Source: an uncultured cyanobacterium (GTDB taxonomy: Bacteria > Cyanobacteriota > Cyanobacteriia > Cyanobacteriales > Nostocaceae). From it: 64,000 nucleotides of DNA. Both the position numbers and the translations under genes were made by a program. This document shows positions 1-64,000 of the stretch, in pieces (within the stretch, counting starts at the first letter, position 1; every line of letters starts with the position of its first letter). The notes beneath the pieces were generated by a model. That model did not search any database. It was not told the DNA's origin and saw nothing but the letters and a program-made list of their open reading frames with translations. The stretch spans positions 4,896,001-4,960,000 of the forward strand of contig OY970166.1 in NCBI GenBank assembly GCA_963706595.1. Direction: 5' to 3'.

Positions 1-282
1 AAGGTAATTGACGGTAATCATTGGATTGACCCCGAACTCTGCACAAACTGCTTTGGTAGTGTTTATTCCGTTCCTCAGTGTAAAGCTGGTTGTCCCACCT
101 GCACAGGTTGTGTGAAACAACCCAACGATTATTGGGAAGGCTGGTTTGCTAATTACAATCGCTCTTTAGCAAAATTAACTAACAAACAAGATTACTGGGA
201 ACGTTGGTTTAACTATTATTCCAAAACATTCTCCGAAAAATTATCTCGCCGTCAGAGCGAAGTCATAGGTGTATCAGGATGA
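1..282 (+). CDS. fdxN: ferredoxin FdxN, 3' part (5' end outside window)
   Basis: Frame 1 reads KVIDGNHWIDPELCTNCFGSVYSVPQCKAGCPTC...YWERWF...SG*, with a 4Fe-4S Cys motif; TGA overlaps the nifS ATG, the usual nifB-fdxN-nifS order. Confidence 0.9.
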   Translation, partial: KVIDGNHWIDPELCTNCFGSVYSVPQCKAGCPTCTGCVKQPNDYWEGWFANYNRSLAKLTNKQDYWERWFNYYSKTFSEKLSRRQSEVIGVSG

Positions 283-1481
283 GCATCATTTATTTAGACA
301 ATAATGCCACAACGAAGGTAGACCCGGAAGTTTTAGAGGCGATGTTGCCTTATCTGCGGGACTACTACGGTAATCCTTCTAGTATGCACACCTTTGGCGG
401 ACAACTGGGTAAAGCTGTAAAAACAGCCCGCCAACAACTAGCCGCCCTCATCGGTGCTGAGGAATCAGAAATTATCTACACCAGTTGCGGTACAGAAGGC
501 GATAACGCTGCTATTCGCGCCGCACTGTTGGCACAACCAGAAAAGCGACATATCATCACAACACAGGTTGAACACCCAGCCGTTTTGAATGTCTGCAAAC
601 AACTGGAAACCCAAGGTTACACTGTTACCTATCTTTCGGTAAATCGTCAGGGACAGCTAGATTTAAATGAATTAGAAGCTTCTCTGACTGGAAATACCGC
701 CTTGGTAACAATTATGTATGCCAATAACGAAACTGGTACGGTTTTCCCCATTGAGCAGATTGGGTTAAGAGTTAAAGAATACGGCGCTATCTTTCATGTT
801 GATGCAGTGCAAGCAGTGGGAAAAATTCCCCTCAACATGAAGACCAGCACCATAGATATGTTAACTCTGTCTGGTCACAAAATCCATGCTCCCAAGGGAA
901 TTGGGGCTTTGTATGTGCGGCGCGGTGTACGGTTCCGTCCCTTGTTAATTGGGGGACATCAAGAACGTAGTCGTCGGGCGGGAACAGAGAATGTCCCAGG
1001 GATTGTTGCTCTAGGTAAAGCGGCAGAGTTGGAATTGTCTCATTTAGAAGAGGCTACCACAAGAGAAAGAAAATTGCGCGATCGCCTGGAACAAACTTTA
1101 CTCGCTAAAATTTCCGACTGTGAAGTGAATGGCGACCCAACGCAGAGATTGCCGAACACTACAAATATTGGCTTTAAGTACATTGAAGGTGAAGCAATTC
1201 TGCTCTCCTTAAACAAATACGGTATCTGTGCCTCATCTGGTTCAGCTTGTACCTCTGGTTCCTTAGAACCTTCCCACGTTCTCCGGGCTATGGGTTTACC
1301 CTACACCACCTTACACGGTTCCATTCGTTTCAGCTTAAGTCGCTACACCACAGAAGCCGAAATCGATCAAGTTATCGAAGTCATGCCCAGTATTATCGAA
1401 CGTTTACGCGCCATGTCCCCCTTCAAAAACGATGATGCGGGTTGGCTGCAAGAACAAGAACAAGCATTAATTCATCGCTAG
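279..1481 (+). CDS. nifS: cysteine desulfurase NifS
   Basis: YLDNNATT, PLP lysine SGHKIH and SSGSACTS motifs; nif context. Confidence 0.98.
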   Translation: MSIIYLDNNATTKVDPEVLEAMLPYLRDYYGNPSSMHTFGGQLGKAVKTARQQLAALIGAEESEIIYTSCGTEGDNAAIRAALLAQPEKRHIITTQVEHPAVLNVCKQLETQGYTVTYLSVNRQGQLDLNELEASLTGNTALVTIMYANNETGTVFPIEQIGLRVKEYGAIFHVDAVQAVGKIPLNMKTSTIDMLTLSGHKIHAPKGIGALYVRRGVRFRPLLIGGHQERSRRAGTENVPGIVALGKAAELELSHLEEATTRERKLRDRLEQTLLAKISDCEVNGDPTQRLPNTTNIGFKYIEGEAILLSLNKYGICASSGSACTSGSLEPSHVLRAMGLPYTTLHGSIRFSLSRYTTEAEIDQVIEVMPSIIERLRAMSPFKNDDAGWLQEQEQALIHR

Positions 1482-1496
1482 AGAATACTCCCCCTT

Positions 1497-1521
1497 GTAC
1501 AGACGCGATTCATCGCGTCTC
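1497..1521. repeat. palindromic dispersed repeat AGACGCGATKMATCGCGTCT (other copies ~13643-13668, 15786-15810, 45197-45237)
   Basis: Same palindrome seen at four intergenic sites. Confidence 0.8.
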
Positions 1522-1554
1522 CACCCACTCAGCACTCACTACTCAGCACTTAAT

Positions 1555-2454
1555 ATGTGGGACTACACAGATAAAGTATTAGAATTGTTTTACAATCCCC
1601 AAAACCAGGGAGCTATTGAAGAAACCGACGAACCTGGTGTTAAGGTTGCAATGGGAGAAATTGGTAGTATTGCCTGTGGTGATGCCCTAAGATTACACTT
1701 GAAAGTTGAAGTAGAATCTGATAAAATATTAGATGCACGCTTTCAAACCTTTGGCTGCACTAGTGCGATCGCCTCTTCCAGTGCTTTAACCGAAATGGTC
1801 AAAGGTTTAACCCTAGATGAAGCTTTGAAAGTTTCTAATAAACAGATTGCAGATTACCTCGGCGGATTGCCAGAAGCGAAAATGCACTGCTCTGTCATGG
1901 GGCAAGAAGCTCTAGAAGCCGCTATTTATAACTATCGTGGCATAGCTCTCCCTACCCACGACGACGATGATGAAGGCGCATTAATTTGTAGTTGCTTTGG
2001 TATCAGCGAAGCCAAAATTCGCCGTGTGATTCTAGAAAATCATCTCACTGATGCTGAACAGGTAACAAATTATGTAAAAGCTGGTGGCGGATGCGGTTCC
2101 TGTTTAGCGAATATTGATGATATTATAAGAGATGTAAAGGAGAAAGCCGCCGTACCTGCTCTCAACAACCACAGCGTCGGAGTTGCTAACTCACAGCAAC
2201 AATCAAAACCTCTAACTAATGTGCAGAGAATTGCACTCATTCAAAAAGTTCTCGATGAAGAAGTCAGACCCGTACTGATTGCAGACGGGGGAGACGTGGA
2301 ACTTTATGATGTAGAAGGCGATAAAGTCAAAGTCGTACTTCAAGGCGCTTGTGGTTCTTGTTCTAGTAGTACAGCCACTCTGAAGATTGCTATCGAAGCC
2401 AGGTTACAAGATCGTGTCAGCAAAAACCTAGTAGTCGAAGCAGTCGCACCATAA
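1555..2454 (+). CDS. nifU: Fe-S scaffold NifU
   Basis: Start MWDYTDKV; CGD, FGC, MHC, central CSCF...GGGCGSC and C-terminal GACGSC domains. Confidence 0.97.
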   Translation: MWDYTDKVLELFYNPQNQGAIEETDEPGVKVAMGEIGSIACGDALRLHLKVEVESDKILDARFQTFGCTSAIASSSALTEMVKGLTLDEALKVSNKQIADYLGGLPEAKMHCSVMGQEALEAAIYNYRGIALPTHDDDDEGALICSCFGISEAKIRRVILENHLTDAEQVTNYVKAGGGCGSCLANIDDIIRDVKEKAAVPALNNHSVGVANSQQQSKPLTNVQRIALIQKVLDEEVRPVLIADGGDVELYDVEGDKVKVVLQGACGSCSSSTATLKIAIEARLQDRVSKNLVVEAVAP

Positions 2455-2647
2455 CTTTAAGATTTACACACCGTACAAATAGAGCCTGTTATTTATTAAA
2501 CAGGACACCAAGTAGGATTTGAAAGATAATTTTCGCCCCATCAATGCTTCATTCCTACTGAGAACACACAGCAATAGCACATAGGTGAAAGTATTCAACA
2601 CCTAATTGTCAATTGCATTATCCCACTCGCTTCAAAGGAATCAGGAT

Positions 2648-3001
2648 ATGAGTTTGTACGAAAACATTGGTGGACAACCCACAATTGAAAAAGTAGTTGA
2701 TGCCTTTCACAAGAGCGTTATGGCAGACGGTAGCCTCAAAGGTTACTTCGCTAAAACCGATATGGCTAAACAACGCGCTCATCAAATTGCTTTCTTCTCT
2801 CAAATATTTGACGGACCAAAGCAATATGGTGGTCGTCCAATGGAAAAAACCCACACAGGTATGAAGTTAAACGACCAACACTTTGATGCTGTTGCCAAGC
2901 ATTTGGGTGCAGCAATGGCCTCAGCCGGAGTATCCGCAGAAAACAGCAGCGCTGCAATGGCTAAAGTCTCTGGCTTAAAGGCTTCTATTTTGAACAAATA
3001 G
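2648..3001 (+). CDS. glbN: cyanoglobin (group I truncated hemoglobin)
   Basis: MSLYENIGG...FF...GP..Y.GR.M...H..M....HFD 2/2 globin pattern; located between nifU and nifH as in Nostoc commune. Confidence 0.92.
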   Translation: MSLYENIGGQPTIEKVVDAFHKSVMADGSLKGYFAKTDMAKQRAHQIAFFSQIFDGPKQYGGRPMEKTHTGMKLNDQHFDAVAKHLGAAMASAGVSAENSSAAMAKVSGLKASILNK

Positions 3002-3301
3002 GACTTGGGCATTGATTGGCGAATCATTACGTCAAATCCTGCTTGTTATCTCCACATATTTGTACAGTGTGTAATTCCTTTGTCATTTGCTTGACAAGTG
3101 GCAAAGGAAACCAAATAAACAAAAAATTAACCTGAATCATTATGACACCAATACCCCTCGATTTTGCTGTGGAGCGATCGCCCCCGGCCTGTGCTTAAGC
3201 ACAATCGTCCCCGGCGACGTTCTACATCCGCTCACTGCTGTAGCTCAACAGGCGTGAACGTCAACAAACAGACCCACTAACCAACCAATTGCAGGAGATA
3301 A

Positions 3302-4192
<891 letters not shown>

Positions 4193-4327
4193 TAAGATTT
4201 CAGCCGAAGGAAAAAGGAAGAATTTCAGATTTGACCTTTAACCTTCACCCTTGCATCTCCCCCTACTAAACCTAGAGGGGACTCTAAGTCCCCTATTCCC
4301 AGAACCTTACGAATCGGAGAGGATAAA

Positions 4328-5690
4328 ATGACACCTCCAGAAAACAACAAGACTGTTGAAGAAAGAAAGGAACTTATTAAAGAAGTTCTCAGTGCTTACC
4401 CAGATAAAGCTAAGAAAAAACGCGAAAAGCACTTAAATGTATTTGAAGAAGGTAAGAGCGATTGCGGCGTTAAATCTAACGTCAAATCTCTTCCTGGTGT
4501 AATGACCGCTCGTGGTTGTGCTTATGCAGGTTCCAAGGGTGTGGTTTGGGGTCCTATTAAGGACATGATCCACATCAGTCACGGACCTGTTGGTTGCGGT
4601 TACTGGTCTTGGTCTGGTCGTCGTAACTACTACATTGGTACTACAGGTATTGATACCTTTGGTACTATGCACTTCACCTCTGACTTCCAAGAAAGAGACA
4701 TCGTTTTTGGTGGTGACAAGAAACTACTGAAATTGATCCAAGAATTAGAAGTACTCTTCCCTCTGAACCGTGGTGTATCCATTCAATCTGAATGTCCCAT
4801 CGGTCTAATTGGGGATGACATCGAAGCTGTAGCTCGTAAGGCTGCAAAAGAAATCGACAAGCCAGTTGTTCCAGTTCGTTGCGAAGGTTTCCGGGGTGTT
4901 TCTCAATCTTTGGGACACCACATCGCTAACGACATGATTCGTGACTGGGTATTCCCTAGATCCGATAAGGCTAAGGCTGACGGTTCACTGAACTTTAATT
5001 CTACTCCTTATGATGTAGCCATCATTGGTGACTACAACATCGGTGGTGATGCTTGGGCGAGCCGTATTCTTCTAGAAGAAATCGGTTTGCGCGTAGTTGC
5101 TCAGTGGTCTGGTGATGGTACTATCAACGAAATGTTGATGACCCCCAACGTGAAGATGAACCTCATCCACTGTTACCGCTCGATGAACTACATCAGCCGT
5201 CACATGGAAGAAAAATATGGTATTCCCTGGTTGGAATACAACTTCTTCGGTCCTACCAAGATTGCTGAATCTTTACGGGAAATCGCTTCTAAGTTTGACG
5301 AAAAAATCCAAGCAAACGCTGAGAAGGTTATTGCTAAGTATCAGCCGACAATGGATGCGATCGTTAACAAGTATCGCCCCCGTTTAGACGGTAAGACTGT
5401 AGCCATGATGGTTGGTGGTCTACGTCCTCGTCACGTTGTCCCAGCTTTCCTAGACTTGGGTATGAAGATGATTGGTACTGGTTATGAGTTCGCTCATAAT
5501 GATGACTACAAACGTACCACTCACTACATCGAAAATGGTACTATCGTTTACGATGACGTGACCGCCTACGAATTTGAGGAGTTTATCAAAGCCCTCAAGC
5601 CTGACTTAGTAGCTTCTGGTGTGAAAGAGAAGTACGTCTTCCAAAAGATGGGTCTACCTTTCCGTCAAATGCACTCTTGGGATTACTCCG
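4328..5690 (+). CDS. nifD: nitrogenase MoFe alpha chain, 5' segment (interrupted by nifD element)
   Basis: NifD sequence runs to ...QMHSWDYS, then homology is lost at GGATTACTCCG; joins in frame to 11714-11857 (about 501 aa). Confidence 0.98.
5680..5690 (+). repeat. nifD element left recombination site GGATTACTCCG
   Basis: Matches the 11-bp nifD element repeat known from PCC 7120; partner at 11704-11714. Confidence 0.95.
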
Positions 5691-6029
5691 AACCTAGCCA
5701 TAGGTCCTGAAATTCAATGACAGCAGCATTTTTTGACGGTGAGATAAAAAATAATTTCTTTTTAGTCTAAATGCAAGTTTTAGGATGATCTAGAAACTAT
5801 ATATTTGTGATGCTTTAAATAATATAACTCTTATCTGGGATAGTGTTGAGGAATTAATTAAATTTTGCTGAAATTAAAACTGTAAAATGAGCGACTATTT
5901 TGAGTGATATTTTTTTAGATTAAATGGTGCGATCGCATCATAGTTTGATTTCAGGAAGGCAGAAACCCTGAGATGTCAGGAGATTATGCCCAAGTAATTT
6001 ATAAGCTCACTAGGTAATTAATAAGCTTA

Positions 6030-6226
6030 GAGGATGTTTGTAAAGTCTAATTTATTACTAGCCCTGGCGACTAGAAGTTGCGGCTATACAGACAAAACCC
6101 GCCTGCGCGGGTTAAAAACCTTAATTCTTCATTAGTCCAGGTCGCTGGACTTTGCTTGTGTAGTAGCGTTCGCCTTTGGCGTTGCGAAGCAATATTATAT
6201 TCGCCCAAAACTTTTAAAACATCCTC
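6030..6226. mobile_element. MITE-like element
   Basis: TIR GAGGATGTTTGTAAAGT / ACTTTTAAAACATCCTC flanked by TTA on both sides. Confidence 0.7.
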
Positions 6227-6769
6227 TTAGAAACCTAAGTGATCAAGGTGTGGATCAAGTGCAACAAAACGATTACACGCATCTTTTAACTCTTGTGCGG
6301 CATGATTCCAGAAAAATAGCTCAACGGTAAAACCATCATCACGCAAAGTTTCAATAGCCGGTATAAAGTCGCCGTCGCCTGCTACTAAAGTAATAACATC
6401 TTCACCCTTATGCATTTTTGTATAAGCATCTCGCATCATCGCTGTCACAATACCTGTATCAACTTTTTTCTCTCTATTTGCAGCATTTCGATCAACAATT
6501 ATAGTTTCAAATCCTGCCCTCTCAGCGATTCCCCAGAGTGAATCATTTGCCGGAGGCCGCGAACCAAATAAAACTGCTCTCTGAATCTTGGCGGGGTCGC
6601 TTCCTGCTGTAAAGCTATGCAGTTTACCAAAATCAAGGCGATAGCTATTGTCGATAATGTTCTTGTTCATCGCATCATAAATATTCGCCACTAAAGCTTT
6701 CCGAACAGCACTAACACGTTTGCTTTCAATGAAAACATTGGAATTATCTACATACACAAAATTAGACAT
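6227..6769 (-). CDS. NYN/LabA (PIN-like) domain protein
   Basis: VYVDNSN, EKKVDT, LVAGDGDF and terminal F..L pattern of NYN domains. Confidence 0.85.
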   Translation of the reverse strand: MSNFVYVDNSNVFIESKRVSAVRKALVANIYDAMNKNIIDNSYRLDFGKLHSFTAGSDPAKIQRAVLFGSRPPANDSLWGIAERAGFETIIVDRNAANREKKVDTGIVTAMMRDAYTKMHKGEDVITLVAGDGDFIPAIETLRDDGFTVELFFWNHAAQELKDACNRFVALDPHLDHLGF

Positions 6770-6943
6770 AGGATTTTTAAACTTGTATAATTATTTACTT
6801 AATAATCAGATATATCATAGCCTAAAACAGTTCAGTTAAAGCTAAAAACTAAAACTGGTGTGAGTGAGATTGAGGAATGCAACTTCTTAACTTGATCAAA
6901 ATCTTGTTGGGTTTCGTTGTCACTCCACCCAAGTTACTGTGGT

Positions 6944-7522
6944 TCAATCTGGGAAAGCCGCACCAGTCATGGGATCACTGATATACAATCCCAGCGTGAG
7001 ACTACGCATGGCCTCATCCCAAACGGGTATTAGTTGCGCTGCTTGATCTGCCCAATAATCAAATGTAATCAAACACTGTACATTTGACCCCAAACCAATG
7101 CAAGTCCGTGAAAAAGCTTCCCGTGGTTCTTCCTGAGTGTCAATAAATTTAATCTCTGTCCACACAATTCTGGCAGTTTGGCGCTTGACGGTAATAATTT
7201 CTCCCCTAGCGATGACGTTGCGACTATCTTCTTCCATGATTTTCCTCAAAGTAGATTTTAGGGGAAATAAGCTCCAGTCACGGGAAGGCAGAGGATTGAA
7301 AGATACTTCCAAGCAGCAATCGTCTTTGGGCGGTTTTTGATCGCAGAACTTGAATGATTTTTCTTGTGGCTCAAAAACCCAATTTTGGGGGACATTGAGG
7401 CGAACAGCCCCCCGATCTGCTACAAAGATTTTATAGCCTGATGGAGATTCCCAGCGATGATCGGGTTTTAGTTCCAGGGTTTCTTTAATCCACTGGAGAT
7501 TGCTTTTTTTACGCTTTGCCAT
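6944..7522 (-). CDS. hypothetical protein (192 aa)
   Basis: Clean ORF; alpha/beta pattern weakly reminiscent of the PsbP/Mog1 fold. Confidence 0.75.
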   Translation of the reverse strand: MAKRKKSNLQWIKETLELKPDHRWESPSGYKIFVADRGAVRLNVPQNWVFEPQEKSFKFCDQKPPKDDCCLEVSFNPLPSRDWSLFPLKSTLRKIMEEDSRNVIARGEIITVKRQTARIVWTEIKFIDTQEEPREAFSRTCIGLGSNVQCLITFDYWADQAAQLIPVWDEAMRSLTLGLYISDPMTGAAFPD

Positions 7523-7739
7523 AGTATTTTTGCAAATGTTAGCGTAGGTTGTTGCAGGCGATCGCCCACTTCGTTAATCATACCAAATTGCTACTATTTA
7601 GGGATATTATTGAGCAATGGTGGAGAAACAAGTTTTTCAACTGTGATTTTTCCTATGAATGGGTTTAGATATTTTGGAATTTCAGATAAAGATTCTATTG
7701 GAGAAATTACCATAAAATCCCCTAAAAAACCCAAAAATC

Positions 7740-7768
7740 TTGACAAAACGCGAATTATCAAATATATT
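7740..7768 (+). promoter_or_regulatory. sigma70-type promoter of the FABP-like gene
   Basis: TTGACA-N17-TATATT ending 33 bp before ATG 7802. Confidence 0.55.
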
Positions 7769-7801
7769 CCTTTCAAATGTGAATTAAATGCAAATTTCAT
7801 C

Positions 7802-8200
7802 ATGAGTATACAAATTGCCGGAAAATACAGCTTTGTCTCCCAAGAGAACTTCGAGGAATACTTGAAGGCTGAGGATCTTGGGATGATCAAGCGAAATGTT
7901 TTAGCAAAAACCACTCCGGACATGATAGTGGAGATTGATGGCGATAACTTCACCGTTACGACCATCACGAACCTCAAGACCATCAAGATCAGCTTTACCT
8001 TGGGACAGGAGTATAAGTGCGATCCAGGAACGGACAAAGTTAACAACTACATCACCACTTTGGAAGGGGGTGACACCTTGGTGAGCAAAAACCTTGACGA
8101 TGACTCTTCCACGTCTGCGATGAAGTTCACCGACGATAATTTGATTATCACCATGACAGCGAAAGGAATCACTGCAACCAGAACATTCAAAAGAGCCTAA
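7802..8200 (+). CDS. intracellular fatty acid-binding protein (FABP/iLBP)-like, 132 aa
   Basis: GKYSFVSQENFEEYLKA signature, SFTLGQEY, C-terminal ATRTFKR; typical FABP length. Confidence 0.85.
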   Translation: MSIQIAGKYSFVSQENFEEYLKAEDLGMIKRNVLAKTTPDMIVEIDGDNFTVTTITNLKTIKISFTLGQEYKCDPGTDKVNNYITTLEGGDTLVSKNLDDDSSTSAMKFTDDNLIITMTAKGITATRTFKRA

Positions 8201-8320
8201 ACAAATAGGACTTGATATTCGGTGTTGCTGAATTTGAAAATGAAATGCCAAAATTACGTTTTTTGTTGCTTGCGCTTTTGTGTGTGAACCTCAGCAGGGC
8301 GTACTTTAAATCAGCAACGT

Positions 8321-8574
8321 CTAATTTTTAACTGAGTAATATCTTCAAAAGTAGGGTGTGTTGTCCCGTGGAGCAACGCACCACAGCAATAATTTTCTAG
8401 ATTGCGATCGCCTAACTTTTAACTGAGTGATATCTTCAAAAGTAGGGTGTGTTGTCGCGTAGCGCAACGCACCGCAGCAATAATTTTCTATATTGCGATC
8501 GCCTAACTTTTAACTGAGTGATATCCTCAAAAGTAGGGTGTGTTGTCGCATAGCGCAACGCACCGCAGCAATAA
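8321..8574 (+). repeat. 91-bp tandem repeat (about 2.8 units), each with a GTAG-type REP; HIP1 in the two full units
   Basis: GTAGGGTGTGTTGTC...GCAACGCACC at 8351, 8442, 8533; near-identical intervening sequence. Confidence 0.9.
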
Positions 8575-8612
8575 TGGGCATCCTAGAAAACAAACCCCAT
8601 TTTCTCACATCC

Positions 8613-9164
8613 ATGTCCAACTACCGCAGACCTGACATTTCCGGCGGAACCTACTTTATTACCCAAGTTACCTATCAAAGACAACCCTGGCTTTGCTCAG
8701 ATACTGGACGTATTGGCCTGCGTGCTGCTTTTAATCATGTCCGCAAGAATTACCCTTTCTCAATAGATGCCTTTGTTCTACTCCCTGATCACTTTCACGC
8801 CCTATGGACTCTACCTGAAGGCGATCGCAATCTATCTATGCGGATGCTTTTAATTAAACGTTTTGTAACTAAATACTACGGTCATCAGTTAGGGCTTGAT
8901 GTTGATATTACGCGATCGCGCCAGAAGCGAAAAGAAGGAAACCTCTGGCAACGCAGATTTTGGGAGCATTTAATTAGAGATGATGTTGATTTTGCCAATC
9001 ATTGCGATTACATCCACTACAATCCTGTACGGCATCAGCTTTGTGAATCACCGCAACAATGGGCGTTTTCGAGCATTCATCGTTTAATCGAGCAGAATAT
9101 TTACCCGTTAGATTGGGGTAGCAATGGGGAAGTGCAGCTTTCCTCGGACATTTGGGATGTTTAA
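8613..9164 (+). CDS. REP-associated tyrosine transposase (RAYT/TnpAREP, HUH Y1 family)
   Basis: GGTYFITQVT, PDHFH (HUH), WQRRFWEH, DYIHYNPV; flanked by inverted REPs. Confidence 0.92.
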   Translation: MSNYRRPDISGGTYFITQVTYQRQPWLCSDTGRIGLRAAFNHVRKNYPFSIDAFVLLPDHFHALWTLPEGDRNLSMRMLLIKRFVTKYYGHQLGLDVDITRSRQKRKEGNLWQRRFWEHLIRDDVDFANHCDYIHYNPVRHQLCESPQQWAFSSIHRLIEQNIYPLDWGSNGEVQLSSDIWDV

Positions 9165-9170
9165 GATGGC

Positions 9171-9202
9171 GGTGCGTTGCGCTACGCGACAACACACCCT
9201 AC
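9171..9202 (-). repeat. GTAG REP copy, inverted, directly after the RAYT (further copies 9879-9909, 11383-11461 pair, 37899-37928, 43762-43841 pair)
   Basis: GGTGCGTTGCGCTACGCGACAACACACCCTAC is the reverse complement of the upstream REP. Confidence 0.88.
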
Positions 9203-9264
9203 AGGAAAGATGCTCTTGTGCTAGTTTTCTCATATATGAGTTTATCTGTATATATTCAGAAGTT

Positions 9265-9699
9265 TTAGAATTCATCCAGCATTCTTTTTAAGCTCTCTAA
9301 ATCTGAGCCGTCTATATATTCTAAATTAGTAACTGCTAAAGTATGTGGTATATTAAGAGAGTTTATTAATTCTTGAATTTGTTGCAAATGCAGTGAGTTT
9401 TGTTTTAGAAGATTGTTAGTGATTCTTTGTTGTTCAATGATTTGGATTTTGGTAGATTCTAATTCTCTTTTAATTTTGAGTAACTGCAATCCAATACCTT
9501 CGTATTTATAACTAATAATATTTTGTTCCGTATCCAAATCTGGAATAAGTGTAGAAATTTCTTTTATTCTTGCCCACCTGCGTTTAAGTTTATTAATTTC
9601 AGCAGTTCGATCAGTCCCAAGTTTTAATTCCACGAACTTATGGGCAGCAATAGCTTCAATAAATCCTTTACGTAATTCCTCCAAATCATCTTCTTGCAT
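9265..9699 (-). CDS. hypothetical coiled-coil protein
   Basis: 144-aa AT-rich ORF; no family recognised. Confidence 0.6.
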   Translation of the reverse strand: MQEDDLEELRKGFIEAIAAHKFVELKLGTDRTAEINKLKRRWARIKEISTLIPDLDTEQNIISYKYEGIGLQLLKIKRELESTKIQIIEQQRITNNLLKQNSLHLQQIQELINSLNIPHTLAVTNLEYIDGSDLESLKRMLDEF

Positions 9700-9921
9700 A
9701 GTTTATAATTATGTGGCAATTTATTTAAGTTTAAACTTAAGCTAGCTGACGAGCAACGGTAATTATATCTAATTTATGTAACCCTCTTCTATCACTCTGA
9801 GGAAAGAAAAATAATAATTTATGATTATTTGATTGGCGAAAGCAACGAAAATGGGTTTAAATGCACGCAGGAAAGAACTAGGGTGTGTTGTCGCGCAGCG
9901 CAACGCACCACATAAATTTAC

Positions 9922-11223
9922 TTAACTACGCTTATAAACCAACTCCATCCTCAACTTCTCAACCTCCATTTTCAACCTTTCATTCTCCATCATCAACCTG
10001 CCATTCTCCTCTCGAATCACCTCAACTTCATTCCTCTTACTCAAAGCCTGATTAATCGCCAACTTCCGCATATCCAGAGAGAACCAACGCTGATAAGTTT
10101 CCGTATGCACTTGCACACTATGCCCCAAATTATCCGCCGCCGCTTTAATTGGTATACCTAAAATATGCGCCCGAATCGCCCAAGCGTGACGTAAATCATA
10201 AGGCTTAAAATCCAAACCAATTTTACGAAACCACCAACTAACCCGTTGAGTTAAAGCCGTTATTTCAGCATGATTAGTATTATCTTTCTTACTAATTGCA
10301 GTTGCCAACATCTCTAAATATTTAGGATTTCTTAAATCAAATTCCGAAATCCATTGTTTATATAAAGGTAAAGCTTCCCTTTCCCCCGTTTTACAATCTT
10401 TATGGACTTTCCATGTTAAATCTGCATTCTCTTGACTTAACCACCAATCAATATTAGGATTAATAAATAATTCCCGTGGACGTAAACCGAAAACTGCTAA
10501 CATTCCATAAGTCCAGCGCCAAAGCTGCCAGCTATCTTTAACATTTTGGTTAACTTGATTACCCCTGTTAGTTAAATAATTCTCAAACTTAATAATTCCT
10601 GCGAATATTTCAGCATCTGTCGGTATATTCCGGGGATTATTCTCCGGGATTTTAGAATATTGAGATAAATCAATTTCAATTTTAAACGTCTGACAAAAAG
10701 CTGATATAGCTCTCGCAGCATTATATTTTGCCCATTCTTTATCAATTTTTTCAATTGAAATGATTAAATTTTCAGGTGTTGCTAAATCTTGAGCATCAGT
10801 AAATCGCTTGGTGCGGGAAAAATAATAAAAAAAAGTATGTTCGCTTTTCGTTGTGCGCTGATGAGTTTTAAAATACTCCGCTTCAAATTGTGCTAGTAAC
10901 TCACCTATAGTTTTACATTCTTTTGTAATCGCATCATTACCTAAATATTTATCATTCCATTCAAAAGATTTACGAGCAATTAACTTGCCTAATTCATAAG
11001 CTTCTTCCTCAGCCGTCTTGAGTCCATCCAAGTTAGCAGGAATATTCAAGCTGAGATTATATTGCTTTTTCCCCGTTCCTCTGGTGTCCTTGTCTCCAGG
11101 TTTAATTGGTAACGTCGCCCGTAATTGCAGACTTCCATTTGATGCTCTCACGGTTACTCTTGCTTTTGCAGACTTCAAACGCAGATTTACTTGCTCTAAC
11201 TCTAATAGTAATTTTGTGATCAT
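9922..11223 (-). CDS. xisA: nifD element excisase, tyrosine recombinase XisA
   Basis: LQLRATLP, FGLRPRE, YDLRHAWA, LGHS...H..TY catalytic motifs; located at the nifK-proximal end of the element. Confidence 0.97.
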   Translation of the reverse strand: MITKLLLELEQVNLRLKSAKARVTVRASNGSLQLRATLPIKPGDKDTRGTGKKQYNLSLNIPANLDGLKTAEEEAYELGKLIARKSFEWNDKYLGNDAITKECKTIGELLAQFEAEYFKTHQRTTKSEHTFFYYFSRTKRFTDAQDLATPENLIISIEKIDKEWAKYNAARAISAFCQTFKIEIDLSQYSKIPENNPRNIPTDAEIFAGIIKFENYLTNRGNQVNQNVKDSWQLWRWTYGMLAVFGLRPRELFINPNIDWWLSQENADLTWKVHKDCKTGEREALPLYKQWISEFDLRNPKYLEMLATAISKKDNTNHAEITALTQRVSWWFRKIGLDFKPYDLRHAWAIRAHILGIPIKAAADNLGHSVQVHTETYQRWFSLDMRKLAINQALSKRNEVEVIREENGRLMMENERLKMEVEKLRMELVYKRS

Positions 11224-11324
11224 CTGTTCTCTTTGCTGGTGTGCTTGCAGACTTCAACCAAGAAAACTGCTGTCGGTAGATGAAAATGATTAGACTTGGA
11301 AACCCCGCCAAATTGAGGCTCTGT

Positions 11325-11535
11325 CTCCCCTCTTTGCTTGCGGGGCTAAGGTATACACACAAGTCCAAAAACCTTTCATTTTGTAGGGTGCGTTATGGAC
11401 TTTAGTCCTAACGCACCGAAGTTTAGGATGGTGCGTTGCGCTACGCGACAACACACCCTACAAAAAAAGATTTGGGGTAATTCAGTCATTTGTGTGTACA
11501 CAGTAGGTTTGCACAGAAGGGGTTGGGTGTGGGGT
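11325..11535. repeat. nested repeat insertion (GC-rich palindrome > TACACACA inverted repeat > REP pair) in the ancestral xisA 5' end
   Basis: CTAAGGTATACACACAAGT 11346-11364 / ATTTGTGTGTACACAGTAG 11488-11506 enclose the REP pair 11383-11461. Confidence 0.7.
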
Positions 11536-11624
11536 GCATTGTGGCGTAACTAATTAACCGAACTTGTCTTCACCCTGATTATGCATCGCTATGATTTAGC
11601 CTATATTTAGCCTAAAAATAAATT

Positions 11625-11671
11625 TGTGATCAGCGAACAATGTTTATCACTGACACTGCTTACTGCAAACA
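11625..11671. promoter_or_regulatory. three tandem TGT-N9-ACA type sites upstream of xisA (NtcA-binding region)
   Basis: TGTgatcagcgaACA, TGTttatcactgACA, TGCttactgcaaACA at a 16-bp period; triple NtcA (VF1/BifA) sites are known upstream of xisA in PCC 7120. Confidence 0.75.
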
Positions 11672-11703
11672 TTCAGATATTCAAAACTATTAAAGCATAA
11701 CAA

Positions 11704-11714
11704 GGAATACTCCG
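11704..11714 (+). repeat. nifD element right recombination site GGAATACTCCG
   Basis: 10/11 match to the left site; followed directly by Nif[10 protein letters not shown]. Confidence 0.95.
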
Positions 11715-11857
11715 GTCCTTATCACGGTTATGATGGCTTCGCTATCTTCGCTCGTGATATGGATTTGGCACTCAACAGCCCAACTTGGGCATTAATTGGC
11801 GCTCCCTGGAACAAGAAAGCTCAAGCTAAGAAGGCTAAGGCTAAAGCAACAGCTTAG
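11714..11857 (+). CDS. nifD: nitrogenase MoFe alpha chain, 3' segment
   Basis: [25 protein letters not shown]...ATA* (47 aa); not in the ORF track. Confidence 0.96.
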
Positions 11858-11886
11858 GGAAATGGCGAAGGGATAAGTAGGGATAG

Positions 11887-11996
11887 CCTGGGGTTTTAGC
11901 CCCAGGGGGGAGTCGGGAATTCAAGGTTCAAAATTCAAAAATTAAAAGTTTCTTTTGATTTTTGCATTCTGAGTTTTGAGTCAGATTCCCACTCCC
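11887..11996 (+). other. stem-loop structures in the nifD-nifK spacer
   Basis: CCTGGGG/CCCCAGG hairpin, then GGGAGTCGGGAAT/ATTCCCACTCCC enclosing heptamer repeats. Confidence 0.45.
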
Positions 11997-12052
11997 ACCA
12001 CAGAATTCCTCAAAAAGTAACGAACGACTTCAGTAAGCTTGGAGATGTAGAA

Positions 12053-13588
12053 ATGCCTCAAAATCCAGAAAATATTCAAGACCACGTTGAGTTATTCCAC
12101 CAACCAGAATACCAACAACTATTCCAAAACAAAAAGGAATTTGAAAACGGTCACGACCCCGCAGAAGTTACACGGGTTGCAGAATGGACCAAAGGTTGGG
12201 AATATCGTGAAAAGAACTTCGCTCGTGAAGCTTTAACAGTTAACCCAGCTAAAGGTTGTCAACCTTTAGGCGCAATCTTTGCGGCTGTTGGTTTTGAAGG
12301 CACAATGCCTTTCGTTCAAGGTTCTCAAGGTTGCGTTGCTTACTTCCGTACCCACTTAACCCGTCACTACAAAGAACCATTCTCTGGTGTGTCTTCTTCA
12401 ATGACTGAAGATGCGGCGGTGTTCGGTGGTTTGCAAAACATGATTGACGGTTTGGCGAACTCTTACCAACTGTACAAGCCTAAAATGATTGCTGTCTGCA
12501 CCACCTGTATGGCAGAAGTAATTGGTGATGACTTACAGTCATTCATCAACAACGCTAAAGAAGCTGGTTCAGTTCCTCAAGATTTCCCAGTACCTTACGC
12601 TCACACTCCTAGCTTTGTGGGTTCCCACATCACTGGTTACGACAACATGATGAAGGGGATTCTTTCTAACCTGACCGCAGGTAAGAAGAAAGCTACCAGC
12701 AACGGCAAAATCAACTTCATCCCAGGTTTTGATACTTATGTAGGCAACAACCGGGAAATCAAACGCATTTCTTCCTTGTTCGGCTTTGACTACACCATTC
12801 TTGCTGACAACAGCGACTATTTAGATTCACCCAACACAGGTGAGTTTGATATGTATCCAGGTGGTACAAAGTTAGAAGATGCAGCAGATTCAATTAATGC
12901 TAAAGCTACAATTGCTCTGCAAGCATATTCTACCACCAAAACCCGTGAATACATTGAAAAAGAGTGGAAGCAACCCACTGTAGTTTCCCGTCCTTGGGGT
13001 ATCAAGGGTACTGATGAGTTCTTGATGAAACTCAGTGAACTAAGTGGTATAGCCATTCCCGAAGAACTAGAAATTGACCGGGGACGTGCAGTTGATGCCA
13101 TGACTGACTCTCATTCATGGGTTCACGGTAAGCGCTTTGCTATCTTTGGTGAGCCAGATTTAGTAATCAGCGTAGTTGGCTTTATGTTGGAAATGGGTGC
13201 TGAACCTGTCCACATCCTAGTTAACAACTCCAACGAAGTATTTGAAAAAGAACTTCAAGCTTTACTAGATTCTAGTCCTTTTGGTCAAGGCGCAACCATC
13301 TGGGGCGGTAAAGACCTATGGCATATGCGTTCCTTGTTGTTCACCGAACCCGTAGACTTGCTCATCGGTAACTCCTACGGTAAGTACCTATGGCGCGATT
13401 GTAAGGTTCCCTTCGTTAGAATTGGCTATCCGATCATGGATCGCCACCACTTACACCGCTACAGCACCATTGGCTACCAAGGTGTGATCAACTTGCTCAA
13501 CTGGATTGTTAATACAATCTTTGAGGACATTGACCGCAACACCAATATTCCTTCTAAGACTGATATTTCTTACGACTTGATTCGTTAA
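12053..13588 (+). CDS. nifK: nitrogenase MoFe beta chain
   Basis: [32 protein letters not shown]. Confidence 0.99.
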
Positions 13589-13773
13589 GAATTGGTTACG
13601 CAGCGTGCTAATTAGGTAAGTCAGGGGAATAGGGAGTAGGGAGAGACGCGATGAATCGCGTCTGTACAAGAAATTGGGAAAGAAAGAGTTTTCCTAATAT
13701 CTGATACTGAATCTTCCATCCCAATCCCCAACTTACCTTCCTTTTTTTCTCGCATTTACCTGAGATATCTATT

Positions 13774-14103
13774 ATGGAAAGTATCAATCACACTCACTCT
13801 CATCCTACTTACCATCCACCTAACAATAAAAAATCAGGCTGGTTTTCTAATCTTCTTAATCCTGTGCGTAGTTGGCTGGATGGAATGCCAGTTAAAAACT
13901 CTCGCCTTGCTCATGTAATTTGTCAAGTAATTCCTTGCTGTTGTCCTTTTGAACGCAGTATTAGTTTATTTGGGCGAACTCTTCATATTCCCCCCCTGTG
14001 TAAACTCAATCCCTTCTATGACGAGTTTGTGGGAATGCGTTTTCGGGCTTTGTCTTATCTTGCTGATGAGTGTGGAGAAGATATCACGAAATATATTTGT
14101 TAG
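13774..14103 (+). CDS. Mo-dependent nitrogenase C-terminal domain protein
   Basis: IP..CPFER...HIPPLCKLNP.Y...RFRAL.YL motif; nifK-nifE position. Confidence 0.85.
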   Translation: MESINHTHSHPTYHPPNNKKSGWFSNLLNPVRSWLDGMPVKNSRLAHVICQVIPCCCPFERSISLFGRTLHIPPLCKLNPFYDEFVGMRFRALSYLADECGEDITKYIC

Positions 14104-14293
14104 ATACTTAGCTCCATTTAGGACTCATTAAGCAGCTTGCAAAAGTCAATTTTATGAGTAATCAACCCCAGATTTACGCTGATTAATTATCTGGTGTAAA
14201 TGTGGAATAAAGAAGATTTTTGCAGTCAGCCTATTACTCAATGAATAGGCTAATAACTGATATTAACACTGTCGATCCAGCAAGAGAAGAGAC

Positions 14294-15673
14294 ATGAAAA
14301 ATACCCAAGGTAAAATCAACGAGTTGCTCAGTGAATCAGGATGTGAACACAATCAGCACAAGCAGGGAGAGAAGAAAAACAAATCTTGCACCCAACAAGC
14401 ACAACCAGGCGCAGCTCAAGGTGGTTGTGCTTTTGATGGTGCAATGATTGCTCTTGTACCTATTACTGATGCAGCTCATTTAGTCCACGGGCCGATCGCC
14501 TGTGCTGGTAATTCTTGGGGTAGTCGTGGTAGTCTCTCCTCTGGGCCTTTACTCTACAAAACGGGCTTTACTACCGATTTGACTGAGAATGATGTGATTT
14601 TCGGGGGTGAAAAAAAGCTCTATCAGGCAATTCTGCAACTGAGCGATCGCTACAAGCCACCAGCAATTTTCGTCTATGCTACTTGTGTAACAGCGCTGAT
14701 TGGCGATGATATGGATGCTGTGTGCAAGGCTGCAACTGAGAAAACTGGTATTCCTGTGATTCCGGTGATTGCTCCGGGCTTTATTGGTAGTAAAAACTTG
14801 GGGAACCGCTTTGGTGGTGAAGCTTTGCTGGAATATGTAGTTGGTACAGCAGAACCAGAAACAACTACGCCTTATGATATTAACTTGATAGGCGAATACA
14901 ACATCGCCGGTGAAATGTGGGGAGTCACTCCACTGTTAGAAAAATTAGGCATTCGGGTTTTATCTAAAATTACGGGTGATGCTCGTTTCAATGATATTCG
15001 TTATGCCCATCGTGCCAAGCTGAATGTGATGATCTGCTCACGCGCTTTGCTGAATATGGCGAGAAAAATGGAGGAACGCTACAACATTCCTTACATTGAA
15101 GAGTCTTTCTATGGCATTGATGATATGAATCGTTGTCTACGAAATATTGCAGCTAAGTTGGGTGACGCTGATTTGCAGGAACGCACAGAAAAGCTGATTG
15201 CTGAAGAAACTGCGGCTCTTGATTTGGCTTTGGCTCCCTATCGCGCTCGACTTAAAGGTAAACGAGTTGTCTTGTATACCGGCGGTGTTAAGAGTTGGTC
15301 GATTATCTCGGCGGCTAAGGATTTAGGTATTGAAGTTGTTGCTACCAGTACGAGAAAAAGCACTGAGGAAGATAAAGCCCGGATTAAGAAGTTGATTGGT
15401 AATGATGGCATCATGATGGAGAAGGGTAATGCTCAGGAGTTGTTACGGCTGGTGAAGGAAACTGGCGCTGATATGTTAATTGCTGGTGGTCGTAACCAAT
15501 ATACTGCTCTGAAGGCACGGATTCCTTTTCTGGATATTAACCAAGAACGCCACCATCCTTATGCTGGTTATTCGGGGATGGTTGAGATGGCACGGGAATT
15601 GTATGAGGCTCTTTATAGTCCTATTTGGGAGCAAATACGCAAGCCTGCTCCTTGGGAAGAGTTGGAGGGATGA
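14294..15673 (+). CDS. nifE: FeMo-co scaffold NifE
   Basis: [19 protein letters not shown] motifs. Confidence 0.98.
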
Positions 15674-15691
15674 TTTGGCTGATTTTCTCCC

Positions 15692-15810
15692 GAAGATGCG
15701 ATGAATCCGCAGAAGAAGACGCGATGAATCCGCAGAAGAAGATGCGATGAATCCGCAGAAGAAGATGCGATGAATCCGCAGAAGAAGACGCGATGAATCG
15801 CGTCTCTACA
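15692..15810 (+). repeat. 23-bp tandem repeat x4 ending in a complete palindrome
   Basis: GAAGAYGCGATGAATCCGCAGAA at 15692, 15715, 15738, 15761, then AGACGCGATGAATCGCGTCTCTAC. Confidence 0.9.
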
Positions 15811-15846
15811 AGATCCTTCCAATGAATGCAATTTGGTATTAATATA

Positions 15847-17175
15847 ATGGCGATTGTTAATCTTCCTAATAAACCACTGACTGTTAATCCTCTGAAGCAA
15901 AGCCAGGCTTTGGGTGCATCTTTAGCCTTTTTGGGGTTGAAGGGGATGATTCCTCTGTTCCACGGTTCCCAAGGTTGTACTGCTTTCGCTAAGGTTGTGC
16001 TTGTACGGCATTTTCGGGAAGCTATTCCCCTAGCCACTACAGCCATGACTGAAGTTTCTACTATTTTGGGTGGCGAAGAAAATGTGGAACAGGCTATTCT
16101 GACTCTGGTGGAAAAGGTGCAGCCGGAAATTATTGGTCTATGTAGTACGGGGCTAACGGAAACTAGAGGAGATGATCTGGAACGTTTTCTTCAGGATATC
16201 CGCGATCGCCATCCGGAATTAGATTATTTACCGATTGTATTTGCTCCTACTCCAGATTTCAAGGGAGCGCTGCAAGATGGTTTTGCGGCGGCTGTGGAAA
16301 GTATCGTCAGGGAAATTCCCAAGGCTGGTGGAATTAGAACTGAACAGGTGACGATTTTGGCGGGTTCTTCTCTGACTCCAGGGGATTTGCAGGAAATCAA
16401 GGAAATGGTGACTGCTTTTGGATTAGTACCAATTATTGTCCCTGATCTTGGTGCTTCCCTTGATGGTCATTTAGAAGATGGCTATAGTTCGGTTACAGCT
16501 AGTGGCACAACTATAAAACAGCTACGAGACATAGGTAGTTCCGCCTTTACTATCGCTTTGGGCGAAAGTATGCGAAATGCCGCCAAAATTCTGGAGGAGC
16601 GCTTTAACATCCCTTACGAGGTGTTTGGTGAACTGACTGGATTGGATGCTGTGGATGAGTTTTTGCAAGCATTGGCGATTCTGAGTAGTAATAGCGTTCC
16701 CGAAAAATACCGTCGCCAACGTCGCCAGCTACAAGATGCGATGCTTGATAGTCATTTTTACTTTGGTGCAAAGCGAGTGTCTTTGGCGTTGGAACCTGAT
16801 TTGTTATGGTCAACGGTGAACTTTTTGCAATCGATGGGGACTCAAATTCATGCAGTGGTGACGACGACGCGATCGCCTCTGTTGGAAAAACTCCCGGTTA
16901 AAAGTGTCACCATCGGCGACTTAGATGACTTTGAGCAACTAGCAGCAGGTTCTGATTTACTCATTGGTAATTCTAACGTAGGTGCGATCGCTAAACGTCT
17001 CTCGATGCCTTTTTATCGTCTAGGTATTCCCATTTATGACCGTTTAGGTAATGGATACTTCACGAAAGTGGGATATCGAGGCACAATGGAGCTTTTATTT
17101 GGCATCGGTAATCTATTTTTAGAAGCCGAAGAAGAGAGAGTTAAACATTTATGGGAATTGGTGTCTGAGGAATAA
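15847..17175 (+). CDS. nifN: FeMo-co scaffold NifN
   Basis: NPLKQSQALGA, HGSQGCTAF motifs; start MAIVNLP. Confidence 0.97.
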   Translation: MAIVNLPNKPLTVNPLKQSQALGASLAFLGLKGMIPLFHGSQGCTAFAKVVLVRHFREAIPLATTAMTEVSTILGGEENVEQAILTLVEKVQPEIIGLCSTGLTETRGDDLERFLQDIRDRHPELDYLPIVFAPTPDFKGALQDGFAAAVESIVREIPKAGGIRTEQVTILAGSSLTPGDLQEIKEMVTAFGLVPIIVPDLGASLDGHLEDGYSSVTASGTTIKQLRDIGSSAFTIALGESMRNAAKILEERFNIPYEVFGELTGLDAVDEFLQALAILSSNSVPEKYRRQRRQLQDAMLDSHFYFGAKRVSLALEPDLLWSTVNFLQSMGTQIHAVVTTTRSPLLEKLPVKSVTIGDLDDFEQLAAGSDLLIGNSNVGAIAKRLSMPFYRLGIPIYDRLGNGYFTKVGYRGTMELLFGIGNLFLEAEEERVKHLWELVSEE

Positions 17176-17322
17176 GAATTTGTTTCACGCAAAGGCGCAA
17201 AGGCGCAAAGGTAAGAAGAAAAAGAAGGGTGATTTTGGCATTTTTATACTCTGATTCACCAAGACAGAATCAATTTCTTCTTCAATACCTAATACCTCCA
17301 AAACGCAAATCAGGAAAACACA

Positions 17323-17712
17323 ATGAAAATAGCCTTTACCACAAGTGACCGAATTCATATTAATGCTCACTTCGGATGGGCGAGAGAAATTGATGTTTAT
17401 GAAATCTCCGACCAGGGATATGAATTTCTCGAAACGCTGAAATTTGACGGTGACTTAAAAGAAGATGGTAATGAAGATAAAATCAATCCTAAGCTTGATG
17501 CTTTAGTTGATTGTACCATCGTTTATGTCACAGCAATTGGTGGTAGCGCCGCAGCCCGATTAATTAAAAAAGGCGTTACCCCAGTCAAAGCTAAATCAGA
17601 GGAAGAGGAAATTAGTGATGTCCTCAATAAACTCGTGAAAACCCTCAAAGGTAATCCTCCACCTTGGTTGCGTAAAGCTTTAAGACAAACTACTCCAAAC
17701 TTTGCAGATTAA
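17323..17712 (+). CDS. nifX: NifX
   Basis: MKIAFTT...NAHFG, IGGSAAA, PPPWLRK. Confidence 0.96.
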   Translation: MKIAFTTSDRIHINAHFGWAREIDVYEISDQGYEFLETLKFDGDLKEDGNEDKINPKLDALVDCTIVYVTAIGGSAAARLIKKGVTPVKAKSEEEEISDVLNKLVKTLKGNPPPWLRKALRQTTPNFAD

Positions 17713-17732
17713 TTTGAAGTTGAAGCAACAGT

Positions 17733-18209
17733 ATGAGTACAAACAATAATCTGAACGGAAGCACCGATACAGTAGTCTTGAATTCCCCTTTCCTCAAGAC
17801 ATTAGTCCAACAAATTCGGGGACAAGATAGCTATGGAGTTTATCGTAATTGGTCTGATGAATTAATCCTCAAACCCTTCATTGTCACCAAACAAAAGAAA
17901 CGCGAAATTTCCATTGAAGGTGAAGTTGACGCAATTACTCAAGCGCGGATTATGGCATTTTTCCGGGCTGTAGCGGCTGCTATGGAAAAGGAAACAGGTC
18001 TAATTTCTCAGGTTGTCATTGACTTGAGCCATGAAGGATTCGGCTGGGCGCTGGTTTTTTCTGGTCGTCTTTTGCTAGCTGTAAAAACCTTGCGTGACGC
18101 TCATCGCTTCGGTTTTGACTCAATGGAAAAATTAGCAGAAGAGGGCGAAAACTATGTCAAAAAAGGTGTTGATTTAGCCAAGAGATTCTCCGAAGTAGGC
18201 AACCTTTAA
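17733..18209 (+). CDS. NifX-associated protein (DUF269)
   Basis: HEGFG, LRDAHRFGF motifs; synteny. Confidence 0.9.
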   Translation: MSTNNNLNGSTDTVVLNSPFLKTLVQQIRGQDSYGVYRNWSDELILKPFIVTKQKKREISIEGEVDAITQARIMAFFRAVAAAMEKETGLISQVVIDLSHEGFGWALVFSGRLLLAVKTLRDAHRFGFDSMEKLAEEGENYVKKGVDLAKRFSEVGNL

Positions 18210-18231
18210 GACTACCTAAAAACTTAAATTA

Positions 18232-18402
18232 GGGACTTCCAAATAAAAAAAATGCCCAATCACCTAACGAAAAAACCTCACTTCGACAAGCTCAGTGACC
18301 ACTCAGACCCTCATAACTCTGTGTCCTCTGTGCCTGGAGTGGTATGCGCTTCGCGCACGCTGCGCGAACGTTTCTTAGGATAATTTATTTCGAGTAAGTC
18401 CC
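18232..18402. mobile_element. MITE-like element
   Basis: Imperfect TIR GGGACTTCCAAATAAA / TTTATTTCGAGTAAGTCCC flanked by TA. Confidence 0.55.
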
Positions 18403-18413
18403 TAATCTTAGTG

Positions 18414-18550
18414 CAGTACGGTTCAGTTAAGAAAATTGTAGGTTGGGTAGAACGAAGTGAAACCCAACATTTCCATGACTTTGTTGGGTTGCGCTGGGCT
18501 TAACCCAACCTACGTAGACGTTGATTTTTAGGCTTAACTGAACTGTATTG
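18414..18550. mobile_element. MITE (Nezha-like), 137 bp, enclosing an inverted GTAG REP pair
   Basis: 18-bp TIR CAGTACGGTTCAGTTAAG / CTTAACTGAACTGTATTG; perfect 10-bp target duplication AATCTTAGTG at 18404-18413 and 18551-18560. Confidence 0.88.
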
Positions 18551-18592
18551 AATCTTAGTGTTGTTGTGCAAATTAATAATTAGGAGTAATGA

Positions 18593-18811
18593 ATGGCGCA
18601 AGTCAGCGAAACAAATATTGAAGAAATCAAAACCAAGATTAAGCGGCTGAATAGTAAAGCTGGTCAAATGAAGATGGATCTGCATGATTTAGCAGAAGGT
18701 CTACCCACAGATTACAAAACTCTGATGGATGTAGCGGCTGCAACTTATAAAATCTATCAACAGCTAGATGAGCTTAAGCAACAGCTAAAAACAATGGAGA
18801 AGGCTCAATGA
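18593..18811 (+). CDS. Rop-like nif protein (DUF683/CCE_0567 family)
   Basis: KMDLHDLAEGLP motif; upstream of nifW. Confidence 0.9.
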   Translation: MAQVSETNIEEIKTKIKRLNSKAGQMKMDLHDLAEGLPTDYKTLMDVAAATYKIYQQLDELKQQLKTMEKAQ

Positions 18812-19125
18812 CTGGAACTATGAATCAATTCAAAAAGCTTGTAGATGCAGAAGAATTTTTTCAGTTCTTCAATCTGCCCTACGACAAAGAAAATGTGAAT
18901 GTCAATCGTCTGCATATTTTGAAGAAGTTTTCGCAATTTATGGCAGAAGTTGATGATAATGCTCATGGTTTAACTTCAGCAGAAATACTCCAGCAATATT
19001 CGTTAGCTTTGCAAAAAGCTCATGATCTTTTCTTGGAATCAACAGCTTACGAAGAAAAGCTGTTCAAAGTGTTTAATGACAAGCCGAAGAATGTAGTTAC
19101 GCTGACAGAAATCACTTCTGATTAG
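18808..19125 (+). CDS. nifW: NifW
   Basis: AEEFF.FF.LPYD...VNRLHILKKF, KLFKVF. Confidence 0.95.
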   Translation: MTGTMNQFKKLVDAEEFFQFFNLPYDKENVNVNRLHILKKFSQFMAEVDDNAHGLTSAEILQQYSLALQKAHDLFLESTAYEEKLFKVFNDKPKNVVTLTEITSD

Positions 19126-19135
19126 GAGGTAAAAA

Positions 19136-19936
19136 TTGATCAACCTAACGCCTACCGAATTAGAACGCTATAGTCGCCAAATGATGCTCCCAAATTTTGG
19201 CGAACTAGCTCAGAAACGCCTGAAGTCAGCGACAGTTTTAGTTACAGGTGTGGGGGGATTAGGCGGTACGGCGGCGCTTTACTTAGCAGTAGCGGGCGTT
19301 GGGCGACTAATCCTAGTCCGGGGTGGTGACTTGCGATTGGATGACATGAACCGTCAGATTTTAATGACGGATGATTGGGTAGGTAAACCCAGGGTTTTCA
19401 AAGCTAAAGAAACTCTGGAAGCTATCAATCCTGATATCAAGGTTGATGTAGTTCATGATTATGTCACTGCTGAAAATGTAGACTCCTTAGTGCAATCGGC
19501 TGATATGGCGCTGGATTGCGCCCATAATTTTACGGAACGCAACTTGCTGAATGCAGCTTGTGTACGTTGGCGTAAACCGATGGTGGAGGCTGCTATGGAC
19601 GGGATGGAGGCTTATCTGACTACAATTATTCCCGGTGTGACTCCTTGTTTATCCTGTCTGTTTCCAGAAAAGCCTGATTGGGATAGACGTGCTTTTTCCG
19701 TTCTGGGTGCTGTATCTGGGACACTAGCTTGTCTAACAGCCTTGGAGGCGATTAAGTTGATCACTGGGTTCAGTCAACCTCTGTTATCGCAGTTATTAAC
19801 AATTGACTTGAATCGGATGGAATTTGCCAAGCGCCGTTCTCAACGCGATCGCGCTTGTCCCGTATGTGGTAACACCGCGCCCTGGAGATACGGACAACCT
19901 CCATCCCTGGAACCTACAACCAATTGTACAAAGTAG
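19136..19936 (+). CDS. hesA: HesA (ThiF/MoeB family)
   Basis: RYSRQ, GVGGLG, CxxC pairs; synteny. Confidence 0.95.
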   Translation: MINLTPTELERYSRQMMLPNFGELAQKRLKSATVLVTGVGGLGGTAALYLAVAGVGRLILVRGGDLRLDDMNRQILMTDDWVGKPRVFKAKETLEAINPDIKVDVVHDYVTAENVDSLVQSADMALDCAHNFTERNLLNAACVRWRKPMVEAAMDGMEAYLTTIIPGVTPCLSCLFPEKPDWDRRAFSVLGAVSGTLACLTALEAIKLITGFSQPLLSQLLTIDLNRMEFAKRRSQRDRACPVCGNTAPWRYGQPPSLEPTTNCTK

Positions 19937-19953
19937 TCATTAGTCAATCAATT

Positions 19954-20020
19954 TTAGATTTTAGATTTTGGATTTTGGATTAAACTGCAATCTAAAATCG
20001 CAAATTCAAAATCAAAAATT
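19954..20020. repeat. heptamer STRR repeats in inverted arrangement
   Basis: (TTTTRGA)n followed by (AAATCNA)n-like copies. Confidence 0.7.
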
Positions 20021-20104
20021 CTTTGGTTATTAGTTATTAGACAACTGACAAAATACCCTCACCTGCATTCAACAAAAATTCATCGCAACACATCAGGAGA
20101 CGTA

Positions 20105-20476
20105 ATGGCTGTTAGCTTAACAGAAAAAGCAGAGTTTCGTCTGCGGGCATTTATCAGAGGTTCAGCTTCTGATAATAATGACGCTCAAAAAGGCATCCGT
20201 ATATCTGTAAAAGATGGTGGTTGCAATGGCTATGAATATGGCATTGATGTCACTAGCAAACCACAACCAGATGATTTGGTAATTCAACAAGGTAATGTGT
20301 TGATTTACGTTGATGCTAAAAGTGCGCCGTTATTAGATGGGGTTGTGGTCGATTTTGTAGAAGGGGTAATGGAAAGTGGCTTTAAGTTCACTAACCCTAA
20401 TGCAAGTGATACCTGCGGTTGTGGAAAATCATTCAAAACAGATGATGGCACACCTACGGGTGTACCTTGCAGCTAG
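20105..20476 (+). CDS. hesB: HesB/IscA-type Fe-S assembly protein
   Basis: GGCNG and CGCGKSF motifs. Confidence 0.95.
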   Translation: MAVSLTEKAEFRLRAFIRGSASDNNDAQKGIRISVKDGGCNGYEYGIDVTSKPQPDDLVIQQGNVLIYVDAKSAPLLDGVVVDFVEGVMESGFKFTNPNASDTCGCGKSFKTDDGTPTGVPCS

Positions 20477-20638
20477 TTCAACGAATAGGCAGGGGGAAGG
20501 GGAGAAGAGAAGAGGAACCCCATCAATGCAGTGTCCTCTTCCGTGCTGCTGCTCGAAGTTTGGAGTTCACTAAGTAACAGAAACTCATAAACTTCGCGAA
20601 ATCAATTTGATCTTATAACTTTTGAGGAGAATCGGAAA

Positions 20639-20938
20639 ATGGCCAGCTATCAAGTTAGATTAATCAACAAAAAGCAAGAACTCGACACCACAATTGAAAT
20701 TGATGAAGAGACTACCATTTTAGAAGGAGCAGAAGAAAATGGGATTGAGTTGCCTTTCTCTTGTCATTCAGGTTCTTGCTCTAGCTGTGTAGGAAAAATT
20801 GTTGAAGGTGAAGTTGATCAATCTGATCAAATCTTCTTAGATGATGAGCAAATGTCTAAAGGTTTCGCTCTCCTTTGCGTTACTTATCCCCGTTCTAATT
20901 GCACAATTAAAACTCACCAAGAACCATATCTTGTGTAG
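20639..20938 (+). CDS. fdxH: heterocyst 2Fe-2S ferredoxin
   Basis: [25 protein letters not shown]. Confidence 0.97.
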
Positions 20939-20966
20939 AGTATTGCTTTGAACTCTCAGAAGATTT

Positions 20967-21003
20967 AGATCCCCGACTTCTTGAAGAAGTCGGGGATCTT
21001 TTT
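20967..21003. terminator. palindrome/bidirectional terminator-like element between convergent genes (related copy 58909-58940)
   Basis: AGATCCCCGACTTCTT-G-AAGAAGTCGGGGATCT followed by a T-run. Confidence 0.7.
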
Positions 21004-21015
21004 CATTTAGAATTG

Positions 21016-22197
21016 CTATATTGCCGAATTTTGAGAATTTTCTGATGTATAACTGAGCCAGCGAGTGGAAATGTCTTGCAAAGAGCCATTTTCAGACATC
21101 AGTCGCAATTGAATATTGAGGTCTTTTGTTAAAGGACTATCGATGGGTAAGACAAACCCATAAAGCTCAGTTCCTAAAGACAAATTAGTTAATTTCAGGT
21201 TCAATTCGGGATTTTGCGTGAGGTAATATTCCATAGCGGGACGGTCGAACACTACTGCATCGGCTCGTTCCGTAGACAGTTGTTCTACGGCTTCTGATAG
21301 GGTGGCGACTTCTTGAACTCGACTGCTATAATTCTGTACGACATCAGCACTAGATGAGCCTTCGACAGTTGTTAGTCTGGTATCTTTAAGGCTAGAGGGA
21401 TTGGTAAATCTTTCAGTAGAATCACCAGACAAGGCGATAGTTATGGCTGAAGCCAGTCCGGCTGTTAATGAAGAAACTGTCACTAAAGCCAATATCATCC
21501 AAGTTCCAGCGATGAAACGGCCAAGACGGGTAACAGGTGCGCGATCGCCATACCCCACTGTAGTCAATGTTACTAGCGCAAACCACATCCCGTTACCCAC
21601 TCCCTGAAGATAATTTTTCGGGAATTGTTCACTATTTTGATTTCGTTCCGCCAACCAAACCAAATTCCCCACCACGAACATCAGGATAACTAATACGCCT
21701 ATAGAAGTTAACACCGCAGTCTCAAAAAAAGGTTGTACACGACTCCAAATACTCGGATCGTCAGCTGCTGTTAAAACGGCAATTTCTGTGGAAAAATAGG
21801 GTTGGGTAAAGTCAACTTTTTTGAGTCGCTGGGCTGTAATTGTAATCGGTCCAATCAACAAATCCAATTCGCCCTGTTCCACAACTTCTAGGGCATTGGC
21901 AACGCTAGATTGAGGAATTAATTCATACTCTATATTTTGAGAACGAGCCACTTCTTCCCATACTTCCACACTAATGCCTGAAGTGTCTTTATTTTTGCCA
22001 ACTACGAAAGGAGCCGAACCAGCTACCCCGACTCGTAAAGGCGCGGCTGAAGCTAAAGTTGGAACAGAAATTACTAAAGCGACAGCTACCCCTGTCAAGC
22101 AATTATGGTTGACTGCAAAACCTTGGCGGATATGCAATATAGATGCAGAAAAAATGCTCTGTATTTGCTGTGAATATAGGAAGTTGCGGAAATTCAT
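21016..22197 (-). CDS. GluR0-type ligand-gated K+ channel (split PBP domain + 2TM/P-loop); start uncertain
   Basis: TLTTVGYGD selectivity filter inserted between two halves of an SBP_bac_3 domain. Confidence 0.88.
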   Translation of the reverse strand: MNFRNFLYSQQIQSIFSASILHIRQGFAVNHNCLTGVAVALVISVPTLASAAPLRVGVAGSAPFVVGKNKDTSGISVEVWEEVARSQNIEYELIPQSSVANALEVVEQGELDLLIGPITITAQRLKKVDFTQPYFSTEIAVLTAADDPSIWSRVQPFFETAVLTSIGVLVILMFVVGNLVWLAERNQNSEQFPKNYLQGVGNGMWFALVTLTTVGYGDRAPVTRLGRFIAGTWMILALVTVSSLTAGLASAITIALSGDSTERFTNPSSLKDTRLTTVEGSSSADVVQNYSSRVQEVATLSEAVEQLSTERADAVVFDRPAMEYYLTQNPELNLKLTNLSLGTELYGFVLPIDSPLTKDLNIQLRLMSENGSLQDISTRWLSYTSENSQNSAI

Positions 22198-22240
22198 GAG
22201 TTATTGACTCCTGACTTACTTCTCAAATAGGTTACATTAT

Positions 22241-23095
22241 TTATGTTGATAACTGCCAAAGTTGAATTTTATAACACAGATGGTTATTAAAAATTTCTCG
22301 TGCAGCTAGACCTTCCGCAATTGGTTGCTCCAGCCAACGTTTAAAAGCCCAACTTCCTATTGTATGTACAGGTGGAACTGCTATCTTGACAACATCAGCA
22401 ATATATTTAAATGTGGTTAATCCAAAAGTCCGAAAATTACTCAGACACAAATCAAGTGTTGGTGCAATTGATTGAGAAATATCTTCGCTTTTAATTAATT
22501 TAAATCCAGCCTTCTCTAAAGCTGCGTGGAGGTCATTAGCAACATGACAGTTAGAAAAAATTCCCTCTTTGTATTCGGCATCCAAGCGCATCATATCTGC
22601 TATTAGTAAGTAACTACCACTATTAAGTAAACGCGCAGCACCTTGGGCTAAATCTTCCACAGCCATATATTGGCTACTTTCACTAAATAGAACTAAATCA
22701 TAGAAATGTGAAGTCTGAAATTCTTCAAATGTCGTTAAGTAGAAAGGTATTTTACCGTTAGTATTTTGAATAAACTTCTCTTCTTGGATTGCATCGGGTG
22801 CTAGTCCTTCAACACTCAGTCCACGTTCCCATAGTAATTTTGCATTACCACCAATACCACAGCCTACATCCAGTACAGATTTGGTTCCTTCTGGGATGAA
22901 ACTAAACAGTTTAGTTGTATAGGCTTCTTGTGCCGTACGCAGCTGAGTTATAGTCAATTCTTCATCAATATTTGGTATTACTTCCCAATAGCCATAGTGT
23001 AGATAGGAGGAACCTGTGAGTCCCATATAGTAATCTATGGCTGCATTTTGGTAGCGTGTGGCTTTGGAAATCTTAATTGACTTTGATTTTTGCAT
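22241..23095 (-). CDS. class I SAM-dependent methyltransferase
   Basis: LHYGYW and VLDVGCGIGG motifs. Confidence 0.88.
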   Translation of the reverse strand: MQKSKSIKISKATRYQNAAIDYYMGLTGSSYLHYGYWEVIPNIDEELTITQLRTAQEAYTTKLFSFIPEGTKSVLDVGCGIGGNAKLLWERGLSVEGLAPDAIQEEKFIQNTNGKIPFYLTTFEEFQTSHFYDLVLFSESSQYMAVEDLAQGAARLLNSGSYLLIADMMRLDAEYKEGIFSNCHVANDLHAALEKAGFKLIKSEDISQSIAPTLDLCLSNFRTFGLTTFKYIADVVKIAVPPVHTIGSWAFKRWLEQPIAEGLAAREIFNNHLCYKIQLWQLST

Positions 23096-23252
23096 TTAGG
23101 GTTAAGGTCAGCTTGGCGAAGGTATTGGTATTTAATCACATTATTCTGATCAAATACCAAATTGCGCCTGCTGTCTCACGCACCAAGCGCACCAGACGCA
23201 AAGAGGAAGATATGAGATGCGATCGCCTAATTAGTTTGGAAATCTGGTATTT

Positions 23253-23681
23253 TTAGTTACAGAGTTCTTTTTCTGGAGATTTGATCAGTGAGGGCGTAGG
23301 TACTGCTGGAATACGTGCCAAGATTCCTTTTTTAAGTGGTTCTGGGCGTTCACTCCACGGTAATAAACCTTCTGGGTGAGCATAATATTTACTCGCACAC
23401 TCGAAGACTCCAGCAATTGCTGTGGGTGATAAATCAGCAGCAATATCACCAAAAAGATATGTAGATTTGTTGTATGCAGCAAAGGATACCACACAAGCGC
23501 GATCGCAAGCGCTCATGCAATTCACGGGTTGAATAATAAACTCTGTGTTCAATTCCCAATCGGGATAATGTGCTTGCAACTGTTTGAGCAGCTGTTCTCC
23601 GCCACTTTCACCTACACGCTTACCACCTTCCCACTTACTTCCACAAGTGGTACAAACAAACATTGTATGTTGTGCCGTCAT
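23253..23681 (-). CDS. DUF1636 family metal-binding protein
   Basis: FVCTTC, VNCMSACDRAC, RPEPLK..ILARIP. Confidence 0.88.
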   Translation of the reverse strand: MTAQHTMFVCTTCGSKWEGGKRVGESGGEQLLKQLQAHYPDWELNTEFIIQPVNCMSACDRACVVSFAAYNKSTYLFGDIAADLSPTAIAGVFECASKYYAHPEGLLPWSERPEPLKKGILARIPAVPTPSLIKSPEKELCN

Positions 23682-23715
23682 CTATGCCTCGTAGATTTTA
23701 GCTAAAGTTACTTTT

Positions 23716-23893
23716 GTATCGGCGGGTATTCTGACTTACGCAATTTTAAATTTTCAGCTTTGGACTGTCTGATAAAATCTTAAATCTTAAACTAAAAATC
23801 CCAAATCGGTTTACAGCTGCGGGACAGCGCCGGATTTACACCGAACTTTCCCCCTTACCTCTAAGTAGCTGATTTCTACTAGAACCGAATATA
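23716..23893 (-). ncRNA. cobalamin riboswitch
   Basis: Minus strand reads GGTTC...AGGGGGAAAGTTCGGTGTAAATCCGGCGCTGTCCCGCAGCTGT...AAGTCAGAATACCCGCC (B12 box), just upstream of DUF1636. Confidence 0.92.
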
Positions 23894-24061
23894 TGAAAAT
23901 CTATCATAGTTTCGTTAAATTTATGACATTGTGAATGAGAAAGTTCATAGAAACTTGTCCAGCCTTAACGCCACTGATCACAATAGGTAAACTAAGATAC
24001 CGTGTATTTACCAAAGAGTTTTAGCTTGACAAGGGTTTGGTAAAAAGCATATTTAAATTTA

Positions 24062-24172
24062 GGCGTTGTTGATTTGAAGTATGAATACGATTTGTGATCA
24101 TGTCCAAACCCCTGTAGAGACGTTCCATGGAACATCTCTACATTTAAATTCATACTTGGTTTTAGCAACGCC
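24062..24172. mobile_element. MITE-like element with TA flanks enclosing a GTAGAGACG...TCTCTAC palindrome (degenerate relative 8221-8321)
   Basis: TIR GGCGTTG...AAGTATGAAT / ATTCATACTT...CAACGCC. Confidence 0.65.
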
Positions 24173-24654
24173 TATATTTGGAAAGTTGACTGTAGCTTTG
24201 GCTGCATTTTTAGGTTTTATTTAGCCAACTATTGCTAATATGTCTGGGGATCTTTATAAATGATTCATAATTTAAAGTTATCAGAGTGATAATATATAAA
24301 TAAGCTTAATTGTTGCTATTGAACCTAAATTTCAACACAAAGCGATTACATGGTTATTTCAGACATTTCTATCTTAATTTTTGTTCAGTTAAAAATTAAG
24401 CAGAACTTAAGGTGCTGCCAGAATAAAATAACGAAAATCTGCGTGAATATTCTCCTCAACTTAGCCTAATTTATTTAGGTATCCTCTCAATACCAGACTT
24501 ATGGAATGGGGTGATTAAAGCTACCAATTAATCGACTAGCTAGAGTTTTGTAAGACTCTAATAATTAGGAATGCCATGATCTTTTTTTGAGGAATGGTAG
24601 GTATAACCTACTATTTATCAGGCTGAGTCAATTTAGAAATATCAAGGATTAGTT

Positions 24655-25119
24655 ATGAATCAGATCAAAAAGCAAAAAATGAGTGCAATCACCAAGCAAT
24701 GGCTGATAGCAAACGGCTACAATCCCCATAATTTAAATCAACAAGGTGAAAATGGCGACACTGCTTTGATGAAAGCGACTAGAGAAGGAGTTTATGCAGT
24801 TGTCAAAGAATTAATTGATTTGGGGGCAAATATTAACGCCAAAAATCATGACCGGAATAATGCTTTATGGTTTGCTTGTTTTGGTAATCATTATGAGTTA
24901 ATTAGCTTGCTGCTAGCTGCAAAAATTAACATTAATAACCAAAATGATAACGGTGCAACTGTTTTAATGTATGCAGCGTCAGCAGGAAAGACAGGTGTTA
25001 CTAAATTACTTCTACAATACAAACCTAATTTGAATATCAGAAATTTAGACGACTATAAAGCGATAGATTTTGCTAGCAATGTAGAGATTTTAGGATTACT
25101 CAAAAATGCCGGAAAGTAA
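24655..25119 (+). CDS. ankyrin repeat protein
   Basis: GDTALMKA, NNALWFAC, GATVLMYAA repeats. Confidence 0.92.
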   Translation: MNQIKKQKMSAITKQWLIANGYNPHNLNQQGENGDTALMKATREGVYAVVKELIDLGANINAKNHDRNNALWFACFGNHYELISLLLAAKININNQNDNGATVLMYAASAGKTGVTKLLLQYKPNLNIRNLDDYKAIDFASNVEILGLLKNAGK

Positions 25120-26392
25120 GAATTTAGAGACAGCTTACCATGATACTACCAAGCATTCTTACTTATCTGTACAGATTAATCCTAATTATGTCGATGCTTC
25201 CACCCAGCCAACTTCATTTAAAGTTTATCCCAAGTTTTATCGGCGGGTGAAATTAAATGTCAATAATCCTCTTCATTCTTTTATCTGGTTAACCAGTGCA
25301 GTAACTCTAGAAAAGGCATATAAAGATGTACCCTATAAACTCCGGGTAAATCCCTCAGCAGGCGCTTTATATCCGACGGAAGTTTATGTACAAGTGCGCG
25401 GAATGTCGGGAATGATAGATGGTATATATCATCTAGAAGTTGAGAATAATTCTCTAACTCTCATTTATGAATTAATTGATGATGGGTTGGAGAGTTATAT
25501 TATACCGGGCAAAAGTATCAAGGGCTGCATTTTTTTAATTAGTTGCGTTTATTATAGGTCTAGCTGGAAATATCAGGATAGAAGCCTGAGATATTGCTTT
25601 TTAGATAGTGGTCATCATTTAGGTGCGATCGCAGCATCAGCTTATCTGCATAACCAAGATATACAACTGATTTTTGACTTTGATAAACTTGCCCTAAATA
25701 CAGTTTTAGGCTTTGAAAATAAAGAGTTTATCACTGCGGGGGTAATCTCTGGTGAGGTGCAAGAAAAGCCAGTCAGGCGTTTAAGGCTAAAGGTTCCTTT
25801 TGTCTGTGGAACAGATTATTTTGAAGCTAATGAATTTATTGAACGTAGTTATGAACTAACATCTGTACAGCAAAGTCAAGCACAGCCACTAGTACAGCCA
25901 CAGTTTAACTTGGACAAGGAGAAGTTTTATCAAACTGTCTGGAATAGACGATCAATTAGACGTTTCCGGAAACAGTTTATTTCTCAAGAAGACTATCTAT
26001 ATATCTGGCGACAAATTGAACAATCAATACCAACAGCCCATTTTGAGGAAATCGAAATTTACGCTGTTGTGCATCGAGTAGAGGGGATATCGCCGGGATT
26101 ATATAAAGGTATGCATCTGCTGAAAGCAGGTAATTTCGGGGAACGGACAGGTTATTTATGCGTGAATCAAGCGATCGCGAGAGATTGTGCTGTAACTTTG
26201 TTCTTTGTATCTAACTATATCAATTATCAAACGGCTATGCAATTAGCTGGTTTTCTCGGACAAAGAATTTATTTGGTGAGTAATTATTTGGGAATTGATT
26301 GTAGTGGAATTGGTGCTTTTTACGATGATGAAACCCAAGAATTATTACAAACCAATAAAGATGTTCTCTATGGAATGGCTATTGGCAAATAA
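25106..26392 (+). CDS. SagB/ThcOx-like tandem nitroreductase-domain protein
   Basis: RVNPSAGALYP, RRSIRRF, SGIGAFYD. Confidence 0.9.
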   Translation: MPESKNLETAYHDTTKHSYLSVQINPNYVDASTQPTSFKVYPKFYRRVKLNVNNPLHSFIWLTSAVTLEKAYKDVPYKLRVNPSAGALYPTEVYVQVRGMSGMIDGIYHLEVENNSLTLIYELIDDGLESYIIPGKSIKGCIFLISCVYYRSSWKYQDRSLRYCFLDSGHHLGAIAASAYLHNQDIQLIFDFDKLALNTVLGFENKEFITAGVISGEVQEKPVRRLRLKVPFVCGTDYFEANEFIERSYELTSVQQSQAQPLVQPQFNLDKEKFYQTVWNRRSIRRFRKQFISQEDYLYIWRQIEQSIPTAHFEEIEIYAVVHRVEGISPGLYKGMHLLKAGNFGERTGYLCVNQAIARDCAVTLFFVSNYINYQTAMQLAGFLGQRIYLVSNYLGIDCSGIGAFYDDETQELLQTNKDVLYGMAIGK

Positions 26393-26410
26393 CTAGGATC
26401 ATAAAGAGAG

Positions 26411-26785
26411 ATGGTGAACCATAATTTTTATTTTAATAGTGACGATTCGCATCCTAAGCAGCCGACATCGGCAGATATTATACTACGGCAACAACTAGAA
26501 GATTCGATTAGTAAGTATTTTTATGAAGGGTGCGATCGCATCATTCAAAATTTGCTCTCTAATTGTCGCTGGTATGTCACAACTCGCGCTAATGCGATGA
26601 CATTAGTAATTGAATGTCCTGATCAAGTTACTAATTGGCGAGTTTTGCGACAAATCGTGCCAATGGGAACGTTACTAAACTCCATCATCAGCAGTGCTAA
26701 AATCCGTGTTTGTCCTCCAGATAGTCAAGGTATACCCTTTGAAATGAGAGTAGATGAACTGTCTGTTTATCGGGATTGGGCGTAA
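26411..26785 (+). CDS. conserved hypothetical protein, paralog of 57005-57376
   Basis: Shared CDRI.Q.LLSNC.WY, CPD.V..W, AKIRV.PP, PFE..V.E.S.YRDW. Confidence 0.8.
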   Translation: MVNHNFYFNSDDSHPKQPTSADIILRQQLEDSISKYFYEGCDRIIQNLLSNCRWYVTTRANAMTLVIECPDQVTNWRVLRQIVPMGTLLNSIISSAKIRVCPPDSQGIPFEMRVDELSVYRDWA

Positions 26786-26788
26786 GTC

Positions 26789-26820
26789 GATTTTGGATTT
26801 TGGATTTTGGATTTTGGATT
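26789..26820. repeat. STRR heptamer (GATTTTG)x4
   Basis: Seen directly. Confidence 0.8.
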
Positions 26821-26831
26821 GTTAATTCAGT

Positions 26832-27299
26832 CTATCTACTGTGATTAATGAATTTGGTTAATTGTTCAAAAACTAAATCAGCAGCAGATTTGACTATGGG
26901 ACTTAATTCTAGTCCTAAATCCAGATTTGCGGCTTCAATTAGATAAACTGTGACATCTTCGGGAAACTCATTTGCAAATATTTTCCTTCCAGCAGCTAAA
27001 GCATGATCCCAGCGAAAATCATGTAAATTATAACTAGGTTCTGGTAAAGCTTCTAATTCTTCTCCTGGGACTTTAAATATAGCACCTGGTTCGGAATTTG
27101 TGGAACTGGCATCAATAATTATTAATGTTTTACTACCCCTGGCTTTAAACATGACTTCCATCCCTGCTGTTCCACAGTCATACACGCGCACATCAGGTTG
27201 AGGATTTGCGGCTAAATATTGTTGTAGGCGTTGGGCAATAATTACGCCTACAGCATCGTCACTGCGGTTAAGATTCCCGCAACCAATGATAGTTAGCAT
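26832..27299 (-). CDS. hupW: uptake hydrogenase maturation protease
   Basis: IGCGNLNRSDDAVG, DCGTAG, IIIDA, HDFRWD; downstream of hupL. Confidence 0.9.
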   Translation of the reverse strand: MLTIIGCGNLNRSDDAVGVIIAQRLQQYLAANPQPDVRVYDCGTAGMEVMFKARGSKTLIIIDASSTNSEPGAIFKVPGEELEALPEPSYNLHDFRWDHALAAGRKIFANEFPEDVTVYLIEAANLDLGLELSPIVKSAADLVFEQLTKFINHSR

Positions 27300-27474
27300 G
27301 ACAAAATTTCCTCCAGGTGTTCGCCCCGATATTGATCATGAGTCGGGAAAAAGTAATGCTATGACTCAGTTTCAGTTTGTCAGCTTGATGGATCTGAAAA
27401 AGGAATATCACCTACGCCCTTGAGCAAGTCAAAGAGAAGTATAATAGTTAGATACACTACTGTATTTTAAGCAA

Positions 27475-27750
27475 ATGAATACTGGTGCGAAAGAACGGCA
27501 GAAATTGATTGAGGCAGTTAATGCTCTCCCAGATCATACATTACTTGAACTTGCTACTTTTGTTGACTATCTTCGTTATAAATCAACTCAGCAGCCAGAA
27601 TCAAATCATCCTAAATCTTCTTTTCTAATGTCTATTGCAGGATTAGGCACTTCTAATGAAACTAACATTTCTGAGCGGGATGAAGAGATTTTAAAAAATG
27701 AAATTAACCCTGTGTATGGTTGGAGTCTCAAATCAGATGATCCTACATGA
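27475..27750 (+). CDS. putative antitoxin
   Basis: Small ORF overlapping (ATGA) a PIN toxin gene. Confidence 0.7.
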   Translation: MNTGAKERQKLIEAVNALPDHTLLELATFVDYLRYKSTQQPESNHPKSSFLMSIAGLGTSNETNISERDEEILKNEINPVYGWSLKSDDPT

Positions 27751-28160
27751 CAGCCATCCTCGATACAAGTTTTTTGTTTGCACTTACTGATAAAAGCGAT
27801 CGCAATCATTCTCGTGTGGTGACTGTGGCAACAACCTTAAGTGAACCATTAGTTTTACCAACCTCAGTCTTACCTGAAGTTTGTTATCTAATTTTGTCTA
27901 GACTGGGACATCAAGTCATGCGTCGTTTTTTGATTGAACTCGCAGCTAGTGATATTCGACTAGAATCACTTGATTCTAAAGACTTAGCGCGAGTTAATGA
28001 AATTCTGGCAGAATATGCTGATAGTCAGCTTGACTTTACAGATGCAACAATTATTGAGCTTGCAGAAAGAGATAACATCACTCGCATCTTAACACTTGAC
28101 CGTCGTGATTTTGGTTTTGTTCGTCCAAGACATTGTAATTATTTCGAGTTGTTGCCCTAA
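27747..28160 (+). CDS. VapC-like PIN domain toxin
   Basis: ILDTSFL, LPEV, LDFTDA, TLDRRDF. Confidence 0.9.
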   Translation: MTAILDTSFLFALTDKSDRNHSRVVTVATTLSEPLVLPTSVLPEVCYLILSRLGHQVMRRFLIELAASDIRLESLDSKDLARVNEILAEYADSQLDFTDATIIELAERDNITRILTLDRRDFGFVRPRHCNYFELLP

Positions 28161-28238
28161 CAATTCAATGAAGGTTAAATCAGAGGCTTTGGCTAATGAA
28201 ACAGACAAAACCTCTGAAAAATATGGTCTGGACAGAAA

Positions 28239-28661
28239 CTAGAATTTCACCCCGTATTTACTAGCAATTTCTGTGAATTTTTCACACTGCTTTTGTGATG
28301 CGTCAGTTAATATCATTTCTGCTTGTTCTGGAGTATTACCCTCTTTAGGGATTAAATACTTGACATAAAGTGCGATAAAATCGGCGACAACTGCTAAACC
28401 AGATAAACCATGTTTGTCAGCTTCCTTCCCCGCGATCGCAGCCACTAACCCGGCTTTAATTGGGTCTGGCTTCACCTTCATAAACTGGTCAATCAGCTTA
28501 GGAACATACTCGCTTGGTGACAAGTTATTTAACTTACTTTGGTCTGGAGTAAAATTACAACCTGCCGCTTTTGACTGTTCTAAAACACACCATTCTATGA
28601 ATTCTTGCAGTGCTGCTTCAGGAAGAAGAGGGAGATATTTATGTAACGCTATATCAGGCAC
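28239..28661 (-). CDS. conserved hypothetical protein co-oriented with hupL and hupW
   Basis: 140-aa ORF with RBS-like upstream sequence; function not recognised. Confidence 0.7.
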   Translation of the reverse strand: MPDIALHKYLPLLPEAALQEFIEWCVLEQSKAAGCNFTPDQSKLNNLSPSEYVPKLIDQFMKVKPDPIKAGLVAAIAGKEADKHGLSGLAVVADFIALYVKYLIPKEGNTPEQAEMILTDASQKQCEKFTEIASKYGVKF

Positions 28662-28857
28662 AAGCTTACCTTATAGATTTATGTTTTTTGAAGTGCATCA
28701 CAGCTAGCCTAACGCATTAGTTCTATGAGTTTTAGTGTGTTACGTTACGAGATTTCAAGAAATATTTAGACTATAAATATCAAAAATTTGAATTACTGTT
28801 ATATTTTGGTATAAACAGGGGCATACTATAAAGCAGGTATAGATATAAGACTTATTC

Positions 28858-29541
28858 ATGAAACCTGTATTACGCAAAGGGCAACTAACTACTTGGAAAG
28901 ATGAGAAGGGTTTTGGTTTTATAAAATTCAGTGATGGTAGTCAGGAAGTTTTTCTTCACATTAGCGCATTTAAAAATCTTAACCGTCGTCCCCAAGTTGG
29001 TGATATTATTTGTTATCGACTCGCAGTTGAGCAAAACGGCAAATTACGGGCGTGTAATGCTTCGATTGAAGGGATGATGGTATCAAAACCTATATCTCAA
29101 TCCTCATCTTTTAGCACACCGATGAAGTTGAAATCCAAGCCTATGGTGAAATCTTCATCATTAGTCTTCGAGACATTACTTTTATCTCTACTACCTGGCT
29201 TGGGTTCAATCCATTTTTTATTGACTACAGGCATCCCAATTCCTTTCATCCTTTATCCTTGTATGAGTTTAATTACCTTAGCACTGTACGCTGATGATAA
29301 ATCTCGTGCAAAAAAAGGAAGATGGAGAGTGCAAGAGAAGACTTTACATCTATGCGAATTTATGGGTGGTTGGTTAGGTGCATTTGTTGCCCAACGCCAA
29401 TTACATCACAAAAGTAGCAAAGCTTCCTATCAAGCTGAGTTTTGGATGATAGTAATTATTCATCTTGTATTTTGGGTTGTTTGGCTACTTTTTAATAAAA
29501 CATTAATAAATTTGTTTCTTGGTATTGTTTCTGGAGGGTAA
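28858..29541 (+). CDS. cold-shock domain + DUF1294 membrane protein
   Basis: WKDEKGFGFI, VFLHISAF; DK..AK..RWRVQEKTLH...GGWLGA. Confidence 0.9.
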   Translation: MKPVLRKGQLTTWKDEKGFGFIKFSDGSQEVFLHISAFKNLNRRPQVGDIICYRLAVEQNGKLRACNASIEGMMVSKPISQSSSFSTPMKLKSKPMVKSSSLVFETLLLSLLPGLGSIHFLLTTGIPIPFILYPCMSLITLALYADDKSRAKKGRWRVQEKTLHLCEFMGGWLGAFVAQRQLHHKSSKASYQAEFWMIVIIHLVFWVVWLLFNKTLINLFLGIVSGG

Positions 29542-29651
29542 TTGAGTCATCGATTAAAAGATCATCATTGATTAAGTTTTGGAGTTTCTTCCAGCACTTC
29601 GTGAATAACTCATATTTCAGCTATGATTAATGGTAAAACTGTAAAAATAGA

Positions 29652-29864
29652 GTGAAAAATATGACGCTAACTGAGCTACTTCCTGCTGTTCGGAAACTCT
29701 CTGTATTAGAAAAACTCAAGCTAATCCGTATCTTGGCGGAAGAATTGGACACCAACGAAGATATTTCACCTCTAGAACCGTTTAAAACCTATGACTTAGC
29801 TACACCTTACAATTCCTTTGGTGCAGGTGAAATTCTGATGCAAACTTTAAAACAATCAGAATAG
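29652..29864 (+). CDS. small hypothetical protein (antitoxin-like partner of the protease gene)
   Basis: 70 aa; LLP.VR.LS..EKLKLIRILAEEL. Confidence 0.7.
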   Translation: MKNMTLTELLPAVRKLSVLEKLKLIRILAEELDTNEDISPLEPFKTYDLATPYNSFGAGEILMQTLKQSE

Positions 29865-29874
29865 GTCCGACTAG

Positions 29875-30197
29875 ATGCGATTTAAATACACTACCACTGA
29901 CTCTTCCCAAAATGAGTTTGATAATTTACCACGTATTCCACTGCGCCTTCGTCAGGGAGATAGAGCCGTGGAAGCTTTGGGATTGGTAGATAGTGGTGCG
30001 ACTGTAAATGTTCTACCCTATGAAATTGGTATTGAGTTAGGTGCTGTTTGGGATGAAAGCAAAGCGATTATTCAGTTAGCAGGAAACCTGAGCAATCTGC
30101 CAGCAATGCTCTCGGACAAACTAATTTTTTCCTGGAGTTTGATGTGTGTTTCTACCGTTCCAAACTTGAATTTAATATTGAGCCAAAGTCTGAGTAA
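29875..30197 (+). pseudogene. retropepsin-like aspartyl protease with internal deletion/frameshift
   Basis: LVDSGATVNVLP in one frame; family C-terminus LGQTNFFLEFDVCFYRSKLEF in another frame from ~30111. Confidence 0.7.
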
Positions 30198-30341
30198 ACA
30201 TTTTAAGTATGATGTTATTTAAATAAGCTAATGACTAACCAAAAAACAACTAGCCATTAGCACCTCCTTAACTCCTCAAAAACTCTCCGCGTACCTTTGC
30301 GCTAACCTCCGCGAACCTTTGCGTTTAAACTCCCCCCTTCT

Positions 30342-31442
<1,101 letters not shown>

Positions 31443-31558
31443 GTAACGAGTGCAATCCTCATAATGTTACTCAAGAACTTGTTTTATAAAGCTTTTCTGG
31501 TATGAGATAACATTTTATTTTCACCACTTCAGTTTATAAATAAGGGAATATCTAGGGA

Positions 31559-33062
31559 ATGAGCGGACAAAATCAAAATCAGGGTAATTGCGAGGGGAGA
31601 TATTCCACATCTACAGATGAATATGCAAACGCAGACTCAACCGACTGGTTCGCCGATATTTTTGCAGATTTTGAGCCGCAGAACACCACAGACGGCAGCT
31701 ATAGGGGAACAATGGCGAAAATCAAAGCGACGGAATTACAGTATCAAGCAGTTTTTGAGCAGAAGTTAGTCGAAGCTAATACTAATTTAAAAAGGGAGAG
31801 AATAAGAGTTAGCATTAAACAAACTGGTAATTCTCTCCAATTACGAGCTACGCTACCGTTAAAACCAGGCGATGGCAGACTCAGGTAAAGAAAAAAAGCA
31901 GTATGATTTGTCTCTGGGGATACCAGCAAATTTAGAGGGACTGAAAACTGCAATTGAAGAAAGTTACGAATTGGGTAAATTAATCGCTCGTCATACTTTC
32001 CAGTGGAATGAGAAATATTTAGGAATTAAATCTAGAGAGAAGCAAGAAATAAAAACCATTGGTGAATTATTAGATACATTTGACGAAAAATATTATCAAA
32101 CCCGTCAGAGAACTATAACCAGTCAAAATACTTTTGCTAACTATATATCTGTAATTAAAAGAAACTTGCCTCTCACCCATTTAGCCACAAAAGATAATTT
32201 TGAGGAAATTATTAATTCATTTCAGGGGAATAAAAAAAATGAACTAATTGCGGTAACTTCTGTTTTGATTAAAACCTTTAATTTAGGATTTAAACTTGAT
32301 GTCACACGGGATAATGTCACCCCAGCCCATAGAGAAATTCCTGAAGATGATCAGATAATATCTGCTTTTGACCTATTTGAAAAATTCGCCCTCAACCGCA
32401 AAAATACCAATATTAGTGATGAAATTGACACTTGGGAAATGTGGCGTTGGGTATATGGAATGTTGGCGACTTTTGGGTTAAGACCAAGGGAACTATTTGT
32501 ACAACCAGATATTAATTGGTGGATGTCTCCCCAAAATATAGACCATACTTGGAAAGTGAATAAAAATACAAAAACTGGATATCGAGAAGTTATCCCCTTT
32601 GTACCTGAATGGATAGAATTATTTGATTTACAAAATCCCAAACCATTAAAGATTTTAGAGAAAAAGGTTACAAAAATCGCATCTGTGCAAAATATTAATT
32701 GGATGCGGAGAGATATATCCAGATGGTTTCGGAAAGTGGGTATTGAGTTTCAACCCTACGATTTACGGCATGGTTGCGCGATTAGATCGCATCTTCAGGG
32801 AATACCTATTAAGGCCGCAGCAGACAATTTGGGTCATACTGTTGATGAACATACAAAAACCTATCAAAGATGGTTTGGGATTGAAAACCGGAAAAAAGCC
32901 TTTGGTGAGGTAATTAGTCAAAAGTCTTTAATTGAGTTGCAGAAGAGTGAAATATTGGCGCTACGGACGGAGAATGAAAGGTTAAAGTTGGAAGTTGAAA
33001 AATTGAAATTTTTGGGTAACAAGAATTTAGAGGAGTGGGAACAGGTTTATCATCACGGGTAA
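31559..33062 (+). pseudogene. xisC: hupL element excisase XisC, +1 frameshift near 31879 (real or sequencing error)
   Basis: ORF 31559-31888 ends LQLRATLPLKPGDG; ORF 31872-33062 continues SGKEKKQYDLSL with intact FGLRPRE, YDLRH, LGHT...TY motifs; colinear with XisA in this window. Confidence 0.88.
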
Positions 33063-33066
33063 GAAC

Positions 33067-33135
33067 ATCTAGAAAATTCTGTATAATGTCCTAATTTGGA
33101 TGTTATTATACGGGAAATTTCTGGATATCAATGAT
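33067..33135 (+). promoter_or_regulatory. imperfect inverted repeat containing TGTATAAT, shared with 40219-40284
   Basis: TCTAGAAAATTCTGTATAAT...ATTATACGGGAAATTTCTGGA. Confidence 0.5.
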
Positions 33136-33255
33136 AAATCTAACGAAAAGCTTCTACTTATGTACAAAAAATGAGGTACACTTTATTTTGAGACATAAAG
33201 TAGCAATCAAAAACCAATATTAGAATGTAACTCATAATAAAGGAATCTGCTGTAT

Positions 33256-34290
33256 ATGACATTGAAGAACAGATTTGTTAAAGTTCTAGAGCAAACAAAG
33301 GGTGAACGGGAAATACACAATTTCTTGAAGAAAGAACCTTTACTTGTTTGGGCAACTTTTATGAATTGTGGGGGACATTCTGATTATGTCATTTCTGAGT
33401 TCTCTTTAAGTGGAAAATATCGTGCTGACTTTGTTGTAATGCAATCGTTTTCTGGAGGCTGGAATGTTGCATTTATAGAGTTAGAGCCAGTTGATTTAAA
33501 ACCTTTCAAAAATGATGGAAGTCCATCTGACAGATTAGATGGTGCTATAAAGCAGATTAATAACTGGCGCAATTTTGAGGAAGATGAGGGACCATCTTTG
33601 CGTTCACACTTAGCCGATATAGCTAAAAAGCATGATATGTTGTATCCTGAACACAATCTGGCGCGAGAACCGTGGTGTGTCAAGATGCCACTACGCGATC
33701 CTAGAACCTATTTGTGCTGCGAATATTTTATCGTTATGGGGAGACGTAGCCACTTTGATGAAGAGCTTATCCATGTAAAATCAAAATTTGTTCGACATCA
33801 CAATGCTAAAATACTAACCTATGACCGTTTCATAGACGTTGCTGAGAAGTTAAACCAACGAAATGAATACTACAAAAGCAGAAAGATAGAAAAAGAAGAC
33901 AAAGATTTTCTAGAGCAGTTTGCTGAAAATCCAGAACAATTTAGTATTTTTGATAATAGAAATATTGATAAGTATCCAAGTGAGATAAATGTTCATGGAA
34001 CTTGCTACAAGGTACAGCTTATCGAGGAAAGAGATGGTTGTGTAGTCAATATTCTCGGTACTTCCTATGAAATTTTTGAAGATCGGCGTACATTTAGTCT
34101 CAACCGAATCGAGCCTGATGGTTTAGGGTTAACCGTAGCGGTCAGTATAGAGTCTTTGGCTGCCGCAATACAACTTGCTGAAATTTATGAGCGACTCATC
34201 TACTTTCACATAGATACCAAGCACTCGCTTGACTTTGTAGATGAATGTTTACAGCCTTTAAGAGAAAATCCACCGTATAAAATCGAGTAG
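33256..34290 (+). CDS. DUF4263 / Shedu-like PD-(D/E)XK nuclease with C-terminal extension
   Basis: EREIHNFLK, EF.L...YRADFV, FIELE, AIKQI..W, IVMGRR, ILTYD pattern. Confidence 0.75.
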   Translation: MTLKNRFVKVLEQTKGEREIHNFLKKEPLLVWATFMNCGGHSDYVISEFSLSGKYRADFVVMQSFSGGWNVAFIELEPVDLKPFKNDGSPSDRLDGAIKQINNWRNFEEDEGPSLRSHLADIAKKHDMLYPEHNLAREPWCVKMPLRDPRTYLCCEYFIVMGRRSHFDEELIHVKSKFVRHHNAKILTYDRFIDVAEKLNQRNEYYKSRKIEKEDKDFLEQFAENPEQFSIFDNRNIDKYPSEINVHGTCYKVQLIEERDGCVVNILGTSYEIFEDRRTFSLNRIEPDGLGLTVAVSIESLAAAIQLAEIYERLIYFHIDTKHSLDFVDECLQPLRENPPYKIE

Positions 34291-34309
34291 GCGATCGCTA
34301 ATCTTGTAG
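34291..34309 (+). repeat. 19-bp direct repeat GCGATCGCTAATCTTGTAG (second copy 35510-35528)
   Basis: Exact copies flank the DUF4352-like gene. Confidence 0.85.
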
Positions 34310-34537
34310 TGGCGTGACAAGCTTAAAATGTTGCAAAAAAATTGTAGGTTGGGTTGACGTAAGGAAACCCAACATCATTGGTCGCGTTGGGTTGCTTAAG
34401 TCTGGTTGTGGGTGGTAGTTCAGAATTCTAGGTTAGGACATTAAAGCTTGAAGACGTTAGTTCATAATTCAGCGTGGGAACAATGATTCTATACATACTG
34501 AATTACGGCTTACTCAAAAGACAGCGAGGTTATCGGC

Positions 34538-35459
34538 ATGGTTGGCTTTACAGACAAATTCAAATCTCTTGTAAATCAGGCACAGCAAAAGATCACAGAG
34601 GTCCAGAGCAATGAACAGTTAAAAGATTTAGTTGGTCAGGTACAAAAGAAGGTTTCGGAGTACTCAGATATTGCTCAGACGAAGCTAGAAGAGTACAAAG
34701 CAAACTTAGAAAAGCAAAGATTTGAAACTGCTGCTGCTCACGCATCTACTCACAAGTACCAGAAAGCGATTAATACTCTAAAGGCGATTCCTGCTTCATC
34801 CGAATTGTACGAGGAGGCGCAACAGAAAATTGTAGAGTATGTCAACGCTTCGGCTGAATATGTGATTCAGCAAGCAACTCAAATGATCGAGCAAGGTCTT
34901 TACAATGAAGCAATTGCCTCTCTAAAAACAATTCCTGAAGAAGCCGTCTCATATATAGCAGTTCAGGAAAAGATTTCTGAATATGTAAATGCGTTTGAGT
35001 CGCTAATCAAAAAGCACAAGAATCTTATTCCCATACTTTACAGTGGGAGGATTATTGCAGCAGCTTTTGTGGATCAAACCATCCATTCAGTCGGCAAGAT
35101 TGAGCGATCATGCCTCATTTATAACTCGCTTGGAAGTACATACGCCGATGGAGAATTCCTCATTATTCGACTCATCCTTCGGAATGATGGTAAGAAAGCT
35201 CGCACGATTTCGGCTTCAATGATGAACATAGTTGACTCCCAAGAACGTGAGTACAGTGTTTCTAGCAAGGGGACGACAGACTCTTCAAATGAAAGGAGAT
35301 CAAACCGTTGAGTTTTTGGCTAGTGAGATTCAGCCAGGGTTACAAAAAACGATTACTATCGTATTTGATGTGCCTGTGGGAGCAAACAGTTTGAGCTTGA
35401 AAGTACCTAGCAATGGTTGGGGAGGTTCAGCAATTTTGCCTTTGTCGTTAGCTGTTTGA
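34538..35459 (+). pseudogene. helical-repeat + DUF4352-like protein, +1 frameshift near 35280
   Basis: ADGEFLII.L...N.GK, VDSQEREY in frame A; EIQPGL......VFDVP in frame B. Confidence 0.7.
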
Positions 35460-35626
35460 AATTCACATGGATGCTACATTAAAACGAGACAAGTCGCAAC
35501 CTAACAAGTGCGATCGCTAATCTTGTAGGGGGCATTACATTTCATTAATGTACCTTTTTGATGCTTATTATTTATGCAACACGCTTTTTTGCTAAACTAT
35601 AATCAGGGAAACAGCAAGATGAGATT

Positions 35627-35866
35627 ATGAACTTAGATACAATTCAACAAGATATTGCGTCTCTTCCTCCCGATGCACAACTAATCATAGTGGAACTCGT
35701 AGAAGTCCTGAAAAAACGCTACCTTTTGAATCAACACGAATCTTCAGAAAATTCCTCGCAAGACTGGTCAGACTTTATCGGTTGCATAGAAGCTGAAACA
35801 GACCTCTCAAAAAACCATAAAAACTACTTAGACCGTGAACTTAACCAAAAATATGATCATAGTTGA
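35627..35866 (+). CDS. putative antitoxin
   Basis: Small ORF overlapping a PIN gene; similar layout to 27475-27750. Confidence 0.72.
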   Translation: MNLDTIQQDIASLPPDAQLIIVELVEVLKKRYLLNQHESSENSSQDWSDFIGCIEAETDLSKNHKNYLDRELNQKYDHS

Positions 35867-36278
35867 TACAGGCTTTTGGTTAGCTCTTGCTAATAAAAAA
35901 GATGCAGTTCATATATCCGCCAAAAAACGATTTCAAGATTTAGCTAATCAGCAATTTATTACAACCTGGTGCGTCGTCACGGAAACCTGCTATCTATTAC
36001 AAAAAAGAGTAGGAGTAGATGCTCCAAAAATCTTTATTCATAAAATTTCTACAGGAAAGCTACAAATCTTTGATCTCAAACAACATCATTGCCAGCGTAT
36101 TGAAGAACTGATGGAAAAATATAAAGACTTACCGATGGATTTAGCCGATTCCTCTCTCGTTATCCTGGCAGAAGAATTAGGCCATGGCCAAATTTTATCG
36201 GTTGATTATCGAGACTTCAACACCTATCGCTGGAAAAATACAGAACCGTTCGATAACCTCTTTCAGGAATTTTTATGA
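35853..36278 (+). CDS. VapC-like PIN domain toxin
   Basis: MIIVDTGF, VVTET, MDLADSS, SVDYRDF. Confidence 0.9.
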   Translation: MIIVDTGFWLALANKKDAVHISAKKRFQDLANQQFITTWCVVTETCYLLQKRVGVDAPKIFIHKISTGKLQIFDLKQHHCQRIEELMEKYKDLPMDLADSSLVILAEELGHGQILSVDYRDFNTYRWKNTEPFDNLFQEFL

Positions 36279-36371
36279 CGTAGTGCGATCTCTATTCCTT
36301 CGGAACGCTACGCACTTGAAAAAATAATTGCGACAGAAACAACCAAGCACACTAAGATTCAGTGTTATTCT

Positions 36372-36740
36372 TCAGGCAGCTTTTTGAGAATTTTCAGAGG
36401 ATGGTTCAGCCAGCATCGGTTCAATATCCTGGCTTTTGTCTCTTTGGATAAATTCATCTAGTAATTGAAAAAAGTAATCAAATGCAGCTTTTTCATCAAT
36501 ACAGGTGAGTAAAATAATTTTATCCCAAGCGTTAACAGTATGGATAGATAAGCGGTTTTGTAGCCAAGGTTGAAAGTTTTTATAAAAATCACTTTCAGTT
36601 TCAGTATTAGTAATACCTAATTCAGAGCGAGAAAAGCGATATCCCAAAATAAACATCCGTAAATTACTAATAGATGCTGTTCCCAAATATAAGCCTGGTT
36701 TAGTTTTAATTTTTTCCAGTAAATTAAATAATGCACTCAT
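36372..36740 (-). CDS. hypothetical protein, candidate immunity partner
   Basis: Directly downstream of the papain-fold toxin; KPGLYLG...F..WL...W motif. Confidence 0.65.
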   Translation of the reverse strand: MSALFNLLEKIKTKPGLYLGTASISNLRMFILGYRFSRSELGITNTETESDFYKNFQPWLQNRLSIHTVNAWDKIILLTCIDEKAAFDYFFQLLDEFIQRDKSQDIEPMLAEPSSENSQKAA

Positions 36741-36764
36741 TCAGTTTAACTCCATTAAACATTT

Positions 36765-37148
36765 TCAAAATTCTTCTATTACTTCTATTTTAAACTCATT
36801 AGATAGAGAAGTAAAATCTTGAATCCAGTCATCTGGGTATAGTCCTTGTGGGGAAAGATTGTCGAAAATTTTGCCAAAAACTTCAACACCGTAATGAACG
36901 CCATTTTCCGTAATAGTTTCAAAGCAACCTTGTTTTTCCAGGCGATTACTCAAAATAAAGTCTTCATTGTCGTATATGGTCGAAAGTCGCCAAAGTTTAC
37001 CAGGAATTTTACGTTGTTGTAGCCACTGTTTGAGTGTCTTGGCACATTTTTGGCAATGAAGTAATGGAAATCGAATGACAAGATTACCAATTGCTTGATG
37101 AATTTCAGCAATGGCTAAATCATCCGGTAAATTATTCAGAAACAGCAC
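36765..37148 (-). CDS. papain-fold toxin (Tox-PL-2-like)
   Basis: C..CA, NGVHYGVEV, IFDN catalytic-type C/H/D. Confidence 0.7.
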   Translation of the reverse strand: MLFLNNLPDDLAIAEIHQAIGNLVIRFPLLHCQKCAKTLKQWLQQRKIPGKLWRLSTIYDNEDFILSNRLEKQGCFETITENGVHYGVEVFGKIFDNLSPQGLYPDDWIQDFTSLSNEFKIEVIEEF

Positions 37149-37338
37149 CTCCTAAAAAATGTTGATCTTATTTTAGTCTTGGATAAACTATTCATAAGTA
37201 GTCGTGCAAAATAAATTTTATATTTGGGAGAGGGAACAGATAAGGAATACAGAGATTTTTGTTTCTTCCGAAAATGTTAAATTAATTTTGCTCAGGTTGA
37301 CTTGTCAGTTCGCTCAATATCCATTTTCTTGTGCTTCC

Positions 37339-37788
37339 TTAATTGCGATCGCTAGTATTGCGAGCAGTAAATTTCAAACATAATACTTGCTGCCCAGTAG
37401 GCTCGTGCAATTTCTCTTCTAGATGCTCAAAACCGTACCGAGAGTAAAATTTCCGACCAATTGAGTTTTCTTTAAATACCTCAACCACTAGGTCGCCGTG
37501 TAATTCTTGTGCTTTATCCATTAGGGCTTTTCCCACACCCTTGCCGTGGTAATCTGGCTGTAGGAATATGGCTCCCACCTCGTTGCCCATTAGTGCAATA
37601 AAGCCCTCAACATTACCGTCGATATCTGCAACCCATGTATCTGTATTAGGTATGTATATTTCAGCTACGTTTATTCGCTCTTGAGCTATAAATTCGTCAG
37701 TCATAAACGGATGTGCTAATCGAGTTGCTATTTCCCAAGAGGAGAGAACAGCATCTAAGTCAGAATTTTCATATTGTCGGATCTTCAC
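37339..37788 (-). CDS. GNAT acetyltransferase
   Basis: HGKGVGKALM, N..GRKFY.RYGF. Confidence 0.9.
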   Translation of the reverse strand: MKIRQYENSDLDAVLSSWEIATRLAHPFMTDEFIAQERINVAEIYIPNTDTWVADIDGNVEGFIALMGNEVGAIFLQPDYHGKGVGKALMDKAQELHGDLVVEVFKENSIGRKFYSRYGFEHLEEKLHEPTGQQVLCLKFTARNTSDRN

Positions 37789-37865
37789 GAATCTATTTCC
37801 TTGTAAAACTTTTGACGATTTTTAGTTATGATGATTCATCATTATATCTATCTTAGGAGAATATA

Positions 37866-37891
37866 GCGAAGCGCTGCTGCAAGCAGATCGC
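37866..37891. repeat. short insertion within a HIP1 site (SDR5-like)
   Basis: GCG-AAGCGCTGCTGCAAGCAG-ATCGC. Confidence 0.55.
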
Positions 37892-37964
37892 CGATTTTGT
37901 AGGGTGCGTTAATGGAATGTAACGCACCTTATTACGTTTTCATCAAACAGTAATTTCATGCTGA

Positions 37965-38186
37965 TCAGGTCGAAATCATCAGCCGACATTCACGGTCAGC
38001 CGCATAAGCAATACAAGCTTTTAAATCTTCTCGCGTCAGGTAGGGAAAATCATCAAGAATTTCCGCTTCACTCATCTCGGAAGCTAGGTATTCAAGCACC
38101 TCATAAACTGTAATTCGCAAGCCACGTACACAAGGCTTACCACCGCGTTTATTCGCTTCGATGGTGATATAGTTTCTGTAATCCAT
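37965..38186 (-). CDS. DUF433 family antitoxin (orphan)
   Basis: KRGGKPCVRGLRITVYEVLEYLA...DFPYLTREDLKAC. Confidence 0.88.
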   Translation of the reverse strand: MDYRNYITIEANKRGGKPCVRGLRITVYEVLEYLASEMSEAEILDDFPYLTREDLKACIAYAADRECRLMIST

Positions 38187-38482
38187 AATGTGGCTATGCA
38201 TTCTTGCCAACTTCTTTGATTTTACCATGTATTTCTGCTAAAAACTCAATAAATCAATACTTCTATACTCAGGGATAAATGTAACTATTTTAATCATTTT
38301 ATCGTTATTTGCGTATTTATATTGAGAAAAAAGCGGGTTTATATTCCAATAGTAAGAAAATAATTATACTTAACCACTTGCGTTGGACTTCCCCTAATTG
38401 CGATCAGCGTTCGCGGAGCGTGTCCCCTTGGGATTCAGCTTTACACCAAAGGCGATCGCCTATTTATTTCCAGTCCAAACAC

Positions 38483-40033
38483 TCACGCCCGAATCACAGT
38501 AATCCGACGTTGATTTTCCGTCACCACAACCTGAGTTGATAAACGTTCTTCCATTGGTAGGGCATTTTTACGCCTATCAAATACAAATAACCAACCAAAA
38601 TCTAACCCCAAACGGGCTAAATAGGATTCTAACTGCTCAATACCCTCAGCTTGGGGGTCACGCTTTTTCTCCCGCCATACCTTTAACTCAATACCTAACG
38701 TTACACCTTTGTAACGCAGACATAAATCCATTCTGTCACTACCAATTGCATACTCCCTTTCCAAGATTCCACCACCATTGACAACACGATGCAAGAAAGC
38801 CATTAATACTATGTGGGGAGCAATTTCATGGTAGGCAGCGCTACTTAATAACGGTTCTCCGTGCTGTCGCCAAAATTTGATAAATGCTTCCAACAAAGCA
38901 TCTATATTTAATTCACCTCTTGGGGTCAACCAACTAGGACTAATATGAGGTAAACTATCCTGAGTTCCTTGCACTAAAACGCGGGGAATGACTTCACGAT
39001 AAATGGGGTTAGAAATAACCAATCCCCCCGCAGGATCACGTCGCAATAATCCTAAATCAATTAAATATTGGCGATCATCCGCTAGGGTATCGGGTAATGT
39101 TTGTCCTGCTAAAATCGGTTCAATAATATTTTTAACTCGTTTTTCTCTAAGTTTTTCAGCTAGACTATCCAAATGAGTATCTTGACGAGCAATTAATATT
39201 TCCTTAGCCTGTAGAATATGTTCTTTGGTAATAGCAATACTTCTATCCTTAACCATTTTTTCCACAACTTCTTTAGCAAGAGCATTCACTAACCAAGGTT
39301 GTCCTTGGGTTAAATCAAAAGCTGTTGCTGTGGCTTCAGGAGTGAAAATTTGTCCGGTTTCTTCTGTATGTTGGTGATATAGTTCTACAACTTCCTCAGC
39401 ATTAAAATTTCTCAGAGTAATGGAAGTAACTTTAATATTAAAAGGACTAGATGTATTTAATCTGTCACTACCACCCGATGCCACCTTATAATCCCGCACA
39501 TCCCGTAAACCAATTAATCCCACCGATGAAGGAAAATTTTCTGGACGACTGCGATAGCCATCTCGTAACTGTCTTAAAACTGAAATTAGTGTTTGGTCTT
39601 GTAGCGAATCAATTTCATCTATAAATAATAGTAACGGACGATTTATAGCTCGTGACCAAGCTCTTAAATTTTCGCCAATTCTCTGCCCAGGAACATTATA
39701 AACCCAAGTTGAGGGTTGTAGTTCTGGGGGTAAGCTATCCTCAATTGTATTCCGCCAAGTTCCCAAAATCGCTAATTCTGCTGCACCTGGGTCATGATTA
39801 AAAGCACTTCCCACCTCTACTGATACCATTACTGCTGCATAACGTCCTGTAGCGGTAAGTTGCTGTGCTAGGGCTAACATTGCTGTGGTTTTCCCTGTTT
39901 GTCGCGGTGCATGAAGGACAAAATAACTTTCTTGTTCAATCAGCATTGATAAGTCAGGGAGACGACTTGTTGCTGGGAGTGTATAGTGTTTTTCAGGTTT
40001 ACATGGACCTGCAATATTGAACCAGCGAGACAT
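38483..40033 (-). CDS. AAA ATPase with C-terminal PD-(D/E)XK nuclease-like domain, copy 1
   Basis: HAPRQTGKTT Walker A, LFIDEID Walker B, EY...RMDL...IELK. Confidence 0.88.
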   Translation of the reverse strand: MSRWFNIAGPCKPEKHYTLPATSRLPDLSMLIEQESYFVLHAPRQTGKTTAMLALAQQLTATGRYAAVMVSVEVGSAFNHDPGAAELAILGTWRNTIEDSLPPELQPSTWVYNVPGQRIGENLRAWSRAINRPLLLFIDEIDSLQDQTLISVLRQLRDGYRSRPENFPSSVGLIGLRDVRDYKVASGGSDRLNTSSPFNIKVTSITLRNFNAEEVVELYHQHTEETGQIFTPEATATAFDLTQGQPWLVNALAKEVVEKMVKDRSIAITKEHILQAKEILIARQDTHLDSLAEKLREKRVKNIIEPILAGQTLPDTLADDRQYLIDLGLLRRDPAGGLVISNPIYREVIPRVLVQGTQDSLPHISPSWLTPRGELNIDALLEAFIKFWRQHGEPLLSSAAYHEIAPHIVLMAFLHRVVNGGGILEREYAIGSDRMDLCLRYKGVTLGIELKVWREKKRDPQAEGIEQLESYLARLGLDFGWLFVFDRRKNALPMEERLSTQVVVTENQRRITVIRA

Positions 40034-40218
40034 GGCATTTTAGCAGTTAGCGAACTATTTCAGTTTAGACGATTTTAGGGTTGGGGATGGCAAAAAGGGC
40101 TAAGTGGGGATTTTTGTTTGTTTAAACATCGGGTAGATATACCGAATCATTCCGTTTATTACCCGGAAAAGGATAATAGCCAGAAAATTTATTGCTATCC
40201 AGCCAGATTTAGGTAGTT

Positions 40219-40284
40219 ATCTGGAAATTTTCTGTATAATAGGTGGATATTGACGATATACGGAAAAGTTCTTGATATCTTGAT
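40219..40284 (+). promoter_or_regulatory. imperfect inverted repeat containing TGTATAAT, shared with 33067-33135
   Basis: TCTGGAAATTTTCTGTATAAT...TATACGGAAAAGTTCTTGA. Confidence 0.5.
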
Positions 40285-40319
40285 GTACAGCCGTACAAGT
40301 TATACATATAAGCAAAGAG

Positions 40320-41411
40320 ATGGAAAACATTATATTAAGTTTGCTAGATAATGGCATAGATTATATTCTTGAGGCAGTACGTCCATTATTTATTAATCGT
40401 CTTGAATCTGAACACTTTCTTAAATATTCCATATTACATCTCTACTCAGGAATTGAATTATTACTAAAAGAAAAACTTAGACAAGAACATTGGAGCTTAA
40501 TCTTTCAAGATGTTAGTAGTGCAGATCCCAGGAAGCTTCAAAGTGGTGATTTTGTAAGTATCTATCATGATGAGTTGGTGAAAAGGCTTAAGGGTATTCT
40601 AAATATTGATATTAACGACAAACCATTTAAAATGCTTCGAGCCTTAAGAAATAGATTTGAGCATTTTGAGGTAAAAGTATCTATTAGTGAATGTAAAGAA
40701 ATTATTGCTTCTGCATTAGATGAAATTATAAGCTTCTGGGATAAACACCTAATTGAAAATAGTACGGTTGAACAACAAAAAAAATTTGGGCAGATAAAAT
40801 CAATTGCAACTAGTTATGAAGAATATAAACGACAAAGGCTAAAAAAATTCGAGCCAGTAATTAATGGGATTACTGAAAGTGAGAATGGAATTCTTGTTGT
40901 ATGTCCGAGTTGTCTGTCACTTGGTTTCGTAGTCTTTAAGGATGCTCATAAAGATTGTAAGTGTTTTGTCTGTGATGAAAAAATTGCCAAAATTGATTAT
41001 TTTAATAATACAAGAAAACAAGAGAATGATAAGGAAGAATTTTCATTTTTACCATTTGAACCATACGATACAAAATGCTCATCTTGTGGTTCAGAAACAA
41101 GAATAAGAGATAAAATTTCAGATGATGAAACTGTGTATTATTGCTTGAACTGTCTTGATACACAAGTCATCTCAAAACAAGAGCAAAGAAATAAAGAGCT
41201 TAATGAATGGGTTGAGAGGTTGTATGCTGAACATACAAAAGACGAAGCTAGGTCGATATTGGAAAATAAGATATTTGAATTGGAAGAAAGTCTAATAGAA
41301 TCAGGTTCTATTAGTAGAGAAGAAGTGGAAAGGGAAAGACAAGTCAGAAAAGAATCATATCGTATTGCTCTTTTGGAAGAGTTAGAAAAAAGAAGAGGTT
41401 TTGAAGTGTGA
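40320..41411 (+). CDS. HEPN-like domain protein with four CxxC motifs
   Basis: GIELLLK and RNRFEH (RxxxxH); CPSC, CFVC, CSSC, CLNC. Confidence 0.7.
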   Translation: MENIILSLLDNGIDYILEAVRPLFINRLESEHFLKYSILHLYSGIELLLKEKLRQEHWSLIFQDVSSADPRKLQSGDFVSIYHDELVKRLKGILNIDINDKPFKMLRALRNRFEHFEVKVSISECKEIIASALDEIISFWDKHLIENSTVEQQKKFGQIKSIATSYEEYKRQRLKKFEPVINGITESENGILVVCPSCLSLGFVVFKDAHKDCKCFVCDEKIAKIDYFNNTRKQENDKEEFSFLPFEPYDTKCSSCGSETRIRDKISDDETVYYCLNCLDTQVISKQEQRNKELNEWVERLYAEHTKDEARSILENKIFELEESLIESGSISREEVERERQVRKESYRIALLEELEKRRGFEV

Positions 41412-41438
41412 TTGCCAACCTACTCCTTATCAAAATAC

Positions 41439-42995
41439 TCACGCCCGAATCACCGTAATCCGACGTTGATTTTCCGTCACCACAACCTGGGTTGATAAAC
41501 GTTCTTCCATTGGTAGGGCATTTTTACGCCTATCAAACACAAATAACCAACCAAAATCCAACCCCAAACGCCCTAAATAGGATTCTAACTGCTCAATACC
41601 ATCAGTTTGGGGGTCACGCTTTTTCTCCCGCCATACCTTTAACTCAATACCTAACGTTACACCTTTGTAACGCAGACATAAATCCATTCTGTCACTACCA
41701 ATTGCATACTCCCTTTCCAAGATTCCACCACCATTGACAACACGATGCAAGAAAGCCATTAATACGATGTGAGGGGCAATTTCATGGTAGCCAGTGCTAC
41801 CTAATAACGGTTCTCCGTGCTGTCGCCAAAACTTGAGAAATGCTGCAAGTAACGCATCTATATTTAATTCTCCTTCTGGGGTTAACCAAGTCGGTGCAAT
41901 TCTTGGTAGAGAAGCCATTGGTGTCACCGTTAACACCCTGGGTAAAACTTCCCGATAAATGGGATTAGCAATGGTTAATCCACCTTGGGGGTGCATTTTA
42001 CACAAACCCAAATCAATCACAAATTGAATATCATCATTGGGTATATCCCCCAATTCCAAACCTGCTAACATTGGCTCGATAATTGCTTTTATCCTTGGTT
42101 CTCGTAAGCGTTCCGCTAAACTATCTAAATGAGTATCTTGACGAGCAATTAATATTTCCTTTGCCTGTAAAATGTGTTCTTTGGTAATAGCAATACTTCT
42201 ATCCTTAACCATTTTTTCCACAACTTCTTTAGCCAAAGCATTCACTAACCAAGGTTGTCCTTGGGTTAAATCAAAAGCTGTTGCAGTTGCTTCTGGTGTA
42301 AAAACTTGTCCTGTTTCTTGTGTATGTTGTTGATATAGTTCTACAACTTCTTCAGCATTAAAATTTCTCAGAGTAATGGAAGTGACTTTAATATTAAAAG
42401 GACTGGATGTGTTTAATCTGTCACTACCACCGGATGCTACTTTATAATCTCGCACATCTCTTAAACCAATTAATCCCACCGATGAGGGAAAATTGTCTGG
42501 ACGGTTGGGAAAACCATCTCTTAACTGTCGTAAAATTGAAATCAGAGTTTCATCTTGCAAAGAATCAATTTCATCAATAAATAATACCAAAGGTCGGGGT
42601 GAAGCTGTCGCCCATGCTTGCAAAAAAGCTCTAATTCTTTGTCCTGGTTCTTGGTTTTGCCATTGCTTAACAGGTGGTTGCAATTCATCGGGTAATCGGA
42701 TGGAAATTGTATTATACCAAGTTCCCAAAATCGCCAATTCTGCTGCACCTGGGTCATGATTAAATGCACTTCCTACCTCTACCGATACCATTACTGCTGC
42801 ATAACGTCCTGTATCGGTAAGTTGCTGTGCTAGGGCTAACATTGCTGTGGTTTTCCCTGTTTGTCGTGGTGCATGAAGGACAAAATAACTTTCTTGTTCA
42901 ATCAGCATTGATAAGTCAGGGAGACGACTTGTTGCTGGGAGTGTATAGTGTTTTTCAGGTTTACATGGACCTGCAATATTAAACCAGCGAGGCAT
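41439..42995 (-). CDS. AAA ATPase with C-terminal PD-(D/E)XK nuclease-like domain, copy 2
   Basis: Paralog of 38483-40033; start MPRWFN. Confidence 0.88.
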   Translation of the reverse strand: MPRWFNIAGPCKPEKHYTLPATSRLPDLSMLIEQESYFVLHAPRQTGKTTAMLALAQQLTDTGRYAAVMVSVEVGSAFNHDPGAAELAILGTWYNTISIRLPDELQPPVKQWQNQEPGQRIRAFLQAWATASPRPLVLFIDEIDSLQDETLISILRQLRDGFPNRPDNFPSSVGLIGLRDVRDYKVASGGSDRLNTSSPFNIKVTSITLRNFNAEEVVELYQQHTQETGQVFTPEATATAFDLTQGQPWLVNALAKEVVEKMVKDRSIAITKEHILQAKEILIARQDTHLDSLAERLREPRIKAIIEPMLAGLELGDIPNDDIQFVIDLGLCKMHPQGGLTIANPIYREVLPRVLTVTPMASLPRIAPTWLTPEGELNIDALLAAFLKFWRQHGEPLLGSTGYHEIAPHIVLMAFLHRVVNGGGILEREYAIGSDRMDLCLRYKGVTLGIELKVWREKKRDPQTDGIEQLESYLGRLGLDFGWLFVFDRRKNALPMEERLSTQVVVTENQRRITVIRA

Positions 42996-43228
42996 GGGAC
43001 TTTGGCAGTTAGCGGACACTTTGAGTTTAGACGATTTTGGGGTTGGGGAAGGCAATGTAGGGAAGAATTAGGTAATGTCTGAGAAAACCAAAAAACTTTT
43101 AGCAGAGAAAAATCAATGGATTGGCTGCTAGATACCACTTCAGAATCTCCTGATTTAAGGAAACGCTAGGGAATCATTGCACCTATCCTGACAAATCCTG
43201 ACTATATAAGCAATTCCCCAATTTATCA

Positions 43229-43244
43229 CCATATAACTGCTGTG
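43229..43244 (-). repeat. hupL element recombination site CACAGCAGTTATATGG
   Basis: Matches the 16-bp hupL element repeat known from PCC 7120. Confidence 0.95.
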
Positions 43245-43739
43245 AGGCCATTGCCCCCCTAATAAAGCATAGATTTCTACAGGTTTGGCGGAAATTGTCA
43301 CACCGATTTCGTAAGACTTACCAGTGTAAGCCGCAAACCTGCGACAAGCTTCTTCATAATAGCGACTACGACGGTATTTTTTATTAGTCAAATCAATGGC
43401 GAACAATCCATAAAAATACCGAGGAATACTTTGGAGAGTTTCGGCAATTTGACCCAAATTTCTCGCCAAAATTGCATTGCGAGGCACTTCTGCACCCCAA
43501 AGGGTATCTAATGCCCAAGATGCACTCGTGAGATGGGAACCACCGCAGATACCGCAAATCCGGGGTGTAACAATTAATCCGGCTTGGGGGTCTTTACCTC
43601 GGAGGATAATTTCAAATCCGCGAAACAGTTCCGCATGTGTCCAGGCGTTAACTACTCGCCCATTATCGATATCGACGCGCACATCTAAATCGCCTTCGAC
43701 TCTACCAACAGGCGAAATATCTAGTGTTTGAATTGTCAT
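43229..43739 (-). CDS. hupL: uptake hydrogenase large subunit, 5' segment
   Basis: PVGRVEG, RGFE, PRICGICG L1 motif; homology ends at WPHSSYMV. Confidence 0.97.
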
Positions 43740-43938
43740 TCTCCTCTCCTTTAATTAATTAGTAGGGTGCGTTACAGACATTTCTCCTCATGCACCTAAA
43801 ATCAGAATTGGTGCGTTACGCTACGCGATAACACACCCTACCTGTACAGAACGGCATAATCAGACTTACACAAAAAAGCTCTCAAATTCTCATAACTCTG
43901 TGTACTTTGTGCCTCTGCGGTTCGTTTCTTCCTGACTT

Positions 43939-44901
<963 letters not shown>

Positions 44902-45287
44902 TAGCTACACGTTTATCTATTGTTGATCATACCGGATCGAGGTGATAGGACTTGTAGAGTATCACCTGTTTACTAATACTTATTTATAAATATAATCTAT
45001 GATTTGTAAAAATTAAATTTCATTAAATAAAAATTAATTATTTAGGTAAGTTAGTACAAAACAAAATTAATTCCCACAATCAGCAATGGCAAAATAGATG
45101 TTAAATATCTTATGTGTTTAAAGCTGACATTAATATTAGCAATTTCCCCATAGAATTTCAGAAATAGATTGTTCTATAGTAAAAAAATTGATGAAAAGAC
45201 GCGATGATCGATAGACGCGATTCATCGCGTCTCTACAAGGGTGTGGGATTCAAAATCTGCGTAAATCCGCTTAGTTAATAAACCCAC

Positions 45288-46295
45288 TTGATGGGCGTTG
45301 ACAAAATTAAGGCAGTTATGAACCCCAGCATTACAGATTCAGCAGTTAAGGCGGCGATCGCAGCTATCGGATCAGAGTCAGCGACAGCAGCAGAGAAAAT
45401 CGAGATGCTGATCGAAATGGCACAAGGCTTTCATAAGCAGCCTAAAACCGCCCAAGATTTGCGGAACGCAGTGGGGCTATATTACCGAGCATATCAGATG
45501 TGTGGTGAGGAGTACGCCCTATTGAAAGCCCGCGCCTTGGTGGGGATGGCAGGGACGTTACAGAGTATTCCTGATCAAGGTTCTCAACTGCTGCTGCAAG
45601 CGAAAGCCAGTTATGAAGAGGCTTTGCCTATTTTACAACAATTAGCTTTGCCAGAAGAATTAGCCGAGGCACAGATGAATTTTGGGTTGGTGTTGCAGTC
45701 TTTAGTACCATTCAATTTGGCACGCATGACGGACAGTATCAAAGCTTATCATCAGGCTTTGGAGGTGTTTACCTGGGAGGATTACCCACAAGAATACGCA
45801 ATTTTATACAATAATATTGCGATCGCCTACCTTTCCATGCCCATGTCATCAGAACGGGAATATTTGCGTCAGGGTTTAGCAGTGCAGTCATTTGAAGTGG
45901 CATTAAAGCATATTAACTTAATTGACCATCCCAGGGAATATGCAATGTTACAGAACAACTTGGGTAACGCGTTGCAATATTTAGTCAGTTCCCATCCTGT
46001 AGATAATAACTTACGTGCGATCGCCGCTTATGACGAAGCCTTAAAAGTGCGTAACGCCAGAGACACACCCTTAGAATATGCTAACACCATATCTAACAAA
46101 GCTAACGCCTTATTCAACTTACCCGATGACCTCGAAAAACCAGAAGCTGGTAATCCTCAAAATCTGTTAAAAGCATATACCTACTATCAAGAAGCTTGGG
46201 GAATATTTACCCAAAATCAGCAAACAGCACAAGCAGAAGCCGTCGCCCAAGCCATACAAGATGTAGAAGTAGAAATGCGAGTAGGTATGGATTAG
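45288..46295 (+). CDS. TPR protein of the extended hyp operon (start uncertain)
   Basis: YA..QNNLGNA-type repeats; conserved position upstream of hypF. Confidence 0.85.
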   Translation: MMGVDKIKAVMNPSITDSAVKAAIAAIGSESATAAEKIEMLIEMAQGFHKQPKTAQDLRNAVGLYYRAYQMCGEEYALLKARALVGMAGTLQSIPDQGSQLLLQAKASYEEALPILQQLALPEELAEAQMNFGLVLQSLVPFNLARMTDSIKAYHQALEVFTWEDYPQEYAILYNNIAIAYLSMPMSSEREYLRQGLAVQSFEVALKHINLIDHPREYAMLQNNLGNALQYLVSSHPVDNNLRAIAAYDEALKVRNARDTPLEYANTISNKANALFNLPDDLEKPEAGNPQNLLKAYTYYQEAWGIFTQNQQTAQAEAVAQAIQDVEVEMRVGMD

Positions 46296-46327
46296 CCTGG
46301 CATTTTTCCCCTCATTTCATAACTACC

Positions 46328-46594
46328 ATGACAGAAATTTTGAACAACCCAGAAATCAGAGATTTTCTCACAAGTTTAGCAGCAGGTGAATTGAACATCG
46401 CCACAGAATTCGCCTGGATAGTCATAGCCACAGCCTTATCAATGATTAGTGGTGCTATTGGCGCAATGCTGTTAGCTGGGAAAGACATTGGTTATCAATT
46501 TGCAGCAACATTAGGCGCATTATTTGGACCGGCTGGTGTAATTCCCGCCATATTCTTAAGTTTTGCCGTACTAAAATTATTCACCAATTATTAG
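46328..46594 (+). CDS. small membrane protein
   Basis: Two hydrophobic segments; extended hyp operon. Confidence 0.75.
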   Translation: MTEILNNPEIRDFLTSLAAGELNIATEFAWIVIATALSMISGAIGAMLLAGKDIGYQFAATLGALFGPAGVIPAIFLSFAVLKLFTNY

Positions 46595-46602
46595 GAGTAA
46601 TC

Positions 46603-46827
46603 ATGTTTGAAATTGCATGGCTTTCAGCGAAATTATTTTTCAAAGGAAAACTACTGCGCGATCGCAGATATTTTTTCAAACAAATTGTGATTGGTACAAG
46701 CATTGCTTCCATGATCATCCTATCATTATCGCAAACAAAATTACCCCTTTGGCTACCAATAACAGTATCTAGTTTAGTCACAGGTACAGTAATGCCATTT
46801 CTCCTCAAAGATTTCAAAATGAAATAG
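46603..46827 (+). CDS. small membrane protein
   Basis: AGGAG RBS; hydrophobic 74 aa. Confidence 0.75.
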   Translation: MFEIAWLSAKLFFKGKLLRDRRYFFKQIVIGTSIASMIILSLSQTKLPLWLPITVSSLVTGTVMPFLLKDFKMK

Positions 46828-47021
46828 ATATCCTGACAGATAAACCTCCCAATTTAGTAAAAACATAGAATACCGACGCAAAAGACCTATTAAACCCTCT
46901 TACCTTGGCGTTCTTTGCGTCTAAAGCCCAGGGGGCATACGCTGCGCGTTAGCGGAGCTTCGCTTTAGCGATAGGCGGTTCGTTCTAAATTTATTTCCCA
47001 ACGAATAAAGACGAGATAATA

Positions 47022-47855
47022 ATGACAAAACTGGAAGAACTAATTCAAGAAATCAATCGATTTGAAGCAATAATAGCCCAATGGGATGAAAGCCAAAGAT
47101 GTGTAGCAGTAGGACTAAAAAGAGCCATCGAAGACTTACATAAAGCAGCACTAACACATTTAATCAAAAGCCTGAAACAAGAATCAATGTCAGCCTTGCG
47201 CCAAGCCGTAGACGATGAAATAGTATATTCAGTTTTGCTTTATCACGAACTAATTAAACCACCACAAGCACCATTAATAGAAAGAATTCAAACAGCCTTA
47301 GAAGAAGTGCGCCCAGGTTTAAAAAGCCATGATGGCGATGTAGAATTTATCGCCATTAAACCACCAGATACGGTCGAAGTTAAATTAATTGGAAGTTGTA
47401 GCAGTTGTCCGACTTCAACTTTAACTTTAACTCAGAGTGTAGAACAGGCAATAAAAAATCATTGTCCCGAAATTACTAAAGTTGTAGCAGTCAATCATAC
47501 TTCCACTGACAACAGTCCATTTACGCCAGAAGATACCTCTACTTGGGTTAAACTAACAACAATTGATCAAATTCCTGAATCTGGGATATTGACAGGTAAA
47601 GTTGGCAAAAATTCCTTAATTTTATATCGCCAAGGTGAAAATGTTACCTGTTATCTAAATGCTTGTCCACATTTAGCAACTCCCTTGGATATGGGGAAAT
47701 TAGATCATGGTATTCTAACTTGTAAATCGCATGGATTTCAGTATAACTTAGAAACTGGCGAATGTTTAACTGTTGCTGATGTCCCATTACAGTCATATCC
47801 AGTCCAAATTAAAGGTGAGAAAGTTTTTGTAAAATTGCCCAAATATTCAATTTAA
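47022..47855 (+). CDS. NifU-C + Rieske domain protein
   Basis: VRPGL.SH.GDVE, GSCSSC; CPH...CKSHG. Confidence 0.9.
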   Translation: MTKLEELIQEINRFEAIIAQWDESQRCVAVGLKRAIEDLHKAALTHLIKSLKQESMSALRQAVDDEIVYSVLLYHELIKPPQAPLIERIQTALEEVRPGLKSHDGDVEFIAIKPPDTVEVKLIGSCSSCPTSTLTLTQSVEQAIKNHCPEITKVVAVNHTSTDNSPFTPEDTSTWVKLTTIDQIPESGILTGKVGKNSLILYRQGENVTCYLNACPHLATPLDMGKLDHGILTCKSHGFQYNLETGECLTVADVPLQSYPVQIKGEKVFVKLPKYSI

Positions 47856-47932
47856 TTGCAAAATTGCCACCATTGATACACGTTGATATCAGCCAATGAG
47901 TTTAAATAACGATCAGTGTTTATCTCCGGTTC

Positions 47933-49108
47933 ATGGATATACCCATAAATCTTAATCCTGCATTAGACTTATTACCTTTATTATCTGATAGTCCCAAAGT
48001 TATTTTAGGTAATATTCTTGAACCAGAAATATTAGCTATACCTATAGCACCTAGTCCGATAAATATGTTCGGTCCGCGTAGTGCTTGTTTATTATCTGAA
48101 ACAGGGTCTTTGTGGGTATCAGATACAGGACATCATCGATTATTGGGATGGCGAAATTTACCCACCAGAGATAGTCAACCGGCTGACTGGGTAATTGGAC
48201 AACCTGATTTTTATCATGAAGGTCAAAATGCTAAAGGTACACCAGGAAGAAATACTTTTAGTGTCCCCACATTAATTTGTGCTTGTGGTACAGGTTTAGC
48301 AGTAGCTGATGCTTGGAATCATCGGATATTGATTTGGAAAAATGTCCCAGAAGATAGTCATGTTCCAGCAGATTTGGTGTTAGGACAAGCTGATTTTAGC
48401 CAAAATGAACCAAATAGAGGAACTCATCAAGCTGCTGCTAATACTATGCACTGGCCTTATGGTGTTTTCTATCACCAAGGAAAGCTATTTGTCGCTGATA
48501 CGGGAAATCGCAGGTTATTAATTTGGCAGCAATTACCGACAGAAAATGGTCAACCGGCTGACTTAGTTTTGGGACAACCAGACATGATATCTCGCAACGA
48601 AAATGGGGGGAGTTCTCCGACTGCGGCGAGTATGCGTTGGTGTCATGATATTACTATTTGGGGAGACAATTTAGTTGTAGCTGATGCTGGTAATCACCGG
48701 GTGATGATTTGGGAGGGAATACCTACAGAAAATAATGCCCCTTGTGCGGTGGTTTTAGGACAAAAAAGTTTTGATTCTGTGGAAATGAATCAAGGTGTTT
48801 ATTTGCCTAGTGCTAGCAGTTTAAGTATGCCTTATGGTGTAGCGGTTGGTAATGATTGTTTGATGGTTGCTGATACTGCAAATTCTCGTTTGTTAGGATG
48901 GAGAAAGCCGGAGTCTCAATTTTTATCCGGGGCGGTTGCTGATGGTTTGGCGGGACAAGTTAGTTTTAAATCTAAGGGTGAAAATCGTGATTTTGGATTA
49001 CCTGGGCGAGATACTTTGAATTGGTGTTATGGGGTGAAGGTTTTTGGTGATGTGGCGATAATTGCTGATTCTGGGAATAATCGGGTTTTGTTGTGGGGTT
49101 TGGAGTAA
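47933..49108 (+). CDS. NHL-repeat beta-propeller protein
   Basis: Repeated VAD.GN.R.L.W...AD.VLGQ. Confidence 0.88.
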   Translation: MDIPINLNPALDLLPLLSDSPKVILGNILEPEILAIPIAPSPINMFGPRSACLLSETGSLWVSDTGHHRLLGWRNLPTRDSQPADWVIGQPDFYHEGQNAKGTPGRNTFSVPTLICACGTGLAVADAWNHRILIWKNVPEDSHVPADLVLGQADFSQNEPNRGTHQAAANTMHWPYGVFYHQGKLFVADTGNRRLLIWQQLPTENGQPADLVLGQPDMISRNENGGSSPTAASMRWCHDITIWGDNLVVADAGNHRVMIWEGIPTENNAPCAVVLGQKSFDSVEMNQGVYLPSASSLSMPYGVAVGNDCLMVADTANSRLLGWRKPESQFLSGAVADGLAGQVSFKSKGENRDFGLPGRDTLNWCYGVKVFGDVAIIADSGNNRVLLWGLE

Positions 49109-49150
49109 GAGGTGTTTCACGCAAAGGCGCAAAGACGCAAAGTAAGAAGA

Positions 49151-51494
49151 ATGGAAGAGATTCGGGTTCGGGGGACTGTTCAAGGTGTGGGATTTCGTCC
49201 TACTGTTTATCGTCTGGCTAAGGTTTGTGGTTTGTTTGGTGATGTTTGTAATGATGGAGAGGGTGTTTTAATTCGGGTTTCGGGGAGTGAGGCGGCTATT
49301 ACGGAGTTTATCAACAAACTATATATTGAATGTCCTCCTTTGGGGAAAATTCAGGAGTTGACGAGAGTTTGTTATGAAGGTGATGGGGATTTTACTGATT
49401 TTGTGATTTCTCGTAGTGTGAGTGGTTCTAAAAATACAGAAGTTACTCCTGATGCGGCGATTTGTCCCCAATGTCAACAGGAAATTTTTGACCCTTTTAG
49501 CCGTTTTTATCGTTACCCTTTTACTAATTGTACTCATTGCGGTCCTCGCTTCAGTATCATTCGTGGGATTCCTTACGATAGATGCAATACCAGTATGTCT
49601 GCGTTTGCTATGTGTGCTGAATGTGAAGGGGAGTATGAAAATGTAGAAAATCGCCGTTTTCACGCCCAACCTGTAGCTTGTCATACTTGCGGACCGAATG
49701 CTTGGTTAGAACGGGCTGATGGTAAACCTGTTACGGCTTCGATGTTTTCAATGATGGATGATGTTGATGCTGTTTGTACTCTGTTGCAAAAAGGCGAAAT
49801 TGTGGCTATTAAAGGGTTGGGTGGTATTCATCTAGCTTGTGACGCAACTCAAGAAGCTGCTGTACAAAAATTGCGTCAGCGTAAACGACGTTATCACAAA
49901 CCTTTGGCTTTAATGGCGCGAGATATAGGAGTAATTACAGAATATTGTACTGTTAATACAAAAGAAAAAGAATTATTAGCAAGTTCTGCTGCGCCTATTG
50001 TATTGTTACAGAAAAATCCTGAATGTCTAATTGCGCCTTCTGTTTCACCGGGACTAAATCATATCGGGTTTATGTTACCTTATACGCCTTTACATCATTT
50101 AATTTTGCGGCGGATGAATCGCCCGATTGTGTTGACGAGTGGGAATATTGCTGATGAACCACAATGTATTGATAATGGAGAAGCTAGAGAAAAGTTAGGT
50201 CATATTGCTGATTATTTTCTTTTGCATAATCGAGATATTGTGAATCGAGTAGATGATTCTGTTGTGCGGGTGATTGATAATCAAGTAAAAGTTATTCGCC
50301 GGGCTAGAGGATATGCACCAGCACCGATAATTTTACCACCTGGTTTTGAGAATGTAACGCCAATTTTAGCAATGGGTAGCGAGTTGAAAAATACCTTTTG
50401 TTTATTACGCGACAATGAAGCAATTCTTTCTCAACATTTGGGTGATTTAGAAAATGCTGCGGCTTTTCATGCTTATCAAGATACACTCAATTTATATTTA
50501 AATTTATTTGAGCATCAACCAGAGGCGATCGCTATTGATAAACACCCTGAATATCTTGCCACAAAACTCGGTAAAGAAATCGCATCTGTTAATAAACTTA
50601 AACTTCATCCTATCCAACATCATCACGCCCATATTGCTGCTTGTATGGCAGAAAATGGCATTCCTTTAGATTCTCCCCCAGTTTTAGGTATTGCTTTAGA
50701 TGGATTAGGTTATGGCGAAGATGGCAAATTTTGGGGAGGAGAATTTCTGTTAGCAGATTATCGAAAGTTTCAGCGCCTCGCAACATTTAAACCAGTGGCG
50801 ATGATTGGCGGTGAAAAAGCAATTTATCAGCCTTGGCGTAACACCTACGCCCACTTACTCAATGCTGATATTTGGGACGAATGCCAACAAAAATATTCTG
50901 AGTTGGAAATTATCAAATTTTTGCAACAACAGCCATTACAGGTACTTAAACAGGCTGTAGAAAAAGGAATTAACTCGCCGCTAGCCTCATCCGTAGGGAG
51001 GTTGTTTGATGCAGTAGCTGCGGCTATCGGCATTTATCCAGAAGAATGTAGCTATGAAGGACAGAGTGCGATCGCAATGGAAGCCTTAGTAAAACCTAGC
51101 AGCTTAAATAATTATGAAGAAACGCTAAATTATCCTTTTAATCTTAACTTTTCAGATAGCATTTATTATATAGACTCAAAACCAATGTGGCAAGCCCTGC
51201 TTCAAGACTTGCAAAAACAGATTAGTCAATCAGAGATAGCTACAAAATTCCATAAATGTTTAGCTCAAATTATTGTAAATGTAGTTAAACATCTTGCTCA
51301 AGAAAACCTGATTAATCAAGTTGTATTAACCGGAGGAGTATTTCAGAACTGTATTTTATTAACACAAGTTACTCAGGGCTTACAAAAGTTAGGACATAAA
51401 CGTAATAACTCACAGTTTACTACCCTCCAACGACGGCAACATATCACTAGGACAAGCAGTAATTACAGCCGCCCAATTAATCCCCAACTCTTAA
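49151..51494 (+). pseudogene. hypF: carbamoyltransferase HypF, +1 frameshift near 51394 (apparent read-through into hypC)
   Basis: VQGVGFRP, Zn fingers, HHHAH; conserved end PSNDGNISLGQA...* lies in the +1 frame and stops at 51494. Confidence 0.9.
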
Positions 51495-51547
51495 TCTTCA
51501 CTCTGCGTTCTCTGCGCCTCTGTGGTTCGTTATATCCAGAAAAAAAA

Positions 51548-51808
51548 ATGTGCTTAGGAATCCCCGGACAAATAGTAGAAATCAGCGACATTAACCATAA
51601 ACTAGCCATAGTTAATATAGCTGGAGTCAAACGCCAAATAAACATAGCCTGCATAGTCAACGAACAACATCCCCCCGAAAAATGTATAGGAGATTGGGTA
51701 TTAGTTCACGTAGGCTTCGCCATGAATCGTATCAACGAACAAGAAGCAGCCGAAACATTAAAACTATTAGAAGAACTAGCAACAGCCCAAGCCCAAATAA
51801 CCAACTAA
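51548..51808 (+). CDS. hypC: HypC
   Basis: MCLGIPG...GDWVLVHVGFA. Confidence 0.96.
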   Translation: MCLGIPGQIVEISDINHKLAIVNIAGVKRQINIACIVNEQHPPEKCIGDWVLVHVGFAMNRINEQEAAETLKLLEELATAQAQITN

Positions 51809-51886
51809 AACTCCTCCTCCTCCTTGGCGTACTTGGCGACTTGGCGGTTCGTTTAAAACCCCCCTAAAAAAAAGCGAAAATACCCC

Positions 51887-53026
51887 ATGAAATACGTCAA
51901 CGAATTTCGAGAACCTGAAAAAGCCGCAGCCTTACGCAACCAAATAACCCAACTATGCGACCAACTAAAAAAACCCATAAAACTGATGGAAGTATGCGGT
52001 GGACATACCCATTCCATATTTAAATACGGTATAGAAGACATCCTACCCCCCAACCTAGAACTCATCCACGGGCCTGGTTGTCCAGTATGCGTCATGCCAA
52101 AAGGGAGATTAGACGATGCGATCGCCATATCCCAAAATCATAACGTCATTCTCGCCACATTTGGCGACACCATGAGAGTTCCCGGTTCCCATACCAACCT
52201 CCTGCAAGCCAAAGCCCAAGGCGCAGATATCCGCATGGTATACTCCCCCCTGGATAGCCTGCAAATCGCCAGAGACAACCCAGACAAAGAAATAGTCTTC
52301 TTCGCCCTCGGCTTTGAAACCACCGCCCCCAGTACCGCCCTCACCATATTGCAAGCAGCAGCCGAAAACATCACCAACTTTAGTATGTTTTCCAATCATG
52401 TTCTTGTTATACCAGCCCTTCAAGCCCTACTAGATAACCCAGATTTACAACTAGATGGATTTATTGGGCCTGGTCATGTCAGCATGGTAATTGGTACAGA
52501 ACCATATCAATTTATTGCCCAAAAATATGATAAACCCATAGTAATTTCCGGCTTTGAACCCTTAGATATCTTGCAATCAATTTGGATGATATTACAGCAG
52601 TTAGTAGAAAACCGTTGTGAAGTAGAAAACCAATATAACAGATTAGTAGAACCAGCCGGAAATTTAGTCGCATTGCAAGCCATGAACCAAGTATTTGCAG
52701 TGCGAGAAAAATTTGATTGGCGAGGCTTAGGTGAAATACCGGAATCAGGCTTAAAAATTCGGGCTGAATACGCCCAATTCGATGCCGAAAATAAATTTAT
52801 TATTCCTAACTTAAAAGTAGCAGACCATAAAGCTTGTAAATGTGGAGAAATTCTCAAAGGAGTCTTAAAACCTTGGGAATGTAAAGTATTTGGTACAGCT
52901 TGCACACCAGAAACACCCATTGGTAGCTGCATGGTTTCATCAGAAGGTGCGTGTGCAGCCTACTACAAATATGGACGACTTTCTGCAATTAGTAAAAAAG
53001 CCCAAAAATTAGCCACATCCAAATAA
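51887..53026 (+). CDS. hypD: HypD
   Basis: MEVCGGHTH, GPGCPVC, GFETT, CMVSSEGAC. Confidence 0.98.
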   Translation: MKYVNEFREPEKAAALRNQITQLCDQLKKPIKLMEVCGGHTHSIFKYGIEDILPPNLELIHGPGCPVCVMPKGRLDDAIAISQNHNVILATFGDTMRVPGSHTNLLQAKAQGADIRMVYSPLDSLQIARDNPDKEIVFFALGFETTAPSTALTILQAAAENITNFSMFSNHVLVIPALQALLDNPDLQLDGFIGPGHVSMVIGTEPYQFIAQKYDKPIVISGFEPLDILQSIWMILQQLVENRCEVENQYNRLVEPAGNLVALQAMNQVFAVREKFDWRGLGEIPESGLKIRAEYAQFDAENKFIIPNLKVADHKACKCGEILKGVLKPWECKVFGTACTPETPIGSCMVSSEGACAAYYKYGRLSAISKKAQKLATSK

Positions 53027-53108
53027 CTATAACTATTCTCTAACTCCCCTCCTCGCTTGCGGGGAGGGGCTGGGGGTGGGGTGATTCACAAACTAGGAGA
53101 AAAAATAT

Positions 53109-53324
53109 ATGCCATTTATCACAGTCCAAATAGCCAAAGGTCACTCAGTCGAGAAAAAGCGCCAACTAGTCAAAGCACTAACCGAGACACTAATTGAAAC
53201 CTTGGGTGCTAAACCAGAATGGATAACCATACATATTGACGAATTTGAGCGAGAAAATTGGGCAGTTGGCGGTCAATTGCATATAGATAAACACAGTGGT
53301 AGACATAAAGAAAAAGGCATCTAA
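53109..53324 (+). CDS. 4-oxalocrotonate tautomerase family protein
   Basis: N-terminal MP, ENWAVGG; usual hypD-hypE position in Nostocales. Confidence 0.9.
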   Translation: MPFITVQIAKGHSVEKKRQLVKALTETLIETLGAKPEWITIHIDEFERENWAVGGQLHIDKHSGRHKEKGI

Positions 53325-53381
53325 ACTTCCTCTTCCTCTCTTCCTTCGCTACCTTCGTTACTTCGTGGTTCGTTTTTTTAT

Positions 53382-54479
53382 ATGAATATTTCCCCCAAAC
53401 ATCAAACCCAAAATCCCCTACTACAAAAAATCGGCAAACCCCAAAAAAGTAAGGTGAGAGACACCCATATTACCCTCGCCCACGGTAGCGGAGGTAAAGC
53501 CATGCGCGATTTAATTGAAGATATTTTTGTAAATAGCTTTGATAATCCAATTCTCTCCCAATTAGAAGACCAAGCCAGTTTAAACTTAGCTAGTCTCAGC
53601 CAACAGGGAGATAGACTAGCTTTTACAACAGATTCTTACGTTGTAGACCCTTTATTTTTTCCCGGTAGTGATATTGGCGAATTAGCAATTAATGGCACTA
53701 TTAATGATTTAGCCGTCAGTGGGGCTAAACCTTTATATCTCACTTGTAGCGTTATTATAGAAGAAGGATTAGAAGTAGAAACTTTGCGGCGTGTCGTTGC
53801 TAGTATGAAATTAGCCGCCCAACAAACTGGCGTGCAAATTGTCACAGGTGACACAAAAGTTGTCCAACGTGGTGCTGCCGATAAACTATTTATTAATACT
53901 ACAGGTATTGGGGTAATTCCTCAAGGAATTAACATTTCATCCCATAATATCCAAGTGGGAGATGTGGTAATTATTAATGGCGAATTGGGAAATCATGGTG
54001 CAGCAATTTTAATCGCCCGTGGGGAATTAGCATTAGAAACTAATATCGAAAGTGACTGTCAACCTTTGCATAGTTTAGTAGAAAGTATCCTCAGCGTTTG
54101 TCCTGATGTTCATGCTATGCGCGATGCTACACGGGGCGGTTTAGCGACAGTTTTAAATGAGTTTTCTGTGAGTTCTGGTGTAGGTATTCGTCTCGATGAA
54201 GAATCTATCCCGGTGCGGGAAGAAGTTAAAGGAGTTTGTGAAATACTAGGTTTAGATCCTTTGTATTTGGCGAATGAAGGGAAGTTAGTGGTGGTGGTAG
54301 CTGGTGAGAATGCTGAAGTTGTTTTATCAGCTATGAAGTCACACTCAGCCGGGAAGGATGCTTGTGTTATTGGTGAGGTTATTGCTTCACCTGCGGGTGT
54401 GGTTTTGTTAAGAACTGCTTTTGGGACTGAACGTATTGTTGATATGTTGGTGGGTGAACAATTACCGAGGATTTGTTGA
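53382..54479 (+). CDS. hypE: HypE
   Basis: HGSGGK, TTDSYVV, RDATRGG, C-terminal LPRIC. Confidence 0.98.
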   Translation: MNISPKHQTQNPLLQKIGKPQKSKVRDTHITLAHGSGGKAMRDLIEDIFVNSFDNPILSQLEDQASLNLASLSQQGDRLAFTTDSYVVDPLFFPGSDIGELAINGTINDLAVSGAKPLYLTCSVIIEEGLEVETLRRVVASMKLAAQQTGVQIVTGDTKVVQRGAADKLFINTTGIGVIPQGINISSHNIQVGDVVIINGELGNHGAAILIARGELALETNIESDCQPLHSLVESILSVCPDVHAMRDATRGGLATVLNEFSVSSGVGIRLDEESIPVREEVKGVCEILGLDPLYLANEGKLVVVVAGENAEVVLSAMKSHSAGKDACVIGEVIASPAGVVLLRTAFGTERIVDMLVGEQLPRIC

Positions 54480-54688
54480 TTTTTTGGAATAACGAACCGC
54501 CAAGTCGCCAAGTACGCCAAGGAAGAGAGAATGATTATTTAGAGAATGTTTGAAAAGTATTGTTTATTACCCAAAAATTTTATAAACCTAACCGCCATTC
54601 CCTTGTAGGGAATGGGTGTTTCAAAGCCTCTCTCCTTGTAGGAGAGAGGTTTGGAGAGAGGTTTTTAGTATACTCAGCACTTAATTTT

Positions 54689-55018
54689 ATGCACGAATTA
54701 GGAATTACGCAAAATATTGTGGCTATTGTTAGTGAACACGCCCAAGGTGCAAAGGTTCAACGGGTGGTGTTAGAAATTGGTCAACTTTCGGCGATTTTAC
54801 CTGATGCTATTGAGTTCTGTTTTGATATCTGTACTCAAGGTACGGTTTTGGTGGGGGCGATATTAGAAATTAGGGAAATTCCTGGTTTAGCACGTTGTCG
54901 TGAATGTGGTGCAGAAATACATTTAAATAAACCTTTTGGTGTATGTGGCTGTGGTAGCGTGCAGTTAGACTTAATAGCTGGTGAAGAATTGAAAATTAAG
55001 GAAATCGAAATAGAGTAA
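54689..55018 (+). CDS. hypA: HypA
   Basis: MHELGI start, CREC...CGC. Confidence 0.96.
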   Translation: MHELGITQNIVAIVSEHAQGAKVQRVVLEIGQLSAILPDAIEFCFDICTQGTVLVGAILEIREIPGLARCRECGAEIHLNKPFGVCGCGSVQLDLIAGEELKIKEIEIE

Positions 55019-55020
55019 TT

Positions 55021-55872
55021 ATGTGTGTAACTTGCGGTTGTTCTGATGATGCTGAAAGCACAATTACTAATTTAGAAACTGGTGAGGTTGAACACAATCA
55101 GCATGATCATACTCACACTTTACCTGATGGGACTATAATCACTCATTCTCATAGTCATAACACTCAGCATGAAGCTTCTCAAGTTCATGCCAAAATACAT
55201 AATACAACAATATCTTTAGAACAAGATATTTTAGCGAAAAATAATTTGATAGCAGCCCAAAATCGGGGATGGTTTAAAGGACGCAATATTTTAGCTTTAA
55301 ATTTAATGAGTTCTCCTGGTTCGGGTAAAACAACTCTGTTAACTCGGACTATTCATGATTTAAAGCATCAGCTACCTATTAGTGTAATTGAAGGCGACCA
55401 AGAAACAGCTAATGATGCCGAAAAGATTAGGGAAACTGGCTGTAAAGTTGTGCAAATTAATACAGGTACTGGTTGTCATTTAGAAGCCTCTATGATTGAT
55501 AGGGGTTTACAGCAATTAAACCCGCCTCTCGATTCGGTGGTGATGATTGAAAATGTCGGAAATTTGGTTTGTCCGGCTTTGTTTGATTTGGGAGAACACG
55601 CTAAGGTGGTTATTCTCTCGGTAACTGAGGGAGAGGATAAGCCGATTAAATATCCCCATATATTTCGTGCTAGCGATATCATGATTTTGACTAAGGTTGA
55701 TTTGCTACCTTATGTGCAGTTTGATGTGCAGAAATGTATAGATTACGCCCGACAGGTGAATCCTCAAATTCAAATTTTTCAGGTTTCTGCTACTACTGGT
55801 GCTGGTTTAGAAAATTGGTATGGGTGGCTATATGCAAAAGTGGCTAATTTATCAATTCCGGTTTCTGTTTAA
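55021..55872 (+). CDS. hypB: HypB
   Basis: MCVTCGC, His-rich tract, SSPGSGKT, GCHL, ENVGNLVCP. Confidence 0.98.
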   Translation: MCVTCGCSDDAESTITNLETGEVEHNQHDHTHTLPDGTIITHSHSHNTQHEASQVHAKIHNTTISLEQDILAKNNLIAAQNRGWFKGRNILALNLMSSPGSGKTTLLTRTIHDLKHQLPISVIEGDQETANDAEKIRETGCKVVQINTGTGCHLEASMIDRGLQQLNPPLDSVVMIENVGNLVCPALFDLGEHAKVVILSVTEGEDKPIKYPHIFRASDIMILTKVDLLPYVQFDVQKCIDYARQVNPQIQIFQVSATTGAGLENWYGWLYAKVANLSIPVSV

Positions 55873-56211
55873 TTTCTATACCGGAAAATTGGAAAATATT
55901 ATCATTCAAAAAAGTAAATCTCAATGAACACAGATAAGACAAGATATCTGTGTTTTTTCGTGTGTTTACTAATTTGTAAAGTATCTAATTCACAGGTTAA
56001 GTTCATTTATTTGGTCTTTGTATTTTGATTTAACCTTTTAATTAACAACAATTCTTGGTTTATTAAATCCGTCTGAAGTTCAATGAAAAAATGATTTATT
56101 TTTATCAAAAATAAATAGTGCATATTCTTTTTTTACTGGCACTGCATAAATTTTAAATAATGCACTTCAGGGTTTAAGTAGCAAAGCTATATTGCAACGC
56201 AGATAATCACT

Positions 56212-56913
56212 ATGGTCAATGTAATCGCTCGTGACACTGACAAAGGACTCCTTACTTACATTATTCAATTCCTAGCATCTAGTACCCTAAAAATTGACGA
56301 TGGTCGCACTGATGCAGTATTTGACTTTGAAGACGCACTTGATCAAACGGAAATGGCACAGTTAGCCGTTAATGAACTTAAAAAAATCCCGGAAGTGAAT
56401 GTCTTGTTTAAAGAACGCTGGCTTCCTACTCCTTTCAATCTGGAGGAATTAAGCCAACTTCCAGAGGGTACTTTGGGTCATGTTTATGCTCATAAAATTA
56501 AGTCTGAAGACTTTAATCCCTACTTCTACAAAACGGTTCCTGTAGTTGATGATATCTCTTATCTCAAAATGCTTTGGAGAACTACCCATGATATTTATCA
56601 TGTGGTTGGGGGATTTGATACTGATGAAATTGGTGAAATTGGGCTACAAGCTTTCTTTATCGCTCAAACCCCGATTCCTATCAGCGCCATGATTGTGAGT
56701 TTTGGTCTGGTGATGATTAGTCTTTACCAACCACATAACTGCAAATATTTAATGTCCGAAATTTCCCGTGGTTACAATCTTGGTTCCCAAACTCCAGGTA
56801 AGTTTATTGCTCAAAAATGGGATAAATATTGGGATGTCCAGATTAGCGATATTCGGGCTAGTTTGGGAATGAAGCCTAGTTTGTCAAACAGATCCTTAGC
56901 AGCTAAGATTTAG
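56212..56913 (+). CDS. Coq4-like family protein
   Basis: LPEGTLG, HDIYHVV.GF.TD..GE motif. Confidence 0.85.
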   Translation: MVNVIARDTDKGLLTYIIQFLASSTLKIDDGRTDAVFDFEDALDQTEMAQLAVNELKKIPEVNVLFKERWLPTPFNLEELSQLPEGTLGHVYAHKIKSEDFNPYFYKTVPVVDDISYLKMLWRTTHDIYHVVGGFDTDEIGEIGLQAFFIAQTPIPISAMIVSFGLVMISLYQPHNCKYLMSEISRGYNLGSQTPGKFIAQKWDKYWDVQISDIRASLGMKPSLSNRSLAAKI

Positions 56914-57004
56914 CCACAAATTTCCGAGAGTTATGTCTGTTTTAATTCTCTCCCCGAAGGCGGGGAAGAGTAAGATTATATTAGGCAATTCGAGAGGTTT
57001 GCGA

Positions 57005-57376
57005 TTAAAGCCAATCCCGATAAGCCGAAATTTCATTGACGCTGATTTCAAATGGCTGCCCTTTACCAAATGGAGGATAAACGCGGATTTTGGCGTTACT
57101 GGTAAACCTCTCTAGTCTATTCCCTAATTGAGCAATGTTACTGACTATATGCCAGTAAGATACTATGTCAGGGCAGTCAATAATTAGGGTCAGGGTTGTG
57201 CTATTCTTGGTCAGATACCATTGACAGTTTGATAATAAGACTTGCGTAATGCGATCGCAAGCGTGAAAAAAGCATCTGCCAATAGATCGTTCTAACTCCA
57301 AATGCAGCATTCCATCCTGTTTCGTTACCTCAGTGGGTGGTAAATCATCGGGAGGAAGCTGGTACAGTTTAGACAT
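57005..57376 (-). CDS. conserved hypothetical protein, paralog of 26411-26785
   Basis: Shared motifs with 26411-26785; overlaps the LLM stop. Confidence 0.8.
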   Translation of the reverse strand: MSKLYQLPPDDLPPTEVTKQDGMLHLELERSIGRCFFHACDRITQVLLSNCQWYLTKNSTTLTLIIDCPDIVSYWHIVSNIAQLGNRLERFTSNAKIRVYPPFGKGQPFEISVNEISAYRDWL

Positions 57377-58373
57377 AATTCCGAACCTCTTGGTTGTAGC
57401 GCTCTAAACTTTCTAAGTTCTTTTGCAGAACAAAAGAAGAGGGTTTGAGCGCTAATGTACCGATATTTAACTCGGATTGAAATTTTTTGATTTTGTCTCG
57501 ACAAGTCCTCACATCACCGATAATTGAGTTCTCAATCAAATAGTCTTCGTCGAAACAAATATTTGTGCGGTCAAATGGTTTCTGATTGGGATTCTTACTT
57601 TTTTGGATGACTTCAGCCGAGTTTGCTTGCATTTTTTGGCTGAATTTGCGAATGAATGGTAATGCTTCACTCACGGCTTCATCGGAGGTTTTACCAACAT
57701 AAAAGAAGCGCGCCAATACAAGTTTTTCTGAGCCGCTAGTATTGAATTCTCGATACTTAGCTACGGTGTTTTTCAATCTCTCTAAGGAGAATGGTGGACC
57801 CCCCATTAAGCCAAAGGAATTTTGGGCGGCAAATTCGATGCCTTGATCGTCACCAGTGGCGATGTAAACTGGAATTTGAGCCTGTAATGGTTTGGGGTAA
57901 ATTGTCAAGCGATCGCATTGATAATACTGCCCATTAAATGACACGTTGTCATCATATAGCAGCTTTTGAATTAAGGCGATCGCTTCTAACATTTTGGGGC
58001 GAGATTCACCCATTGGTGTACCAAAATGCTTATTATGCTCAGGAAATGGACCTCCTTTCGCCACTCCAAATAACAATCTGCCATTACACAAATTATCCAA
58101 AGTAGCAATATCTTCCGCTACCCGAATCGGGTTATGAAATGGCAATAATACCGCCGCCGTCGCTAATTGAATCTTTGACGTAAGCCCCGCTAGGTGTGCC
58201 ATTAACAGCAACATAGACGAACTGAGATTGAATTCATTAAAATGATGTTCACTCACCCAGGCTGAGTCAAAACCTAAGCTTTCCGCCTGTTGTACTAGCG
58301 CGACTTGCTCAAAGATTGTGCGGCTGGTATTCTGATGATGATTTTCGTAATTGCAAAAAATTCCAGTTTTCAT
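57369..58373 (-). CDS. LLM-class (luciferase-like) flavin-dependent oxidoreductase
   Basis: AESLGFDSAWVSEHHF, PIRVAEDIATLD.L..GR; start MKTGIF. Confidence 0.92.
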   Translation of the reverse strand: MKTGIFCNYENHHQNTSRTIFEQVALVQQAESLGFDSAWVSEHHFNEFNLSSSMLLLMAHLAGLTSKIQLATAAVLLPFHNPIRVAEDIATLDNLCNGRLLFGVAKGGPFPEHNKHFGTPMGESRPKMLEAIALIQKLLYDDNVSFNGQYYQCDRLTIYPKPLQAQIPVYIATGDDQGIEFAAQNSFGLMGGPPFSLERLKNTVAKYREFNTSGSEKLVLARFFYVGKTSDEAVSEALPFIRKFSQKMQANSAEVIQKSKNPNQKPFDRTNICFDEDYLIENSIIGDVRTCRDKIKKFQSELNIGTLALKPSSFVLQKNLESLERYNQEVRNYV

Positions 58374-58756
58374 TGTAGGCGATCGCAATTTAAAGTTGTC
58401 ACCCATTGCAACTCCAACCATAAACGGGGATTGGTATGCTTGAGCTTCGACATCGGGTCTCGTAGCAATCGCGACCCGTTCATACAAACTACTTGAATTA
58501 GCCCCATATTATCTGCCAGTTCTCTGAGGACATCTTTTTGGGCTTGCACATAGGGAAGCATTTTTTCCGAGCAGTAAATCCCTACATATTGCAAACGTCT
58601 AGCTGGTCGTCCCCAAAAACAGGTGATGACTTTCACATGACACCCGTCTAGCAATTCCCCAAGTGTTGGGTAATAGTGAGTGACGACTCTTGTGAACTCT
58701 TTAGCTAGGATATGTTCAGCAATCATACCAACTGATATTTCTGTAGCGTTCATCAC
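58370..58756 (-). CDS. hypothetical protein translationally coupled to the LLM gene
   Basis: ATGA overlap with the LLM start. Confidence 0.75.
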   Translation of the reverse strand: MMNATEISVGMIAEHILAKEFTRVVTHYYPTLGELLDGCHVKVITCFWGRPARRLQYVGIYCSEKMLPYVQAQKDVLRELADNMGLIQVVCMNGSRLLRDPMSKLKHTNPRLWLELQWVTTLNCDRLQ

Positions 58757-58870
58757 GCTATTTAATATAACATATTATTGTCAATTAAACCTGACAAATT
58801 ACACGATTTCTTTCTTTTTTGCTATTAGACATCTCTGACAAAGAAAACGCATATTTTAATTCAGTCGATA

Positions 58871-58979
58871 AGTAGCTCAAACTTAAAAAGCTTAATACCT
58901 AATACCCAGATCACCGACTTCTCTAAGCAGTCGGGGATCTATATCTTCAAGGTTTTATGTTTAATTATCTTGACCTACT
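58871..58979. mobile_element. MITE-like element with TA flanks enclosing a palindrome
   Basis: AGTAGCTCAA / TTGACCTACT ends; inner AGATCACCGACT...AGTCGGGGATCT. Confidence 0.5.
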
Positions 58980-59154
58980 TACCTATAAAAAAATGAGGCG
59001 TGCTTGAGTTTAGCATCACCTCATCTCATCATCCTATGGAATTGTGACAAACTTCAGAATTCGGTTGATCAAATTGGGAGAAGGTTTTAAATAGCAAACT
59101 CAAAATCTTCAGCTTTAATTAATGTACATTCTGAATTTTGAATTTTAATGAATA

Positions 59155-59466
59155 TCAACGAGCTTTACGCTCTGCTACTAAAACTTCAGCTACCATTTCT
59201 GGAACATCGACAAAATCTGAAAATCCTTCTGAAGCCGGAATTGGCGAAATAAATGTATAGTTGGGGTCACACATTCCCGTATCATAGACTTCAATAAACC
59301 AACGATCCGGAAACCCTTCGACACCCAATTCCACAATGTACCAACTCTCGCCAATCAGCCGAGAGCCAAACATGACAAACCACTCTCGATGATCTTCTGA
59401 AATGTTCCAATCTGCCATGAGGAACTCTAACGCAATTTGTCCAGCGTCGGTTTCAGTCAGCAGCAT
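59155..59466 (-). CDS. hypothetical acidic protein
   Basis: AGGAG RBS; 103 aa. Confidence 0.75.
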   Translation of the reverse strand: MLLTETDAGQIALEFLMADWNISEDHREWFVMFGSRLIGESWYIVELGVEGFPDRWFIEVYDTGMCDPNYTFISPIPASEGFSDFVDVPEMVAEVLVAERKAR

Positions 59467-59468
59467 AT

Positions 59469-59735
59469 TTACTCCTTACTTGCAACTTCTGAATTGGGGA
59501 CTTCAGGATATAAGCCCAGTTGCTTTGCTAATTCACGAGCCACAAAAAACAAAAACTGAGCGCCTTCTTGATTACCACCATGGGCAAAACTAGCTGCTAC
59601 TTGTAACATTGTTTCCACGAAAGGAGCATCAATCAATTCTGGTTGAGATTCTAAAATTTCTGGTTCTTGACCATTCGGACATTTAAGTAATTGGTCAATG
59701 AGATCGAAATATTGGATTTGGCGTTCTTCTGTCAT
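59469..59735 (-). CDS. hypothetical protein
   Basis: Y..LI..LL.CPNGQE...L....ELID motif; probable start MTEERQ. Confidence 0.75.
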   Translation of the reverse strand: MTEERQIQYFDLIDQLLKCPNGQEPEILESQPELIDAPFVETMLQVAASFAHGGNQEGAQFLFFVARELAKQLGLYPEVPNSEVASKE

Positions 59736-59776
59736 GGTAATTTTGTTTCTTGAATGAGTAAAATTTGCAGAGAGGA

Positions 59777-60202
59777 TTACTCGATACTTTGCTGCCAAAG
59801 CCTTTCCAACATTTCAACTTGTTCTTTTAAGATAGCAGCACGATAAACAAGATATCTGTCATAAACAATAATCCCTAATCCTACAAAAATAGGGGTGATT
59901 AAGACAAACCATTGCAAAATGCTCGCCAGTCTATATTGCTCGGCAGCAATTAATAATCGATTCACAAGATTACGATCAGAGATTTCGTTTTTTGTCTGAT
60001 ATTCAGATAAACTTGTACTTGTTTCTGGGGAAAATAAGGCAGAATTACCTGGAGGATTTTTGTTGATTTCACAGGCTAAATTCTGCATTTTAACGAACTC
60101 AATATGTCGTCCCCAAACTATACTGAATACTACTATCCCCGGAGAAAGCACTACTAAGGTAACTAAACAAACTGTGAGAACATTTAGAAGTTTAACTTTC
60201 AT
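59777..60202 (-). CDS. hypothetical membrane protein
   Basis: Two TM segments; C-terminal QVEMLERLWQ; AGGAG RBS. Confidence 0.75.
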   Translation of the reverse strand: MKVKLLNVLTVCLVTLVVLSPGIVVFSIVWGRHIEFVKMQNLACEINKNPPGNSALFSPETSTSLSEYQTKNEISDRNLVNRLLIAAEQYRLASILQWFVLITPIFVGLGIIVYDRYLVYRAAILKEQVEMLERLWQQSIE

Positions 60203-61182
60203 ATTTGCTCTCCTTCTCTAGGTAATCTGTACCCAGATGAATATCTGTTCTTGTTTACCTAACCAGCTTTTGCTTTCCACTGTTCAAACATTTCGGATAC
60301 TAAAGTTTAACCATTTATCAGCGCTCAGTTTGTTCACTGAAGACTGAAAACTTACCAATTTTTCCACAAAAGCTATAGTTATCAACTTAGGACTAACATT
60401 TTCCTAACCAGAGGAGTTAAGAAGTCCCCCCTAATTCTGTGGGTAAAACCCTAAGAACTTCGGGGGGTAGAGGGGAATCTCTGCGTAAATCCTACAAAAT
60501 TTATAGCAGTCGTCCCTGTTGATGCGAGTTTAACCTGGGTGAATTAAGATTATTAAACTTATTAAAGTTGTACTCAAAGCCTATAACTTCTATCTCATCA
60601 GGCTTAGATAAATTTTTCGGGGTATGGGTACGAGTATTTATGATCTGGGGTGCTAGTGTTTATGAGGTGGGGTACTAGTATTTCTGCACTCAGGCTTAAA
60701 GCTATGTAGAGCAATGGTAGAGGGCAGTTTTGATGCTGTTTTTTGATCCTTAAAGGTTGTACTCAAATAAATAGATTATGTGGTGAGTCTACACTAAATT
60801 TCCCGGAAAATCTATTATTTTTTGATTGTAAATGCAGCCTCATATACTAAATATAAATTATAAAAAGTTAAATGTACAACTTTTTCATCCAGGAAGTAAA
60901 CTTCTGTTAACCGGATTATGTCAACAATAAACAAATGAACTTCGCCTAGACAAAGACAGTAGAATTAAACTATGAAGTTGGACTATGGTAACTAAAAAAC
61001 ATTACTGGTCAAGGACAAGTGAGAAAATGACTGCTAATTGATGATTTAAACGGTCAATTCCGAATTTTGATTAGAGTAGATAATCTAGACTTTTACTCAC
61101 ACCGCATAGAAATTAAATACGTACAAGTTGATTTTTACTAGTGAATAATTGGTCATAGGCGTAAAATCATAGGAGTTAATTT

Positions 61183-62142
61183 ATGAGAATTGCTAAAGAT
61201 ATTACCGAACTTATTGGTAGAACGCCTTTAGTTCAATTGAATAAAATTCCTCAAGCTGAGGGAGTGGGCGCGAGGATTATTGTCAAACTCGAAGGTATGA
61301 ACCCAGCCGCTTCAGTCAAAGACCGGATTGGCATTAGTATGGTTTTGGCGGCAGAAGCCGAGGGTTTAATTGAGCCGGGAAAAACGATTTTAGTTGAGCC
61401 AACTTCCGGAAATACAGGTATTGCTTTAGCGATGGTAGCAGCAGCGCGTGGCTACAGTTTAATTTTGACAATGCCAGAGACAATGAGCCAAGAACGACGC
61501 GCTATGCTCAAAGCCTATGGTGCAACTTTAGAATTAACACCAGGCGCTGAAGGAATGCGAGGAGCGATTAATAAAGCGGAAGCAATTGTGGCAAATACTC
61601 CCAATGCTTTAATGCTGCAACAGTTTCGCAACCCAGCCAACCCCAAAATTCACAGAGAAACTACCGCCGAAGAAATTTGGGCAGATACTGACGGAGAGGT
61701 TGATTTCGTGATTGCTGGAGTCGGGACTGGTGGGACGATTACAGGGATTGCAGAAGTATTAAAACAATACAAGCCGAGTTTGCAAGCGATCGCAGTTGAA
61801 CCCAGCAATAGCCCCATCCTTTCTGGTGGTGCAGCCGGACCGCACAAAATCCAAGGTATTGGCGCAGGATTCGTCCCAGACGTGCTACGCCTAGAACTAA
61901 TTGATGAAGTGATTAGAGTCAGTGATGAACAAGCGATCGCTTATGGGCGACGTTTAGCCAAAGAAGAAGGATTATTATCTGGTATATCCTCCGGTGCGGC
62001 TTTATGTGCAGCAATTCAAGTCGGTCAACGCCCAGAAAATGCCGGTAAGTTAATTGTGATGATTCAGCCTTCCTTTGGAGAACGTTACCTCAGCACGCCG
62101 ATGTTCCAAGATTTGTCTTTAGACTCTGCTCATTTGCGTTAA
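61183..62142 (+). CDS. cysK: cysteine synthase A
   Basis: SVKDRIG, PTSGNTG, GTGGT, GERYLST. Confidence 0.97.
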
Positions 62143-62241
62143 GAAAAATTAGAAATTAGTCTCATCACTTCTCAGAAATATCAACAAGAAGTGATGATTA
62201 ATTTCTTCCCTACAATGATTTACCGGAAATACCAGTTCGCC

Positions 62242-62706
62242 CTAATGCTTACAACCACCTTCATGATGATGGTCATGACTATGACCGTGAGCGCAACCTT
62301 GTAAATTTTGACTCGTGAGACTTTCGCTGACAGATCGTAAAGACTCATCCACAGGCTTTAAGCCAATCCAAGCATCGATTGCTTCCACATCGAAACCGAC
62401 CTCACGGCGACTTTCTACTTCTAGTAAAGGACGGCGAATTAACAAAGGGTCTTCCAACATTAGTTCTAAAGCTTTTTGGGCATCAATTTTTTCCGGAACC
62501 ACCTCGCCAGATTTTATCTTGGGAGCAGAACGATTGAACCATTCAGCCACGGGGCGATCGCCAAAAAACGACCGCAAGCGCTCAATTGTCCAAGGTTCTT
62601 TTAACAGATTGCACACGACAACTTCATGACCAGCAGCAGTGAGCAAAACTTTTTGCTTGACACCACCTTTACAACCTGGCTTCTCATAGAAAATTACTCT
62701 AGCCAT
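62242..62706 (-). CDS. ArsC/Spx-family nitrogenase-associated protein with His-rich tail
   Basis: FYEKPGC, PLLIRRPL, HGHSHDHHH. Confidence 0.85.
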   Translation of the reverse strand: MARVIFYEKPGCKGGVKQKVLLTAAGHEVVVCNLLKEPWTIERLRSFFGDRPVAEWFNRSAPKIKSGEVVPEKIDAQKALELMLEDPLLIRRPLLEVESRREVGFDVEAIDAWIGLKPVDESLRSVSESLTSQNLQGCAHGHSHDHHHEGGCKH

Positions 62707-62758
62707 TGCACTTACTCCCAATTTACGAAATAATCATTCTTCTCCCTCATTCCCCTCA

Positions 62759-63376
62759 TCAAAACTTCTTCGCTGTATGAGTAACTGAGTCAAACTCAAA
62801 CCTCTCCTGCGGATCAGTTTCTCCATAAACATTAAAAGTCACAGTTGGTTCCTCACCCACTGCTTCCACACTGTGAATTGCATCGGGAGTGAAGCTCACA
62901 ATATCTCCTGGAAATAAAGTTATCTCTCCCGTAGGTGCAATTTTGTTTACACAATCAGGGCTGTGGGTACGTTGCCAAGAAGTATTTTTTTCTTGCCCTT
63001 TTAACACAGCCACAACCCCCCACGTCCCATGATTATGAATAGTTGAACGAGTTCCCGGTGCAAATGTGACTGTTTGCACAGTTAAGGGAAAACCCAATTC
63101 ATCATACAGAAGTAAAACAGAGTTTCCCGTTGCCGGATCAGGTTCTGAATATTGACTTTGTACCCAGTAGGAATTGACAACCAAGCGCCTGACAAGCATT
63201 CGGATTTCTGGCAAACGACTTGATTCATCATCTACCCCATTGAGAACATCTTCCACCTCAGTTAAAAACCGATAGAGGCGATAATTCTCTCTTAATAAAT
63301 CCCATGCTCTCACGGATTTACAAGCTTGATATAGACCATTGCCAGTTACTAGCCAATCCTTACCTTTGATCATCAT
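62759..63376 (-). CDS. cysteine dioxygenase-like cupin
   Basis: STIHNHGTWG...AIHSV metal-binding His pattern. Confidence 0.82.
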   Translation of the reverse strand: MMIKGKDWLVTGNGLYQACKSVRAWDLLRENYRLYRFLTEVEDVLNGVDDESSRLPEIRMLVRRLVVNSYWVQSQYSEPDPATGNSVLLLYDELGFPLTVQTVTFAPGTRSTIHNHGTWGVVAVLKGQEKNTSWQRTHSPDCVNKIAPTGEITLFPGDIVSFTPDAIHSVEAVGEEPTVTFNVYGETDPQERFEFDSVTHTAKKF

Positions 63377-63543
63377 TAAATCATCAATTGAGAAGACTGA
63401 GGCAACACCAAGATAGGAGGAGTCAGACTACTAGGAGTACCAGGGCGAGGAGGCAAAGGACTGATGATCACCACAGGTAGAAAAGGACTAGAAGTTTCAG
63501 TTTCAGATAATGACATGGGTTGGTAGATGGAAAAACTATTCAT
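63376..63543 (-). CDS. putative 55-aa Pro/Ser-rich peptide
   Basis: Fills the gap between two co-oriented genes; TAATG stop/start overlap with the cupin. Confidence 0.45.
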   Translation of the reverse strand: MNSFSIYQPMSLSETETSSPFLPVVIISPLPPRPGTPSSLTPPILVLPQSSQLMI

Positions 63544-63566
63544 AGTTGTCGATTCTTTTTAGTTAA

Positions 63567-64000
63567 CTAATCGTCTTCATCTGGTGGACGTGTCAAAATA
63601 TCCAGCAGGATTCCGGCTCCAAAATCATTATTTTCGTCAATTTGTTTGACTCGAATACTGATTTCTTTCGCCTGCTCAATTTCCCCTAAATTTGCTAATA
63701 CCATTCCAGAAGCGGCATAAGCATTTAAGTACAATCTGATTTGGGGTTCCTCTTGCCGTTTAATTAATATAGGCTTGAGTTCTTCCCAATCATCAGGAAA
63801 GTTTTCTACTTCTTTAATTTTATCTAAAACTTTAATTGCAGTTTGTAGCGCTAGGGGATAATTATTCTTATAATAAAAAAATCTATATGCTGATACTAAA
63901 ATCTCGGTATTTCCCTCAGCCTTAGCCAAGGCTTGATGAATATACTTTTCGGATTCTGAGGTGTTTTCCCAAGTTTGTGCTGCCAAGATTAATAAATTTT
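63567..64000 (-). CDS. TPR-like helical protein, 5' end outside window
   Basis: Frame open to the window edge; helical repeat pattern. Confidence 0.75.
   Translation of the reverse strand, partial: NLLILAAQTWENTSESEKYIHQALAKAEGNTEILVSAYRFFYYKNNYPLALQTAIKVLDKIKEVENFPDDWEELKPILIKRQEEPQIRLYLNAYAASGMVLANLGEIEQAKEISIRVKQIDENNDFGAGILLDILTRPPDEDD

Follow-up and report, generated by a model that had tools for sequence, protein, structure and literature searches.

An open reading frame resembling an animal fatty acid-binding protein (FABP) lies inside an excision element of the nitrogenase gene nifD in a cyanobacterium, and we asked what it encodes, where it came from and what it could do for its host. 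The genome carrying the window, by which we mean the whole 64,000-nt stretch analysed here, is a single contig (G000). Three features define the locus:

7802..8200, plus strand: FABP/intracellular lipid-binding protein (iLBP) gene; 132 aa, 14.6 kDa, pI 4.8, no signal peptide, R127, F129 and M107
7740..7768, plus strand: sigma-70-type promoter TTGACA-17-TATATT, kept in the G125 and Planktothrix L001 copies
7723..8266, plus strand: mobile cassette of promoter, ORF and short tail, delimited by DNA identity to other loci

The encoded protein (P0001) runs from ATG 7802 to the stop codon TAA at 8200. A sequence-only reading of this DNA had proposed a 132-aa ORF with the FABP signature; the motifs it quoted are present, and both profile and sequence searches agree with it. 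P0001 scored 26.6 bits against Pfam PF14651 (cut-off 25.4), and phmmer aligned its residues 5–132 to human FABP4 without gaps (E 1.5e-20, 35% identity). PDB sequences with E <= 0.001 numbered 240, headed by FABP4, squid ReP1-NCXSQ and FABP3. The AlphaFold2 model, built from a 27-row alignment (pLDDT 94.9), is predicted to have a strand at 7–15, helices at 17–23 and 28–35 and then nine further strands, giving ten strands with a helix-turn-helix lid; Foldseek placed it on FABP4 with a TM of 0.91 and an rmsd of 1.5 A. When the model was searched against 48,161 representative chains, the first nine rows were iLBP-type (Z 20.5–15.2, the top six 18–20.5), with nitrobindin-type and bacterial barrels at Z <= 10.5 and classical lipocalins at about 6. 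CRBP IV (Z 19.8), L-BABP (19.5) and UnaG (18.9) compare with 20.5 for the best FABP. Neither P0001 nor any other part of G000 (94% complete) matched PF00061 or PF08212. As the earlier reading held, a hydropathy scan found no hydrophobic leader (maximum KD 0.65 over the first 35 aa vs 2.3–2.8 in signal-bearing relatives). An alternative start at TTG 7610, giving a 196-aa ORF, was dropped, as it would enclose the promoter and homologues begin at the Met. The N-terminal extensions in database entries P0004, P0006, P0018 and P0024 are translated promoter region, that is, wrong starts. By its modelled fold and its matches, the window ORF is almost certainly an iLBP/FABP.

The binding site is less conventional. 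FABPs carry a carboxylate triad, Arg106/Arg126/Tyr128, according to the part of PMC6646235 consulted; in PMC5843346 we found no mention of Tyr128. The FABP4 triad positions are M107, R127 and F129 in P0001, so that one of the three residues is kept: the C-terminal RxF to which the earlier reading had pointed is indeed present, but the triad lacks its second arginine (M107). Because the triad is incomplete, we class P0001 from its residues as an iLBP and not as a group IV FABP of the FABP3/4/5/7/P2 type, and since only R127 remains, the canonical mode of carboxylate binding may be weakened or altered.

The surroundings of the gene are those of a nifD interruption, with the following parts:

4328..5683, plus strand: 5' part of nifD
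5680..5690, plus strand: left recombination site, 11 bp, 7-bp core at 5684–5690
5684..11707, unstranded: nifD interruption (excision) element, 6,024 bp, at nifD position 1356
6227..6769, minus strand: NYN-domain gene (Pfam), cargo
6944..7522, minus strand: hypothetical element gene, 192 aa, divergent from the FABP gene; upstream of the FABP gene in G125 too and present in G006 and G008
8351–8382, 8442–8475, 8533–8566 and 9169–9202: REP-like repeats, with more copies at 9879–9910 and 11429–11461
8613..9164, plus strand: REP-associated tyrosine transposase, flanked by inverted REP-like repeats
9265..9699, minus strand: AT-rich hypothetical gene, 144 aa, cargo
9922..11223, minus strand: tyrosine recombinase, 433 aa, which we take to be xisA-type from its context and likeness; Pfam integrase match under cut-off
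11704..11714, plus strand: right recombination site, core at 11708–11714
11708..11857, plus strand: 3' part of nifD

The proposal that the FABP gene sits within a nifD excision element held up: short direct repeats (cores 5684–5690 and 11708–11714) bound a segment with the xisA-type tyrosine recombinase on the opposite strand at its far end, and deleting 5684–11707 restores a NifD of 501 aa. Position 1356 fits the common variant, placed at 1355 +/- 2 in the available text of PMC4874684. The joint 5683 to 11708 was seen in contigs of three of four runs, although element-free strains could also supply it. Coverage over both junctions, which had been proposed as a check, was obtained in part. The upstream junction is bridged by an independent-looking contig (X1 record 4), which carries 7607–8206 with 8 differences, although X1 may be connected with the source sample; at the downstream junction the joints seen are all split, with sides of 29 nt, and both junctions are never covered by one piece. 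Contamination or misassembly was ruled out by the single-contig genome and the syntenic slot in G125. Cargo differs among the five same-genus elements fetched from ten genomes searched; in G006 and G008, which have the 192-aa gene and the REP edge in common with G000, an unrelated gene of 356–391 aa replaces the FABP gene. Because another gene lies between the same edges there, the FABP position is, on this comparison, a swappable cargo slot. Within 8318–9202 the transposase is single-copy, and the genome contains 54 copies of a 17-nt piece of the repeat; the REP-associated transposase may help cargo exchange.

The promoter that the earlier reading assigned to the gene was likewise sustained. 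It matches 11 of 12 consensus positions, comparable sites numbering 151 genome-wide (~0.0014 per 100 nt of one strand), and both hexamers are near-invariant in G000, G125 and L001, three loci of differing context (L009 equals L001 there). DNA homology among the loci starts at or just before the -35 box, further upstream the sequence diverges, and the G1163 copy lacks the promoter block. A scan found no terminator. As for composition, the gene had been called more GC-rich than its flanks. This is true with respect to non-coding flanks (45.8% over 7861–7980 and 44.4% over the ORF vs 32–35%), but the ORF equals nifD, nifK and nifH (44–45%), and elevated total GC was therefore discarded as a sign of transfer. 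The real anomaly is GC3, which is 0.61 in the ORF vs 0.35 +/- 0.075, a value that 0.2% of 132-codon slices cut from 2400 long ORFs attain; none of 3501 long ORFs comes up to the FABP gene in both C3 and four-fold GC. Strong expression was discarded as the cause, since psbA has a high C3 but low G3 and four-fold GC (0.88, 0.22 and 0.25, vs 0.65, 0.55 and 0.56 in the FABP gene). Judged by composition, the codon usage remains foreign to the host. Over three tested pairs dN/dS was 0.18, 0.49 and 0.33 (Fisher p 2e-10, 0.01 and 7e-5), reaching 0.49 vs Planktothrix, and length and frame are preserved across genera; the gene is very probably intact and under purifying selection. RNA-library contigs lie over the ORF in both RNA runs (X3, 7948–8184; X5, 7861–8028), but these runs were chosen via this gene and available as contigs only, so that the cover does not demonstrate transcription; absence of RNA contigs on neighbouring genes carries no weight.

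Close homologues with 69–85% identity occur in Anabaena (P0003, P0017), in Planktothrix (P0007, P0019, P0026 and others) and among metagenome proteins; P0018 is present on 127 contigs. Matches are otherwise scarce. None of ten same-genus genomes has one; the family yields 2 among 389 genomes, G000 being one of them, an order sample 2 among 401, and the family of G1038 3 among 144. By Pfam, a model that misses some members, a phylum sample gave 1 of 401, and a search with the alignment gave 1 of 401. Since the gene is missing from most relatives searched, any benefit would be conditional. At the DNA level the cassette is 82% identical to G125 over 7734–8266 and 81% to Planktothrix L001 over 7723–8219. 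The G125 copy, too, lies in a nifD element, where it is ordered and oriented as in G000 with respect to the 192-aa gene and xisA. The L001 copy sits after a HAD hydrolase gene and those of G1163 and G1064 have other neighbours, and in the stretches read no nif genes lie beside the L001, G1163, G1064 or G607 copies. Compared with two Planktothrix-type copies, dS was 0.34 and 0.49, whereas all four control orthologue pairs of the same family gave 1.97–3.06; against G125 it was 0.65 for the FABP gene, 0.48 for nifD, 1.02 for xisA and 1.10 for the 192-aa gene. As the FABP dS is far under that of the controls, we are confident from these distances that the cassette moved recently between cyanobacterial families. 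Vertical inheritance of diverse homologues, which would have removed the claim of horizontal transfer, is thus not the pattern, given 2 carriers in 389 genomes and the dS contrast. The two origins that had been offered, a eukaryote-derived gene or an overlooked bacterial clade, each proved partly right: the gene appears eukaryote-derived, and it also forms a small bacterial clade, one that has spread laterally. Divergent members of the subfamily are found in Limnospira (P0045, 42%) and G1064 (P0036, 46%; L016:4413-4811), the latter with a host-like GC3 of 0.37 and a -35-like hexamer upstream. This composition suggests an older acquisition by G1064, and because such members exist the first entry may be older than the codon usage implies. 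At a Planktothrix-like locus (L009:3391-3705) the FABP ends after residue 66 (P0014), either a truncated copy or an assembly artefact.

Where did the gene come from? The closest named animal proteins are those of the copepods Lepeophtheirus (P0011, 59%) and Caligus clemensi (C1C136, P0012, 58%), and a search of 1.84 billion representatives gave 668 matches, the best 150 of which were examined. For the trees, 51 of 202 proteins were excluded from a larger set as fragments or duplicates, and later trees used 58 or 59 hand-picked rows. In the 58-row tree the P0001 subfamily is set apart from canonical FABPs (support 97/92) and holds copepods, marine-eukaryote catalogue proteins, Aphanomyces, Limnospira P0045, G1064 P0036 and other intronless proteins. 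Its internal backbone mostly has support below 80, and a tree of the exon region alone did not resolve the branching; therefore, the trees by themselves give no direction. Gene structure is more telling. Many short records match P0001 over residues 25–82 only, and all 25 picked subfamily fragments (19 clusters) have Val at position 83, where full-length members have Tyr, after which similarity ends. The break falls in the same column in 4 of 10 canonical-type FABP fragments, and P0043 and P0053 have an insertion at residue 24/25. We take the two break positions to be animal intron sites 1 and 2, as in FABP4. The fragments would then be exon 2 of intron-bearing genes as output by gene callers, a reading of protein records only, in which the Val after residue 82 is explained because a GT donor would encode it. 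In animal FABP genes four exons predominate and most invertebrate intron positions match, while genes without introns also occur (PMC3796463, in the sections consulted). Over residues 25–80 the fragment P0196 matches P0001 at 80% identity, compared with 73–75% for the Planktothrix copies. Furthermore, Arg106 is kept in copepods and their neighbours and is Met, Thr or Ile in all eight named or genome-anchored cyanobacterial members of the subfamily. The intron-site break and Arg106 therefore place the ancestral state on the animal side.

With the copepod affinity and the foreign codons, these signs bear out the eukaryotic, probably animal, source that had been proposed, and we hold an ultimate animal origin to be likely, with good confidence. 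The window gene is intronless, as expected of a bacterium. The immediate donor could be a protist, because Aphanomyces and signal-peptide proteins belong to the subfamily. The opposite polarity, an old bacterial or protist lineage with animals as recipients or merely as sister group, would accommodate these oomycete members, the diverse intronless full-length members (40–57%) on metagenome contigs among the matches listed, and the failure to reject the close group, Limnospira and G1064 as a single clade (AU p 0.13). We nevertheless consider it improbable, as canonical animal FABP fragments break at the same apparent intron site, it is the animal members that retain the ancestral Arg106, codon usage is foreign and matches are rare in cyanobacteria (3/144, 1/401 and, by Pfam, 1/401).

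Capture does not seem to have happened once. Another iLBP, P0189 of a Snowella genome (G607; L008:1492-1908), is 30% identical to P0001 and finds its best solved match in CRABP2 (E 1e-21). It sits among ordinary cyanobacterial genes in one of six genomes of that genus, and related metagenome clusters have up to 23 members; its single-sequence fold has a pLDDT of 38.7, and its family assignment rests on sequence. In AU tests, forcing Snowella and the window clade together was rejected (p 1e-5), whereas grouping the close group, Limnospira and G1064 as one clade was not rejected, at the p value given above. Because the single-origin constraint is rejected, iLBPs were, on these trees, captured more than once by cyanobacteria. 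Leaving P0005 and P0008 outside the cyanobacterial clade was also rejected (p 0.014). These proteins have 206 aa, an N-terminal hydrophobic segment like a membrane anchor and a eukaryotic look, and their position suggests onward transfer to a microbial eukaryote. Two Streptomyces linear plasmids have canonical-type iLBP genes near transposases (L005:5998-6387; L038:6857-7390), the second at the centre of an inverted duplication bordered by IS3 transposases. A broader picture, which we put forward tentatively and at rather less than even chances, is that planktonic cyanobacteria repeatedly took iLBPs from crustacean grazers, at least in the window and Snowella clades, and employ them, their pocket remodelled, as intracellular lipid sinks; they would exchange them across families and have handed one on to a microbial eukaryote (P0005/P0008), the oomycete and Streptomyces genes being parallel captures.

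Among viruses, the contigs searched with P0001 (three confirmed stretches), A1, P0007 and P0191 yielded no locus, the phage search gave no FABP match and BFVD returned only a weak likeness to a hepatitis E virus domain. Matches of P0032 to three 28-aa stretches in a phage holin-like ORF were judged to be chance (one of three loci read), as was a G051 match (E 2e-4) inside a long repeat protein; the L002 match is 24 aa long. In an ESM Atlas cluster of 63 members (133 aa, score 0.92) the commonest known phylum is Nucleocytoviricota; iLBP-like genes may occur in giant viruses. In Aphanomyces astaci, an oomycete that infects crayfish, the copepod-type subfamily is represented by a membrane-anchored protein (P0046, P0208-P0215).

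Compared with known systems, the window protein resembles animal iLBPs (FABP4, FABP3, myelin P2, CRBP, CRABP; PF14651/PF00061) in its length, its ungapped alignment to FABP4, its ten strands with lid and its want of a signal peptide, and differs in that its gene is bacterial, intronless, driven by a sigma-70 promoter and carried on a nitrogenase excision element, with Arg106 changed to Met and Tyr128 to Phe. With copepod FABPs it shares, beyond 58–59% identity, Tyr9, the Asp-Pro-Gly-Thr turn, Tyr83 and Arg-x-Phe; the copepod proteins, however, keep Arg106, are two residues shorter than the cyanobacterial ones and have a pI of 6.6 and 8.7 vs 4.8 for P0001. Bacterial barrels and lipocalins (Rv2717c, Rv0813, DUF3598, Blc) have beta-barrel architecture in common with it, but nitrobindin-type and DUF3598 barrels reach Z 9–10.5 at 8–12% identity vs 18–20.5 for the top six iLBPs, and Blc lipocalins have a lipoprotein signal, eight strands and PF08212/PF00061, unlike P0001 with its ten strands and neither leader nor those Pfam matches. 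The closest precedent comes from Microcystis aeruginosa PCC 7806, whose ActM/PfnM are a eukaryote-type actin and profilin on a genomic island, a kind of transfer called rarely documented in the part of PMC3254629 at hand. There, too, a bloom cyanobacterium took up a eukaryotic gene on mobile DNA; the FABP differs in being found in several genera, captured more than once and, by homology, a lipid carrier and not cytoskeletal. CYP110 on the nifD element of Anabaena PCC 7120 is likewise fatty-acid-related nifD cargo acting in vegetative cells, as proposed for the FABP, but it is an enzyme of unrelated fold and widely conserved in heterocystous cyanobacteria (PMC1079853, available sections). The iLBP/FABP family is stated, in the text seen of PMC6646235, as not reported from bacteria. 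A literature search, in which subscription journals were thinly covered and supplements lay outside, found no paper on cyanobacterial FABPs; by term search, 'bacteri' is absent from PMC7193176, and 'FABP' and 'lipocalin' from a 2023 review of cyanobacterial fatty-acid handling (PMC10114076). Several homologues are already labelled automatically by NCBI as 'lipocalin/fatty-acid binding family protein': the sequences are public, and it is their animal origin and spread that we did not find described.

What might the protein do? The explanation that we consider best, at somewhat better than even chances, is an animal-derived mobile FABP serving vegetative cells as a fatty-acid sink. An intronless copy of a crustacean-type animal FABP would have entered freshwater or brackish planktonic cyanobacteria, acquired a sigma-70 promoter and come to move as a cassette of ~0.5 kb, which in the window genome would fill the nifD element's variable cargo slot. 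The encoded protein is predicted to be a soluble cytosolic ten-stranded barrel with a helix-turn-helix lid and one hydrophobic ligand, and would act in vegetative cells as a sink and shuttle for long-chain fatty acids in free form, polyunsaturated ones above all. Whether set free by lipases or absorbed from the water, these would be held away from membranes and photosystem II, and the free fatty-acid pool would be made smaller. Planktothrix, Limnospira and Snowella are not known to form heterocysts, and a role outside heterocysts is quite likely because most carriers lack these cells, the element is dispensable for them and CYP110, cargo of the Anabaena element, is vegetative. In Anabaena 7120, the nifD-borne CYP110 binds long-chain fatty acids and is present in vegetative cells and absent from heterocysts, and a strain cured of the element forms normal heterocysts (PMC1079853, as far as consulted). 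Polyunsaturated fatty acids are toxic to cyanobacteria, damaging photosystem II after entering membrane lipids via acyl-ACP synthetase (PMC8508968, in part), and the defence described in the portion of PMC10114076 consulted is efflux. That free fatty acid is the main ligand is a guess, to which we give slightly less than an even chance.

Origin and spread would be unchanged if the pocket had instead been retuned to sequester a neutral or weakly polar ligand such as retinal, retinol, another apocarotenoid, a pigment breakdown product or a hydrophobic allelochemical. Cyanobacteria make retinoids, all cyanobacterial subfamily members have replaced Arg106 by Met, Thr or Ile with Phe at 128 throughout, retinoid-, bile-acid- and bilirubin-binding iLBPs lie within about 2 Z of the best FABP, and the separate Snowella protein best matches CRABP2 (E 1e-21). 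However, the best sequence matches of P0001 are FABP4, squid ReP1-NCXSQ and FABP3, Arg127 is retained in nearly all members, and the copepods also have Phe128, making that change older than the transfer; a retuned pocket seems to us rather unlikely, though a serious contender. Less probable still, and in our view doubtful, is a near-neutral passenger, a recent capture riding mobile DNA with weak expression and with constraint mostly inherited from its donors. The very patchy distribution (0/10 same-genus and 2/389 family genomes), the freely exchanged cargo slot, the Planktothrix-like P0014 truncated at residue 66 and a dN/dS vs Planktothrix of up to 0.49 would all fit, but length and frame are maintained across genera, dN/dS is below 1 in all three pairs, the promoter is kept where upstream DNA is not, and more than one iLBP capture took place (AU p 1e-5).

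The earlier reading had linked the gene to the heterocyst glycolipid. As a carrier of fatty acyl precursors for that lipid, expressed from the excised circle, the protein would explain why both located nostocacean copies (G000, G125) are in nifD elements with order and orientation alike, yet this shared site is explained by the common descent of the cassette, which has a longer common 3' tail in these two. The link did not stand: most carriers, Planktothrix, Limnospira and Snowella among them, lack heterocysts, the copies of Planktothrix L001, G1163, G1064 and G607 have no nif neighbours in the stretches read, and the slot is swapped in two same-genus genomes. Given also the normal heterocysts of the element-cured strain and the absence of CYP110 from these cells (PMC1079853, partial text), we think a heterocyst role very improbable. 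The likelihood left beyond free fatty acid, other ligand, passenger and heterocyst carrier falls to roles outside those considered.

Animal-to-bacterium transfers are rarely documented, and several independent signs speak for one here: the gene occurs in multiple assemblies, has recruited a promoter, is under purifying selection and keeps foreign codons, and relatives of up to 80% identity apparently bear introns. The protein is a testable candidate for the tolerance of bloom cyanobacteria to toxic free fatty acids and a possible tool in fatty-acid-producing strains, and would be a second fatty-acid-related cargo bearing on what nifD elements do for vegetative cells. Finally, some other features came to light. 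A second element appears to split hupL (43155-43739 and 30342-31430, minus strand; window 30342-43739), with what we take, from likeness, to be an XisC-like recombinase (31872-33062) and two similar AAA-type genes (38483-43055). Between nifU and nifH lies a gene at 2606-3001, presumably globin-like of the cyanoglobin type. In G125, an element carrying an XisA-like recombinase of its own appears to interrupt nifH as well (L007:17586-19567).
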